From Marsupella aquatica (taxonomy: Eukaryota; Plantae; Marchantiophyta), in contig OZ316899.1 of the NCBI GenBank assembly GCA_973895155.1, positions 4,529,241 to 4,593,240 on the forward strand: a DNA stretch of 64,000 nt, read 5' to 3'. Below, in pieces: positions 1 through 64,000 of the stretch. The translations under genes and the position numbers were made by a program. How positions within the stretch are numbered: position 1 is the first letter of the stretch; every line of letters begins with the position of its first letter. Under the pieces are notes generated by a model that was not told where the DNA came from, made no database searches, and saw only the letters and a list, made by a program, of their open reading frames with translations.

Positions 1-6
1 CTTAGT

Positions 7-260
7 GGCTCCCTAAAGACCTTGAGCCCTCCTGCAAGCTCTTGCATAGGGCAATGAGCCCAGGTTAAATGTTCCCAAGGGAAGGGAGTGTTTTGCTCCC
101 CCTCTTCAATGCTCTTTCATAGGGCCTCAAGCCGGCTCCCTAAAGACCTTGAGCCCTCCTTCAAGCTCTTGCATAGGGCAATGAGCCCAGGTTAAATGTT
201 CCCAAGGGAAGGGAGTGTTTTGCTCCCCCTCTTCAATGCTCTTTCATAGGGCCTCAAGCC
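7..260. repeat. 127-bp direct tandem duplication (2 copies)
   Basis: ggctccctaaagaccttgagccc...agggcctcaagcc occurs at 7-133 and again at 134-260, near-identical. Partial related motifs (aagggaagggag) continue to ~420. Confidence 0.9.
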
Positions 261-696
261 CTGCTATGGATTGCAAGCTCCCAAGGGAAGGGAGACTTGT
301 AGCTTGTACTGGGCAGGGTACAAGGACCTTTAATGCCCCCTCATACTCCCTTCCTAATTGATTTGGGCCTCATGCCCTCACACCTTGAGCTCCCATGAGA
401 AGGGAGCTTTGAACTCCCCTTCTCCACTTAATGCAGTACCTTTGGGTACTCAGTACCTCTCCTACATGCTTGTACCACCATGAGGACTCTACTATGGCCC
501 TAATTGCCTCGCGTATCTCCGCCCCCTCCTGCCCAATGTGAACACTGCAATTCTGTCTGCAGTGTCACATAAAGCTGCAATATGGCAATGACAAGGCACA
601 AAGAAAGAAAATTGTTGAATTGTGCTCCCAATATCCTTTGGAAACACTATGACATGTCCAATACTTCAATGAAGTTTCAATCGGGAAATTGTCATC

Positions 697-712
697 CACT
701 AGTACATTTTTG
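697..712 (+). repeat. CACTA left terminal inverted repeat
   Basis: CACTAGTACATTTTTG preceded by TSD ATC. Confidence 0.93.
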
Positions 713-936
713 ACGACTTTCCGATACTCAAAACGTGACTATTTTGTCATGTCCGAACCCGAGAGAATCGGACGTTGTCCGATACAAATACCATTGTAAT
801 GTCCGATGTGCGCTGCATCGGATTTAGTTAGTCCAATGTGTTAATGCAACCAATATCCCACATCGGTTACATCGGAACGTTTCCGAAACAAAATGAATCG
901 GACATTTGACCATAAAAGTATTGTCAAAGGTCAGAT

Positions 937-3341
937 TGTGACGCCGATGACATGGTCCTTATTCTATAATCTGAGTAACTAGGTTGCTGTATGCAAGGAG
1001 TAGCTATTGATACCGCATAACAATTAGCAAGATGGCAAGAATAAGGGCAATCATGGCGTTAAGAGTAGGGAAATAAAAGCTATGTCGCGGGTGGTCGGCG
1101 ACCATATCTCTTTCAATATGTCACCAAATCCGGATCTGTAAAGAGCATTGGAAAGATCTGGTCAAGGCGAGTAAAATCGATACAAAACACTTGAGAAACG
1201 GAGGTGTATTAAGGAAGATACGGCCTGATTAGTGTGACAGGTTAACTTGTGGCCGAAATTAGCGGGTTCGGCTTCAGTTTCGGGTTAACCCAAGCTCGGC
1301 CACGGCTTAGCTTAGGTAAGCACGGCTTCAGCTTATCTCAGGTAAGCACGGCTTCAGCTTAGCTCAAGTAAGCACAGCTTCAGCTTAGGCTTAACCCGGG
1401 TTCGGGTTAGACTTAACTCGGGTTAGCCTAAACTCGGGCTCAGGTTAGCATAGGTAAGCTCGGGTTCGGGCTCAGCTTAGGCTAGGTTAGCGGATAGCGG
1501 ATTGCGGGTAGCGGCCTAACCCGAGACCATGGGTTAGATAGGATAGCTAGGTTAGCCGAACTCGGGTTAGCTATGTAACTCGGGTTAGCGCAGCAGTGAG
1601 TACCCCCTCTCGGTTGCGGGGGCATAACTCTCTGTGTATTTGACCAAATCGGCTATAATTGACCTCGTTGGAAAGAGGAGCTCAAGCCGCTTCCAACGCT
1701 GCTATCCACGCAGCAAATGGTTGAATAGAGAAATTGGGAGAGGAGGCGCAAGCTCGCAAAAACCATGGAGGAGGGCCCAAATCTGAAGTACATAGCCAAT
1801 TCGAGATAGAAATAAAGTTGCGAGTTAGGGTTCAGTAGTTAGAGATAGTGGCGGCTCTGTTAGGGCTGGGATGGGGCTCCAACAGCGTAGTATCCACCCA
1901 TTTGGGCTCAGTATGAGAGTATATAGAGCAGCCCCCCGGTAGAGGCAAGGGGGGGTGGACTTCAGTTGTGTGATCTCACGTAGACTAAGCAGCAGGGAGG
2001 AGCTCTGTGCAAGCAAGGCTGGACTTGGACGCTGCGTGTTGGGGAGAGCTTGGTTGTGCTATTACTCAGGGAGTAATCAGCCAAGCTTCACAGCTGCAAC
2101 GGGTTGCTAGGTTTGCGAGCTGGATTGTGGCTCTTTCTAGTGGGCAGCACAACTGGGTTCTTTTCCCCCGATACAGAGCCTTGGTGATAGGTGATGTATT
2201 GGTGATTGTAAACTGTGGGGAAGATTTCAATTTGATTTGTGGTGAGCACATTAGGGAGGTTGAGACACTGATTGAGGGGCAGCAGGAGGAGCATTTACAG
2301 TTCAGTCTGGCAAGGCTACGTGATCCATGGGGAGTCCCGGCCTTTGTCTGGTGGAGAGCACTAAGGGATCTATGGCCAGAGCTGAGCTTGCAAGGCAAGC
2401 GTGAGGCCGGGCCTCATTGTAGCCTGGGGTAGATCGCCGTTAGGCCTGGTACCAGCTTTGAAGTTGAGGCAATTGTGCATGCGTAACTTGACATTCTGAA
2501 ATGGAGGTGTGAGATCTGTACGTGTCCCCAAGAATGAAATGCAGTGAAGGAGGTTGAGTTCAGGATTGAGTTTGCAATGCAAGTACGGGATTGGTTTGAG
2601 TCCAATCTGCCGTCGCAATCTGGAGTGAGCCGGGCTCAGGTTCAGGATTGAGCTTGCATGGCAAGCACGGGGCTTGTGGGGCAAGCACGTCGCAATCTGG
2701 AGGAGACAGCCTTCGGGCCTAGTGTTCGGATCAAGTGTTCTCAGTGAACTATTGTGCACATCTTTGAATCTAATTGAGTTTTCCTCTTAGGCCTCATTTC
2801 TCTCATGGATGTGTGTGTGTGTGTGAGGCAATCTGAGTGTATGATGGGACTAGCAGCGCCACTAAGAGGTGTACCGGGTGCATTGAAGTGGGTTGGGTGA
2901 GGGCTATCACAGCTCTGATTGCTGAGAGTGGAATGGCAGAGTGGTGGGGCAATGGCTTAGAAGTCCCTAAGCCGGGAATCAGTTAGGAGTCACTGGTTTA
3001 TGGGTACATTCCGGCGGCGGAATAGAAATATACCTATGACAGTAAGCATACGTATAGACATATGCGCACCGTAGTGCTAGGCCCTGTGTGTGCGGGCCCA
3101 ATATGAAGACCCCTTATTACCAGAACTATCATGAGCACGGATCTGATTCTCAACCTTGGTTCTTAGGGATTGAGCTTGGGTGATGTGTGACGGAGTCTTG
3201 TTATGATAGTCTGGTGTTAAGGACATAAATTGGTGTTTACCGGCCTTCACAACATCCCTTCGTGATCCTCAGGTACAAGGAGATGGTTTTGGCAACCATA
3301 ATGACGTTTTTGATGTTAAGACCCATGTCAATCGCGTGACA
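937..3341 (+). mobile_element. Solo LTR (2405 bp) of a gypsy family related to element A
   Basis: Starts TGTGACGCCG and ends CGTGACA (same termini as LTR A). 5-bp TSD CAGAT at 932-936 and 3342-3346. Carries the TTCCGGCGGCGGAA motif found in the other LTRs. No gag/pol. Confidence 0.85.
1262..1590. repeat. Minisatellite/low-complexity array inside the solo LTR
   Basis: Three to four ~20-26-bp units CACGGCTTCAGCTTAGCTCAGGTAAG (1301-1390), embedded in pentamer-based GGTTA/GCTTA/CTCGG/TTCGG repeats. Confidence 0.8.
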
Positions 3342-3827
3342 CAGATCTTCAGGTTATCGGATATAATGTGCGTAATTGACAACATCGGATATTGTCCGAT
3401 GTTGATTACAACGGAGATGTTTTTTGTAATAGAATGCTACGGACATGAATTGCGTAAGGTAAAGAATCGGAAACATTTCTGAAGCGTTCAATATTGGACC
3501 TTTCTTTTGGAACATTGGACGAGGGGTCCGATGCTCCCAATATCGGATGTGAGTGTTCCGATAGTTTTGATATTGGACAATTTCTGCGATTGAGCCTTTT
3601 GTGCTCCAATGCATATCCGATGCAAGTTTCATCAGATAGACCATTGGACACTGGTTATCTTGAGGTTCTTAGTTGAGTGGGGTTGAGAGAAGTATTAGAG
3701 ATACTTTATGGAATATGTTTTATGCAAGAGTGGACATTGAGAAACAAATATAGTGCCGAGAAATATATAATGTCGGGAAAATAAACACAAATATGGTAGG
3801 GGGCTAGCTATAGTTGCTGCTTACTAG

Positions 3828-6160
3828 CTAAGTGGTGGAGGGGATGTCATCATCTTCCACTACAACTACGTTGGGTCTATCTTGGACTATGGATCGTGAT
3901 CGAGGGATATATGGCATCACAATAGACCAATTTGAGTCATCCAGACAAGGTAGGTAAAAACATTGCTCAAGGTGATGTGGGAATGCAAACGGATCTGAAG
4001 ACCTCCAATTTGAGCTGATAACACTTGTCTTCAATCGAGTAAATCCGCATGCATCATCTTCACATGTACGATTGTGGCCCACAAGATTCATCTTGAACCA
4101 TTTGCACTTCAATACCACTTCCTCCAATGAAAGTAGTATGTGCATGGTACTTCACAGTTAGGATCTCCTCAATCTTTCCATAATGAGCGATAGTTTACCG
4201 AATAGGATTCCTGTCCGATGTGCTGCTCTGTGAATCCTGGGTGAACCAACCCATGACCCCACAATCTTGTGTAGTTGCCCTATTCTCATCAAGTCGTTCC
4301 ACATGAAAGTGTCTTCCCTTGGACCACATGGCAGTCCGAGTTGTGACTATAAGTAGTGGACCATGAACAAGGATACGAAGCTTATCAGTCACCTCTGGAT
4401 AATGCAATACACTCTCCCCTGTACCCACCAAGGCATCCACTTCTAACAATTTTGACTTCATGTATGGGTGAAACTTAGGAAATATCCGTGGTCATCGACT
4501 ATTTTGCTTCTCTTCCTCATAAAACGATGTCCACTCCCCTACGAGGTGTTTACAAAAGACAGTAAACAGGAAACAGGATTTAATAACAGAAATTGGTAAC
4601 AGGAAAAAAAACTGGTAACAAGAAAATGGGTGAAAATTTTTTTTGATTTTTTTTTTGATTTTTTTTTTAGAAAAAAAAAGAAATTATTTTTTGGTCGACC
4701 TTTTTTTTTTGCTAGCGCTCGGCGCTGCTAATAGTAGCGCCCAAAGCTAGCCAAAAATGTTGCATTGTTAATTTTTTTTGGAAATAACATGTTTTTGAAG
4801 ACATTTTTAAATTGTGATTTTTCCTGGTAACAGTGATTTTTTCCTGGTAACAGCATATTAAAAACAGGAAAAAAAATTCTATTTACCTGTTTCCTGTCTC
4901 CGTCGCTATACCCTCCCCTACAACCTCTAGTGAGTTGTAGAACATAAATGTTATGTGTTGCAAACGCTCCGCTGAGCTTAAGAGACGCTCTTTTGATGCC
5001 CCAGTGAGTCTTTCATCCTCGTAGTCCGCCTCTCGTGCCGCCTCATCTATCCATCCCCTAGGAGCATTTGGATCTAGTGTGTCAACTATGTTTGTACAAT
5101 AAAACATACTCTCTACTCCAAGATGACGCTCTGCAATGCTACCTTCCATCCTAGCGCAATTAGAGACATACAATTTCATCACTCCCATATAACGCTCTAC
5201 CCAATACATCCATCGACAATGCACTGGGCCTGCAATTGCAACCTCACGCACTAAATGTATGAGAAAATGAACCTGACCATCAAATATTGAGGGAGGGAGT
5301 GCCTTCTCCAACTTGCACACAACTCTACTCCAAATGTCTCCATTGCGGTAATGTCATCCTCTCGTACCTCCTTTTGACATACCCATCTCAAAAGCTTGCC
5401 CAATGACCAAAGGGCATCACGAAGTTCCTCACTACCCAATTTAATAATTGCAACTAGAATGACATGTTCAAGCAACCGATGAAAATAATGTGTTTTCAAG
5501 TAAGATGGCCATTTTGGAGAATCATCTCCGCCAAATGCTTTCTGGAGATTTGCCCCATAACCTGTGGGAAACCTCATTGATCCGATACGTCTGCGAAACT
5601 CAGTGCGCTCTGCCCTACTCAAAACCCAAGGAGGATGGATGTTGGGGGGTCACCAGGGGGGTCCAAAGATGGCCAAAAACCAAGAAGACTATGCATCCCC
5701 ATCTCCTCACAACTTTCTCTCTAGTTGTGGTTCTTTTCCCCATATAGATGACAAATCAATGGTCTGCCCACATTCCCCTCAATGTGCATCGGATCTAACA
5801 AGTGATTAATGGGCAACTCTGACCAATATGGCAATTGTGACAATGCAGAGAAACGGGTCATGCCACATCGGAGAATTTGTAATGGATCATCTGGGTCTTG
5901 AACTCTTTCCCATACCTCTCTCCAATATGTTGGACCCTTTTGCTGAGGTTGAGGACGAGTACCGGGTTGGCCATCTTCAGTATCATACAAGAAATGATCA
6001 CTCCTCCAAGGATGGTCTTCTGGAAGATATTTGGTATGGCCAATGTAAACTATCTTACGCAAAGTACTTGACTTGCGTTTTGCCACACCCTCCAAATCTG
6101 GTCCGCACGAAGGGCAAGCTCTATAGCCTGATGTTTGCAATCCAGAGATATATCCAAACC
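3828..6160 (-). pseudogene. CACTA TnpD-type transposase, central and C-terminal exons (Transposase_21 end, DUF4218-like, DUF4216-like); stops and frameshifts
   Basis: Motifs GYRACPSC...YIGHTKYLPEDHPWR...LPYWSELPINHLLDPMHIEGNV; LEKALPPSIFDGQVHFLIHLVREVAIAGPVHCRWMYWVERYMG; TTQDCGV; VVLKCKWF...DPFAFPHHLEQCFY...W. Intron ~4524-4886. In-frame TAG and frame breaks near 5720, 5630 and 5320. Confidence 0.9.
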
Positions 6161-6237
6161 CTGCGCTTGATCAATACACAACCAGCCAATGAAAGTAAGT
6201 TAAATGATACAAATTATAACCAAAAAAATTACTTAAT

Positions 6238-6401
6238 TGTTGTGTGACAATGGAGAGACTTGCAACTCGCTATTGTGTTCCATTATGGGTGTGACTTATA
6301 TAGTCACCATAGGGTTACATGTTGGGGTTGGTGTTAACCCATGTTACCCCTTCAGGATAGGGTTAGGGGTTAACCATGGTCTAGAGTAAATGGTTACAAC
6401 A
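6238..6401 (-). repeat. Copia 3' LTR (164 bp)
   Basis: Identical to 11862-12025; PPT adjacent. Confidence 0.97.
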
Positions 6402-6410
6402 CTTCCCCTT
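6402..6410 (-). promoter_or_regulatory. Copia polypurine tract
   Basis: Minus strand AAGGGGAAG immediately before the TG of the 3' LTR. Confidence 0.85.
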
Positions 6411-6763
6411 GGAGAGTTTAGGGGTATAAAATCACCACACTACTAACCCTATGTTTATTTTTGGTGCTACCCCATTAAAACCTTCTGCTTTCTTCATAAG
6501 GAAAAAGGGTTCTAGCCACCATTAGTAGGATTTTCTTAAATTTGCACTAAGGTGAGTCTACCTTATAATTTGTCCAAATGTAAAGTTTAATTTGGGTCCC
6601 CTATTACTAAAACTACTTCCCCTTAGTTTAAATGGGGTGTTTACGATAATAATTATTCTATCTTGTATTGGTATGAAAAATCGTATTCTGTCTATGTATA
6701 CAGGAACGAAAGTTTTAGGTTGCATCGTCGTCGAGTCGGCTGTCGTCTGTCGGCTCGAGCTGC

Positions 6764-9700
6764 TCATTCAAACTGTGGAGTTTCTCTCGTTTGTGTGTCG
6801 ACGGGCAGGCGCAATGTCGACAATCTTGTCATGCCGATCGCTGCTACGTGCTTTCGATGGAGGCTGGCGGGTAATGGCTTCGTGAATAGATCAGCACAGT
6901 TCTCCTGGGAGCTCTTCCAGTGCACATTGATGTGCTGCCCTATCTGTTCATGGGTAAAGAAAAATTTTGGGTCGATATGCTTCGTGCGGTCTGTCTTCAT
7001 ATATCCTGCATTGATTTGGTCCACGCAAGCTTTGTTATCTTCATGGATAATCGTCGGTTTGGTGAGTAGTGGCTTACCAGTATTCTTGCGGATGTGGTTT
7101 ATGATGTTTCGAAGCCATAGCGCTTCTCTTGTTGCTTCGTAAAGAGCTATTACTTCTGAATGATTGGACGATGTGGTAGTCAAGGTTTGTTTTGTACTGC
7201 GCCATGATATTGCTGTGTTGCCTTGCAAGAAGACATAACCAGTCTGAGATTTCGAGTCATGCGGATCGGATAGATATCCAGCGTCCGCGTATCCTTGCAG
7301 TTCATCCGGGTTATCATTGGCGAAATACAGGCCCATATCCATGGAGCCTTGAAGATAACGAAATAGTCGTTTGATGCCGTTCCAGTGGCGAATAGTAGGT
7401 TGGGCGCTATGTCGTGCCAAGAGACTCACTGCAAATGAAATGTCGGGACGGGTGTTGTTCGCCAGATAGAGGAGAGCTCCGATTGCAGATAAATAAGGCT
7501 TTTCTGCATCAAGAAGTGGTTCATTTTCTTGTCTCCTTCTAAACATATCTTTAGTGGTGTCCAGGGATCGCATCTCCATGGGAGTCGAGACTGAGTAAGC
7601 ATTCTGCATGTTAAACTGTCGAAGAATTTTCTTTGTGTAAGTTGATTGACTAATAAACATACCTTGTGGCAGGTGGTCGAACTGTAGACCGAGGCAATAC
7701 GTCGGTTCTCCCAGTTCTTTCATTTCGAAGATGCCCTTCATTGTATTAATAGTCTGCTTTAATAGCTTGGGGGTGCCGAACAGATTGACGTCATCAACAT
7801 ATAGTGCTAATATCACGAACTCAGGTGCTAGGTGTTTTATAAAAATGCAAGGGGCGAGGTCGTCATTTATAAAGCCAAGAGTCTGCATCTTAGTTTTGAA
7901 TGTCTGATACCAGATGCGTCCGCTCTGTTTCAGTCCGTTTATTGATTTAAGGACTTGCACAGCAAATGCCTGCTGTCCAGTCCCATATTTACCTGGGTAC
8001 TGGAGTGGTTCTTTGAGTGTGTTGCCACTGCTCAACACTAGGCCTTTAATGTCATCATCAGGGACAATCTGTCGAAGTCCCGACTTCATGTCCTGACTTA
8101 GGGTATGTATATTCTTCCCCTGGATGTGCTCTACCACTCTTTCGAGCAATTCCTTTGGAGCTTTCATATATATTTCGGAGTCTAAGACTCCATATAGGTA
8201 CGCAGTTACCACGTCCATGAGTATGTTTTTGAGTTTATGCTTTCTTGAAAAAGATATTAAGTACCTAAAGGTAGTTACATCCATAACTGGCGAATAGGTT
8301 AAATCGTAATCCCTTCCAGGGATTTGGGTGTAGCCTTTCGCTACAAGCCTTGCTCGATATCTTATGACATCTCCTTGGGCATTGCGTTTTCTAATGAATA
8401 TAAAACGACTATCTGTATAGTCATTCTTTGGTTGTACAACCTTAACTGGGCCGAATACTTGTCTTTTGATTAATGCGTCCATTTCTGTATTGATAGCCTC
8501 TCTCCACTGTGGCCAATCGGGCCTTTTCTGTGCTTCTTTGATTGTATAGGGATCAGGTGTATCATTTGAGATGGATTGGGCTATATGATAAGCAAACTGC
8601 TCGTCTATTATTGTGTTTGATCGAGCATAAATGTGTCCTGTGTGTGTGTATTGAATAGACATTTCTTCATTATCTGGTGCCCTCTTTTTCTCTGGTTCGA
8701 TACTGACCAGATTAAATGTGGTTTCAGTATTTACCGTTTGTGTACGTCTCTGGCGAGGGCGAGAATCAGTGGATCCTAGTGGGCGTCCTCTCTTCGCCTT
8801 AGGTAAGGTTTCCTTTGCTTGAGTTGGCAGCAGCTGAATCCGAGCTGGGGTATTGACTGCTTCAACATGTGATCTGGTCACATTTGCTGCGTCATTGAAA
8901 GCGTCAGGAATCTTTTCCAACATTTCGTGGAGATGTAATAAGCGCCTTACCTCCTCGTCTGCACTTTGAGTTCTTGGATCTTGATTGAGTAGATTTCTGC
9001 TATTCCAATTGAGCTGTACTGGTGTTATGTCGTGTGATGTAGTTGGCGCCTTAAGTAATGAGGGGAAAATTTCCTCATAGAAATGGCAGTCAGCGTGTCT
9101 TGCTTTAAATACATCAGCTGTGCTAGGTTCCAGATAGCGGATAATAGACGAGGAGTCATGGCCAATATAAATACCTTCTCTCCTCTGTGGGCCAAGTTTG
9201 GATCGATGTGGCCCAAGGATGGGTACCATCACTTTACATCCGAATACTCTAATGTGTGAAAGGTCAGGGGGTAAACCGAATGCAAGGTGATGAGGGGTTT
9301 TAGTATTAAATGCTGACGGCCGATACTTAAGCAAAGTTGTTGCATGGAGGACAGCGTGTCCCCATGCTGAAGGTGGTAGTTTAGAGTTCAATAGAAGTGG
9401 CCTTGTTATCATTTGAATCCTTTTTATGACTGACTCTGCTATGCCGTTCTGGAAATGGACGTAAGGAACTGAGTATTCAATGTCGATCCCCGCTGTCATA
9501 CAGAAGTCGTCAAATGCTCTGGAGGTAAATTCCCCTGCCCCGTCCACTCGCAATTTCTTAATTGGACAATCTGGGAATTGTACTCGAAGTTTTAATAAGT
9601 TGGCTAAGATTCTGGCAAAGACCAGGTTACGAGTAGAAATTAATGAAACGTGGAGCCATTTAGTTGAAGAGTCTACAATGGCTAAAAAATATCTGAAAGG

Positions 9701-11404
9701 CCCACTTGGAGGGTGTATTGGCCCGCAGACATCAGCATTTAGACGTTCCAGGAATTTAGGGATAGTATAGATGGTCTTTTGTGTAGCTGGGCGTGTACTC
9801 AGCTTCCCCTGAGAACATGCAAGACATTGCTTATGATTTATAGATGGACGCACTCCTTTAGGGATTCCTCGTGAGTCCTTGATGATGCGACGGTACATAT
9901 TTATTCCCGGGTGCCCCAGTCGACAGTGCCAGAGGTATGTAAGATTATTTGATTCTGCTGTGGCATAGTTCGCTGTTATTGGGGCTGCATATAAACCCGG
10001 GGGTATTAGAGGTAGTATCTCTTTGATTTGAATTCCATCTGTGGTCATGGCTACTATTTGCAAAGTAGGTTTCTGCTGGATCATTGCTGTGCGGAGTTGA
10101 TAATTATTAGCAACAACGTCTTTGAAGCTAATCAAATTTCGAGTAGCTTTTGGTGCAAAGATAGCTGCTTCGATGTTAATGACTGTTCCTTGGGGAAATT
10201 TGACAGTAGCCTTTCCTGTTCCTTCCTCAATCTTATTCGTACCTGATATGGTTGTCATTATCCTGGCAGATGGAGTGATATCTTGGAAATAACTCCTATC
10301 TTTTAGGATAGTGTGGGATGTCCCACTATCAATGATACCTAAATTGGGATCGTTGGAGGAGGGATATGGTGGCTCTTCTGTCACCAGATGAGCTTCAGCG
10401 TTGGATTGGTCTATCGTATCATTTTCTTCTCGATAAGATGGTAGCTCCTCTTCCAATTCCATATAGTTGCCATCTGGATTTTGCTTTAACTTAGCTCTTG
10501 CTTCTGAGTGCCTCTTAGCCGCTTGGTCAGAAGCCCAGCAGTCTTTCTTTAGGTGGCCAATTTTTCCACATCTATAACACATTCGGTCTTCTCGTGTGTT
10601 GTCAGATGATTGGGCGTGACCTCTGCCGCGTCCTCTTCCTCTACCCCGGCCACGGCTTCTGCTGCCTCGACCTCTGGTATTTTCATACTGATTTCCCCTT
10701 CCACTATAATTTGAGTTGCGACCTCGTCCTCTATATCCACCTCTTTGTGTACCCCGGCCTCTTATATTTCGTTGTTGGTCTTCTGGGGCATTGTAATTAA
10801 TTTCTGGTTTCTGTGGTATAGGTGCAGTGCCTGGTGGTCGTTTCCTTGCATTCTGTATAGAGACAATTTGTTGTTTCTCCTCTACTAGGAGATGTGCAAT
10901 TAAGTTAGAATAAGTTGTGAATTGCATATTCCTGTATTGAGTTCCCAAGGCGATGTTGGCCTCTGGGAAAGTACTCAACGTTTTATCGATTTTGTCTAAG
11001 TCTGCAACTGGGTGGCCACACATCTCCAATTGAGATGTAATACGAAATAGAGAACTATTATAATTTGCTATAGAAGTATGATCCATGACACGTAGATTAA
11101 ACCAATCCCTGCGGGCTTCTGGGAGCCAGACCTCTCGCATATGGTCAAATCGAGCTTTTAATTTGTCCCATAATAGACGGGGATTAAGATCACTCATATA
11201 TTGTGTCTTCAGTGATGGTGTCAAATGCTGTCTAAGTAGAAATACAGCTTTGGCCTTCTGTTGCAATGTTAAATTGTCATCAGTAATTAATGTATCCTCT
11301 AGTTGTATTGATGCGAAGTAGGTCTCTACATCTATTGACCAGGTTAAGTAATTATTGCCATCTGCCAATAGGGCTGGAAAGTGTAATTTCTCCAGGGTGG
11401 CCAT
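6764..11404 (-). CDS. Copia Gag-Pol polyprotein (gag, CCHC knuckle, protease, integrase, RT, RNase H), 1546 aa, uninterrupted
   Basis: MATLEKLHFPALLADGNNYLTW (Bianca-type gag start); CYRCGKIGHLKKDC; IIDSGTSHT; WHCRLGH...CLAC; DVCGP/VDGAGEF/NGIAES (DDE); ARLVAKGY, LYVDD; YADAG...SEVIAL...EDN...ADLFTK. Confidence 0.97.
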   Translation of the reverse strand: MATLEKLHFPALLADGNNYLTWSIDVETYFASIQLEDTLITDDNLTLQQKAKAVFLLRQHLTPSLKTQYMSDLNPRLLWDKLKARFDHMREVWLPEARRDWFNLRVMDHTSIANYNSSLFRITSQLEMCGHPVADLDKIDKTLSTFPEANIALGTQYRNMQFTTYSNLIAHLLVEEKQQIVSIQNARKRPPGTAPIPQKPEINYNAPEDQQRNIRGRGTQRGGYRGRGRNSNYSGRGNQYENTRGRGSRSRGRGRGRGRGRGHAQSSDNTREDRMCYRCGKIGHLKKDCWASDQAAKRHSEARAKLKQNPDGNYMELEEELPSYREENDTIDQSNAEAHLVTEEPPYPSSNDPNLGIIDSGTSHTILKDRSYFQDITPSARIMTTISGTNKIEEGTGKATVKFPQGTVINIEAAIFAPKATRNLISFKDVVANNYQLRTAMIQQKPTLQIVAMTTDGIQIKEILPLIPPGLYAAPITANYATAESNNLTYLWHCRLGHPGINMYRRIIKDSRGIPKGVRPSINHKQCLACSQGKLSTRPATQKTIYTIPKFLERLNADVCGPIHPPSGPFRYFLAIVDSSTKWLHVSLISTRNLVFARILANLLKLRVQFPDCPIKKLRVDGAGEFTSRAFDDFCMTAGIDIEYSVPYVHFQNGIAESVIKRIQMITRPLLLNSKLPPSAWGHAVLHATTLLKYRPSAFNTKTPHHLAFGLPPDLSHIRVFGCKVMVPILGPHRSKLGPQRREGIYIGHDSSSIIRYLEPSTADVFKARHADCHFYEEIFPSLLKAPTTSHDITPVQLNWNSRNLLNQDPRTQSADEEVRRLLHLHEMLEKIPDAFNDAANVTRSHVEAVNTPARIQLLPTQAKETLPKAKRGRPLGSTDSRPRQRRTQTVNTETTFNLVSIEPEKKRAPDNEEMSIQYTHTGHIYARSNTIIDEQFAYHIAQSISNDTPDPYTIKEAQKRPDWPQWREAINTEMDALIKRQVFGPVKVVQPKNDYTDSRFIFIRKRNAQGDVIRYRARLVAKGYTQIPGRDYDLTYSPVMDVTTFRYLISFSRKHKLKNILMDVVTAYLYGVLDSEIYMKAPKELLERVVEHIQGKNIHTLSQDMKSGLRQIVPDDDIKGLVLSSGNTLKEPLQYPGKYGTGQQAFAVQVLKSINGLKQSGRIWYQTFKTKMQTLGFINDDLAPCIFIKHLAPEFVILALYVDDVNLFGTPKLLKQTINTMKGIFEMKELGEPTYCLGLQFDHLPQGMFISQSTYTKKILRQFNMQNAYSVSTPMEMRSLDTTKDMFRRRQENEPLLDAEKPYLSAIGALLYLANNTRPDISFAVSLLARHSAQPTIRHWNGIKRLFRYLQGSMDMGLYFANDNPDELQGYADAGYLSDPHDSKSQTGYVFLQGNTAISWRSTKQTLTTTSSNHSEVIALYEATREALWLRNIINHIRKNTGKPLLTKPTIIHEDNKACVDQINAGYMKTDRTKHIDPKFFFTHEQIGQHINVHWKSSQENCADLFTKPLPASLHRKHVAAIGMTRLSTLRLPVDTQTRETPQFE

Positions 11405-11848
11405 AGTATCTCAAATCTGTAACAAATCACTGTCCGCGTTCTGATTAATATCAAATCTATGTCGTTCTCAATTACTTCAATCACTCGTGCCTTTTTATCC
11501 ACGGGATTTTCCTTGGCGATAAAAGAAACTCAGGATTTCCGTGGCGGAACAATAAGATATAAAAAAAAATTGAGTCGAATTTGAACGGGAAAACACTATT
11601 TCAAAGTGATTCATGCCTCTCCGATAGTGTCACTAATCAATTATATACGGATTGTGTGTTTTCCGTAAGGATTCGTGGACTATTCAGAGGATCCGAAGTT
11701 TAAATTATGGTGTGATTTGAATCGGTGGCAGTTACTGATGTGGGGTGGGGCTAAAAACGCAACATTGGAAGTCAATTTCTTTGTTTGAAAGCCGTACTCC
11801 AATTATCCTACCTTAACTCCAAACTGAAAAAAAAAATTTAGATGCTAT

Positions 11849-11861
11849 CGCGCTGATAACG
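11849..11861 (-). promoter_or_regulatory. Copia primer-binding site, half-tRNA type (CGTTATCAGCGCG)
   Basis: Directly follows the 5' LTR on the minus strand and lacks the TGG (CCA-end) complement. Complementary to the anticodon arm of plant tRNA-Ile(AAU/IAU) as recalled (CGUGCUIAUAACG), with one G:U pair. Confidence 0.65.
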
Positions 11862-12025
11862 TGTTGTGTGACAATGGAGAGACTTGCAACTCGCTATTGT
11901 GTTCCATTATGGGTGTGACTTATATAGTCACCATAGGGTTACATGTTGGGGTTGGTGTTAACCCATGTTACCCCTTCAGGATAGGGTTAGGGGTTAACCA
12001 TGGTCTAGAGTAAATGGTTACAACA
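11862..12025 (-). repeat. Copia 5' LTR (164 bp)
   Basis: Identical to 6238-6401. Confidence 0.97.
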
Positions 12026-12079
12026 TTAATAAGCATGGTGTAAATAGATAGCAATGGAAATAAGGGTTTAATACCCTAC

Positions 12080-13223
12080 CTGGAAAATCATGCATGGTCC
12101 AGATAAGAATGGCCTTCATGGTAAATGTGCGGGATAAACCTCCAATGTTGTCACGTCCGTCATAACAATCCACCCCTCTCCAAAGTTTCAAAAGCTCATC
12201 AATCAAGGGTTGCAAGTAAATGTCAATCTTTTTTACTAGCTTGTTGAGGACCAGGGATGATCATTGACAGTAGTAGATGACCTTTCTCCATGGCCATCCA
12301 TGGAGGGATATTGTAGTTTGTGAGAACTACAGGCCATACTGAATATGGCTTAGCTTTACCTGCTAATGCAAAAGGACTGATACCATCTGCTGCCAAGCCA
12401 AGTCGAACATGTCGCGGATCAGTTTTGAACTCACCTCATCTGCCCTCTACAAATCGATTGGCAGGAGAGTCTACCATCATCCGCATGGTACTAGAGTCTG
12501 TACCCATATCCAAACAATGTTGTGAGTGCTAGACCATATACTCAGCCAACTCTGCACAACGATATTGATTGCACAATCGAGGGATGAGAGGAAACTACCG
12601 CATAACCTTTTGAGGCACCTTCCCCGTCAACATGTCATCACGGAACCGTGGCTTCTCACACATAGGAGATATAATTGCATTCTCATGCTCACCCCTGAAA
12701 AGAATGCAATCATTCACACATGCATGTATCACTTCATATTTTAGGCCAATGGACTTCAACACCTGTTTAGCCTCCTTCCAAGAGCTTGGCATGTTGTTGC
12801 CTGGTGGTAAAATACGATCATGTAGGGTACGAAAAGTAGGTTGCTTGCCCCATGTCTTTGTTGCACATTCAACAACAACATTATTGCTGAGAGCCGAGAT
12901 AGCCTACTCCCCTCAAATATGCGAGTACGAGCATGACGTTGAGCCTCTTCCCATTCCTTCTGCTGCCCCCCCCTAGAGACATGCGGATGAGTGTTGTTGT
13001 CATCCTGGCTACCCATGTCCTCCATACCAATGTCTGCATCATCGTCATAGAACTGGTCCATGAGCTCATCCATGGCCCTCTCCTCGTCAACATGATCTTT
13101 GGTTGGATTGCCCCCCTCATGCTGTACCTCAGTCTCCTCCCCACGATTGGCCACCATGGCCTCAACAAGGTGTTGCCGCATAGCTCGTGATATTACCCCA
13201 ATATCAGGCACTACATATTGGTT
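12080..13223 (-). pseudogene. CACTA TnpD-type transposase, N-terminal/Transposase_21 exon(s); frameshifted
   Basis: IFEGSRLSRLSAIMLLLN; MPSSWKEAKQVLKSIGLKYEVIHACVNDCILFR; QPLIDELLKLWRGVDCYDG...WTMHDFPG. Donor G|GTAGGG at 12080/12079 joins in frame to acceptor CAG|GG at 6161/6160, giving DFPGFGYISGLQTSGYRAC. Confidence 0.9.
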
Positions 13224-13338
13224 CTATCATACAACATCCATGTAATGTCATCAACATCAATCTTGCCAACAATCTCATTAATCCAACATTAGAAATGGAA
13301 AATAAATTTCAGATATATATATATGTAAGCCCAAGAAA

Positions 13339-13968
13339 CTAAGTTGGACGAGAACGTAGAGACAATTTTGGTGCATCCCAGTCATAATCACACAATAACT
13401 CCTCTCCCGCTCTAATGGTCCTAATGGCCACTGTCATGATGTGGTCATCCATATGTTTCATAAAATATGGGTCTCTAGGTGGACCAAACATTTGGATCCA
13501 CTCTACATTAGCCTCCAAATCTCTACCTCTACCTGTGGTACTATTGATGTATCCTGCTAAATTTCCATTTCTAACAGGGTCACCGTCAATCATCCGACAA
13601 TGCCACGGCCTAGTGAACACCTTGTCTGGGTCTGAGTCCATCCTCAATGCATACACCCCCCAACTTGGGTGTTGACACAACAAAATGTTCCAACTCTTTG
13701 CATTATATACAGCCCCAATATAAGGGAAAATGTGGTCTCCATCGTAGCCACGTCTCCATGGCTTTGGAGGGACAACAATGTCTTCCAAAGCATATAGACC
13801 ATATCCTATATCAGCACCAATAGAGGACTTCTTCACTATCCAAGGACGGCCCCATATCTCCACAGGTTCATCAATAGGAATGTAATCTGGAAATTTGAAG
13901 ACACTGGGGAAAAGTCTTTCAAGACGTCTGCAGCCCTGCCAGTGAGATAGGATACTCCAAATCGGCCC
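13339..13968 (-). CDS. SET-domain (lysine methyltransferase fold) exon carried by the CACTA element; 209 open codons, 5' part of the gene decayed
   Basis: Translated motifs in the right order: WIVKKSSIGADIGYGLYALEDI (motif I, GxG), FPYIG, IDGDPVRNGNLAGYINST (GNxARFINHS-like), ANVEW, IMTVAIRTIRAGEELLCDYDW (AxRxIxxGEELxxDY). Frame open from the TGA at 13969-13971 to the stop at 13339. Confidence 0.88.
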   Translation of the reverse strand, partial: GPIWSILSHWQGCRRLERLFPSVFKFPDYIPIDEPVEIWGRPWIVKKSSIGADIGYGLYALEDIVVPPKPWRRGYDGDHIFPYIGAVYNAKSWNILLCQHPSWGVYALRMDSDPDKVFTRPWHCRMIDGDPVRNGNLAGYINSTTGRGRDLEANVEWIQMFGPPRDPYFMKHMDDHIMTVAIRTIRAGEELLCDYDWDAPKLSLRSRPT

Positions 13969-14368
13969 TCAACGCCAATGTAATCTACATTTGTTGGAGG
14001 ATGATCACTACCTAACACCCCCTCCCGGATGTCTATGTGGTCCACAGGCTCATACTGCCATCTACGTCTATGAGACCGTGCTCGTGTACGTAGGACTCTT
14101 GAAGTCTCAACCTCTAGCAGAGATACTGGTTCTCCCTCTACATGCTCATGTATGGGGATAGGAGCTGGGGGGCTAAGAGGAGGATGGGCAGGGGGGCTGC
14201 AAGCAAGTCTCTAGCCCTTGCTAGGAATCCTTCTAGCCACACAACCTCATCAACCAAAGGAGGTGGGGTCTACGGGGCACCTATTTCAGCACACAATAAA
14301 TTAGTGTTATTTAAATGCAAGCCCAATTGGAGTTTCATGAATGGAATTAAAGGGGAGACATATATTAC

Positions 14369-14598
14369 CTGGCTAGGCAAGTACCCTGGCGTATCACCCT
14401 CATGACGGCCATAGTTCTCAATGTGCTCACAAGTCTCCCAGGCATGTCGGACCACAAGCCCCTTGCATCTCACACACCAACAAGGTATGGGCCTTAGTGG
14501 AGCATGAGGATGCTCAAGAGCAGGGGGTGGAGGAACCTCCCCCTCTGACGAGCTCGTGTCTGAGCTGAATCCGACGTGGAACTATCAGATGTAGACAT
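14369..14598 (-). pseudogene. First coding exon with transposase-associated zinc motif (PF13963-like); one frameshift near the 5' end
   Basis: ATG at 14598. IPCWCVRCKGLVVRHAWETCEHIENYG has the C-x-C-x2-C-K-x8-E-x2-E-H-[IL]-x3-G spacing of plant CACTA N-termini. Ends at donor CAG|GTAATA (14369/14368). An 88-bp AT-rich intron runs to acceptor ATAG| at 14281. Confidence 0.7.
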
Positions 14599-15932
14599 CT
14601 ACATATCATACACATCCAACATGTAAGGCGGATTCAACAACTTATCATGTTTAAAACCACAGTTAAAGAGATATATAAACATCAATTGCCCTACCTCAAT
14701 GATACCCGCGCTTTGCCGTGCCTACTGGGCTGTATTCTCTACACACAAGGTGTGGGATATCCAAAATCTTTGCAGGGTGGAGATGAATATGGTTACACAA
14801 ATGCTGCATAAATGCAAAAAAGTACTTGACTGACTTTTGGCACACGATATATCAAACTTGCCAAAGCAGACCTCAATGTTCCAATCGAAAATGGATGGAT
14901 GGGCCGGGGAATTACATCATACCTCATGGATGCGCGGTCTCACACTGTGCATAGTGCATTGTCCAAGAACAAAACCCTACCTAGCTACCCCCCTCAACCC
15001 AAAAAAAACAAACCTAGCTACCCCTCGATCAAAAGCTAGGTACTGCACATAAAATCCAATCACAACCATTAGCGTAACAAAGGCTTAACATTATCCTCAA
15101 AAAATGTCTAAAAATATCCTATGTATTAAAACCCTATACCAATAAATCCCCAAACCCCTCAAAGCCCTAACTTTAGTCCTTCAAAGAGAATTGGGATCAA
15201 TTATAGTAAAAGAGTAAATCTAGGTACCAGTTACTAGCCAAAACACCTTGACTTATCCTTGCATCCATCACTCAATGTTGAGCAAGTTAAGGCCCTATAA
15301 TTACATTACTATACAGCTTAGCTTTATAAATTTAGGGTGCAATAAATTAAGCATACAATCACAACCATATTTCAGTTATCTTAGGAAATACAAAGTCATG
15401 AACTAACCCCAAAATTGTAGTTGCAAAGAAGGAACTTGCAAGAGGCCGGGTAACATATACACAATATGCCATCCCGTTCACGGAGTTACCTAAAAAAACC
15501 TGATATATTCAAAAATGTCCACCAAAAGTGACTACAACACTCCCTTCTATTACCCCACCCAATTACTTAATTCCATGCTCCACATACAAACCCAAACACC
15601 CAAACTAAACCCAAAGTAAATAGATTTGACCTCCTATGGGACCAAAACATGGAATCCGTTATAGCTGATCGAGGGGTCCGATACTAAAACAAACGGAAGC
15701 AGCATCGTAAAAGCAGGAGAAAGAAAAGCAAGGAGGGGTCCGAAGCAAAACGAATCGGAAGGTCCGATTGTAGGTCCGATGCTTTCGGCTTTGGACGTTG
15801 CGTTGCATAAAGTATCAGAAATGGCAGACTTGTTTTCAAAAAATAAGTCCCGATGCGGATGCGAAGATCCGGGCATCAGGCCAAGCTTTGCATTCCGTGT
15901 TTTGCGAGGCCGGGAGGCTCAGGTAGACGTCG

Positions 15933-17623
15933 GTGGGCAAGGACAGAGACATGGTGGGAGGAGGATCAGGTGGTGGGGACGGGGCTGGAACCTCTCGGCC
16001 CTATGATGAGATTATGAGGGAGATTTTTATGAGTAGGGCAAGGCTAAGTGCTGAGGATGCAGAGAGAGTTGTGCCACTTCTTCAGACCTTGATTGATGGA
16101 TCCAGGATTGAGGCAGAGAAAGCTGCAGCTGCAACCATTGCTGCAGAGAAAGCTGCAAAGAAGAAGTGAAAGGAGGCAAAGAGAGGCAAGGAAGATGGTG
16201 AGGAATCCCTCTCTCCCCGAAAAAGAGAGAGGAAGCTTCACAAGGCAGCTAAGGAGGCTGAGAAGAAGAGAGTGGAGGAGCTAAAGTGAAAGGAAGCTGA
16301 GAGAGCTCTGAGGCCTGAGCTAGCCCTAAACTCAGGTGGCTCCCCAATGCCGAGAGGATACAATCTCTTCCGCAGCCAGTTCAAGCAGGTGGTGAAGGCC
16401 AATTTGGGGCCATTAGATTACTGGGGAAGGAAGACTGAGGAGGAGAAAGGTCGAATTTGAGAGCAAGTGAAGGAGCAATTCAAGAATGGGGCCTACCTTG
16501 ATGACAGGTTCTTGAATAAGAGGATATAAGCTTCACTTTCAGACATGCAAAATCATCAGAGAGAAGTTCAAGAAGTACCTTGCTGATTTTCCGATTGATT
16601 CAGAGGTGGTCAGGGAGCAGGGCTGTCCAGATGTGCTCTCCCCAGATGAGTGGGCAGCTTGGCTTGAGGAGGAATTAGCAATCCGAGCCTGGCAAAAAAA
16701 GAGACAATGGGACCACGAAATCAGCTTGGCAAAGGAGAAGCGGAAGGTTGGGGAGGAAATTGACATCCTCCCCCTCCAACAAAACCTACGGCAGTGGGGA
16801 GCTCAAGCAATACAATTAAAAGAGCCACCCAAAGACATCATCAAAGCATTGGAGCGAGTCCAAGGGCGGCCCATCGTCACTCACCGCATGGGGCAAGGAG
16901 GCTCCAATTGACTAAAAGCAGAGTTTGTAAGTGCCTTCTCCCTCCTCCCTAGCTCCTCCCCCCCAACCACCTGACCTTCTCTTGCGAAGAGTGACTCAAT
17001 TTCTGCTGCCGAATGCCTTTGTGCCGTTTCAGCCCGATGTTTTTTGCTCTCGGGACTGTTCTATCCGATACTCATCCAAAGCTTTTAGCATCGGACCTAG
17101 TATCGGACCTATTGTTATGCCATTTAAGGTTACCGGGATCCGATACTATTCTGTTGCTTTAAGTATCGGAAGCGGCATCGGACCCCTCGTAAGAACAATG
17201 AGTTTTTTAAAATGTTTCTCTTTCACTCAATTCCACTTTAGGAGTACGGTAGGGGTAGGGGTTTGCATTCTTCAGTACCCTAAGAAGGCATGGGACCCCT
17301 TACAAGAATTGGGAAAATTTGGGCCGATGCAAAGACTAGTTTTCATGCTAATGGGTTTCTCGTTTGGTATTGTGATGTGGCAGGAGCGGGATTGGGGTCG
17401 ACCTATTGGGCCGTCAGAGAGGGAGTTAGCAAAGAGGGATGGACCCCGAGCTCTTGAGCTCCACCTTGAGGAGGAGCTGGGAGAGGTAATTGGTGTTGAA
17501 TTGGCCCTATATAGATTCAAATTGTTTTTGGTTGTAGTCAATATTAGAGAGCTTTCAAGGAACTATGTTTTCAAATGCAATTTAACCCTACTTATGTATT
17601 GTACAGGATGAGGAGACAGGGTC
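15933..17623 (+). pseudogene. CACTA TnpA-like (Ptta/En-Spm ORF2-type) gene, 5' exons, divergent from the transposase; several CGA>TGA and CAA>TAA stops
   Basis: Continuous decayed frame ...YWGRKTEEEKGRI*EQVKEQFKNGAYLDDRFLNKRI*...KFKKYL...CPDVLSPDEWAAW...THRMGQGG. Donor TTT|GTAAGT at 16927, further exon ~17276-17486, acceptor TACAG| at 17606. Confidence 0.6.
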
Positions 17624-20600
17624 TGTGACGCCGCCGGTACGGCGGTTAATGAGTGATTCGGTCTAACTGCGCTCGGCACGCGCGTTAGGAGTGTCTTAGG
17701 CTGCTATTATTAGCATAACAACAGTATTTAGGTAATCATTATGGGTAGGATATCATTAGGCAATAAGGGGGAATTCAGGTTCGGACTGGCGGCTGGTCGC
17801 TATTCGCACACCCGGGTTACGAGCGTGGAGGGGCCCCTCCGTCGGGTCCGTATAACGAACTTAAGGAAACGGCCACTGACACGCGCTGACTCAGACCGGC
17901 GGAGTGGCCGACACACCACAAGCGTGAGCGGTTCAGCCTATGGGCGTCGAGGAAACGTCAGGGGATCGACAAGCCCTCAAGGTATAAAAGGGGAGCCAAC
18001 CCTTTGTAGTGCACCAGTCCATCAGTCCACGTGCCAGCTTTGACCCTAGCTCTCTCGTTCGCTCTAAGTCGCCACTACTATCTCCTCTGAATGTCGCACA
18101 TGATCCTCTCCAGCTCGGCCATTCGATTCTGGACGCAGTTCCTATCTACCGGAAGGCACTTGGCCGACTCATTGAAACACGCCAACCCGCGCCGATACGA
18201 AATCGAACGCGAGTACGAGAGAGCCATCCGCCTAGCAGGACGACACCACTACATCCTTAACTTTGACTACCCGTCTCAGAGCGAGCTTTATCGACCAGCA
18301 GAGGTATCCGGGTACTTCTTCAACGGAGACAAATATATCGGGTTCTGGGAAGCATTGCTTCGGCTTCCGGACGAGGTCTTCAATATCCCGGGTATGATCG
18401 ACTTGCAACGACATCACTTTGACCACATCCCTGCTCAGGTTCGGGCTATCATCAACAGCGAGTCCATCACTACCCGTTCGACAAGGTCGTCTGCACTCGC
18501 TTCGGAGAACTTCTACCAGCACCTACAGAGCTTCATAGGAACTCGGCCAGCAACCAACATGACCAACTCAGTCATACCCGTACCCGTACCCATACAACCT
18601 CAGGCTCAGCTTCAGCTTCAGCCTCAGCCGCAGCCTAGCCAAACCCCACCACCGATCGCCCAGCCAGCACAAGTATGCTCCGTCATCAATGCTGTGGATC
18701 TTAGCGATGACGACGAGGCTACCCTACCCTTGACCAGGCGGCCCAGAGGAACAACCGCTCAGGGGGCCGACACTATATCGTCCCCACCCCCTGCTCTGAC
18801 CCCAGGAGCGGCCCCGGCAGACAACATGGTGACCGTGGCCGACCCGGGCCCGTTACTAACGGCACTACCCAGGCCCGTTACTAACGGCACTACCCAGGCC
18901 CGATCGGGAGGATGGGGAGGTGTCACCTTCCCCGAGCCAGTCACGGGGGAAGAAGAGGAAGGAATCCGCCACTGCATCCGGGTTACCGTTGGCCACGGTA
19001 GCCGTGGCCAAGGTGACGATGCACCGCATGGGGGAAAACGTTCACAAAAACATCCTCCATCCCAAGCATGCGGTGTACCTGAAGACTCAGGGATTCGAGC
19101 ACCTCGCCTCCCTCCCCTGGAACACTTGTAGGTACTACGGGGAGGACATGATGGAGTTCGTCAGGAATTATGACGACGCGAGTCAACATACTCGGCTGCA
19201 GGGAAGGAGTATGTCCCTCACGGAAGAACGGCTCAGGATGATCTTCGGGTTATCCAAAGGTGACCATCGAGTCGAATCACGGGCTCCCGAGGGCAAGGGA
19301 GCCAAGTACCAATCTTCAAGTTTTCCCTCAGAGGGAGCAGTGGACAACGGGTTCATGATGAAGACCTGCCTCATCCCCGAGATAGCTGAGCGACTGGAGT
19401 TCCAGAGGTACGCCCTCCACATGATGGAACCCCGGGGGGAGATCTCCGCCGCCCAGGTTATCCAGGTCGAGAACTATCGACCTAGGAGGTGGGCGTCGTA
19501 CTTCGCTAAGAAATTCCATGAAGAGATGGAGCGGCAAAGGAAGACGCTGTACATTGGCGGGAAGGCGTATTTTGCTAGCCACATCGAGATCATTCTTGAG
19601 TGGTACGCCCGGTTTGATCGATGAACCCTTCCCCGTGTCAATGTTACAAAGCTAGTCCCAGCTAGGTGGGTTTTCCCGGCCTTGGAGAGACGGCCCCAAC
19701 CCGAGGCCCGAAGTCCAGCGGACACGCCAGCTTCACCCACCCCACCTCCACAAGTAGCTGTAGTCGTAACCAAAGAGGTACCGGATGGGTCGGTCGTCGC
19801 AACCGTTGATGCGATCCAACAAGCCGGGCTAAGTACAGAAGTCGGTACGACGGAGGTCTTACCTGAGCCAGGGTCTCCCAAAGACCCACCGGTGGCTATT
19901 CCGGAGAACCGGACATTGCTGCAGGAGGACACTCCAGCCCCTTCCAACGTTACGTCCCCAGGGCTGGACGTCACTGCCCCGGCCCCTGCGCGTGTTGATG
20001 TCTGCCCGTGCCCAACTCTGGACAGGCACAACCTGGACCACCCGGAACTCTTCGTACCGGGTACATTTCTGAACGGGCTTCTAGGAGATTTCTCTCATCA
20101 AATTGCCCGGGATACCGGGGAGTTCATGGCCCGAAAGGTAGCCTGTTTCTTCAATCAGGAGTTGGTTGCCGCAGTAAAGGCAGGTCGGGCCCAGTCAGAG
20201 GCCCTTCAGAGGATAGAGCGGTACCGGGTGGAGTCCGTGTACCTAAAGAACGAAGTTGCGGCTCAAGAGGCTGAGCTTCTGCAACTACGACCCAAGGTTG
20301 CAGCTGCCGATGAGTTGTTAGCAAAGGCGCACGCTCTTACCGCCTTAGCCGAACAGGCCAAAGCTGGGAACGAGGCCGAGATTACACGACTCCGGAACCA
20401 GCTTGACAGTTTGAAGAATCAAACTGTCACCTGGCAGAAAGACCTGGAGGAGGCCGAGGAACGGGCCCAACGGGACACGGCGGAGATAGCCACGCTACAG
20501 GCCGAGGTGGCGCGGCTCCAAACCGAGGCCGAGAAGCAGGACCAGCTAGCGGGTAAACTGACAAGTGACGCCCAGCAGCTGGAGGAGGCTTGTCAGGAGG

Positions 20601-21648
20601 CAGCAGAGGAGACGGACGCGGCGAGTTGAGAGAACGAATCTCTGCTGGACCAGGTCCAGCTCCTCAAGGCGGACAATGACAGGCTTCGAAGGCAACGGGA
20701 TGGCCGCTCCCATTCGGGCGGCTCTGGCAAGCGTGCCAGGCATTAGCAGCGGAGTAGGAATAGATTAGGATTAGGACTGGCTTAGTCAGGCTCTTGGGAC
20801 AGGCACCTGCCTTAGGTACAGCAGCACTGCCGTGCTATCCAGCCTGCGTAGATTAGGATCTTCTAATAAGACACAGCCATTTTCCGGCCTGACTGTCAGC
20901 TTAGTTAGGACCTTAGTCAGCGAATCTTCGGCGAGAGGACACCCCGTCCCTCGTCCCTTAGTATTTAGTGCACCCCTCGGTAGAGGCAAGGGGGGGGGGG
21001 TTTTTAGTTGCAGAGTTGGGCGTCCGCGGTATGTGAGGGGAGTCCCGACCTCTGGGAATGAAAGAGTACCAAGGGGAGGGGGTAGGACTAAGCTCGTCGG
21101 GCGAGTGCGGAGCCGGGCTCCGTTGTAGTGTGCACCCTCGGCCTTGAACCTGTTCATTCCGGGGCTGTCGGGTCAACTAAGTGTACGCATATGTTCCCTT
21201 TGTAGTAAAATCCTTTCCCATCATTTTCCTTCGTGTAAATCGAGATTGTATGCATGTGCGCATGTATGTGTGTGGGTTTCTCGTATATGGGTGGCAGCGC
21301 CAGGCCGAACGCACTACCCGAGACGTGCACAGGGTGCAGCCTGCGGGTAAGTGGTTGCGAGCACGGGTTGAGGACCTGTATCATCGAATCCGGATCGAAG
21401 GCGGACAGCACGAAGGCTTAGAAGCCCTTAAGCCGGGGTCGATCCTGCTATCGACTAAGGTACGTTCCGGCGGTGGAACACAAACCATACCTAGGAGGTG
21501 TCCATATTTAGCAGTATGCGCACTTAGCGCTAGTTTACGAGAATAAGGTGCATTACGTGCTTCCCTTCCTGCCCGAACCCTCAGATTTACGAGGGATGTG
21601 CCCGTCTAAGCTGAAGTCTGAGTTAAGGCCGCAGCCGATGACGTGACA
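17624..21648 (+). repeat. Gypsy A 5' LTR (4025 bp)
   Basis: Direct repeat of 43307-47307. The 24-bp length difference is accounted for by visible indels (25-bp duplication/6-bp deletion near 18850-18900, a G-run, and a 1-bp indel). Confidence 0.95.
18091..20750 (+). pseudogene. LTR-internal accessory ORF of gypsy A (5' copy; pieces 18091-19131, 18920-19624, 19682-20629): unknown N-domain, plant-retroelement accessory domain, coiled coil
   Basis: Pieces join into one frame when compared with the 3' LTR copy. TATAAAA at 17983 upstream. GFEHLASLPW...EFVRNY...LT...IFGL...NGF...TC domain, then an EAQ/K-rich coiled coil. Confidence 0.8.
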
Positions 21649-21661
21649 TAGCCTTTGTTTT

Positions 21662-21680
21662 TGGCGCTAGATGGAGGGGG
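21662..21680 (+). promoter_or_regulatory. Gypsy A PBS (TGGCGCTAGATGGAGGGGG), tRNA-Asn type
   Basis: Complementary to the 3' end of plant tRNA-Asn(GUU) as recalled (...CCCCUCCUUCUAGCGCCA), 1 mismatch. Lies 13 nt after the LTR end. Confidence 0.7.
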
Positions 21681-21772
21681 CACTCTACATATCGTAGAGG
21701 GGAGACATGTGCGTATTCACCTAGGCAGGATACATCAGGACGTAGTACTAACCATCGCATTTATATGAGTAA

Positions 21773-24700
21773 ATGCCCGTCACTCATTCTCAAGCAACTT
21801 ACTTGAGGAGATTGACCAGCGAACGAGAAAGTGCAACCACGACAAGTTCCGATTCTTCGGACTCGGAAGACTCGCACTCGCCCCGACGTATGAACATACC
21901 CCCGGGACCTTCGGGGTCCGGTTCGACCGGTCCTCCTACGGTTCCACCGCCACCACCACCACCACCACCACCACCACCACCACCTATGGCAGCCGCTCCA
22001 CCGATGGCCCGCGCTGCTCAAGCTCCTCCACAAATATCGCAACGATCCCGATTTCATTATCGACCTTTCAAGGGGCGTCATGGGGATGATCCGGATGAAT
22101 GGTTGGATGAGTTTGAAGCCACTGCTAAAGCTAATGGGGAAGACGCCATTAAGCTAACCGTCCTCCCGGGAGTGATGCGGGGAGAAGCTCGTCCATGGTA
22201 CAACTCGTTGCCACCCAGGACTACATGGGCACAATTCCAAGCTGCATTGCTGCAGGAGTTTCGTGCCATTGGATCGGAACAGCGTTCTCTATTAAAGATT
22301 GGCCAGCTTCGCATGGGAAAGAAGGAGTCCCTACGGAAGTTCATTCAGAAGTTTCAGAAACTTGCGGCCAAGATCCGGCCCAGGCCGGGAGACGCGCTCC
22401 AGCTTACATGGTTCCTTCATGGTTTGCCCACGAATATGCAATTCTGGGTACGCCAGAATAATCCGATTTCAATGCAGGCGGCCATAGCGTGCGCCGAAAC
22501 TTACCGGGAGTCCACCTATAACTCCCGGCGGAGCCAGCGAGCACGCCGCAAGAAGGGTAAGTACGAGACCTTCAGTGACAGTGACTCCGAATCGGACGAC
22601 GAGAGGAAGAAGAAACGCAAGAAGAAAAAGAAACATCGTTCGACCTCGTCCAGCTCGGAGACGGAATCCAGTTCGGATTCAGCTTCAAGCACCGGATCCT
22701 CTACCTCCAGTTCATCAGGAAGTGACTCGGAGAGCGAAAGCCGGAGCAAAAAGAAGAAGAGACGAGTGAAGAAGGAGGGGAAGATCAAACCCCGGGCGCG
22801 AAGAACGATACCAGATCCAAAGGCTGCCGAAGCAGACAAGCTGAACAAAATCACGGATCGACTCAAAGCACTGTCAGTACATCTTGCGGAAAAGCCGATG
22901 GAGAAGAAGAAGCCATCTGAGATTCGAGCCCATGCGTGGTGTTCAAAGTGCTTCCAATCCGGCCATGTGGTGCAGGAATGCCCAAGGTGGAAGAATCGAG
23001 TTCACCAAGTAGAGCTGGATGATGTTGACAACCCGGGTCCCGAATCGGAGTCCACGGAGTATTTCTTTGAGGACCCTCCTGATTCCGTGTACCAGATTTC
23101 AACAGTAGGTGTGCGTAATTTAGCGGGTAGAACTGTGTACCCCTACCCAAACAATGGCCGGAGTTTCCAGGTTATCAGTAACCCGAGCATCCCTCCTAAG
23201 CCAGGGATTTGGCGATCCCCGATTTGTTATAACTGTGAAAATCCAGGACACTTTGCAAGGGAATGCACCAAACCAAGACGTCAGGGAGATGGCCGAGGCA
23301 CCCCACTATGTCAAGTCTACAAAACGGAGGCTCATTCCACGGCCAACTGTCCGTTGGTAATCGCTGCTCGAACGAGCGCAGCTAGACCGGCCCAGGCTGG
23401 ACCGGCCACGAGCGATGCAGTCGTCCAAATGATTGCTGTAGAATGGCAAGATGACAACACCGAGTGGGTGAATTTGGTGGACGTAGTAGAGCACCCTGAT
23501 CCATTGGATGAGGCCGAGTGCTACCGAGTGTCGACAAGGGCCGAACGGAAGGAAGAGAAGACGGAGGAGAAACGAAGGAAAAAGCAAGATACTACTCCGG
23601 TGCAGTCAGCGATAGATATACCCCCGGAGAAGGACGATGACTACCGACGGGACGACCCGAAGCTATTTTTCCCCCGCATCAAAGAATTGGTAAAGAAACA
23701 ACTGGAGGCCTACGAAGCTCGGGAATACCAGAAGGCAATCGATAAGGACATCAAAGCAGCCGAGACCGCCCGGCGCCAAGAGCAAGAGGAGCAAGAAAAG
23801 CAAGAGGAAGCCAAGCTGCAGCCGAAAGAGGATAAAAAGGAGAACTACGATATTAAGGAAGACGTGAAGAGTTGCCCGGTTACAGCGACGGTGGGGCAAC
23901 TGCTGCAGAACAACCCACAGTACAGACGGCAACTAAGGGAGTTGCTCATGGATCGCCGAAGGAGGAGACTACCCCGAGTTGGGATCGCGGACTGCAACAT
24001 GATATGCGAGGACCTTGGAGCGCCGGACATCTCGATCGAAATTAATAATTGTACCATCAAGATGGTTCTTGTAGACGGAGGAGCGGGAGTCAACATCATG
24101 ACTGAAGAAACGTCAGTCAAGTTAGGATACCTCACGTATCAACCCATAGCCCAAGCTATCAGATTAGCAAACGGGGCAAGGGTCCTCCCATTAGGCACGC
24201 TCACACGAGTGCTCACTCTGGTGGGAGGGGTGGAGTTCTATCTCAACTTCCTAGTTATGAGGCCGGTTCGTCCCTCCTCTTACCCGGTTCTTCTGGGCAG
24301 GCCATGGCTGTACGGTGGCCGCGTAGTCACGGATTGGGGAGAGAAGGAGCTACGGTTTGGGGAACCCACCGTACGGGTATCATGGGCAATGGACGATTAT
24401 CAAGGAGAAACCCCACAAGGACCCGAGGAATATGATTCGGAGTCCTCGGAGGAAGAGGAACTCAATATGATTGAACTCATCTCGTCCCTGTTTGAGGAAG
24501 ATGTCTTCGGAGTTGAAGCAACCCGCGAAACACATCTCCTAAATTACCCGAGGGCTGCCATTGAGTCCACCCCAAGCACATCTACTGCCGGGGATGAGGA
24601 AATGCACGAACAACTCGTCGAGATGGAGGACACGGCTCCAGCTAAGCAGGGATCCGAGGCGGCTTCTACTGTTGCAGAGCCTCGTGACCACGAACCAGCC

Positions 24701-24838
24701 CAACAACCGCCCGAGGCCGAAAACTCGAGACCGAGACATAAGAAACGAGTCTCATGGGATCCATTCCGCAATTGGAGGAAGAAACTCCAATCCCGAGACC
24801 AATCCCGGTTCCACCCATGTACGGAGGAGTTCGGCTAG
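21773..24838 (+). CDS. Gypsy A Gag-protease ORF (1021 aa)
   Basis: Retrotrans_gag-like FKGRHGDDPDEWLDEFE...GEARPWY; knuckles CSKCFQSGHVVQEC and CYNCENPGHFAREC; protease VLVDGGAGVNIM...LLGRPWL. Confidence 0.92.
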   Translation: MPVTHSQATYLRRLTSERESATTTSSDSSDSEDSHSPRRMNIPPGPSGSGSTGPPTVPPPPPPPPPPPPPPMAAAPPMARAAQAPPQISQRSRFHYRPFKGRHGDDPDEWLDEFEATAKANGEDAIKLTVLPGVMRGEARPWYNSLPPRTTWAQFQAALLQEFRAIGSEQRSLLKIGQLRMGKKESLRKFIQKFQKLAAKIRPRPGDALQLTWFLHGLPTNMQFWVRQNNPISMQAAIACAETYRESTYNSRRSQRARRKKGKYETFSDSDSESDDERKKKRKKKKKHRSTSSSSETESSSDSASSTGSSTSSSSGSDSESESRSKKKKRRVKKEGKIKPRARRTIPDPKAAEADKLNKITDRLKALSVHLAEKPMEKKKPSEIRAHAWCSKCFQSGHVVQECPRWKNRVHQVELDDVDNPGPESESTEYFFEDPPDSVYQISTVGVRNLAGRTVYPYPNNGRSFQVISNPSIPPKPGIWRSPICYNCENPGHFARECTKPRRQGDGRGTPLCQVYKTEAHSTANCPLVIAARTSAARPAQAGPATSDAVVQMIAVEWQDDNTEWVNLVDVVEHPDPLDEAECYRVSTRAERKEEKTEEKRRKKQDTTPVQSAIDIPPEKDDDYRRDDPKLFFPRIKELVKKQLEAYEAREYQKAIDKDIKAAETARRQEQEEQEKQEEAKLQPKEDKKENYDIKEDVKSCPVTATVGQLLQNNPQYRRQLRELLMDRRRRRLPRVGIADCNMICEDLGAPDISIEINNCTIKMVLVDGGAGVNIMTEETSVKLGYLTYQPIAQAIRLANGARVLPLGTLTRVLTLVGGVEFYLNFLVMRPVRPSSYPVLLGRPWLYGGRVVTDWGEKELRFGEPTVRVSWAMDDYQGETPQGPEEYDSESSEEEELNMIELISSLFEEDVFGVEATRETHLLNYPRAAIESTPSTSTAGDEEMHEQLVEMEDTAPAKQGSEAASTVAEPRDHEPAQQPPEAENSRPRHKKRVSWDPFRNWRKKLQSRDQSRFHPCTEEFG

Positions 24839-25497
24839 CTGAGCTTGATGCGAGCCTGGACCCGAGCCTACAAAACCAGGTTGAAGTCATCAGGAAGGAG
24901 CACTACCAAAAGTACACCATTGGGATGGACAAATCTTTTAACCTGGGCCACGCTCTGACAAGGGAGGCTGAAAAATCCATCCAAGCTTTGCTCAAGGAAT
25001 ATGAAGATGTGTTTGCATGGAGTCATCATGATTTAACAGGCGTCTCCCCCGAGTTGGGAGAACACACGATCGATCTGAACCTAGGAGCCCATGCGGTACG
25101 GCAGCAACAATGTCGCATGAACTCGAGGTACTCCATCTTAGTGAAGGAGGAAATTGATCGTCTCCTCGCCGCCGATATCATCTACCCGGTAATGGCCAGC
25201 GACTGGGTCTCTCCCATTGTCATTGTACCAAAGAAGGGAGGTACGGATGGGAAACCTAAGATTCGTATTTGTCAGGACTACCGTAAGCTGAACGACGCAA
25301 CCCAAAAAGACCATTACCCATTACCATTCACGGATATGGTTCTAGATATGGTAGCTCGAAATGAAATCTATACATTTCTTGACGAGTATTCAGGTTATAA
25401 CCAAATCTGGATTCGCCTCGCGGATCAGCTCAAAACAACTTTCACTACGGAGTGGGGGACTTTCGCATTTCGGAGGATGCCTTTCGGTCTGTGTAAC
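24754..25497 (+). pseudogene. Gypsy A reverse transcriptase, N-part (in -1 frame to gag-PR), cut by element B
   Basis: WVSPIVIVPKK...RICQDYRKLN...KDHYPLPF...SGYNQI...RMPFGLCN; resumes as APAMFQR at 41061. Confidence 0.93.
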
Positions 25498-28400
25498 TGT
25501 GATGCCTAGACAGGAATCACTCGGCCGGTTAAGTGGGTAAAGCAGGAAGGCACCCTAGGAACACCTTAGTATAGGGACAAAACAAGGAAAATATAAACAA
25601 TTAGGGGCAACCATGGAACCCGGGCCGAGGCCGGAGGTAAGGCTGAGGGTGAAAACCCGATTAGGGTTAGGGCGCGTTAAGCGTCGGCGGCTAGGAAGGA
25701 TCAACGGGAAGAAGGACCGGCAGAGGAGAGGGGTAAGGAGCGCTTGCAGGAGATGGTGGCTCATTTGCGAGCACGAACTAGGCAGACGACTACGGGAGGC
25801 CAACTACTGTCAGCTGCTTAGGCAAGCACTCGGAGAGAGAGTAGATACCGACGATCGACCTAAGGAGGGTATGAGCAACGTCAATCAAGCGGCACATTTC
25901 TGGGGATGCCTGTTCGAACGGGCAACTGAGTACATCAAGACTTACGAGGACGAGGAATCAGAAAGGGCAGCTCGAGAACGGCAGGAGCTCGCTCGATTGT
26001 GGGAGCTGCAGAAGACGGCTTTCTTAGGAGGCAAACTCATCAAGGACGAGTTCCTGTGGACGCCTACTTCCAATCAACTCGACGATCTTCTGTTTTGCAA
26101 AGACAGCGTCGTCGGCATCCGAGAGGCCATCAAGAACTGCAACGACATACACTGGGAATTAAAGGGAAGCACGGAAAGGTGGACCCAGGCAACGGTGCTA
26201 GGAGAAACCTCCACGGCAGCAGAGATGAAGAGGAAGGGAGCCGTCAACGATGAAGCCACCCCGGCAAAAAGAACGAGGTCGGCGGCACCAAAGAAGCCAG
26301 CCGAACAGCAGAGCAGGAGGCAGGGAGAAGCCGAAGAGGAGGAGGTCGATCCCATCAAGGCCATTCCAACCAGGGATGACACCTGGAAGGGCTGGGCGGC
26401 AACCCTACCGGTGGAGGTGCAACTACATTTTGCACGGGAGGAGGATGCATGCTTTACGGCCATGCAGACCAAGAAGTACCAAGGCTTCATGGCCGGATCC
26501 GGCTTAGAGGCCTTTGTAAGATTACCATGGCTGAAGCCGGAGGTACCGGAGTCAGACCTATTAGAATTCGTGGGCATGGGAACCCGAGACCAATTGCACG
26601 AGGATATATGGGAAGGATTTCTATCTTACTCCCAAGGTAATTGCCGAAGTGTTTGGCTTGCCGATAGGCAATAAGACCAAAGTTGATACCAGGAAGACCT
26701 TGCCTGACAAGGAGTTCCGGTCGTTCCCCGGGCCATCAACGAAGAATGGCTTCTTCCGGAACACCTGCACCAACCCGCACATACGAGAGATGATCGACTT
26801 CTTGCGGGTGACCATGCATTGTAACTTGCCGAGGGCAGAGATCGGCAAGGCACAGGTCTATCTGGCAGAAAGGCCAGACCCAAGCCGGGACTACAACGGG
26901 TACCTCCTCAACCAATTGAAGAAGATCTTAAAGGAGGAGCAGCAGGTAATCGGCATGGGGAGCGTGTCGCGGCTTGGCTATCACATGCCGCTGTTGTGCC
27001 GGTATGCTAGAGGTCAGACTTTTGCCCCGGTACTTCCCCTGCAGGTAAGGGCACCCGAGGAAGCTCCAACATCGAGGCCGTTGGCTGAGAAGCCTCAACC
27101 ACCTGTTAGCCCTACGATCGAGCAGGTGTTTAGGCCCAGGAAGGAGGACTTGCCGATGCAGCAACCAGGCATGCAGAGTCTGCTGAAACTACTGGAGAAA
27201 GAAAAGAAATCGGCATCGGCAACAACAACGGCAACGGCAACAATGCAGGACACTACTACAGAGGTAGGCCTACACCGGCTCACAAGAGAAAACCCCTTTG
27301 CTGGAGACAAGGAGAGAATCAGGCCGGAATCCAAGCCAGGTGTTCGAATGTACGTGGGAACCTCAAGCTCCGAATCTGAGGCAGAATTGCCTGAAGCTCC
27401 TACCGACGAAGAGGAGAGCGAGAAGCCGGACGTCCAAGAGGTAGAGGAGGCAGTGGAGGACTGCAGCCATGATAATTCCGGCTATGGGTCGGACCATCAT
27501 GTTCCAGGAGTAAGGACCTGTGGCCGGTTTGTCCCCACACTTCCAAGGGTAGTGCGAGGGGACCCCAACCAGCAGAGTAGCCCTGAGTCTCCCCCACCAG
27601 ATGTTGCTCCCCCGAGCTTCGACGGCATAAAACAGACGGTGCAGGAATTTCAGGAGCGAATCAAGCAGGAGGAGGAGGCAGCCCTGGCTAAGGAAAAGGA
27701 TTTACCAGGAGGAGATTGGCCGGAGGACATCAGGCGGCTAGCCAAAAAAGGAAGCAAACCTCTAGCCACGATTGAAGAGATCCGCAGGACGGCTTGGGAG
27801 CAGAGGCCGCGATGGGCGATGTCGATCACTTCTACTTACTCCACCTACGCTAAGAATAGAGCCATGGAGTATGGTGAGATGTGTGGGGAACTTTCACTCG
27901 GCATCTTTGGAGAAGAGTTGGAGGTAGGACCCTTTTTCCATAGGGAGCAGTTGGAGAAGCACCAATTAGAAGAAGCGGTGGCTTTAGAGAGAAGCAAGAA
28001 GGACGAGGTCATTCGGCGGCTTAGGAGGATGGAAGCCGAGATTGAAGATCTAAGGGCGGCCAAGAAAGCCCAAGATGAACTGCGGATTAAACGACATGAG
28101 CTGAACATCATGCAGGGGCAGTTGGACACCGCGCAGGCTGATAATCAGAATATCAAGGATAAACTGACTCAGACGCAGGGAGAGTTGGCCGACACGATCA
28201 AAGAGAGGGAGAAGTGGAAGCAAGAGCTGAAGAATACAGAGGAGGCCCACATAACAGCCAACAGCCGGGCCATGGCGGAGACCCAAAGAAAGGAATGGGC
28301 GTTGAAAGGGGAGCTCGAGAAAATCCGCGGAGCCCTTGAGCAGAAGGAGGCCGAGTTAGGGAAATCCTATCAAGGGATTATGGCGCTGCAGCAGGAGCTT

Positions 28401-30164
28401 GCGTCCCTGACGGCCAGCTTCAAGGCCGACCTAAGGGAGAGGGACGAGATGCTCGAACAGACTTACGCCAAGATGAACCAGATGGAGTCTGTCATCATTG
28501 CAGAGCTCGACAAGGAGCTAAAAGCAACCCAGGAGGAGAGGACTACCTTGAAACAAGAACGGGAGGAAGCCCAGAAGGAACTAGAGGAGGCACGCAAGGA
28601 CCTGGATGAGACCCAGGAGGAGTTGGAGGAAATCATGAGGAAGATGGAGAACCTCCAGCGGCGGGCCGACAACCAAACGGAGTGGCTGAAGAAACAAGTC
28701 GCAGTATTTAAGTGCTTGTCTTCATCAGGCCCAACTCCAATTGGGGCAACCAAGTTACCAGGAGTGGTACTGGCCGAAGAAAAAGCCGCGCCAACTGCAC
28801 CAGTGCCGGAGGTAAGTGGGAAGGGGAAGGGACCAGCTGCCGAACCAGAAAAGAAGAAAAACCGGAAACCTTCAGGGTCAAGGAGTAATCCGACTCCACA
28901 AGCCGTGGTGACCAAAGAGGTAGAACCAGCACCATCCTCCGACATGAATACGGCAATAGATCCCGCTATGATCACAGGTGGGGGTGGTGCGGCCCAAGCC
29001 GAACTACTCAGTAAGGAGGCCGGTATTCCAGATCCGCCTCTTGAGCAGGCCGGGGAGACCGTAGCCGAGGCTGAGGCCGTAACCGATTCTCGAGCCGATG
29101 CCGACGCCGATGGTGGACCCAGTCAGGCCGATGGAGAGTTGACTCAGTCAAGGGCAGGTAATCTATCAGGGAATGAGCCTACGGCAGTGGCTGAGGAGGA
29201 AGCGTTGGGGGCGTCCATTAAGGATCCACCACCGGTGTCGTGACGGTGCAAGGGCACCGTTCCTTTTAGGGAGGGCGGACGTGGAGGGAGGAGGCGTGAG
29301 TGGGCAGGGCGGGCGCGGATCTCCACGTTTAGGATTAGGATCAGAACCAGGAGCGGCCCTGACACTTAGCTTAGTGGGATTGCGGTCCCACTGGTAGGAG
29401 CAACACTTGTGCTCCTGCCTTGCTGTACATAGGTAGATTCGGGCAAGTAGATTACTGTTAAGTAGATTAGGCTTACGATGCAAAGAATGGCGGATCCACT
29501 ACCAGGATAAGTACCTGGGCAGCGGGGAGCTCAGGGCCTCTTCTTTAGCAAGTTTTTAGTTTGCACCAGACGGGCTGGGATCAAGTAGTACGAGAAGCTC
29601 TCGGTTAGTCATACAGTGACCCTTGTGTATATTCATGTTTCCTCATGCCTAAGAGCTGAATAGAGTTGGCCTCACGGCTTAGTTCGCAGAACTTGTGTAT
29701 GAGATGTACTGTTTGTATGGCAAGTGCATGGTATGACTCAGTCAGAATGAGTCATTTTGCTATTTGTGTGTCGCATTAACTTGTGTGAAGAGTGCCCACA
29801 TCAACCAAAGGAAGGAAAGTAAGCAGGGGAGTGAGAGTTGGATGTGTCGAGCTGAGAGAGGTCTTAGCGGCTTAACCAAGCCTATTGGGGATCATTCCGG
29901 CGGTGGAATCCAAACATACCTAACAAGACGGAGGGGAAGACAGGGGAAGACAGGGGAAGGCCTAGATTAGGCCGGCTACGTATCTCATGACCCGATGAAG
30001 GATCTGTCCAGTATATGTGTGTAAAATGTTAATAGTAGTAGTAGAAGGTTAGCAGCGTCCCATGCCGCTAAGCCGCGGAAACGGCCTCGCCAAGCGCGAA
30101 ACCCGCGGGAATCGGCTTGAGCTGGGGGGTTTCTTGGGTTTAGGGAGCCATGGGATGCACCACA
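25498..30164 (+). repeat. Gypsy B 5' LTR (4667 bp)
   Basis: Near-identical direct repeat of 36388-41055. The 1-bp length difference equals one 2-bp and one 1-bp indel. Confidence 0.97.
25613..29243 (+). pseudogene. LTR-internal ~1210-aa ORF of gypsy B (5' copy, split by a 2-bp deletion at ~26575)
   Basis: ORFs 25613-26674 and 26649-29243 match the single frame of the 3' copy. Confidence 0.88.
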
Positions 30165-30168
30165 TTTT

Positions 30169-30187
30169 TGGCGCTAGATGGAGGGGG
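30169..30187 (+). promoter_or_regulatory. Gypsy B PBS, tRNA-Asn type
   Basis: TGGCGCTAGATGGAGGGGG, 4 nt after the LTR end; same sequence as in element A. Confidence 0.75.
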
Positions 30188-30233
30188 CATTTCTTAAGCC
30201 GTGAGATATGAAGTTAGAACGGAAGCGTAGGTA

Positions 30234-33227
30234 ATGACTGACCTTACGCCGAGGGAAGAAAGAGTGATTCAACGGGAGAGAGCTCGACTGCAGCAGCTCG
30301 CCGGGTGGCATGATACACAGCGACTGAGAGGGGCAGAAAGAGCTGGTAGCTCCGAAACTGGAAGTGGTGTCGAAGAAGACATACCAGAAGAAGAGTCGGT
30401 AAGGAGCAGTGAGTCTCCAACCGACATGGGGGAACCAGAGGCACGGCCAGACGAGAGGCCAGGGACCAGATTGAGCCAGCGGTCGCGCATACATTACAAG
30501 GCATTTCATGGGAGAGGAGATGAGGATCCGGACGAATGGTTGGATGATTTCGAGGGAACCGCTGCAGCAAATGGAGAATCGGCCATCAAGATGCAGATTC
30601 TTCCCGGCCTGTTCAAGGGTGAGGCTAGGCCTTGGTACAGAGCATTAGATGTGGAAGATCAAGCCATCTGGGATATCTTCAAAACACTCTTTGTTAAGGA
30701 GTTTCGACCCATTGGAACTTCAGAACTAGCAGTGCTGAAGTTGGGACAACTTCGGTTCAAGGAGAACAAATCCTTCAGGAAGTTCTTGCAACGCTTTCAG
30801 AAACTGGTAAGACGTACAAAGACCAATGCATCTGAAGGTATGCAACTTCAATGGTTGGTGAATGCTTTGCCACAGAAGATGAGTTTTGCAATTAGGAAGG
30901 AGAACCCGGAGACTTTAGCCGAAGCAATTAAGGATATTCAATTATACATTAATGCAGATATCACAAGCCGGAAGAAACAGCTTAAGTCTGAGAGTTCCTC
31001 ATCAGAGGAGGGATCACCCCATAAGAAAAAAGATAAGAAGAAGAAACATTCTAAGAAGTCTAGAAGTGATAAGTCAAGCTCGGATAGTGGGAGTAGCAAG
31101 AGTGAGTCATCTTCTAGTTCTGAAGAAGAAAAAACTAGGAAAAGGAAGGGCAGAAGGAGAGGGAAGACGAAAGTCAAGATGGAGGCTAAGCCACCAGATA
31201 ACATCGTAGCCCTTACCGAGCAACTTAAGGCTATCATTGCAGAGGTAAAACCAAAGAAGAAGGTAGTACAGGAGGATAGCTCTGTATGGTGTGCCTTATG
31301 TTATAAAACCGGACACCATAAAGATGCGTGTCCTAAGCTTAATACTAATCATGTTCGGCATGTGGCCGAGATCAGACCATGTCAGGGAGAGGTAGAGTAC
31401 TTTTTAGGAGATGCCGCTGATAGTGTTTTCGGCATCAGTGAGACTGGAGCACGAGACCTATCCAACAGACCTGCATCTCTATGGTCAGGGTTAAGGAACA
31501 ATCCAGGAGAGATGTATCCTCGGATTATTCAGAACCCGTCAGTACCTCCTAGGCCGAATGTGCAAAGATTTGCGGCGTGCTATAATTGTGGTCAACCTGG
31601 CCATTTTGCTAGAGAATGCCCGAATGCACGCAAACAGGGTGATGGACAACCAGCTCAGCTATGTATGGGATGCCGACAGGAAGGTCATATGCTAGGGCAA
31701 TGTCCTACTTGGTTGGCAGGCCTGGCCGCAAATCATAAGCTTTTGCCGATCAAGATCTTACCGCCAGGTACTACCCCCGGAGGAGTTCAAATCAACCACA
31801 TCGAACTAGGATGGCAAGAGGATGCCGAGGCAGAGTTCGTACCATCTGATGATGAGGCCGAAGCCCTATCAACCTTCTCAGAGGAGGATTTAGATCATGA
31901 TTGCTACCGGGTCTCTACTCGATCTACCAGAAGGAAGGAAAGGTGGGATGGGCTGGCCAAAAATAAAGGGAAGGTTACAGAGGAAAGGATCGACTCTTCG
32001 TCAACATCAACAGAAGGAGAAGGGAGGGCTCCGGCAATACAGGTAAGCCATGAGCCCACCAGTGAAACCAATCCTTCACAAGATAGCGACTTCAATCGAG
32101 ATCATCCTAAGTTGTTCTACCCCTCTGTTACGGCTAGTGTTAAGGAACAACTAAGAGAATTAGAAACCCTGGAGAATACCGAAGCCATTGCCAAGGATGT
32201 AAAATGAGCAAAAGCATTGTTTGCTTCGGAAGACCCAACAGCTGTGGAGACTAGCGTGGCAAAACTGGCCGAATCCAAGACGGAAACACCACCAGAGGAG
32301 AAGCCGATTGTTCCCTATGACCTGGCTAAAGATGTACTAGAATCTAGAGTCTCGGCAACAGTAGGTCAACTATTGAAAAATAGCCCGTACTTCCGGAAGC
32401 AATTAAGGAAGGCTATTCTTGGCAAGCCGAGGTTACGCAAGGTAGCAACCAGATCCGACGTACTAATGATAGAAGAAGATCAAGGAGCCCCAACATTACC
32501 CTTAATGATTCAAGGAGAATTATTACTACGGGTACCCATCGATGGAGGATCAGGGGTATGTATTATGATTGATTCAACAGCAAAAGGGTGGGGTCTAACA
32601 CCGGAGATGACTGGAAGAGTGTTGAACATGGCCAATGGATATCAGGTCATTCCCACGGGAGTGTTAACCGGCATCAAGACAGAGATAGGAGGTATCTCCT
32701 TTAGCATTAACTATGTAGTAATGAAGCCGGTAAATCCTACGTCATTCCGGCTATTGATTGGTAGGCCATGGCTGTACCTAGCCGAGGTAATAGAAGATTG
32801 GGGTAAAAAGCAGTTCACTTTCGGGACCCCCTCTATCACGGTATCCTGGGACACTAAGGATGACCGTAGGAAAAGCATAAGGGAAGTAGATGGGTACGAC
32901 AGTGGACTGGAGTCAGCCGATGAAGTACGTTGGTTAGAATGCCTCACTAACCTAACCGAAGAAGGTGTCTTTGGACCAGAGGTACCCCCCAGCGGATTAT
33001 GGCAAGAACCAATGGAAGGTGACTTGGAAGAAGAAGACGAAGAGGTCGAGGACTGCTTTACAATAGAATCCACCTTTTTAGCTGCAATTCCGGAGGAAGT
33101 AAAGGATGTAGACCAATTGGATGAAACAGCTAAGTGGGGAGCAGTAGCAGGGACAATGGATTTTCTACAGGCGTTGTGGCAGAGTCGGCAGGGTTCACAA
33201 CGCCATCGATCATCGGCAAGGAATTAA
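30234..33227 (+). pseudogene. Gypsy B Gag-protease ORF, one in-frame TGA at 32205-32207
   Basis: FHGRGDEDPDEWLDDFE...GEARPWY; three CCHC knuckles; IDGGSGVCIM...LLIGRPWL. ORFs 30234-32207 and 32217-33227 share a frame. Confidence 0.92.
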
Positions 33228-36200
33228 ATACCAAGGGATCGGCATACAAGCCGATTACGAGGGCAGAACAAATTGAGGCCCTATTAGAAGCTGAGAGAGC
33301 ACAGCGGCCTAACTCTCGGGAGCAAGAGGTGGATGAGATGGACAGACATGATCCAGAGCCAAGGCAGGAAGGGGAGCCGACCACCAATTCAAAACCGAAT
33401 AGACCGGCAAGGGGACAATCTATGGACACCAAGGAAGGGACCGACTCGGCTAGTCCAGCCGAGATTCCAGTTTATGGAGGCATGAGATTAGAGAGACTAG
33501 AAGCCGAACTGGACCCGAATTTGAAGAAGCAGATTAATATGATCCAAGCACGGCAATATCGGAAGCTCGACTTAGGAGAGGGAAGAGAACTGAACTTAGG
33601 GAGAAACCTAGCACCTGAGCTCGAGAAAGAGATCAATGACTTATTGATTGAATTTCAGGATGTGTTTGCATGGAGTCACCAAGATCTAAAGGGAGTAGAT
33701 CCAACACTAGGGGAACATCGAATTGATCTCATGTTAGGAGCCAAATCATTTTGACAACCAATTCGAAGGATGAACCCGAAGTATTCCCTGCTGGTCAAAA
33801 CAGAAATCGACAAACTAGTGGAAGCTGGATTCATCACTCCAGTCCTGCATTCAGACTGGGTGTCTCCAATTGTGATAGTTCCCAAGAAAGCTGGACCCGA
33901 TGGTAAACCCAAGATCCGGGTTTGTCAGGATTACAGGAAGCTGAATGAAGCAACATTAAAAGACCATTTTCCTTTACCGTTTACTGATATGGTACTAGAC
34001 ATGGTAGCCAGTCATGAACTATATTCATTCATGGATGGATACTCTGGTTATAACCAAATCAGGATTCGGCAGGAAGACCAAATCAAGACGGCCTTCATCA
34101 CGGAATGGGGAATCTATGTCTTCAATCGTATGCCGTTTGGACTCTGCAACGCGCCAGCTATGTTTCAACGATTAATGGTGAACATTTTTCATGATTACTT
34201 GAGAAAGTTCATGGAAATCTTCATTGACGACTTTGCAGTATTCGGGAAGGCATCGAAACATGCTAAATACCTCAGGAAAACCTTCATGAGATGTAGAGAG
34301 GTGGGTCTCAAGTTACACCCAGATAAATGTTTCTTTGCAATAACCGAGGGGGTGCTACTAGGTCACAAGGTATCAAGGAAGGGCATTGAGATTGACAAAG
34401 GTAAGCTAGCAGTATGGCTAGATATCATGCAACCTAAGAACATAAAGGATGTAAGATCCTTCTTGGGATGCATTGGTTACTATCGCCGGTTCATCAAGGA
34501 TTTTGCCAAGCTAGCTTTACCATTAACCAACATGCTCAAGGCAGGAGCAGACTTCGAACCCACACCCGAACGAGTCACAGCGGTGGTAGAATTGAAGCAG
34601 ATGTTAGTAGAGGCCCCAGTCATGATAGCACCGGACTGGAACAAAGATTTTCATGTTTTTGTAGATGTCTCGGGCTTCTGTATTGGCTCAGTACTAAGTC
34701 AGTTGGATGAAAAAGGAAGGGACCATCCCATATACTTCGCAAGCCGTCAGCTTGCCGATGCCGAACGGAACTACTCTACCACAGAAAAGAAGCATTAGGA
34801 GTCATTTATTCTTGTAAAAAGTTTAGGCATTATTTACTAGGGTACAAGGTAATCTTTCATACCGATCATGAAAGTTTGAAGTACCTAGTCAATAAGCCGG
34901 ACCTTACAGGCAGAGTAGCAAGATGGATTTTGCTATTACAGGAGTTTGACTATGAGTTGAGAATCAAGCCGGGAAAGTTACATGCCAATGCCGACTTCTT
35001 TTCAAGGATCACAGGTAAACCTGCCACGGATTGCATCGATGATCGATTCCCCGACGAGGAGCTATTCGTTGTGGAAATAGCTGGTACATGGTACCCTGAG
35101 ATTTTACAATTTCTCAGCACTTCCAGATTACAGCCAGGATTAAGCCGAGAGCAAGCCGCAGTCTTTGTGCGGAAGGTCAGACAGTATCAGTGCATTAAAG
35201 GCATACTGCACAAGCATGGAATCAACGGCACGATTCAAAGATGTTTGGAAAAGAGAGAGGTAAAACGAGTCCTACGGGCCATGCATGGAGAGGAGGCCGG
35301 AGGACATTTTTCCCCAGTAACCACGTCTAAGAAGATATTAAATGCCGGTTACTGGTGGCCCACCTTGCACAAAGATGTCTATCAGTTTATCAAACAATGC
35401 GATCCTTGTCAACGAGCGGGAGGACCAAGGGCGTCCACTAGGCATCCACTGCACCCTATTCTACCTCTGGCACCATTCGAGAAGTGGGGTATTGATTACA
35501 TTGGACCTCTGAAACCACTGACCCACCCTCGACGGAACAAGTACATAATCCTGGCTACGGATTATGCAACTAAATGGGTAGAGGCCAGACCAACAACGAA
35601 GGATGATGCAATTACTACGGCTAGATTCATGTATGAGCAGATCTTCACCAGGTATGGAGCACCCCTAGAATTAGTTAGTGATAGAGGAACCCATTTTTTG
35701 AATGATATAATTAGTCGTTTAAATGAGCAGTATTTAGTTAAACATAGGCCTACTACTCCCTACCATCCAAAGGCAAACGGGTTGACAGAACGAGCAAACG
35801 GAATTATAGGAAAGATATTGAACAAAACAGTAGCTCAGAACAAACTTGATTGGGACGATAAATTGTTTGCTGCTGTTTTTGCTTACAATCTTGCCTATAA
35901 ATCCACTACCGGTCATACACCCTTCTTCTTAACCTTTGGACAAGAAGCCCTGGTACCCATGCAACTTGAGATACCGACATTTCAAGTTACAATTGAGGAA
36001 AGAGCCTCAGCGGAGGAGAGCCTAAAGGAGCGAGAATATAGGTTAGAAGCTTTAGAGGAAGCGAGAATGATTTCAGCCGAGAGAGTAGAATATAGACAGA
36101 ATATCATGAAGCAGCAGTATGATAAAAAGTTGAAAGTAGTTAGTATTCATACCGGTGATCTTGTGCTACTTTATGACAGTAGGTATAGTAGGTTTCCAGG

Positions 36201-36399
36201 AAAGCTTCACACTCGCTGGTTAGGACCCTTTAGAGTAACCATGATGTTCCCCAATGGCTCCGTACAATTGGCCAACATTACGGGAGAGGTATATCCAGTT
36301 CGCATCCATTATGACCGCCTCAAGAAATACTATATGGACGAAGATGAAGTTGTTCGCGAGGACACTTCACAATTAAGTGGGGAGCTATGTGATGCCTAG
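33134..36399 (+). pseudogene. Gypsy B RT-RNase H-integrase (-1 frame to gag-PR; TGA at 33752, frameshift at ~34790); terminates inside the 3' LTR
   Basis: WVSPIVIVPKK...KDHFPLPF...MDGYSGYNQI...RMPFGLCNAP...FIDDF; FVDVSG; GHF...CDPC; WGIDYIGP...SDRGTHF...NGLTERAN. No chromodomain. Confidence 0.93.
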
Positions 36400-39300
36400 A
36401 CAGGAATCACTCGGCCGGTTAAGTGGGTAAAGCAGGAAGGCACCCTAGAAACACCTTAGTATAGGGACAAAACAAGGAAAATATAAACAATTAGGGGCAA
36501 CCATGGAACCCGGGCCGAGGCCGGAGGTAAGGCTGAGGGTGAAAACCCGATTAGGGTTAGGGCGCGTTAAGCGTCGGCGGCTAGGAAGGATCAACGGGAA
36601 GAAGGACCGGCAGAGGAGAGGGGTAAGGAGCGCTTGCAGGAGATGGTGGCTCATTTGCGAGCACGAACTAGGCAGACGACTACGGGAGGCCAACTACTGT
36701 CAGCTGCTTAGGCAAGCACTCGGGGAGAGAGTAGATACCGACGATCGACCTAAGGAGGGTATGAGCAACGTCAATCAAGCGGCACATTTCTGGGGATGCC
36801 TGTTCGAACGGGCAACTGAGTACATCAAGACTTACGAGGACGAGGAATCAGAAAGGGCAGCTCGAGAACGGCAGGAGCTCGCTCGATTGTGGGAGCTGCA
36901 GAAGACGGCTTTCTTAGGAGGCGAACTCATCAAGGACGAGTTCCTGTGGACGCCTACTTCCAATCAACTCGACGATCTTCTGTTTTGCAAAGACAGCATC
37001 GTCGGCATCCGAGAGGCCATCAAGAACTGCAACGACATACACTGGGAATTAAAGGGAAGCACGGAAAGGTGGACCCAGGCAACGGTGCTAGGAGAAACCT
37101 CCACGGCAGCAGAGATGAAGAGGAAGGGAGCCGTCAACGATGAAGCCACCCCGGCAAAAAGAACGAGGTCGGCGGCACCAAAGAAGCCAGCCGAGCAGCA
37201 GAGCAGGAGGCAGGGAGAAGCCGAAGAGGAGGAGGTCGATCCCATCAAGGCCATTCCAACCAGGGATGACACCTGGAAGGGCTGGGCGGCAACCCTACCG
37301 GTGGAGGTGCAACTACATTTTGCATGGGAGGAGGATGCATGCTTTACGGCCATGCAGACCAAGAAGTACCAAGGCTTCATGGCCGGATCCGGCTTAGAGG
37401 CCTTTGTAAGATTACCATGGCTGAAGCCGGAGGTACCGGAGTCAGACCTATTAGAATTCGTGGGGTCATGGGAACCCGAGACCAATTGCACGAGGATATA
37501 TGGGAAGGATTTCTATCTTACTCCCAAGGTAATTGCTGAAGTGTTTGGCTTGCCGATAGGCAATAAGACCAAAGTTGATACCAGGAAGACCTTGCCTGAC
37601 AAGGAGTTCCGGTCGTTCCCCGGGCCATCAACGAAGAATGGCTTCTTCCGGAACACCTGCACCAACCCGCACATACGAGAGATGATCGACTTCTTGCGGG
37701 TGACCATGCATTGTAACTTGCCGAGGGCAGAGATCGGCAAGGCACAGGTCTATCTGGCAGAAAGGCCAGACCCAAGCCGGGACTACAACGGGTACCTCCT
37801 CAACCAATTGAAGAAGATCTTAAAGGAGGAGCAGCAGGTAATCGGCATGGGGAGCGTGTCGCGGCTTGGCTATCACATGCCGCTGTTGTGCCGGTATGCC
37901 AGAGGTCAGACTTTTGCCCCGGTACTTCCCCTGCAGGTAAGGGCACCCAAGGAAGCTCCAACGCCGAGGCCGTTGGCTGAGAAGCCTCAACCACCTGTTA
38001 GCCCTACGATCGAGCAGGTGTTTAGGCCCAGGAAGGAGGACTTGCCGATGCAGCAACCAGGCATGCAGAGTCTGCTGAAACTACTGGAGAAAGAAAAGAA
38101 ATTGGCATCGGCAACAACAATGGCAACGGCAACAATGCAGGACACTACTACAGAGGTAGGCCTACACCGGCTCACAAGAGAAAACCCCTTTGCTGGAGAC
38201 AAGGAGAGAATCAGGCCGGAATCCAAGCCAGGTGTTCGAATGTACGTGGGAACCTCAAGCTCCGAATCTGAGGCAGAATTGCCTGAAGCTCCTACCGACG
38301 AAGAGGAGAGGGAGAAGCCGGACGTCCAAGAGGTAGAGGAGGCAGTGGAGGACTGCAGCCATGATAATTCCGGCTATGGGTCGGACCATCACGTTCCAAG
38401 AGTAAGGACCTGTGGCCGGTTTGTCCCCACACTTCCAAGGGTAGTGCGAGGGGACCCCAACCAGCAGAGTAGCCCTGAGTCTCCCCCACCAGATGTTGCT
38501 CCCCCGAGCTTCGAAGGCATAAAACAGACGGTGCAGGAATTTCAGGAGCGAATCAAGCAGGAGGAGGAGGCAGCCCTGGCTAAGGAAAAGGATTTACCAG
38601 GAGGAGATTGGCCGGAGGACATCAGGCGGCTAGCCAAAAAAGGAAGCAAACCTCTAGCCACGATTGAAGAGATCCGCAGGACGGCTTGGGAGCAGAGGCC
38701 GCGATGGGCGATGCCGATCACTTCTACTTACTCCACCTACGCTAAGAATAGAGCCATGGAGTATGGTGAGATGTGTGGGGAACTTGCGCTCGGCATCTTT
38801 GGAGAAGAGTTGGAGGTAGGACCCTTTTTCCATAGGGAGCAGTTGGAGAAGCACCAATTAGAAGAAGCGGTGGCTTTAGAGAGAAGCAAGAAGGACGAGG
38901 TCATTCGGCGGCTTAGGAGGATGGAAGCCGAGATTGAAGATCTAAGGGCGGCCAAGAAAGCCCAAGATGAACTGCGGATTAAACGACATGAGCTGAACAT
39001 CATGCAGGGGCAGTTGGACACCGCGCAGGCTGATAATCAGAATATCAAGGATAAACTGACTCAAACGCAGGGAGAGTTGGCCGACACGATCAAAGAGAGG
39101 GAGAAGTGGAAGCAAGAGCTGAAGAATACAGAGGAGGCCCACATAACAGCCAACCGCCAGGCCATGGCGGAGACCCAAAGAAAGGAATGGGCGTTGAAAG
39201 GGGAGCTCGAGAAAATCCGCGGAGCCCTTGAGCAGAAGGAGGCCGAGTTAGGGAAATCCTATCAAGGGATTATGGCGCTGCAGCAGGAGCTTGCGTCCCT

Positions 39301-41055
39301 GACGGCCAGCTTCAAGGCCGACCTAAGGGAGAGGGACGAGATGCTCGAACAGACTTACGCCAAGATGAACCAGATGGAGTCTGTCATCATTGCAGAGCTC
39401 GACAAGGAGCTAAAAGCAACCCAGGAGGAGAGGACTACCTTGAAACAAGAACGGGAGGAAGCCCAGAAGGAACTAGAGGAGGCACGCAAGGACCTGGATG
39501 AGACCCAGGAGGAGTTGGAGGAAATCACGAGGAAGATGGAGAACCTCCAGCGGCGGGCCGACAACCAAACGGAGCGGCTGAAGAAACAAGCCGCAGTATT
39601 TAAGTGCTTGTCTTCATCAGGCCCAACTCCAATTGGGGCAACCAAGTTACCAGGAGTGGTACTGGCCGAAGAAAAAGCCGCGCCAACTGCACCAGTGCCG
39701 GAGGTAAGTGGGAAGGGGAAGGGACCAGCTGCCGAACCAGAAAAGAAGAAAAAGCGGAAACCTTCAGGGTCAAGGAGTAATCCGACTCCACAAGCCGTGG
39801 TGACCAAAGAGGTAGAACCAGCACCATCCTCCGACATGAATACGGCAATAGATCCCGTATGATCACAGGTGGGGGTGGTGCGGCCCAAGCCGAACTACTC
39901 AGTAAGGAGGCCGGTATTCCAGATCCGCCTCTTGAGCAGGCCGGGGAGACCGTAGCCGAGGCTGAGGCCATAACCGATTCTCGAGCCGATGTCGACGCCG
40001 ATGGTGGACCCAATCAGGCCGATGGAGAGTTGACTCAGTCAAGGGCAGGTAATCTGTCAGGGAATGAGCCTACGGCAGTGGCTGAGGAGGAAGCGTTGGG
40101 GGCGTCCATTAAGGATCCACCACCGGTGTCGTGACGGTGCAAGGGCGCCGTTCCTTTTAGGGAGGGCGGACGTGGAGGGAGGAGGCGTGAGTGGGCATGG
40201 CGGGCGCGGATCTCCACATTTAGGATTAGGATCAGAACCAGGAGCGGCCCTGACACTTAGCTTAGTGGGATTGCGGTCCCACTGGTAGGAGCAACACTTG
40301 TGCTCCTGCCTTGCTGTACATAGGTAGATTCGGGCAAGTAGATTACTGTTAAGTAGATTAGGCTTACGATGCAAAGAATGGCGGATCCACTACCAGGATA
40401 AGTACCTGGGCAGCGGGGAGCTCAGGGCCTCTTCTTTAGCAAGTTTTTAGTTTGCACCAGCCGGGCTGGGATCAAGTAGTACGAGAAGCTCTCGGTTAGT
40501 CATACAGTGACCCTTGTGTATATTCATGTTTCCTCATGCCTAAGAGCTGAATAGAGTTGGCCTCACGGCTTAGTTCGCAGAACTTGTGTATGAGATGTAC
40601 TGTTTGTATGGCAAGTGCATGGTATGACTCAGTCAGAATGAGTCATTTTGCTATTTGTGTGTCGCATTAACTTGTGTGAAGAGTGCCCACATCAACCAAA
40701 GGAAGGAAAGTAAGCAGGGGAGTGAGAGTTGGATGTGTCGAGCTGAGAGAGGTCTTAGCGGCTTAACCAAGCCTATTGGGGATCATTCCGGCGGCGGAAT
40801 CCAAACATACCTAACAAGACGGAGGGGAAGACAGGGGAAGACAGGGGAAGGCCTAGATTAGGCCGGCTACGTATCTCATGACCCGATGAAGGATCTGTCC
40901 AGTATATGTGTGTAAAATGTTAATAGTAGTAGTAGAAGGTTAGCAGCGTCCCATGCCGCTAAGCCGCGGAAACGGCCTCGCCAAGCGCAAAACCCGCGGG
41001 AATCGGCTTGAGCTGGGGGGTTTATTGGGTTTAGGGAGCCATGGGACGCACCACA
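36388..41055 (+). repeat. Gypsy B 3' LTR (4668 bp)
   Basis: Direct repeat of 25498-30164, preceded by PPT-like AAGTGGGGAGCTA. Confidence 0.97.
36503..40134 (+). CDS. LTR-internal ORF of gypsy B (3' copy): 1119 aa open, 1-bp deletion at ~39857 detaches the last ~90 aa
   Basis: ORF track 36503-39862 plus 39859-40134. The 5' copy is open across this junction (gatcccgctatg vs gatcccgtatg). Confidence 0.88.
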
Positions 41056-41060
41056 GTAAC

Positions 41061-43339
41061 GCCCCGGCCATGTTTCAGCGCCTGATGATGAATATCTTCC
41101 ACGATTTCCTACGGGAATTTCTGGAGATATTTATCCATGACTTTGCCATCTTCGGAACCGTTGCCATGCACCCCGAACACCTAAGACGAACGTTGCAACG
41201 ATGCCGAGATGTTAACCTCAAACTACATCCCGCCAAATGCTTCTTTGGGGTAGAGGAGGGGGTGTTACTCGGGCATCGTGTGTCCAAACGGGGCATTGAG
41301 GTGGACCAAGAGAAAGTTGCGGCCTAGATGGCAGTGGTGTTCCCCGTGGATCAAAAAGCAGTACGATCCTTCTTGGGCTGCGTAGGGTATTACCGTCGGT
41401 TCATTAAAGATTTTGCTAAAATAGCTTTGCCCCTAACAGAGATGATGAAAAAGGATGCGGTGATCGAGGAGACCCCAAGGAGACGGGTTGCTTTCGAAGA
41501 ACTCCGTAAAAGACTCACCACCACACCTATCATGGTCACTCCAGACTGGAACAAGGAGTTCCACGTGTATGTCGACGTGTCAGGGTTCTGTATCGGGTTT
41601 GTGCTTAGTCAGCTTGATACAGACGGACGCAATCACCCCATCTACTTCACTAGCCGTCAATTATTCACAGCCGAAAAAATAATTCCCCCACGGATCGAGA
41701 GGCACTGGGCATAATCTACTCATGTAAGAAGTTCTGGCACTATCTGCTCGGCTACAAGGTCATCTTCCACACGGATCACGACAGCCTGAAGTACATGGTC
41801 AACAAAGCAGACGTAACGGGACGGATAGCCCATTGGGTGCTACTTCTCCAGGAATTTAACTACGAAGTTCGGGTTCGGCCAGGAAAGGCACACCTCAATG
41901 CCGACTTCTTTTCACGACTGGACGGTGTACCAGTCGATCAGCCAATTGATGATATTTTTCCAGATGAGGAGTTGTTCCACGTAGGGGAGGGGATACCAAC
42001 GTGGTACGGTTCGATAATCACCTTCCTTTTAACAGGCCGCATCCCTGACGGCATCAATCAGGAGGCCGCCGCTGTGTTTTTACGGAAATCCGGGCCTTAC
42101 GTCATGATACAGGGTCACCTACATAAGGAAGGTATTAATGGAAAGTACGACGCTGCTTAGAGTATAAGGAGACGCTTATCGTGATGCGGGCCCTGCATGA
42201 AGAAGAAGCTGGAGGCCATTTCGCGGCGGTCACGACAGCCTGAAAGATTCTGGACTCGGGGTATTGGTGGCCTACGTTGCATCGGGATGTACAGCGCTCC
42301 ATTAAGGGCTGTAACTTGTGTCAGCGAGCTGGGGCCCCGAGGCGGGCTCATCATCACCCGCTCACATCTGTGCTTCCATTGGCACCATTCGAAAAATGGG
42401 GAATTGATTATATCGGGCCGTTTACTTCCGTTACCCGAAGGCGAAGATGAGTACATCCTATTAGCTATTGATTACTCCACCAAATGGGTCGAAGCGCGGG
42501 CTACGGTAAAGGACGATGCCGCAACCAGTGCCAGATTCTTATACGAACAGATTTTCACCCGATTCGGCTCGCCCTTAGAATTGGTAAGCGACCGTGGAAC
42601 CCACTTCCTCAATGACACCATAGCCCAGCTTACGGAGCGTTACCTAGTCAAGCACCGCAAGACTACCCCGTATCATCCTAAAGCCAACGGGATGGCGGAG
42701 AGAGCAAATGGTATCATTGGGAAGATCCTCAACAAAACTGTAGCTGCGCACAAAACGGATTGGGATGATAAGTTGTACGCAGCGGTGTACTCGTATAATC
42801 TCGCTTACAAAACTACTACGAGTCACAGCCCGTACTTTCTCGTGTTTGGCCAACATTCGTTGGTGCCCGTCGAGTTTGAAGTACACACTCCACGAGTCAG
42901 CATTCGGGATCGCTTACCTGCATCTGAAAGTTCGTCAGACCGAGCTTATCAGATTGAAGCCTTGGAAGAAGCACGGCTACTAGCAGCTCGACACGCCGTG
43001 AAGAAACAGGCAACTTCGAAGAAGCAGCACGACAAAGGACTACGAAGGGTTGACGTCCTGGCAGGCGATCTAGTCCTTCTGTACGATAGTAGGTACATGC
43101 AGTTTCCAGGGAAGCTTCATACCCGGTGGTTAGGGCCCTTCCTTGTCAATCAGATCTACCGTAACGGATCTTTGGAGCTTGCGACGTATGCCGGCGATTT
43201 ACTCCCCACACGAATCAGCTACGATCGTGTAAAAAAGTACCACCATCAAGATGACGACGCCGAGAGTGATGTTCGCGAGGACGCTTCACAATTAAGCAGG
43301 GAGCTATGTGACGCCGCCGGTATGGCGGTTAATGAGTGA
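41061..43339 (+). pseudogene. Gypsy A RT C-part, RNase H and integrase (a stop and frameshifts); terminates inside the 3' LTR
   Basis: APAMFQRLMMNIFHD...FIHDF; YVDVSGFCIG...HPIYF; EARATVKDDA...VSDRGTHF...ANGMAERAN; KLHTRWLGPF. Confidence 0.92.
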
Positions 43340-46300
43340 TTCGGTCTAACTGCGCTCGGCATGCACGTTAGGAGTGTCTTAGGTCGCTATTATTAGCAAA
43401 ACGACAGTATTTAGGTAATCATTATGGGTAGGATATCATTAGGCAACAAGGGGGAATTCAGGTTCGGACTGGCGGCTGGTCGCTATTCGCACACCCGGGT
43501 TACGAGCGTGGAGGGGCCCCTCCGTCGGGTCCGTATAACAAACTTAAGGAAGCGGCCACTGACACGCGCTGACTCAGACCGGCGGAGTGGCCGACACATC
43601 ACAAGCATGAGCGGTTCAGCCTATGGGCGTCGAGGAAACATCGGGGGATCGACAAGCCCTCAAGGTATAAAAGGGGAGCCAACCCTTTGTAGTGCACCAG
43701 TCCATCAGTCCACGCGCCAGCTTCGACCCTAGCTCTCTCGTTTGCTCTAAGTCGCCACTACTATCTCCTCTGAATGTCGCACACGATCCTCTCCAGCTCG
43801 GCCATTCGATTCTGGATGCAGTTCCTATCTACCGGAAGGCACTTGGCCGACTCATTGAAACATGCCAACCTGCGCCGATACGAAATCGAACGCGAGTATG
43901 AGAGAGCCATCCGCCTAGCAGGACGACACCACTACATCCTTAACTTTGACTACCCGTCTCAAAGCGAGCTTTATCGACCAGCAGAGGTATCCGAGTACTT
44001 CTTCAACGGAGACAAATATATCGGGTTCTGGGAAGCATTGCTTCGGCTTCCGGACGAGGTCTTCAATATCCCGGGTACGATCAACTTGCAATGACATCAC
44101 TTTGACCACATCCCTGCTCAGGTTTGGGCTATCATCAACAGCGAGTCCAGCACTACCCGTTCGACAAGGTCGTCTGCACTCACTTCGGAGAACTTCTACC
44201 AGCACCTACAGAGCTTCATAGAAACTCGGCCAGCAACCAACATGACCAACTCAGTCGTACCCGTACCCGTACCCATACAACCTCAGGCTCAGCTTCAGCT
44301 TCAGCCTCAGCCGCAGCCTAGCCAAACCCCACCACCAATCGCCCAGCCAGCACAAGTATGCTCCGTCATCAATGCTGTGGATCTTAGCGATGACGACGAG
44401 GCTACCCTACCCTTGACGAGGCGGCCCAGAGGAACAAGCGCTCAGGGGGCCGACACTATATCGTCCCCACCCCCTGCTCTGACCCCAGGAGCGGCCCCGG
44501 CAGACAACATGGTGACCGTGGCCGACCCGGGCCCGTTACTAACGGCAGTGGCACTACCCAGGCCCGATCGGGAGGATGGGGAGGTGTCACCTTCCCCGAG
44601 CCAGTCACGGGGGAAGAAGAGGAAGGAATCCGCCACTGCATTCGGGTTACCGTTGGCCATGGTAGCCCTGGCCAAGGTGACGATGCACCGCATGGGGGAA
44701 AACGTTCACAAAAACATCCTCCATCCCAAGCATGCGGTGTACCTGAAGACTCAGGGATTCGAGCACCTCACCTCCCTCCCCTGGAACACTTGCAGGTACT
44801 ACGGGGAGGACATGACGGAGTTCGTCAGGAATTATGACGACGCGCGTCAACATACTCGGCTGCGGGGAAGGAGTATGTCCCTCACGGAAGAATGGCTCAG
44901 GATGATCTTCGGGTTACTCGAAGGTGACCATCGAGTCGAATCACGGGCTCCCGGGGGCAAGGGAGCCAAGTACCAATCTTCAAGTTTTCCCTCAGAGGGA
45001 GCAGTGGACAACGGGTTCATGATGAAGACCTGCCTCATCCCCGAGATAGCTGAGCAACTGGAGTTCCAGAGGTACGCCCTCCACATGATGGAACCCCGGG
45101 GCGAGATCTCCGCCACCCAGGTTATCCAGGTCAAGAACTATCGACCTAGGAGGTGGGCGTCGTACTTCGCTAAGAAATTCCATGAAGAGATGGAGCGGCG
45201 AAGGAAGACGCTGTACATTGGCGGGAAGGCGTATTTTGCTAGCCACATCGAGATCATTCTTGAGTGGTACGCCCGGTTTGATCGACGAACCCTTCCCCGT
45301 GTCAACGTTACAAAGCTGGTCCCAGCTAGGTGGGTTTTCCCGGCCTTGGAGAGACAGCCCCAACCCGAGGCCCGAAGTCCAGCGGACACGCCAGCTTCAC
45401 CCACCCCACCTCCACAAGTAGCTGTAGTCGTAACCGAAGAGGTACCGGATGGGTCGGTCGTCGCAACCGTTGATGCAACCCAACAAGCCGGGCTAAGTAC
45501 AGAAGTCGGTACGACGGAGGTCTTACCCGAGCCAGGGTCTCCCAAAGACTCACCGGTGGCTATTCCGGAGAACCGGACATTGCTGCAGGAGGACACTCCA
45601 GCCCCTTCCAACGTTATGTCCCCAGGGCTGGACGTCATTGCCCCGGCCCCCGCGCGTGTTGATGTCTGCCCGTGCCCAACTCCGGACAGGCACAACCTGG
45701 ACCACCCGGAACTCTTCGTACCGGGTACATTTCTGAACGGGCTTCTAAGAGATTTCTCTCATCAAATTGCCCGGGATACCGGGGAGTTCATGGCCCGGAA
45801 GGTAGCCTGTTTCTTCAATCAGGAGTTGGTTGCCGCAGTAAAGGTAGGTCGGGCCCAGTCAGAGGCCCTTCAGAGGATAGAGCGGTATCGGGTGGAGTCC
45901 GTGTACCTAAAGAACGAAGTTGCAGCTCAAGAGGCTGAGCTTCTGCAACTACGACCCAAGGTTGCAGCCGCCAATGAGTTGTTAGCAAAGGCGGACGCTC
46001 TTACCGCCCTAGCCGAACAGGCCAAAGCTGGGAACGAGGCCGAGATTACACGACTCCGGAACCAGATTGACAGTTTGAAGAATCAAACTGTCACCTGGCA
46101 GAAAGACCTGAGGAGGCCGAGGAACGGGCCCAACGGGACACGGCGGAGATAGCCACGCTGCAGGCCGAGGTGGCGCGGCTCCAAACCGAGGCCGAGAAGC
46201 AGGACCAGCTGGCGGGTAAACTGACAAGTGACGCCCAGCAGCTGGAGGAGGCTTGTCAGGAGGCAGCAGAGGAGACGGACGCGGCGAGGTGAGAGAACGA

Positions 46301-47307
46301 ATCTCTGCTGGACCAGGTCCAGCTCCTCAAGGCGGACAATGACAGGCTTCGAAGGCAGCGGGATGGCCGCTCCCATTCGGGCGGCTCTGGCAAGCGTGCC
46401 AGGCATTAGCAGCGGTGTAGGAATAGATTAGGATTAGGACTGGCTTAGTCAGGCTCTTGGGACAGGCACCTGCCTTAGGTACAGCAGCGCTGCCGTGCTG
46501 TCCAGCCTGCATAGATTAGGATCTTCTAATAAGACACAGTCGTTTTCCGGCCTGACTGTCAGCTTAGTTAGGACCTTAGTCAGCGAATCTTCGGCGAGAG
46601 GACACCCCGTCCCTCGTCCCTTAGTATTTAGTGCACCCCTCGGTAGAGGCAAGGGGGGGTTTTTAGTTGCAGAGTTGGGCGTCCGCGGTATGTGCGGGGA
46701 GTCCCGACCTCTGGGAATGAAAGAGTACCAAGGGGAGGGGGTAGGACTAAGCTCGCCAGGCGAGTGCGGAGCCGGGCTCCGTTGTAGTGTGTACCCTCGG
46801 CCTTGAACCTGTTCATTCCGGGGCTGTCGGGTCAACTAAGTGTACGCATATGTTCCCTTTGTAGTGAAATCCTTTCCCATCATTTTCCTTCATGTAAATC
46901 GAGATTGTATGCATGTGCGCGTGTATGTGTGTGGGTTTCTCGTATATGGGTGGCAGCGCCAGGCCGAACGCACTACCCGAGACGTGCACAGGGTGCAGCC
47001 TGCGGGTAAGTGGTTGTGAGCACGGGTTGAGGACCTGTATCATCGAATCCGGATCGAAGGCGGACAGCACGAAGGCTTAGAAGCCCTTAAGCCGGGGTGG
47101 ATCCTGCTATCGACTAAGGTACATTCCGGCGGCGGAACACAAACCATACCTAGGAGGTATCCGTATTTAGCAGTATGCGCATTTAGCGCTAGTTTACGAG
47201 AATAAGGTGCATTACGTGCTTCCCTTCCTGCCCGAACCCTCAGATTTACGAGGGATGTGCCCGTCTAAGCTGAAGTCTGAGTTAAGGCCGCAGCCGATGA
47301 CGTGACT
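43307..47307 (+). repeat. Gypsy A 3' LTR (4001 bp)
   Basis: Direct repeat of 17624-21648, preceded by PPT-like AAGCAGGGAGCTA. Confidence 0.95.
43774..46409 (+). pseudogene. LTR-internal accessory ORF of gypsy A (3' copy; pieces 43774-44094, 44242-46152, then frameshifted tail)
   Basis: Same protein as 18091-20750 with lesions at different positions. Confidence 0.8.
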
Positions 47308-47312
47308 GGGTC

Positions 47313-47990
47313 TGATGAGGGAGAGGAGGGTGAGGAGGGTGAGGGTGAGGAGGAGGGTGATGGTGAAGAAGGAGAGGATGGTGAGGGAGAGGAGGGAGAT
47401 GATTCTGAGGCGTCTGTGCCCTTAGAGGGTGCGGCAGAGCGATCAGGGAGGGTGCTGGAGTTACCCCTACCCCTGCAGTCCCTCATGTTGCCTCCACATC
47501 AGCACAGAGAAGTAGGTCACATGGTGTTCATGGTGTGGCCTCCCATCAGTCGGGAGTGTCACGGAGTGCAAGGCCCGGCCCCTCAGGGGGTAGTAGAGGT
47601 GGCGCAGGACCAGGCCATCGCTCTAGAGTACTATCCGGTACACCTGGCTCTTCTCGACGAGTGGGTCGTGACATGGAGGATGGTGGTTCTAGGAGGCAAG
47701 CGCCATCACGTGAGTCTGGTGGGAGTACCGCACGACATGGGCCACAGACAACATCTGCAAGGGATGCATCCCATCACTCTCACAGGTCTACCGGAGGGGG
47801 AGATGGCTCCTTCCACTCTGCCGTGTCAGGGGGTTTAGAGACATCTGTTGCACCTCAGCATCCTAGCGGTGCATCTAGTGGGTCAGGGTCCCGGCCAGCA
47901 TGAGGCCAGCCCACCGGTGAGCAGGTGGTTGCCACGGTTGTGGGCAGCCAGAGAGAGGAGGGGTCTTGTGTTCCTGGACCTGTACCACCC
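47313..47990 (+). pseudogene. Continuation of the TnpA-like gene after the gypsy A insertion (acidic E/G tract plus C-terminal region)
   Basis: Removing gypsy A and one TSD restores the in-frame reading gat gag gag aca ggg tct gat gag gga gag (DEETGSDEGEEG...), continuing in ORF 47302-47838. Confidence 0.6.
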
Positions 47991-48329
47991 CCTCGTTCTT
48001 GCCCGAAGAAGAAGAAGGGACGCAACACACCTTTTTAGAGCTTTGTGGCATGACCTAGATATGTAGTGCATGGTAGCTTTTATACTAGCATATATGTACC
48101 ATCTAGTATAGTAAGCTACCTAGGCTACTACATATTGTACATACCGGGAGGTTTCCCTTTTTGACTATGACATTTTGAGCTTGTACATATAACATTCTTT
48201 TGCATCAATCATAATTTAACCCAATTTGGCCCATTTCACCATGAAACTAACCCTAAACCCTCAAATACCAACCCCATGAGGCCCACTCTTCTATCAAGAA
48301 AGAATCACCCTTGTCCGTTACTAGTCCAA

Positions 48330-48900
48330 TGCAATATACATCGGAAATTCACCTAATTATCCCATGCTTTCAATATCGGGACATCCGATACTCTGCTCTT
48401 TGCACAGTCCTATACTAAACGCATCGGACCCCTCGTCCAGCAAGCATGACAAAAATCCAATGTTCGATACCAAACACTTCGGACCATCTGATATAAAAAC
48501 AATGGGAGTTTCTGATACATTCAACATTGGACCCTCCGATCTATAATCCAACGGATGTTGCGATACTAAAAGCATCGGAAATTCCAATGCTATAAATTAT
48601 GCACATTGTGAAGTTCCAGGTAACGGAAATTTTGATATTATATGTATCGGACACCAAGTTTTGCGATTAAGGTCACCCAAGTGGATATCCGACTCTCTTT
48701 GCATCGGATCCAAAATAGTCCAAAATGGTTTGCTTTGGAAATACCGATGCATAGAGAAACGGAAAGTCCAACGGTTGTCCGATGATTGGTGTCCGATATG
48801 TGCAGAATGGGAACATACGAAGCGGGTTACATCAGAAGTACCAAATTTAGTGTGCAACTTTTGTGAAGGGATCCGATGGAGATGGTATCGGATAAAGGCC
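48330..48900. repeat. Right subterminal array of TCCGAT/ATCGGA motifs
   Basis: Repeated catcgga/gtccgat motifs in both orientations, ending at the right TIR. Confidence 0.8.
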
Positions 48901-48916
48901 CCAAAATGTACTAGTG
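48901..48916 (-). repeat. CACTA right terminal inverted repeat
   Basis: CCAAAATGTACTAGTG followed by TSD ATC. Confidence 0.93.
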
Positions 48917-49057
48917 ATCACTTCCAAACACAAAACTATCAATGCAAAATGGCGAGTGAAATGATCATGCAATTGTCGACGATGATTCAATCTTCCACCA
49001 TGATCCAACACACAAATACTCTCACCACTGCCCAGTTCATCAAACCACAAACACAAA

Positions 49058-49069
49058 GCTCTGATACCA
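49058..49069 (-). promoter_or_regulatory. tRNA-iMet PBS of the older LTR element into which the CACTA inserted
   Basis: Plus-strand GCTCTGATACCA = minus-strand TGGTATCAGAGC, 2 nt from an LTR end (TGTAAG at 49072). Confidence 0.85.
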
Positions 49070-49071
49070 CT

Positions 49072-50820
49072 TGTAAGAAACCATTGGCTCCAGACTAGAC
49101 TGCAATGCGGAACATGAGAGAGACACTCAATCAGACACTACACCAACAAGGCACTTTGAGTGGAGAAACTTCTAAAGGATCCATAGCATATGAGAGTACA
49201 TGTGAAGAATGACGGAGAGAAACTCTCTCTCCAACCTATACCCCCCAAGGGGGATTAAGATGTGTGAGCCTAAATAAGTGGATCTTATCCTAAACTAACC
49301 AAGGGCCAACTAACCCTAGTAAGGCCAAACAACTAGAAGCTGAGAACTAGAGTCAATTCCTAACACATTCTTCTTGGAGATTATGTTCTTGGCGGTTTCT
49401 AGATCCACAACAGTCTTTGAAACATCAACACAGTGACAAAATTCAGGGTAAAGGTTACTTCGTTCTAGACCTAAAGGAGAAGTTGTTGTGCGGGAAACTT
49501 TGTCATGTTGATGGGAGTCATTCTCGTGGATTGTAGTTGAAGCTTTCCTCTTCTGTTTTGTCAATTGTCAAACACTTGTCAAGGAGCTTAAGCGGCTTTT
49601 CTCCCCAAAAGACTACCTAATACCTGCTCCATATCATACCAGGGTCACAAAGGATTGACAAAACTTCTGAAATGCGCCTACAATGTCTAATCACTCCATA
49701 CATAAGTAGTTTCAACTCTCCACTTCTAGAGAGGTAGTCCCCTTGACTACTTTTGTACTCACACCCTTCCCCTCTCCTCTACTCCAAGGATCAGCAAGGG
49801 GGATCTCCGCTCCAAGCTGTCACCTTAGAGTAGATTCTCACACAAACACCCAAGAACCAAAGTACTTTCCTCTTCAAGCTTAAGTCTCCTCAAGACCCTC
49901 AAAGTAGTGTTACCCCTCAACCTTGCCCCCTGGCCTTGGTTTGGGTCCACACATCCCCTTTGAGCTCTAGAGAAGGCTCCTCTATCTAAGGACTCTTCCT
50001 CTTGTTCTTACTTCTTGTTAACACCACACACCAAGCAAAATACTTTCCACCCTCAAGCTATAATCCTTTCTAAGTCTCAAAGTAGTGCTCTACCTTAACC
50101 TTGCCTCCTTGGCCTTGGTTTTGTACTAGCACATCCCCTTTGAGCTTAGACCAAGATTACATCATAGCATGGACTCTTCTCTTGCTCTCATATATTTCAA
50201 ATGCACTCACACTTAATGGTCACAATGAAGATTGGCAAGTCTCCTTTTATTGCATCACCTTTACAACAAAAGTTCACTACACATTCTCCACACTAAGCAT
50301 GGACCACCTCTACCTTCTCGAGCTTAGCTCTACCTTGGCAAGGTAGAGATTCCACTTAAGAGATGAGACTCCCGGTCCCTAACAAATGAAAACATACTCC
50401 TTATATACTATTCTCCTTCCACACCACACCAAGCTTGACCTGGGGTCCAACTACTCCTCCCCCAAGTCCTCCTAACACACAAAGTCCAACTCTATAGTTC
50501 ATAGCCCACCCTACAACCTATTGTTTGCACTCCTTCCAAGCCCTGGAATATGCCACACATGAGTTGCATGCTTTGACCTCCAAACCTGCTCCCACTTATG
50601 GTCCTCCTCACCAGCTTCCCAACCCACTTGAAAGCTCGCAAAAAGAGTGAGTGAGTCTCAAGGTGTGCCTAGTCAAAGATGACCTTATTTTACTATGGGA
50701 TTGATGGATGCAAGCTCAAAAATGGTCGATCCTTGGCCTCTGTGAATCTCTTCAGTGTAGGCAGTAAATGTAGTGATCTGCCTACTTAGTAGTATGATTC
50801 TGGTCAACCTTGCAAGCTTC
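49072..50820 (-). mobile_element. 5' LTR of an older minus-strand LTR retrotransposon (far boundary uncertain); its leader continues at 48917-49057 and 1-696
   Basis: LTR end next to the PBS; internal repeat ccttg..ttggccttggtt...cacatcccctttgagct at ~49921 and ~50099. Right boundary not identified. Confidence 0.5.
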
Positions 50821-51442
50821 AATCAATCCAACTCATTTCTTCATTTGGCATGATTGCATGGATGCATGCATTGAATCCCCTCTAGTACAATTTGGCATCA
50901 GGGCTGACTCCTTTGCAATTTGTGTCTGGAAAATAAACAACCACCATCAAGAATCTACCTCCCATGCCAATGAGATTGCTAGCCAAACGATGCTAGCTAT
51001 GTGAGAAAGTTCAAAAGTAACTTACAACGCATATAAAGTTTCCCCACTGCCTCAATCTCACCGCCCACCAAGAAATCCATCCTTGGAGGGTCTTGAGTTT
51101 CCTAGCATAGCAGTTGTCTTCCTTCCACCACCAATGATCTCATCAACGATTCGATATGCCTGAACATATGTTGGTGCCGTCCTCAGTCTTTCCCATAGTT
51201 TATAATGCTCTTGGTGGAAATCTTCTCAAATACCCTCCAACGTGTGTCTCCAAAGCGATTGAGAAAAGTGGAACACTTCACTATGCTCCTTCTCAAGGTC
51301 ACATACACCTAGAAACAAACCATTCCGCTCTATCTCCATGCTATTTTGAGTGACAAGGAGTCTTTTGCTCTGAGCTCACAAGGAAAAATATTACATAGAG
51401 ACCTATAGTTATGGTCGTACACAGGGGCGCTGAATGTCAACG

Positions 51443-52440
51443 TGTCACGCCAAAAGATTAGTCCTTACACGGATTTTGGCTTCAACTGGCAAAAACTTCA
51501 TTAGTATTGAGGGTTTGAGTAGGGAGGGATGTGCAATCTGTACTTATTCCCATAAACTAGCACTAAGCGCGCCTGACTATACATACATACTTACCACATG
51601 CATACTTTGTATTCCACCGCCGGAATGTACCTTAAGTTGATAGCTCAATTGACCTTGGCTTAAGGACTTCTAAACCTTCATGTTGTCCGCATCCAATTTG
51701 GATCCAATGATACGGAGCCCAACCCGGGCTCGCAACCACTATCTGCAACCAACACCTTGTGCACAACTTGCATAATATGTTTGGCCAAGGGTTTTCTACT
51801 CGTATATGGGATTGATGACTGTGATTGGACTTCACAACATACAATCCAGATTTACACAAAGGAAATGGTGGGGTAAAGACTTTACTAACTTCAAAATCCG
51901 TCATACACATACAATGGTTGACTCAACTTCTCCTGAACTAGCAGGCCCAATGCCGTCAAGCTGCATACTACAATGCGAGCTACAATGGAGCCTTACTCCG
52001 TACTCGCCCAACAAGATTAGTCGTACATTCACCCCTTGGTGCTCTCTATTCCCAAAGGCCGGGACTCCTTGCACATCCCGCGGATACCCGGTTCTAAACC
52101 TAAAGTCCCCCAACCTCTATTGGGGGTGCACTAAATACTGTCTAAGGGCCATAGCCGGGAACGACCACGACGCTGAATCTAACCTACCCTAAGTTCTTCT
52201 GACTATTAGACTGCAAAACGGCGTGTCCTATCCTAAGATTTTGCGCTAAGTGGGGTCGGTCAGATAAGGCAGTGTTGCTAACTAGTTTTGGCATTTGTCT
52301 CTAGCGGCCAACCCCTCTGTCTAATCTTGTCTCTACTCTAAACCTACCCCACCGCTAATGGCTGGCTCGTTTGCCAGACCCACCCAAGTTGGACCTAGAA
52401 TGGCCATCCTGCTACATCCTCAGACGGTATCCTGAGGATA
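51443..52440 (-). mobile_element. Inverted, truncated, diverged relative of the 3' ~1 kb of LTR A
   Basis: Begins TGTCACGCC (reverse complement of the LTR end). Reverse complement aligns by eye with 20650-21648, including TTCCGGCGGTGGAA (51612-51625) and the end of the accessory ORF. Confidence 0.75.
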
Positions 52441-52799
52441 AGCAAAAAGGTGAGAAAGGTCTTGAGAACTCGGGGGTTTCACTTCCATAAAAATGACATA
52501 TCATGTGCAACAAAGGATAAGGTCATTTTATTGGTTCCAAGAAAAAACTTAAGAATTTTTGCAGAAGAACAATAGAGTCTTTTAAATTCAATTTTGAGAC
52601 TTATAAGAACATTAGGGTAATTTTAATCCAATTTTTGGAATATTCTAAGAATATTACAACTTCAAAGGGGTTAAAAAATAACTTTTTTTCTTACATTTTA
52701 GGGGGTCCGAGGCCTAAAAACGTCGTAGGTGATGGGGAGGTCCCCATATAGTGAGACCCTTGAGCTTGAGAAACACGTTAGGTGTATGGCTACTTGAGA

Positions 52800-55700
52800 T
52801 AGTAGACGGTTGCAAACAAGACAACTCTAAGCAACAAGACTTCTAATCAACTTGCAAACCCAATATAGAACATGAAATTTACAAGATATTCAGAGTTGAT
52901 AGCCCATATGTTGTTAGTTGAGAAGCATCAAGAATTATTGCTCAAGAACACCTAGACATGCCCCCCAAGGGACCTTGCCCCCACTCCCCTCTATTGAAAC
53001 TAACTTTGGAGTGCCTACCAATAGTATATGGACACCAGGAAGAGGCTTTAACCAAAACAGAGGAGGAAATCTTCTAGAGGAGGGAGATCTTCTAGAGGCG
53101 GCACATTCCAAGGGTTCAAGGGGAGAGGCAGAGGACGAGGAGGTGAAAGGACCAATTTCACACAAAACAGAGGAGGAAGGAGATGACATGGAAGAACCAT
53201 GTATAATCAAGGGGGCAACCAATCACATCAGCAAGGAGATAAGCATTTCAATACCATAGAACACTTTAGATGTGGCACTAAGGGTCACCTACAAAAATTA
53301 TGTAGGATTCCCTCACATTTAATGGCATTATATAAAAGGATAAGAATCTACATAAACCAGAGTTTCATGGAATATTTCTAAAGAATGAGGAATGTCTAGT
53401 AGAGTACACACAAGAAGAAGACCTCCTAGAGACACATATGGTCCATCATAGGCATGACCCTATACCCCTTGATGATGTCAGGAATTGTATAGTTGATAGT
53501 GGCACTTCCCACACAATCTTAAACTGTACAGGCTACTTTACACAAATCACTCCTTCCCATTGGCAAATGACCATAATCATGTGAAGTAACCAAATAAAGA
53601 AGAATATGGACCAGCCACATTTAATTTACCCCAAAGCACAATCCTAAACATAAAATTTGCCATATATGCACCCAACGCCACTAGGAATTTAATTAGTTTT
53701 AACAACATTAGAGAGAATGGCTATCACATCCATACAAACAATAACAAGGACTAGGAAGTCCTACACATATTACAACACACTTCTGATGGATTGAAAATAA
53801 ACTATACATTGTTTGCTTACCCCTTGGGCTTCTATGTTACCCAACTACAACATTTCCATATGGATGCACAAGAGAAGACCCAAACTGAACTTTGGCACAA
53901 TTGATTAGGTCACGCAGGGACAAGTATGTTCCAAAAAATGATGAGAGTAACACGGGTTATCCCACCTAATACACATCCAACATCTATAAAAAACTATGCA
54001 TAGCCTGTTCCCAAGGGAAAACTTGTGCTTAGACCCTCCATGAGATGCCTAAATTCTTAGAGAGATTGCATGTTGATGTGTGTGGCCATATAGACCCACC
54101 AAGTGGACCGTTCAGATCCTTTCTAGTTATGATAAATGCATCCTCTAAATGGTCCCAAGTATCCTTGCTTTCTACCCAAAACCTGGTTTTCCCTAGACTC
54201 TTGACACACATCTTGAAACTTAAAGCCCAATTACCCCAAAACCCCATTAAGGCAATCAAGGTAGATAATGCAGGGGAATTCATTTTTAAGACTTTTGAGG
54301 ACTTTTGCATCATTGTGGGGATAGACACCCAATACCTAATACGGGCACATGTACATTACTTTCCAAAACAGTACTGCTGAATCTGTTATAAAGAGGATAC
54401 AAATGATTGCAAGACCCATTCTAATGCAAACCCAATTACCCACATCAGCTTGGGGTCATGCAATCTTACATGCAACCTCTTTACTCAAATACCGTCTCTC
54501 TGCATATAACACATTGACTCCAAATCATCTGGCTTTTGGATAGACCCCAACCTATCTCACCTCAAGACATTTGGTAACTGTCAAATATTAGTTCCCATAA
54601 TGGGACCCAAGCATACCAAGATGGGCCCCCAAAGGCAAAAGGGTAACTATTTATATTGGTTACAACTCTCCATCCATAATACGCTATTTAGAACCATCCA
54701 AAGCTGATGTTTTCCAAGCTAGGTTTTGCTAATTGCCATTTATTTGAGGATATCTTCCCACCATTTTTTGCGGGACAGAGATTGAATAAACTTGCATCAA
54801 ATGAGGTGAAATGGTAGACAACACCCACTTTTTGGAATGACCCAAGAACGAGACAATGTGAAGATGAGGTCAGGAGGATACTACAATTGGCAGAGAAGAT
54901 GGAATAGCTGCCACATGCATTTATTCATCTTGCACATGTAACTCGTTCACATATACTTGCTGCCAATGATCCTCCACGTTTGCAGGTGTTGGCTAAACTT
55001 GCTAGTGACCACCCACCAAGAGTAAAACGTGGATGTCCTGTTGGCGCCAAAGACACCCAGCCCAGGAAGAAAAGAGCTCTTAATCCAATTCCATCATCAA
55101 CAACACCTAAGGTAATGTCTACACCAAGTCCCCCTGAAACTCAAGAGAATGAAGAGATTTTCATTCACTATATGAATACTTGGACTATATGGCAAAGACA
55201 AGATATACAAATTGATGACAAATTTGTCTATTTCATTTCCCAAGCTATAACCAATATACCACCAGACCCTAAAACAGTCCAGGAAGCACAAATAGCCCTG
55301 ATTGGTTGGAATGGGAAAAGACAATAAATTCAGAACTTGCTTCCCTATTTAAGAGACAAGTGTTTGGACCTATAATTCCAACACCACCTAATACCCACTT
55401 AACTGGTTATTGTGGACTTTTGTGAAAAGGGGAAATGCAAAAGGTCATGGTGTAAGATACAAGCACGCCTTGTAGCAAAAGGGTACAATACCTGGGCATG
55501 ATTTTGATTTAACATATGCCCCTATAATGGATGCCATCACCTATAGATATCTAGTTGGCTTTCCACTTGGCCATAGATTAACGATGCACCAAAATAGATG
55601 TAGTGACATCATACCTATATGGGTTATTGGATATGCTTATCTATATGAAAGCGCCCCAAGAGCTAATAAGCAGAAATATCTATCATATTCGAAGGGAGAA

Positions 55701-55975
55701 TACCCTCAATAAAAACCTCATAACTCACCTACTTCTACCTCAAATACCACTAAGAGACCCCTAGGAGAGGAAAAGGGGCCAAGACCTATAGTCCTTAACA
55801 TGCACAAAACAGTGAGTGGGCCTATTGTTCCTCGAGGGAATGGACCTATATATTGTCCCTCCCATGCAACACTCCATGCCTTTGACTAAGGATGGATATG
55901 CTGTCCAGATCAATAGATCAATGTATAGACTAAAACAAAGTGGTAGAATCTGGTACAAGAGGTTTAAAGAGTAAA
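52800..55975 (+). pseudogene. Decayed copia of the same lineage as 6238-12025 (gag, PR, INT, partial RT), broken in RT
   Basis: RGRGRG tract, CGTKGHLQKLC, IVDSGTSHT, KFLERLHVDVCGHIDPPSGPF, ESVIKRIQMIARP, MDAITYRYL, LKQSGRIWY; many stops. Confidence 0.85.
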
Positions 55976-58900
55976 TGTTGGCTATGTTCAACTACATGGA
56001 AGAAGAAGTTCATTAATCATCAATGGGATACATATGAGAAATTGAGGAGAAGGTAGTTATGGCAGTTATGCTTAACCTAACTAGAGTAGAACTAACCTAT
56101 GATTAACTTAGGTTACAACAAGTCTCCCCCTTGGATGTGGTATTTCTGAAGTAAATGGTATATCCATATGGATTCTACTCTAAGTTCAAGTAATGCCTTA
56201 TGATATGTATCCATTGTTTCTTGGTGCATAAATCACCCTATTCATTAAAATTATATTTTCTTTTGTTCACTTTTAGGCCTCTAAATGTTCACTTTTTGGT
56301 CTCTAAATGTACACTTTTAAACCCCAAAAGGTACACTATAGTACAATACTCTTCACCCAAATGGTTAATTGTAAGCTTAAGGGGACAAAATGATCTTTAC
56401 TAGAAGGAGTCTCATCCTAGTTCATTTACAAAGGATGAACATGGTGGTACATCTGATGGCCCACCTTTATATCTTGCCCAAATTTACACTTTTTGAAAGT
56501 CAAATGTACACTTTCTATTGCCCAAATGTTCATAAATTGAATAATAATACACTTTTAATGAATAGATTGATATAAATGTATGTGGGTAAGGGATGTAACC
56601 TCATTAAAACCTCCCCTTCTTTCTTATGGGAGGGAAAAGAGTATTACCACCCCCGTGTGTAAAACAAAATATAGGTATCTATGAGTGTTTGAACATTGAC
56701 ATAGGTAAGTGTGGGTAGTCGATGAAAATATGACAAGAAAATGCCAACTAGTTGTCAAAGATTTCAGGGTTGCTCAGTTTGTTCAACTATGTAAGAATGG
56801 AGACTGGTGATATGGTGGGTTCCGTTCAGGATCTTGTGGAACATTTTATGAGTTAGGCGTCGTTGAAGGATTGAGTGTTCTCCCCTTGACAACTATATAT
56901 GTTCCAGTGAATTTCTTCCATGGTGGAACATTTGTACGGTTGCCAGTTTCCTTAGTAGTGTCGATTGCTCCCCCTAAACTTTGTGTATTGCCGTATGTAT
57001 CAATTGTCAAGGAAGTGCTTGTAACATGCGTGAAAGGTGTCAGAGGCCAATCAAATAGGAATGTTGTTTATGAATGGGAGGTGGAAGAGATTTTGTAAAC
57101 AAGTTGACAACATTTGTTTGGCTAGTAATCCATTTCACGTTGATGCTTTGCCCTTGTTGTTCATGAGCAAAAAAAACTTGGGTGAAAGATGTTTTGTTTG
57201 ATCTCCTTTGATGTAGCCAACTTGGATCTGGTTGATGCATGCCCTGTTGTCCTCGTAAATTGTGGTTGGTGCAAAGATTTTAGGTATGCCAATATGCTCC
57301 AAAATGTGATTTATCACATTGCAAAGCCATATGCATTCTTGGTTAGCCTCATATAGGGCAATGATCTTGGAATGGTTGGAGGATGTCATTGTCAATGTCT
57401 ATTTGCAACTACGCCAGGAAATTGCGGTAGTGCCTAGGAGGAACACATAGCCCGTCTGGGACTTAGCATGGTTTGCATCACACAGGTAACCTGCATCTGC
57501 ATAGCCTGCAAGAACATTGTTAGAATTTGTAGGGTAAAATAATCCCACATCAATAGTGCCCTTGAGGTATCAGAAAATCCTCTTTATGCCATTCCAATGG
57601 CGTATTGTTGGCTGAGCGTTGTGTCGTGCCAATAGATTGACTGCGAAGGCGATGTCAGGCCGTGTTTGATTTGCAAGGAATGTTAACACGCCAATGGCAG
57701 ATAAGTATGGTTTCTCTGAACCAAGTAGTGGCTCATTTCCTGTGCGCTTTCGGAAGATGTCCTTGTCTTTGTCCAAGGATCTAATGTCCATAGGGGATGC
57801 TACTGCAGTTGCATTCTACATATTAAACTGTTTCAAGCTTTTCTATGTATATGTAAATTGGTGGAGAAAAATTCCATTAGGTAAGTGCTCAAACTGCAAA
57901 CCGAGGCTAAAAGTAGTCTGCCCAAGATCTCTCATCTCAAACACATGCTTGCGTAGTAGTATTGTTTTGAGCATGATTTTGCTGGTATTGAATAGATTCA
58001 AGTCATCCACATAGATCACAATAATAATGAATTTGCTGCCCTCTTGCTTTATGAATAAGCAGTGGGCGATCTCTGCAATTTTGAATCCCAAAGCCAGCAT
58101 TTCTGCTTTAAATTTTTGATACCAAGTCCGGCCGCTTTGTTTCAGGCCATACATAGAGCGGAGCATTGGACTGCAAAGTGAGTGTGGGCTCAAAGAGCCT
58201 GCTGGGCTGTTTCTTGCTTGGAAGAAGCACTCAATGCAATGGCTTGGGATGTGGTATACAGTACATCTTTGTTAGTATGATCAAAATTGTCCTTAGTATG
58301 TTGGTGTGATCATTTTTTCTATGGCTCCCCCTTGCAACTTTGTTAATGAGTTCAGGTGGGGCTTCCATGTGTATAACAACATCGAGGTAGCCGTAGAGGT
58401 ATGCAGTTAGTATGTCAAGTTGGTGCATTGACAAGTTGTGGTGTAAGGAGAACATGATTAGGTATCGATAAGTGATGACATCCATGACAGGTGAGTAAGT
58501 TAAATCATAATCCCTTCCTGGTATTTGTGTGAATCCCCTGCCACTAGACGTGCCTTATCACTACCTCTCCTTTGGCATTTTGCTTTCTGATAAATGTCCA
58601 CTTGTATCCAGTCAAGTGGGTATCAGGTGGTGCTGGAGTTATTGGTCCAAAAACCTGGCGTGAGATCAAAGAGTCAATTTAGAATGAATGGCTTTCTCCC
58701 ACTCAGGCCAATCGGATTGGCTTTGGGCTTCCGTGACTGTCTTAGGGTCTGGTATATCATCTGTGATTTGTTGGGATATGTGAAATGCAAAGTTGTTGTC
58801 TGTAATTGTTTGCAATTGGTCCCAAATGTGGCCAATACTATTATAGTTGATGGCAATCTCGGTATTGTCATCTTGTGTGGCAGGTTGAGGATCACTGATT

Positions 58901-60040
58901 TATGTGGGGACTGGGTTTGGATGTGCAGGAGGTACATTCCTCCGTTGTCATAGTTGTTTGTCGGATGAGCCTATTGGGCAACCACGTTTTGCTCTTGGGG
59001 CCACCTCTGGTGCAAATGGACGTGCCATCTGTATTCTCAATGATGTGTTTGCTGCGGGCGCATGTGATCTTGTTACTTTGACGGCATCTGCAAAGTCATC
59101 CGGTAATTGCTCCAACATCCGTGTGAGGTATAGGATTTGTTGGCCGGACTTCAGTATCTGTTTGGCTAGTCCTAGGATTGTTCCAGATTTCAGATTGTGT
59201 TTGCCATTTGAGCTTGGTAATATTGTGCTCCCCAAGACTTGTTGTGGTACTCAACCCAGGGAAGATGTTCTCATAGAAGTGACAGTCTGCAAACCGTGAT
59301 TTGAAAATGTCTCCTATAGTTGGTTCCAGGTATTTGATGATAGAGTTGGAGTCAAATCCTATTTATATCCCTTTCTGCCATTGGGGTCCCATCTTGGTTC
59401 TTTTGGGGCCCATAATGGGCACCAAGACTTGGCAGCCAAATGTCCTCCAGTGAGATATAGTAGGGGTGTTACCAAATGCGAGGTGGTGAGGGGATCTAGA
59501 GTTGAAGGCAGATGGGCGGTATAGTATCAAGGTAGCAGCATGGAGGATGGCATGTCCCCATGCGCAGGTGGGAAGGTTGGACTCCATCAGTAGAGGGCAG
59601 GCAATCGTCTACAAACGTTTGATAAGTGATTCAATAATCCCATCTGAAAATGAACGTGGGTCACTGGATATTGAATGTCTATGCCCACTGTCTCACAAAA
59701 ATCATCAAAGGTTTTAGAGGTAAACTCACCAGCGTTGTCCACTCTAATGACTCAAATGGGGTAGTCAGGAAATTGGGCTTTCAATCGGAGTATATGTGCA
59801 AGAAGGCGGGGGAAGACCATGTTTTGTGTAGACAATAGAGAGTCTCATGACCATTTGGATGAGGCACAGATGATGGCCAAGAAGAATCGGAAGGGACCTC
59901 TTGGGGGTTCAATTGGGCCACATACATAAGCATGGTATCCTCTGCTCGGTTTTGGACAGTGGAGGTTTGATGATTAGTTTGCCTTGTGAGCAGGCCAAAC
60001 ACGGAATTTTCATGGATGTTGGGTGTACTATCTTTGGTAT
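55976..60040 (-). mobile_element. Second decayed copia of the same lineage, minus strand, with ~140-bp 3' LTR (55976 or 55985 to 56120) and PPT; 5' part not seen
   Basis: GGTTACAACA then AGTCTCCCCCTT (PPT complement) at 56111-56132. Minus-strand fragments ACSQGKL, WGHAILHAATL, MYGLKQSGRTWY, IYVDD, RPDIAFAVNLLAR, EDN, VNLFTK. Confidence 0.82.
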
Positions 60041-61055
60041 TGTCGTCGGGGTGGAGCACAGGGAAGCAGCAAACCCAAGTCAGGATTATGCATCCGGACC
60101 AGTCTTCTCCCTTGATGAGTGCCGTGTTTGACTCGGGATGAGAAAATAGGCCTTTGTAACTACTTAACAATCCTCTTCCGAGGGAACCCTTCTACAGCCC
60201 CGGGTTATCAAGCTTTGCACCAATATGAAGTGAACACCACTACAACTTTTCTACTACTACTACTGTGTGGAAAGCCCCTTGGATATTCAAGAGACCTATA
60301 CACCATTGATAAAAAAGGGGCACCAAGGCACGAACTACTTTTCTAAAGGCATGACTATGCATAGTTCTTGTGATCCTAACTTTTGGTTTTGGTATCCTGG
60401 CTATAGGCTTCCGCACCCAACGTCCTATCATGATTGTATCCAGACCAAGTATAGGGCTATGAGTTTGGTCTAGGCGTAGCCTAGACGTCCACTCGGAGTG
60501 CTCTACTTTGTCCGAACCTCCCCCAAGCACACCTTCTCCTATCCTGACCACGAGGTCACAAGATGGTACTCATTAGCGGAGGTGAACCCTTCCGACTGCG
60601 TCTGAACCACCCGAGGGATAGGAAAAAGGGGATACTACCTCTTTTCCCTTAGCCACCCCCGAATAGTGCATATGCCGCCAGAGCAATGTATAAAAGGCCC
60701 TCGTCCTATGGGTTATTCCATAGGGCGGAGACGAGAGGTGGAGCATAGGGGTGAATTTCCAGCTAGACTCCTAAACTCACCTCACCATTGGGGCTCTTCA
60801 TCCTTACTCTTATCGTAGGCGAGACACATAGTCATCAAGAACAATTGAGCTCGTCCACTCTTGACACTGGTCCGGATAGTCTACAATACAGGGGAAAACC
60901 TCCTCTTATTGTCACTATTGTTAGCGTCCAAACCCTACTTCCTCAATGACATTCTCTATTGCGAATTCAATAAAGACTGACTTATCAGAATGGGAAAAGA
61001 ACATTACACAACAACGCAATTCTGCTTGCAAGAATATGTACCATATAACTGAGCA
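60041..61055 (-). mobile_element. Putative ~1-kb LTR of another element interrupting the minus-strand copia
   Basis: Copia homology stops at ~60040, where TGTCGTCGG begins. CA at 61054-61055 is followed by CTCTCCCCCCTTT (PPT on the minus strand). No second LTR or TSD in the window. Confidence 0.4.
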
Positions 61056-61099
61056 ATGCTCTCCCCCCTTTGCCTGTGACAGGCCAGGGGTTTAAATAC

Positions 61100-64000
61100 T
61101 TTACATTCTGTCCTAAGAATGCCTGTCACTCTACCAAGCGATGTGCTTTCCTAACCTAATTCCATCCGCCACTCTTTCACTCCTCTGGCACAACAGGCGG
61201 CCGCCTTATTTCTCTTTCATGGGCGGCCTCCCATGCGGCTACCTCCGGATCCCTTGCTGCCACTGCCGTAATCCGGCGGCGAGTCCAACACTGTCGTTGG
61301 AGCTCATTCCGCTGTCTCAAGCGTTGTTCCTCCCGTTCCCCCGACGTCTCACCCGTGACTACCCACCAATTGTGGTATTCTTTGTAAGTGTTAGGACCCC
61401 ATTCGTCCTCAAGCTCAATTTTGTTGTCCAAGGTGTTAGGATTGGGTTGGTATACCATGAGGTACGCCCGAGTTGGCGTTGGTGGTCCTTCGCATCTAAT
61501 TATGGGGTCCTCCCCCTTCAAGAATTTGGCACTTATTAATAAATTATACATCCGTGCAACTGTTGGCCCCACCTGGCTAAACAGCTTCCACATAATCATC
61601 CCTTTACACTTCATCTTGCCATTAAGATCCACATTGACTTTGCCTGCTTGTCCGGATCGATCCACCACCTCAATTAAAGAACGCGCAAAATAGTACCACC
61701 GGAAGTAGCGGGGGTTTGCAAGCAAACGCCCAAAAGGATATCAATTTGTAAGGGCATTTATCCACCACCGAAGTTGAGCCAAAAGACTTAATGGTGGGTC
61801 GGTCTCATGCTAGCTGGGGCAGTCGCATCCTAACCCGGGGATCATGCTGCCATATTGAATGATATACAGCTATAGGGTTGGTGTTGATGTGTAGACCAAA
61901 CCTATCATCGTCTACAAGCTCCCGGAAGAATTGGTGTGGTGTCCAAAAGATTGCAGGTCCAAAGTAATTTCCTTATCTATAATTATGTACACTTGCCTCT
62001 AACCATCTAATTACATTCTCCGTAGGGGTCACCCTTTCCCAAAAGGCTGTCTTTTCCCAAACACCCAGACTCAAATCAACTGGATCGAAGGGGAGCTCAT
62101 CAGTTTGGATAGTGTCCCCCGCACAAGCCACTGCAGCTAGATCTCTACCTAGTGAATAAAAATGAGTCATGGCAATATGACTGAATTGGGGTAGAACGAG
62201 GAGGTCTACAAAGCTCATCCACTCGTTGGTTACTATAGGATGGGAGGTGTAGTAAGGATTGAAAATCACACTCGTCCCATTTCTCTCTCGTTGTGCCATC
62301 CGACCGTTTGGAGGAAAGTAACTAGGCGGGGCAGAATATACTTTCCACAGTTGGTGTGCATTTCTCTTGCCGCCCAGGACTTCATCACTACTTCTACTAA
62401 ATCAAAGACTTTCCTATGTACTGCCAAACTATAGAACCAATGGAGTTTCCGCGCCGGACAGTCGAGATGCATAGTATCTGCATTTGCCATGAGGGCCACA
62501 TAATGGGGGTGGCCAGCGTGCTCCCGCTCCAGTTTGGACAGTGAGATTTGCGTGACTCTGCTGTTGGCCCTTCCTCCCAATCTAAAATACAAGTCTGTGG
62601 GTTGGGTGAACCCAATGGCTCCCGACCATTCAAAGAATGGAAGCATAAATCTGATCCGGACCGGGATATCGTACCAAATCCGGTCGCAGTCGTCCGGACA
62701 AATAGCCCTCTTGTTAATCCCTGTTGCGGCCAAAATAACACGGAGGGTTTCCAACCCCATAGCTCCATCAACTTCAATAGCATTTTGAGATGCTATCTTC
62801 TGCCCCGTGAATAGTTTCCACGAGTTTACACTCACCTTCTTGAATTGTTCCAGCCTCCTCTTGTGCACCAAATCTGCCAGTGCATCCTTCAATAACTTAG
62901 CTGTCGTGGCAGCCACATGCTGCAGGCTCTGCACTTCTAGGTCCCAGGCCTTGTAAGTGTCCATCAAAATCCGGACCACCTTACTGCATTGTTGGACGAG
63001 CTTCTTACGTGCTACTTCCTATAGCCATCTCTTCCTCTCCTTTTCTCTTCTTCCTCCTTCTTCTTCCAACGCAGCAACGTATGCCTGCTTCTCCTCTAAT
63101 TGTCCTTGTAGCTCCTGATTCACTCTCCTTACTTCTTGGAGCTTCTCCTCACACTCCAAAGCCCCTAGTCTGGCTGACGCCTCTTTCTCTACGAGCTCTT
63201 CCGTTCTTTTCCCCTGCGCCGTCAGCTGGTCGAACAGCCGGAGTGCCAATTTTTCTCCTTCCCCTACTCTCTGTTCCAACTCTTCAATTACCCTTTGCAG
63301 CTCATCGGCCTTCTGTTGGGACACAAAACTGCACTTTGCATGCTGGGTGGTTACCTCCTCTTACTCCTCTTTGGCGGTCGACAAGAGGTGACTCCATTCT
63401 TCCTTCTTGTCAACCAACAGCTCCTGCAGCTTCTTTCTCTCCTTCTGGGCCTTTCCTAACTTGACCTTTAGGGCCTGTGTCCCAACCTTCTCCGTCCGGA
63501 CCGCCTCTCGGGCCTGTTGTAGGGTTGTGGTTGTTTCCTCATTTTTCTCCCTCGCTTTGTCGAGCAATCCCTCTGAGTCCTCCAGCTATTTCAATGCGAG
63601 CTTGTTAGATTTGGATTTCTTATGTACCTTTATATATGAGGAGTCGCTCAACCTTCTCTTCTGCTACCCTCAGCCTCTCCATGTCCCGCATCTTGCCTTC
63701 AGATTCCAAGATTGCCATCCTCGCCATTGCCTTGCTCTCCTTCAAATCCCTCAACTAGTAACGTAGATCCCTGGTGTTGGGAATTGGCTTCCCACTTCCC
63801 TATGAATGCCAGATGTTGGGTGGGAGTCCTCAACTCTACCAGATTGGTGGTATCCGGAAGTTTGGACAGCGTGGGTTGTTGGAAGGTGGCATTCCTTCCT
63901 TCTTCTTCTTCTTCATCTTTGTCTTCATTTTCCTCCGGGAGGGTTACTGCCCTCCGTTTCCTTTTGAGGCTCTTGTGACATTGCTCGGCCTGCTCACTCA
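61100..64000 (-). pseudogene. Decayed long ORF, coiled coil followed by unknown globular region; probably a retroelement accessory gene
   Basis: Successive minus-strand fragments 63361-63567, 63019-63324 (E/K/Q coiled coil), 62266-62979, 61973-62299, 61177-61725. No recognisable catalytic motif. Confidence 0.5.

Follow-up and report, generated by a model that had tools for sequence, protein, structure and literature searches.

Introduction

Few transposons, to our knowledge, bring with them an enzyme that acts on epigenetic marks, and those that do are the clearest sign that mobile elements resist chromatin-based silencing. Among land plants, the only well-studied case we know of is VANC of the VANDAL elements, which is not an enzyme.

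SET genes have already been described within several kinds of transposon, including HarbingerS, oomycete MuDR elements, Helitrons, and red-algal Plavaka elements. In the account given in PMC12730594, HarbingerS and the MuDR elements of Phytophthora encode a SET histone-lysine methyltransferase (Kojima and Jurka, 2014), and VANDAL, a Mutator element of Arabidopsis, encodes the anti-silencing protein VANC (Hosaka et al., 2017). PAG2, one of three accessory genes of Plavaka in red algae, combines an N6-adenine DNA methylase with SET; the association between Plavaka and PAG2 is ancient and has been proposed to aid proliferation (bioRxiv 10.1101/2025.02.11.637652).

Our literature search found no description of a SET gene in a land-plant CACTA element. 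An earlier note on a 64,000-nt stretch of DNA from the liverwort Marsupella aquatica (contig OZ316899.1; hereafter, the window) had reported such a gene and knew of no plant CACTA family with a SET domain. In our search this held for land-plant CACTA elements, but the novelty is narrower than the note implied, since SET genes in DNA transposons have already been published and one of the elements concerned, Plavaka, belongs to the EnSpm superfamily. The frame in the window is the SET exon of an old, integral, and selectively maintained accessory gene in a land-plant CACTA (EnSpm) lineage.

Results

The SET Frame in the Window

The reported open frame at 13339-13968 is real, with 209 sense codons and a stop codon at 13341-13339, but its strand has to be corrected to minus. 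SET motifs occur in it in the order that had been described, namely WIVKKSSIGADIGYGLYA, FPYIG, MIDGD..GNLAGYINST, and AIRTIRAGEELLCDY. The ancestral frame is kept only over the last ~190 codons (13342-13911), and the first ~19 of the 209 codons are out of frame, lying upstream of a frameshift at ~13890-13908. The complete SET exon occupies 13339-14280 on the minus strand, with the SET domain open from 13911 to the stop; its N-terminal half contains a basic RRRR stretch and a GRFGxSxLTGRA..KDF motif, and two frameshifts, near 14255-14266 and at ~13890-13908, interrupt it. The 5' part of the gene is decayed, as the note had observed, by these two frameshifts and by one near 14564 in exon 1; two of the three match sites at which contigs of the family differ in length from the window by one base. 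The window copy is a dead relic, since frameshifts disrupt exon 1, the N-terminal half of the SET exon, and the transposase, and a Copia element has inserted; it also carries a gypsy insertion.

Identity, Fold, and Catalytic Motifs of the SET Domain

The note had proposed a profile search and a structure prediction as checks on the SET assignment, and both agreed with it. Pfam SET (PF00856) matched the window frame at 30.7 bits (E 4.4e-7) and an intact copy from Calypogeia fissa at 34.4 bits, above the gathering cut-off of 22.4 bits; no Pfam domain besides SET was found in the window frame, the C. fissa model P0001, or the ten longest relatives. The AF2 model (pLDDT 89.3, pTM 0.84) matched SET lysine methyltransferases: a fold search of the PDB returned 317 matches at E<=0.001, and the best 50 of the 317 were all enzymes of this kind, with TM by query of 0.46-0.57. 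Matches in AFDB and in viral structure libraries were mostly SET-named proteins. By fold, the AF2 model was closest to SETD8, LegAS4, and MLL; by sequence, the best profile match among solved structures was LegAS4/RomA, followed by EZH2 and MLL.

Both SAM-pocket motifs, GxG and YxG, are present in the window frame (GYG and PYIG), as is the C-terminal GEELxxDY motif with its catalytic Tyr (AGEELLCDY). Across 42 family members, G38, G66, Y69, and N135 are invariant, and N117, S124, G169, E171, and Y176 are kept in at least 90%. In place of the NH(S/C)xxPN motif the window reads YINST...NVEW, with NS replacing the canonical NH, as had been pointed out. Among the 42 members the change from His to Ser is family-wide, the Asn of the NHS motif is mostly kept (two members differ), and the Asn of PN is invariant. 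LegAS4/RomA reads YINFS in the profile alignment, with Phe where the family has Ser. Since LegAS4/RomA is an active H3K14 methyltransferase with Phe at this position (PMC10653858; bioRxiv 10.64898/2026.05.29.728679), Ser in place of His does not exclude activity. A post-SET zinc cluster is absent and the tail after the catalytic Tyr is only 4-15 residues long, which may leave the lysine channel dependent on a partner or on dimerization.

Borders and Contents of the CACTA Element

The claim that the SET frame lies inside a CACTA element with defined TIRs and target-site duplication proved correct, with the TIRs of the two ends matching at 14 of 14 positions and ATC flanking each. The left end (694-710, plus strand) consists of ATC at 694-696 followed by the TIR CACTAGTACATTTT at 697-710, and the right end (48903-48919, minus strand) of the reverse complement of the TIR at 48903-48916 followed by ATC at 48917-48919. 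This pair was the best of all CACT..AGTG pairs scanned in the window and, among the pairs listed, the only one with a matching 3-bp duplication. The element thus has the hallmarks of a CACTA transposon, i.e., TIRs starting CACTA and a 3-bp target-site duplication, ATC. The true TIRs emerged once the right-hand search range covered the whole window; a narrower scan of 1-6300 against 13900-22000 gave nothing above 14/25, and matches of CACTACAA at 3858 and 18004 were rejected as element ends. The subterminal hexamer TCCGAT/ATCGGA, counted in both orientations, occurs seven times in 501-1000 and 11 times in 48001-49000, with 0.41 expected per 500 nt; the left cluster follows the TIR and the right cluster occupies 48001-48916. 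The TIR word of the window was absent from ten related loci checked, and the scan used for the window found no TIRs within the fetched flanks of the C. fissa, Riccia, and L009 elements.

Within these borders, exon 1 (14369-14598, minus strand; ATG at 14598-14596) encodes a Ser/acidic stretch and then a Cys-x-Cys-x2-Cys...His motif (PCWCVRCKG..EHIENYGRHEG), and ends at a phase-0 donor (CAG/GTAATA). An 88-nt GT..AG intron (14281-14368, minus strand), phase 0 on both sides, leads from exon 1 to the SET exon. The SET gene is on the transposase strand and 115 nt upstream of the main transposase exon, as the note had it: the SET stop ends at 13339, the transposase exon starts at 13223, and an AT-rich spacer (13224-13338, minus strand) runs between them to the acceptor ..GATAG/AACCAA. 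The 5' part of the transposase (Transposase_21; 12026-13223, minus strand) has a conserved NQ(F/Y)V..RAMRQHL start, matches PF02992 at E 2e-9, contains at least two frameshifts, and is interrupted by the Copia insertion. The latter is a nested Ty1/copia LTR retrotransposon (6238-12025, minus strand) with TG..CA ends, a 5-bp duplication (TTAAT), 164-nt LTRs that are 100% identical, and an intact gag-pol ORF of 1546 aa (6764-11404). Beyond it, the 3' part of the transposase (3828-6237, minus strand) comprises the rest of Transposase_21 and DUF4218- and DUF4216-type regions. Against the C. fissa copy, the window's transposase pieces show 54-89% identity, and Pfam finds the full Transposase_21/DUF4218/DUF4216 set in the C. 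fissa relative. A divergently oriented second gene of the element (15933-16932, plus strand), for which no Pfam family was matched, is conserved, with 45-52% identity to its counterparts in the C. fissa and L005 elements. Finally, a block of nested LTR-retrotransposon sequence at 17624-48000, with gag, zinc-knuckle, and protease ORFs and a GC content of 0.51-0.58, separates the CACTA body from its right end; its borders are approximate, the right one being placed at a drop in GC.

The SET Gene in Related Elements

Other members of the family carry the SET exon, as the note had expected of an integral gene. We identified eight related element lineages in 15 loci (L001 from C. fissa; L002-4; L005-7; L008 and L011, each from Riccia; L009; L010; and L015), and in every lineage that reaches past the SET gene, SET lies directly upstream of Transposase_21 on the same strand. 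Hosts include C. fissa and Riccia sorocarpa, and the related elements span two liverwort classes and a distant subclade, some proteins of which are labelled as fern. The divergence of SET tracks that of the transposase (Mantel r 0.89, p 2e-4). For the SET gene, pN is 0.17-0.49 and pS 0.57-0.83; dN/dS, a further check that had been suggested, is 0.13-0.34 between lineages where dS is computable, which points to purifying selection, although the values are rough because dS is near saturation. The SET gene is retained under selection in liverworts, and probably in ferns too. Its copy number is high, the read depth of the SET exon equaling that of the transposase exons in four runs, and natural intact copies exist, e.g., CAM6082608.1 of C. 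fissa.

A profile search of 1.84 billion representatives gave 121 matches at E<=1e-3, of which 28 were looked up by name. These were transposon-linked copies, unassigned proteins, and P0074, a stand-alone SET homologue located between host genes in C. fissa; the named sources were two liverworts. The 28 include no ordinary host SET family, in agreement with the view that the exon is not a near-identical fragment of a host gene, and neither they nor the named matches of a second search include oomycete or red-algal sources. Since searches of AFDB clusters, viral proteins, and the ESM Atlas gave generic SET neighbours only, no donor lineage can be named.

Splice Phases and a Model of Expression

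Five elements (the window copy, L001, L002, L005, and L009) have a phase-0 donor at the end of exon 1, and the SET-exon acceptor is likewise phase 0 where it was read (window, L001, and L005). In the same five elements that share the exon-1 donor phase, the transposase frame opens exactly at the TAG of its acceptor. L005 has Ile in place of the internal Met of the transposase exon, so that translation of this exon must begin upstream. In the C. fissa annotation, model P0001 connects exon 1 with the SET exon, and a stop codon closes the SET exon in all six elements read to its end (window, L001, L002, L005, L009, and L010); we looked for a polyadenylation signal or a conserved donor after this stop and identified neither. 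Exon 1 matched nothing in Pfam, the Transposase-associated domain PF13963 giving no match even at E<=10; presumably, it resembles PF13963 at the motif level only (CxCxxC..H..G..HEG). Four sequencing runs over 12026-16400 behaved as genomic contigs of a high-copy repeat, and canonical splice joints were absent from these DNA-like contigs. The joints listed were not read as introns, being non-canonical and derived mostly from single contigs, and short contigs from Logan, ENA, and JGI were unspliced or degenerate genomic copies.

En/Spm is an established case of one transcript yielding two proteins, TnpA and TnpD, by alternative splicing. In the element described here the same logic would apply, and one promoter would give rise to one pre-mRNA carrying exon 1, the SET exon, and the transposase exon. 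Splicing of exon 1 to the SET exon would yield a nuclear SET protein of 230-340 aa, and alternative splicing past the SET exon would join exon 1 to the transposase exon. The SET protein and the transposase would share an N-terminal Cys/His module, which we infer because the splice phases fit an exon 1 common to both products.

Discussion

We lean toward the view, and consider it reasonably probable, that this CACTA lineage carries a selected SET gene that shares exon 1 with the transposase by splicing and encodes an active methyltransferase modifying the chromatin of the element. The SET protein is predicted to be an active lysine methyltransferase; it would act on chromatin at or near the element, most likely on the tail of histone H3 or H4, and would shift that chromatin in the element's favor, either by countering host silencing or by tuning the element's own activity. 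Judged from its sequence, the SET gene is a candidate for a chromatin writer encoded by a transposon. A bolder version, possible but doubtful, is that a land-plant CACTA lineage dating back at least to the divergence of liverworts and ferns encodes an active histone-lysine methyltransferase that shares exon 1 with the transposase through alternative splicing, is brought by it to the TCCGAT-repeat ends and the promoter, and writes an anti-silencing mark there, and that the P0074-type gene may be a domesticated descendant. If true, this would be the first transposon-encoded histone writer shown to act in cis in plants.

Plant CACTA elements are known to acquire fragments of host genes, and the SET exon could be imagined as a one-off capture of the Pack-CACTA type, i.e., a host fragment evolving neutrally and without a role for the element. 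The decay of the window copy would fit such an origin, as would a stand-alone P0074 between C. fissa host genes, which could be the donor. However, a one-off capture is hardly credible for an exon that sits at the same place in eight of eight related lineages, co-diverges with the transposase, has pN far below pS, and keeps its catalytic motifs across 42 family members; moreover, its read depth matches that of the transposase exons, and no ordinary host SET family appears among the 28 matches looked up. An ancient single capture is the likely origin of the SET gene and is compatible with the explanation that we favor. It is improbable that SET forms part of the transposase polypeptide, in a SETMAR-like fusion produced by a splice from within the SET exon, since an own stop follows 4-15 codons past the catalytic Tyr in all six elements read there, and many independent gene calls are stand-alone SET proteins of 230-340 aa. 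In C. fissa, a phase-0 GTGAGG located 12 nt short of the SET ORF's end would join the transposase exon in frame, but no phase-compatible donor is conserved, the tails of L005, L009, L010, and the window having none in phase 0. Gene predictors also give a protein with SET and Transposase_21 in Riccia (P0063); we rejected it as evidence of fusion, as it is an ab initio gene model of a degenerate copy in which the N-terminal half of SET is missing.

The shared exon 1 of our preferred reading would be lost if SET were instead an independent gene, with a promoter and a terminator of its own, inside the first intron of the transposase, its expression uncoordinated with that of the transposase. The called SET genes P0003 and P0002 start within the SET exon, and exon 1 is without a recognized domain, both of which accord with a separate gene. 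Nevertheless, we regard it as quite unlikely, because the C. fissa annotation P0001 links exon 1 to the SET exon, the GT..AG intron between them has phase-0 borders in the window, L001, and L005, and the frame of the SET exon is open upstream as far as the acceptor. The activity of the protein is a different matter. Non-histone substrates are common among SET enzymes, and the SET protein might methylate the transposase, the second protein, or a host silencing factor, or might be inactive and serve as a scaffold or a binder of histone tails; the family-wide lack of the canonical NHS His and of a post-SET module would be in keeping with this. We think it unlikely, given that conservation is concentrated on the SAM pocket and the catalytic motifs, the terminal Tyr included, and that the best fold matches are histone-tail enzymes. 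Indeed, the nearest solved relative, with Phe in the position of the His, is an active histone methyltransferase (PMC10653858).

Under the favored reading of an active, exon-1-sharing methyltransferase, the family would provide a handle on which histone mark a transposon would write on itself, and on how the silencing of transposons by H3K9/H3K27 methylation in bryophytes could be subverted. The position of SET, flanked by exon 1 on one side and the main part of the transposase gene on the other, suggests a simple route for targeting an enzyme to the element's own DNA. A compact SET gene has been kept for a very long time under selection in a canonical plant CACTA element, in liverworts and apparently in ferns. 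The predicted SET proteins of R. sorocarpa, C. fissa, and Ceratopteris richardii include transposon genes, and such genes should not be counted as host chromatin regulators when liverwort and fern genomes are annotated.

Comparison with Known Systems

Among enzymes, LegAS4/RomA (PDB 5czy, 8sr6, 8swi) is the closest solved relative by profile (E 5e-5), and SETD8/KMT5A and LegAS4 are the closest by fold (E 3e-7, TM by query 0.50-0.57). They share with the window SET a GN(L/I)xxYINxS motif without the canonical His and a compact form without a post-SET zinc cluster; identity over the aligned region is 22-23%, and the kinship is that of the SET superfamily. Their settings also differ, as LegAS4 is a secreted protein of the bacterium Legionella with ankyrin repeats and SETD8 is an animal H4K20 enzyme. 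The SETs of chloroviruses (vSET) and giant viruses are, like the one described here, small SETs of a genetic parasite, whereas the CACTA SET protein has an N-terminal extension of 60-150 aa. The likeness to vSET that had been suggested is not specific, since the best BFVD match (E 1.4e-6, TM 0.54) is no better than cellular SETD8 or LegAS4. In primate SETMAR, too, SET stands beside a DDE transposase, but there a host SET gene captured a downstream transposase and both form one protein, whereas here SET is mobile and has its own stop.

Maize En/Spm resembles our model in being a CACTA element in which alternative splicing from one promoter gives a transposase and a second protein, a parallel that for our element would rest on splice phases. 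TnpA of En/Spm is a DNA-binding protein and not a SET enzyme, and the element described here has in addition a divergently oriented gene. As presented in PMC12730594, VANDAL resembles our element in that it is a DNA transposon of plants whose accessory protein presumably changes the epigenetic state of the transposon itself. VANC is not known to have an enzyme fold and causes sequence-specific loss of DNA methylation, whereas a methyltransferase fold is predicted here.

The element borders and the eight lineages place a family-wide SET gene inside the transposon, as in HarbingerS, MuDR, and Plavaka. To the extent that HarbingerS and oomycete MuDR are covered in the same article, their SET is likewise a family-wide accessory gene with a presumed epigenetic effect on the element. 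Going by those descriptions, they are set apart by their PIF/Harbinger and Mutator transposases and by hosts of another kingdom, and they differ from our element, where the SET exon sits within the transcription unit of the transposase. Plavaka, like our element, belongs to the EnSpm superfamily and has a conserved accessory gene that contains SET. In contrast to PAG2, the gene described here has no N6-adenine methylase (SET alone is found by Pfam), and it is carried by elements with a transposase of the Transposase_21/DUF4218/DUF4216 type in land-plant hosts.

Results

The SET frame and its fold

The open frame described in the earlier note is real and lies on the minus strand: translation of window 13339-13968 gives 209 stop-free codons followed by TAG at 13341-13339, with the SET motifs in order (WIVKKSSIGADIGYGLYA, FPYIG, MIDGD..GNLAGYINST, AIRTIRAGEELLCDY). 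Comparison with relatives showed that the ancestral frame covers only ~190 codons (13342-13911). The SET assignment held in both profile search and structure prediction. Pfam SET (PF00856) matched at 30.7 bits (E 4.4e-7), above its gathering score of 22.4, and an AlphaFold model made from an alignment of 42 family members was confident (pLDDT 89.3, pTM 0.84). Foldseek returned 317 PDB matches at E<=0.001, and the best 50 of these all belong to the SET lysine methyltransferases, with SETD8, LegAS4, MLL1-4, NSD and G9a at the head. AlphaFold DB clusters and a viral library yielded generic SET neighbours only; since viral SETs were no closer than cellular ones, the proposed resemblance to chlorovirus vSET is not specific.

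The 42-member alignment shows no variation at the second Gly of GxG, at the Gly of YxG or at the Asn of PN, and conservation of 90% or more over the terminal GEE..Y, which holds the catalytic Tyr; the post-SET zinc cluster is absent from the protein. The canonical NH had been read as NS, leaving activity unproven. The reading (YINST) stands, but the lost His is no argument against activity: the best match among PDB sequences in a profile search, LegAS4/RomA (E 5e-5), has YINFS where the family has YINS(T), and is an active H3K14 methyltransferase (PMC10653858; bioRxiv 10.64898/2026.05.29.728679) that likewise lacks this His.

The surrounding CACTA element

A scan of all CACT..AGTG pairs gave as the best CACTAGTACATTTT at 697-710 with its reverse complement at 48903-48916 (14/14 match). 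Because this pair is flanked on both sides by ATC, and because the hexamer TCCGAT/ATCGGA clusters inside both ends (7 and 11 copies vs 0.41 expected per 500 nt), we place the element at 697-48916, which encloses the SET frame as had been claimed. The hexamer is also clustered internally, immediately past the 3' end of the transposase (3001-4000), in the interval separating the two divergent genes (15501-16000) and past the 3' end of the second gene (17001-17500); the Calypogeia fissa element (locus L001) has the same pattern (5501-6000, 7001, 8501, 15001-16000). Immediately outside the left TIR is a tandem duplication of 127 nt (7-260), and the left arm carries short GCTTCAGCTTAGG-like tandem arrays of 26-nt period (1266-1600).

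Most of the element's length is nested LTR-retrotransposon sequence (~17624-48000). Large plus-strand frames in its GC-rich block (21773-24838, 26649-29243, 30234-32207, 36503-39862) recur at about 10-kb spacing; two are gag/zinc-knuckle(/protease), and two, of about 860-1120 aa, have weak coiled-coil-type Pfam matches only (Relaxase_C, ATG16). Transposase_21-type pieces lie 3' of the SET gene on the same (minus) strand and are split by a minus-strand Ty1/copia insertion (6238-12025), beyond which transposase continues from 6237 to ~3828. Its identical 164-nt LTRs, TG..CA ends, 5-bp TTAAT duplication and intact 1546-aa gag-pol frame (6764-11404, minus strand) suggest that it inserted very recently and may still be competent. 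A divergent second gene (15933-16932, plus strand), conserved in the C. fissa relative, has no Pfam family and is 45-52% identical among the window, C. fissa (L001 7363-8560, minus strand) and a further related locus, L005; it may play a TnpA-like role. Its product has a Gly-rich start, then AEDAERVVPLLQ.LIDGS, then a basic or coiled region.

Gene anatomy

On the minus strand, exon 1 (14598-14369) codes for a Ser/acidic stretch together with the Cys-x-Cys-x2-Cys...His motif of PCWCVRCKG..EHIENYGRHEG, and ends CAG/GTAATA. An 88-nt intron ending ..AAATAG/GTGCCC sets the start of the SET exon at 14280, and homologous exons are joined identically in the annotated C. fissa SET protein P0001. Between the SET stop and the transposase acceptor ..GATAG/AACCAA (13225-13224) lie 115 AT-rich bases, matching the ~115 bp noted earlier; the frame beyond opens with NQYVVPDIGVISRAMRQHL. 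Exon 1 ends at a phase-0 donor in five copies (window, L001, L002, L005 and L009), and the SET-exon acceptor is likewise phase 0 in all three read (window, L001, L005). In the five copies with the phase-0 donor, the transposase frame opens exactly after the TAG of its acceptor. L005 has Ile in place of the internal Met of the transposase exon, which makes an upstream start necessary for that exon. The arrangement fits alternative splicing in which exon 1 would be common to two products, the expression logic of En/Spm.

A fixed SET-transposase fusion is, from the exon sequences, unlikely. Wherever a SET exon could be followed to its 3' end, it finishes in a stop of its own 4-15 codons past the catalytic Tyr, and no phase-compatible donor there is conserved. 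P0063, a predicted Riccia SET + Transposase_21 fusion, was rejected as fusion evidence, its source being a degenerate copy.

Relatives and origin of the SET gene

Only eight relatives emerged from a word-indexed search, the liverwort C. fissa supplying the best (75% identity). When 1.84 billion representatives were searched exhaustively by profile, 121 passed E<=1e-3 and 37 of them E<=1e-30; among 28 hits looked up, the only named organisms were C. fissa and Riccia sorocarpa. From another profile search came a distant SET subclade (about 28% identity) that includes proteins labelled as those of the ferns Ceratopteris richardii (P0166, P0172, P0173) and Adiantum nelumboides (P0174, P0175), one Adiantum protein joining the SET N-terminal motif to a DUF4218 transposase domain. 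A 503-aa single-exon C. fissa protein of the same SET clade (P0074/CAM6103004.1, L014 10001-11512; paralogue CAM6081997.1) has WDRWWHIK, LFPYIG, NLAGYINS and GEELYSTYDW and a Cys/His-rich N-terminal half. It neighbours the host genes mL59 and FtsH, is transposase-free within 10 kb, and could be a donor lineage or a domesticated copy.

That the SET gene is a one-off host-gene capture rather than a family feature is very improbable. Exon 1, SET gene and transposase follow one another on one strand in every readable genomic context: C. fissa L001, whose 314-aa SET exon is intact along with its transposase frames, L002-4, L005-7, Riccia L008 and L011, L009, L010, and L015 of the distant subclade, with its SET gene upstream of Transposase_21. 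Pairwise SET identity also tracks that of the transposase among eight elements (Mantel r 0.89, p 2e-4), at similar rates (40-76% SET vs 37-79% transposase), and non-synonymous change between lineages is far below synonymous change (pN 0.17-0.49 vs pS 0.57-0.83; dN/dS 0.13-0.34 for only those pairs with unsaturated dS), which speaks against neutral evolution. In contigs of four public runs, SET-exon depth equals that of the transposase exons, in the thousands, and intergenic parts are much shallower. Given this conserved context, co-divergence, low dN/dS and matching depth, the SET gene has been kept by selection within the transposon lineage after what was probably an ancient capture.

State of the window copy

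The window copy of the SET-bearing CACTA is dead. The 5' decay reported before is evident as minus-strand frameshifts near 14564 in exon 1 and, by comparison with relatives, near 14255-14266 and about 13890-13908 in the SET N-terminal half; the transposase, besides the Copia insertion, is frameshifted at two or more places. Family contigs differ in length from the window by one base at 14564 and 14264, which marks both lesions as private to the window copy. Between window 12026-16400 and contigs of runs X1, X3, X4 and X6, window A/T against contig G/C is commoner (A>G plus T>C, 58-78 places) than the reverse (G>A plus C>T, 34-55), an excess to be expected if methylated cytosines had been deaminated in a silenced copy.

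Discussion

We are confident that a conserved, selected SET gene is an integral part of the transposase transcription unit of this CACTA lineage. How it acts can be proposed only tentatively, and the functional chain is somewhat more likely to fail than to hold: the transposase promoter would drive SET expression through the shared first exon; the protein, as a basic RRRR stretch in its N-terminal half suggests, would enter the nucleus; and there it may act as a lysine methyltransferase, modifying chromatin at the element to the element's own benefit. Structure and function taken together, the account is on balance probable.

Full-text literature on CACTA/EnSpm/DUF4218 with SET domain, liverwort or bryophyte contained no account of a SET gene in a land-plant CACTA, in agreement with the earlier note. 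SET genes are already on record in other DNA transposons, namely HarbingerS and oomycete MuDR (Kojima & Jurka 2014, as cited in PMC12730594), Helitrons and, within the EnSpm superfamily, red-algal Plavaka (bioRxiv 10.1101/2025.02.11.637652), and the SET-bearing land-plant CACTA is therefore a variant of something known. The gene was apparently acquired separately, in the canonical plant CACTA lineage. Whereas PAG2 of Plavaka combines a DNA methylase with SET, the liverwort protein is SET only; it forms a clade of its own, and its coding sequence sits between exon 1 and the transposase gene body.
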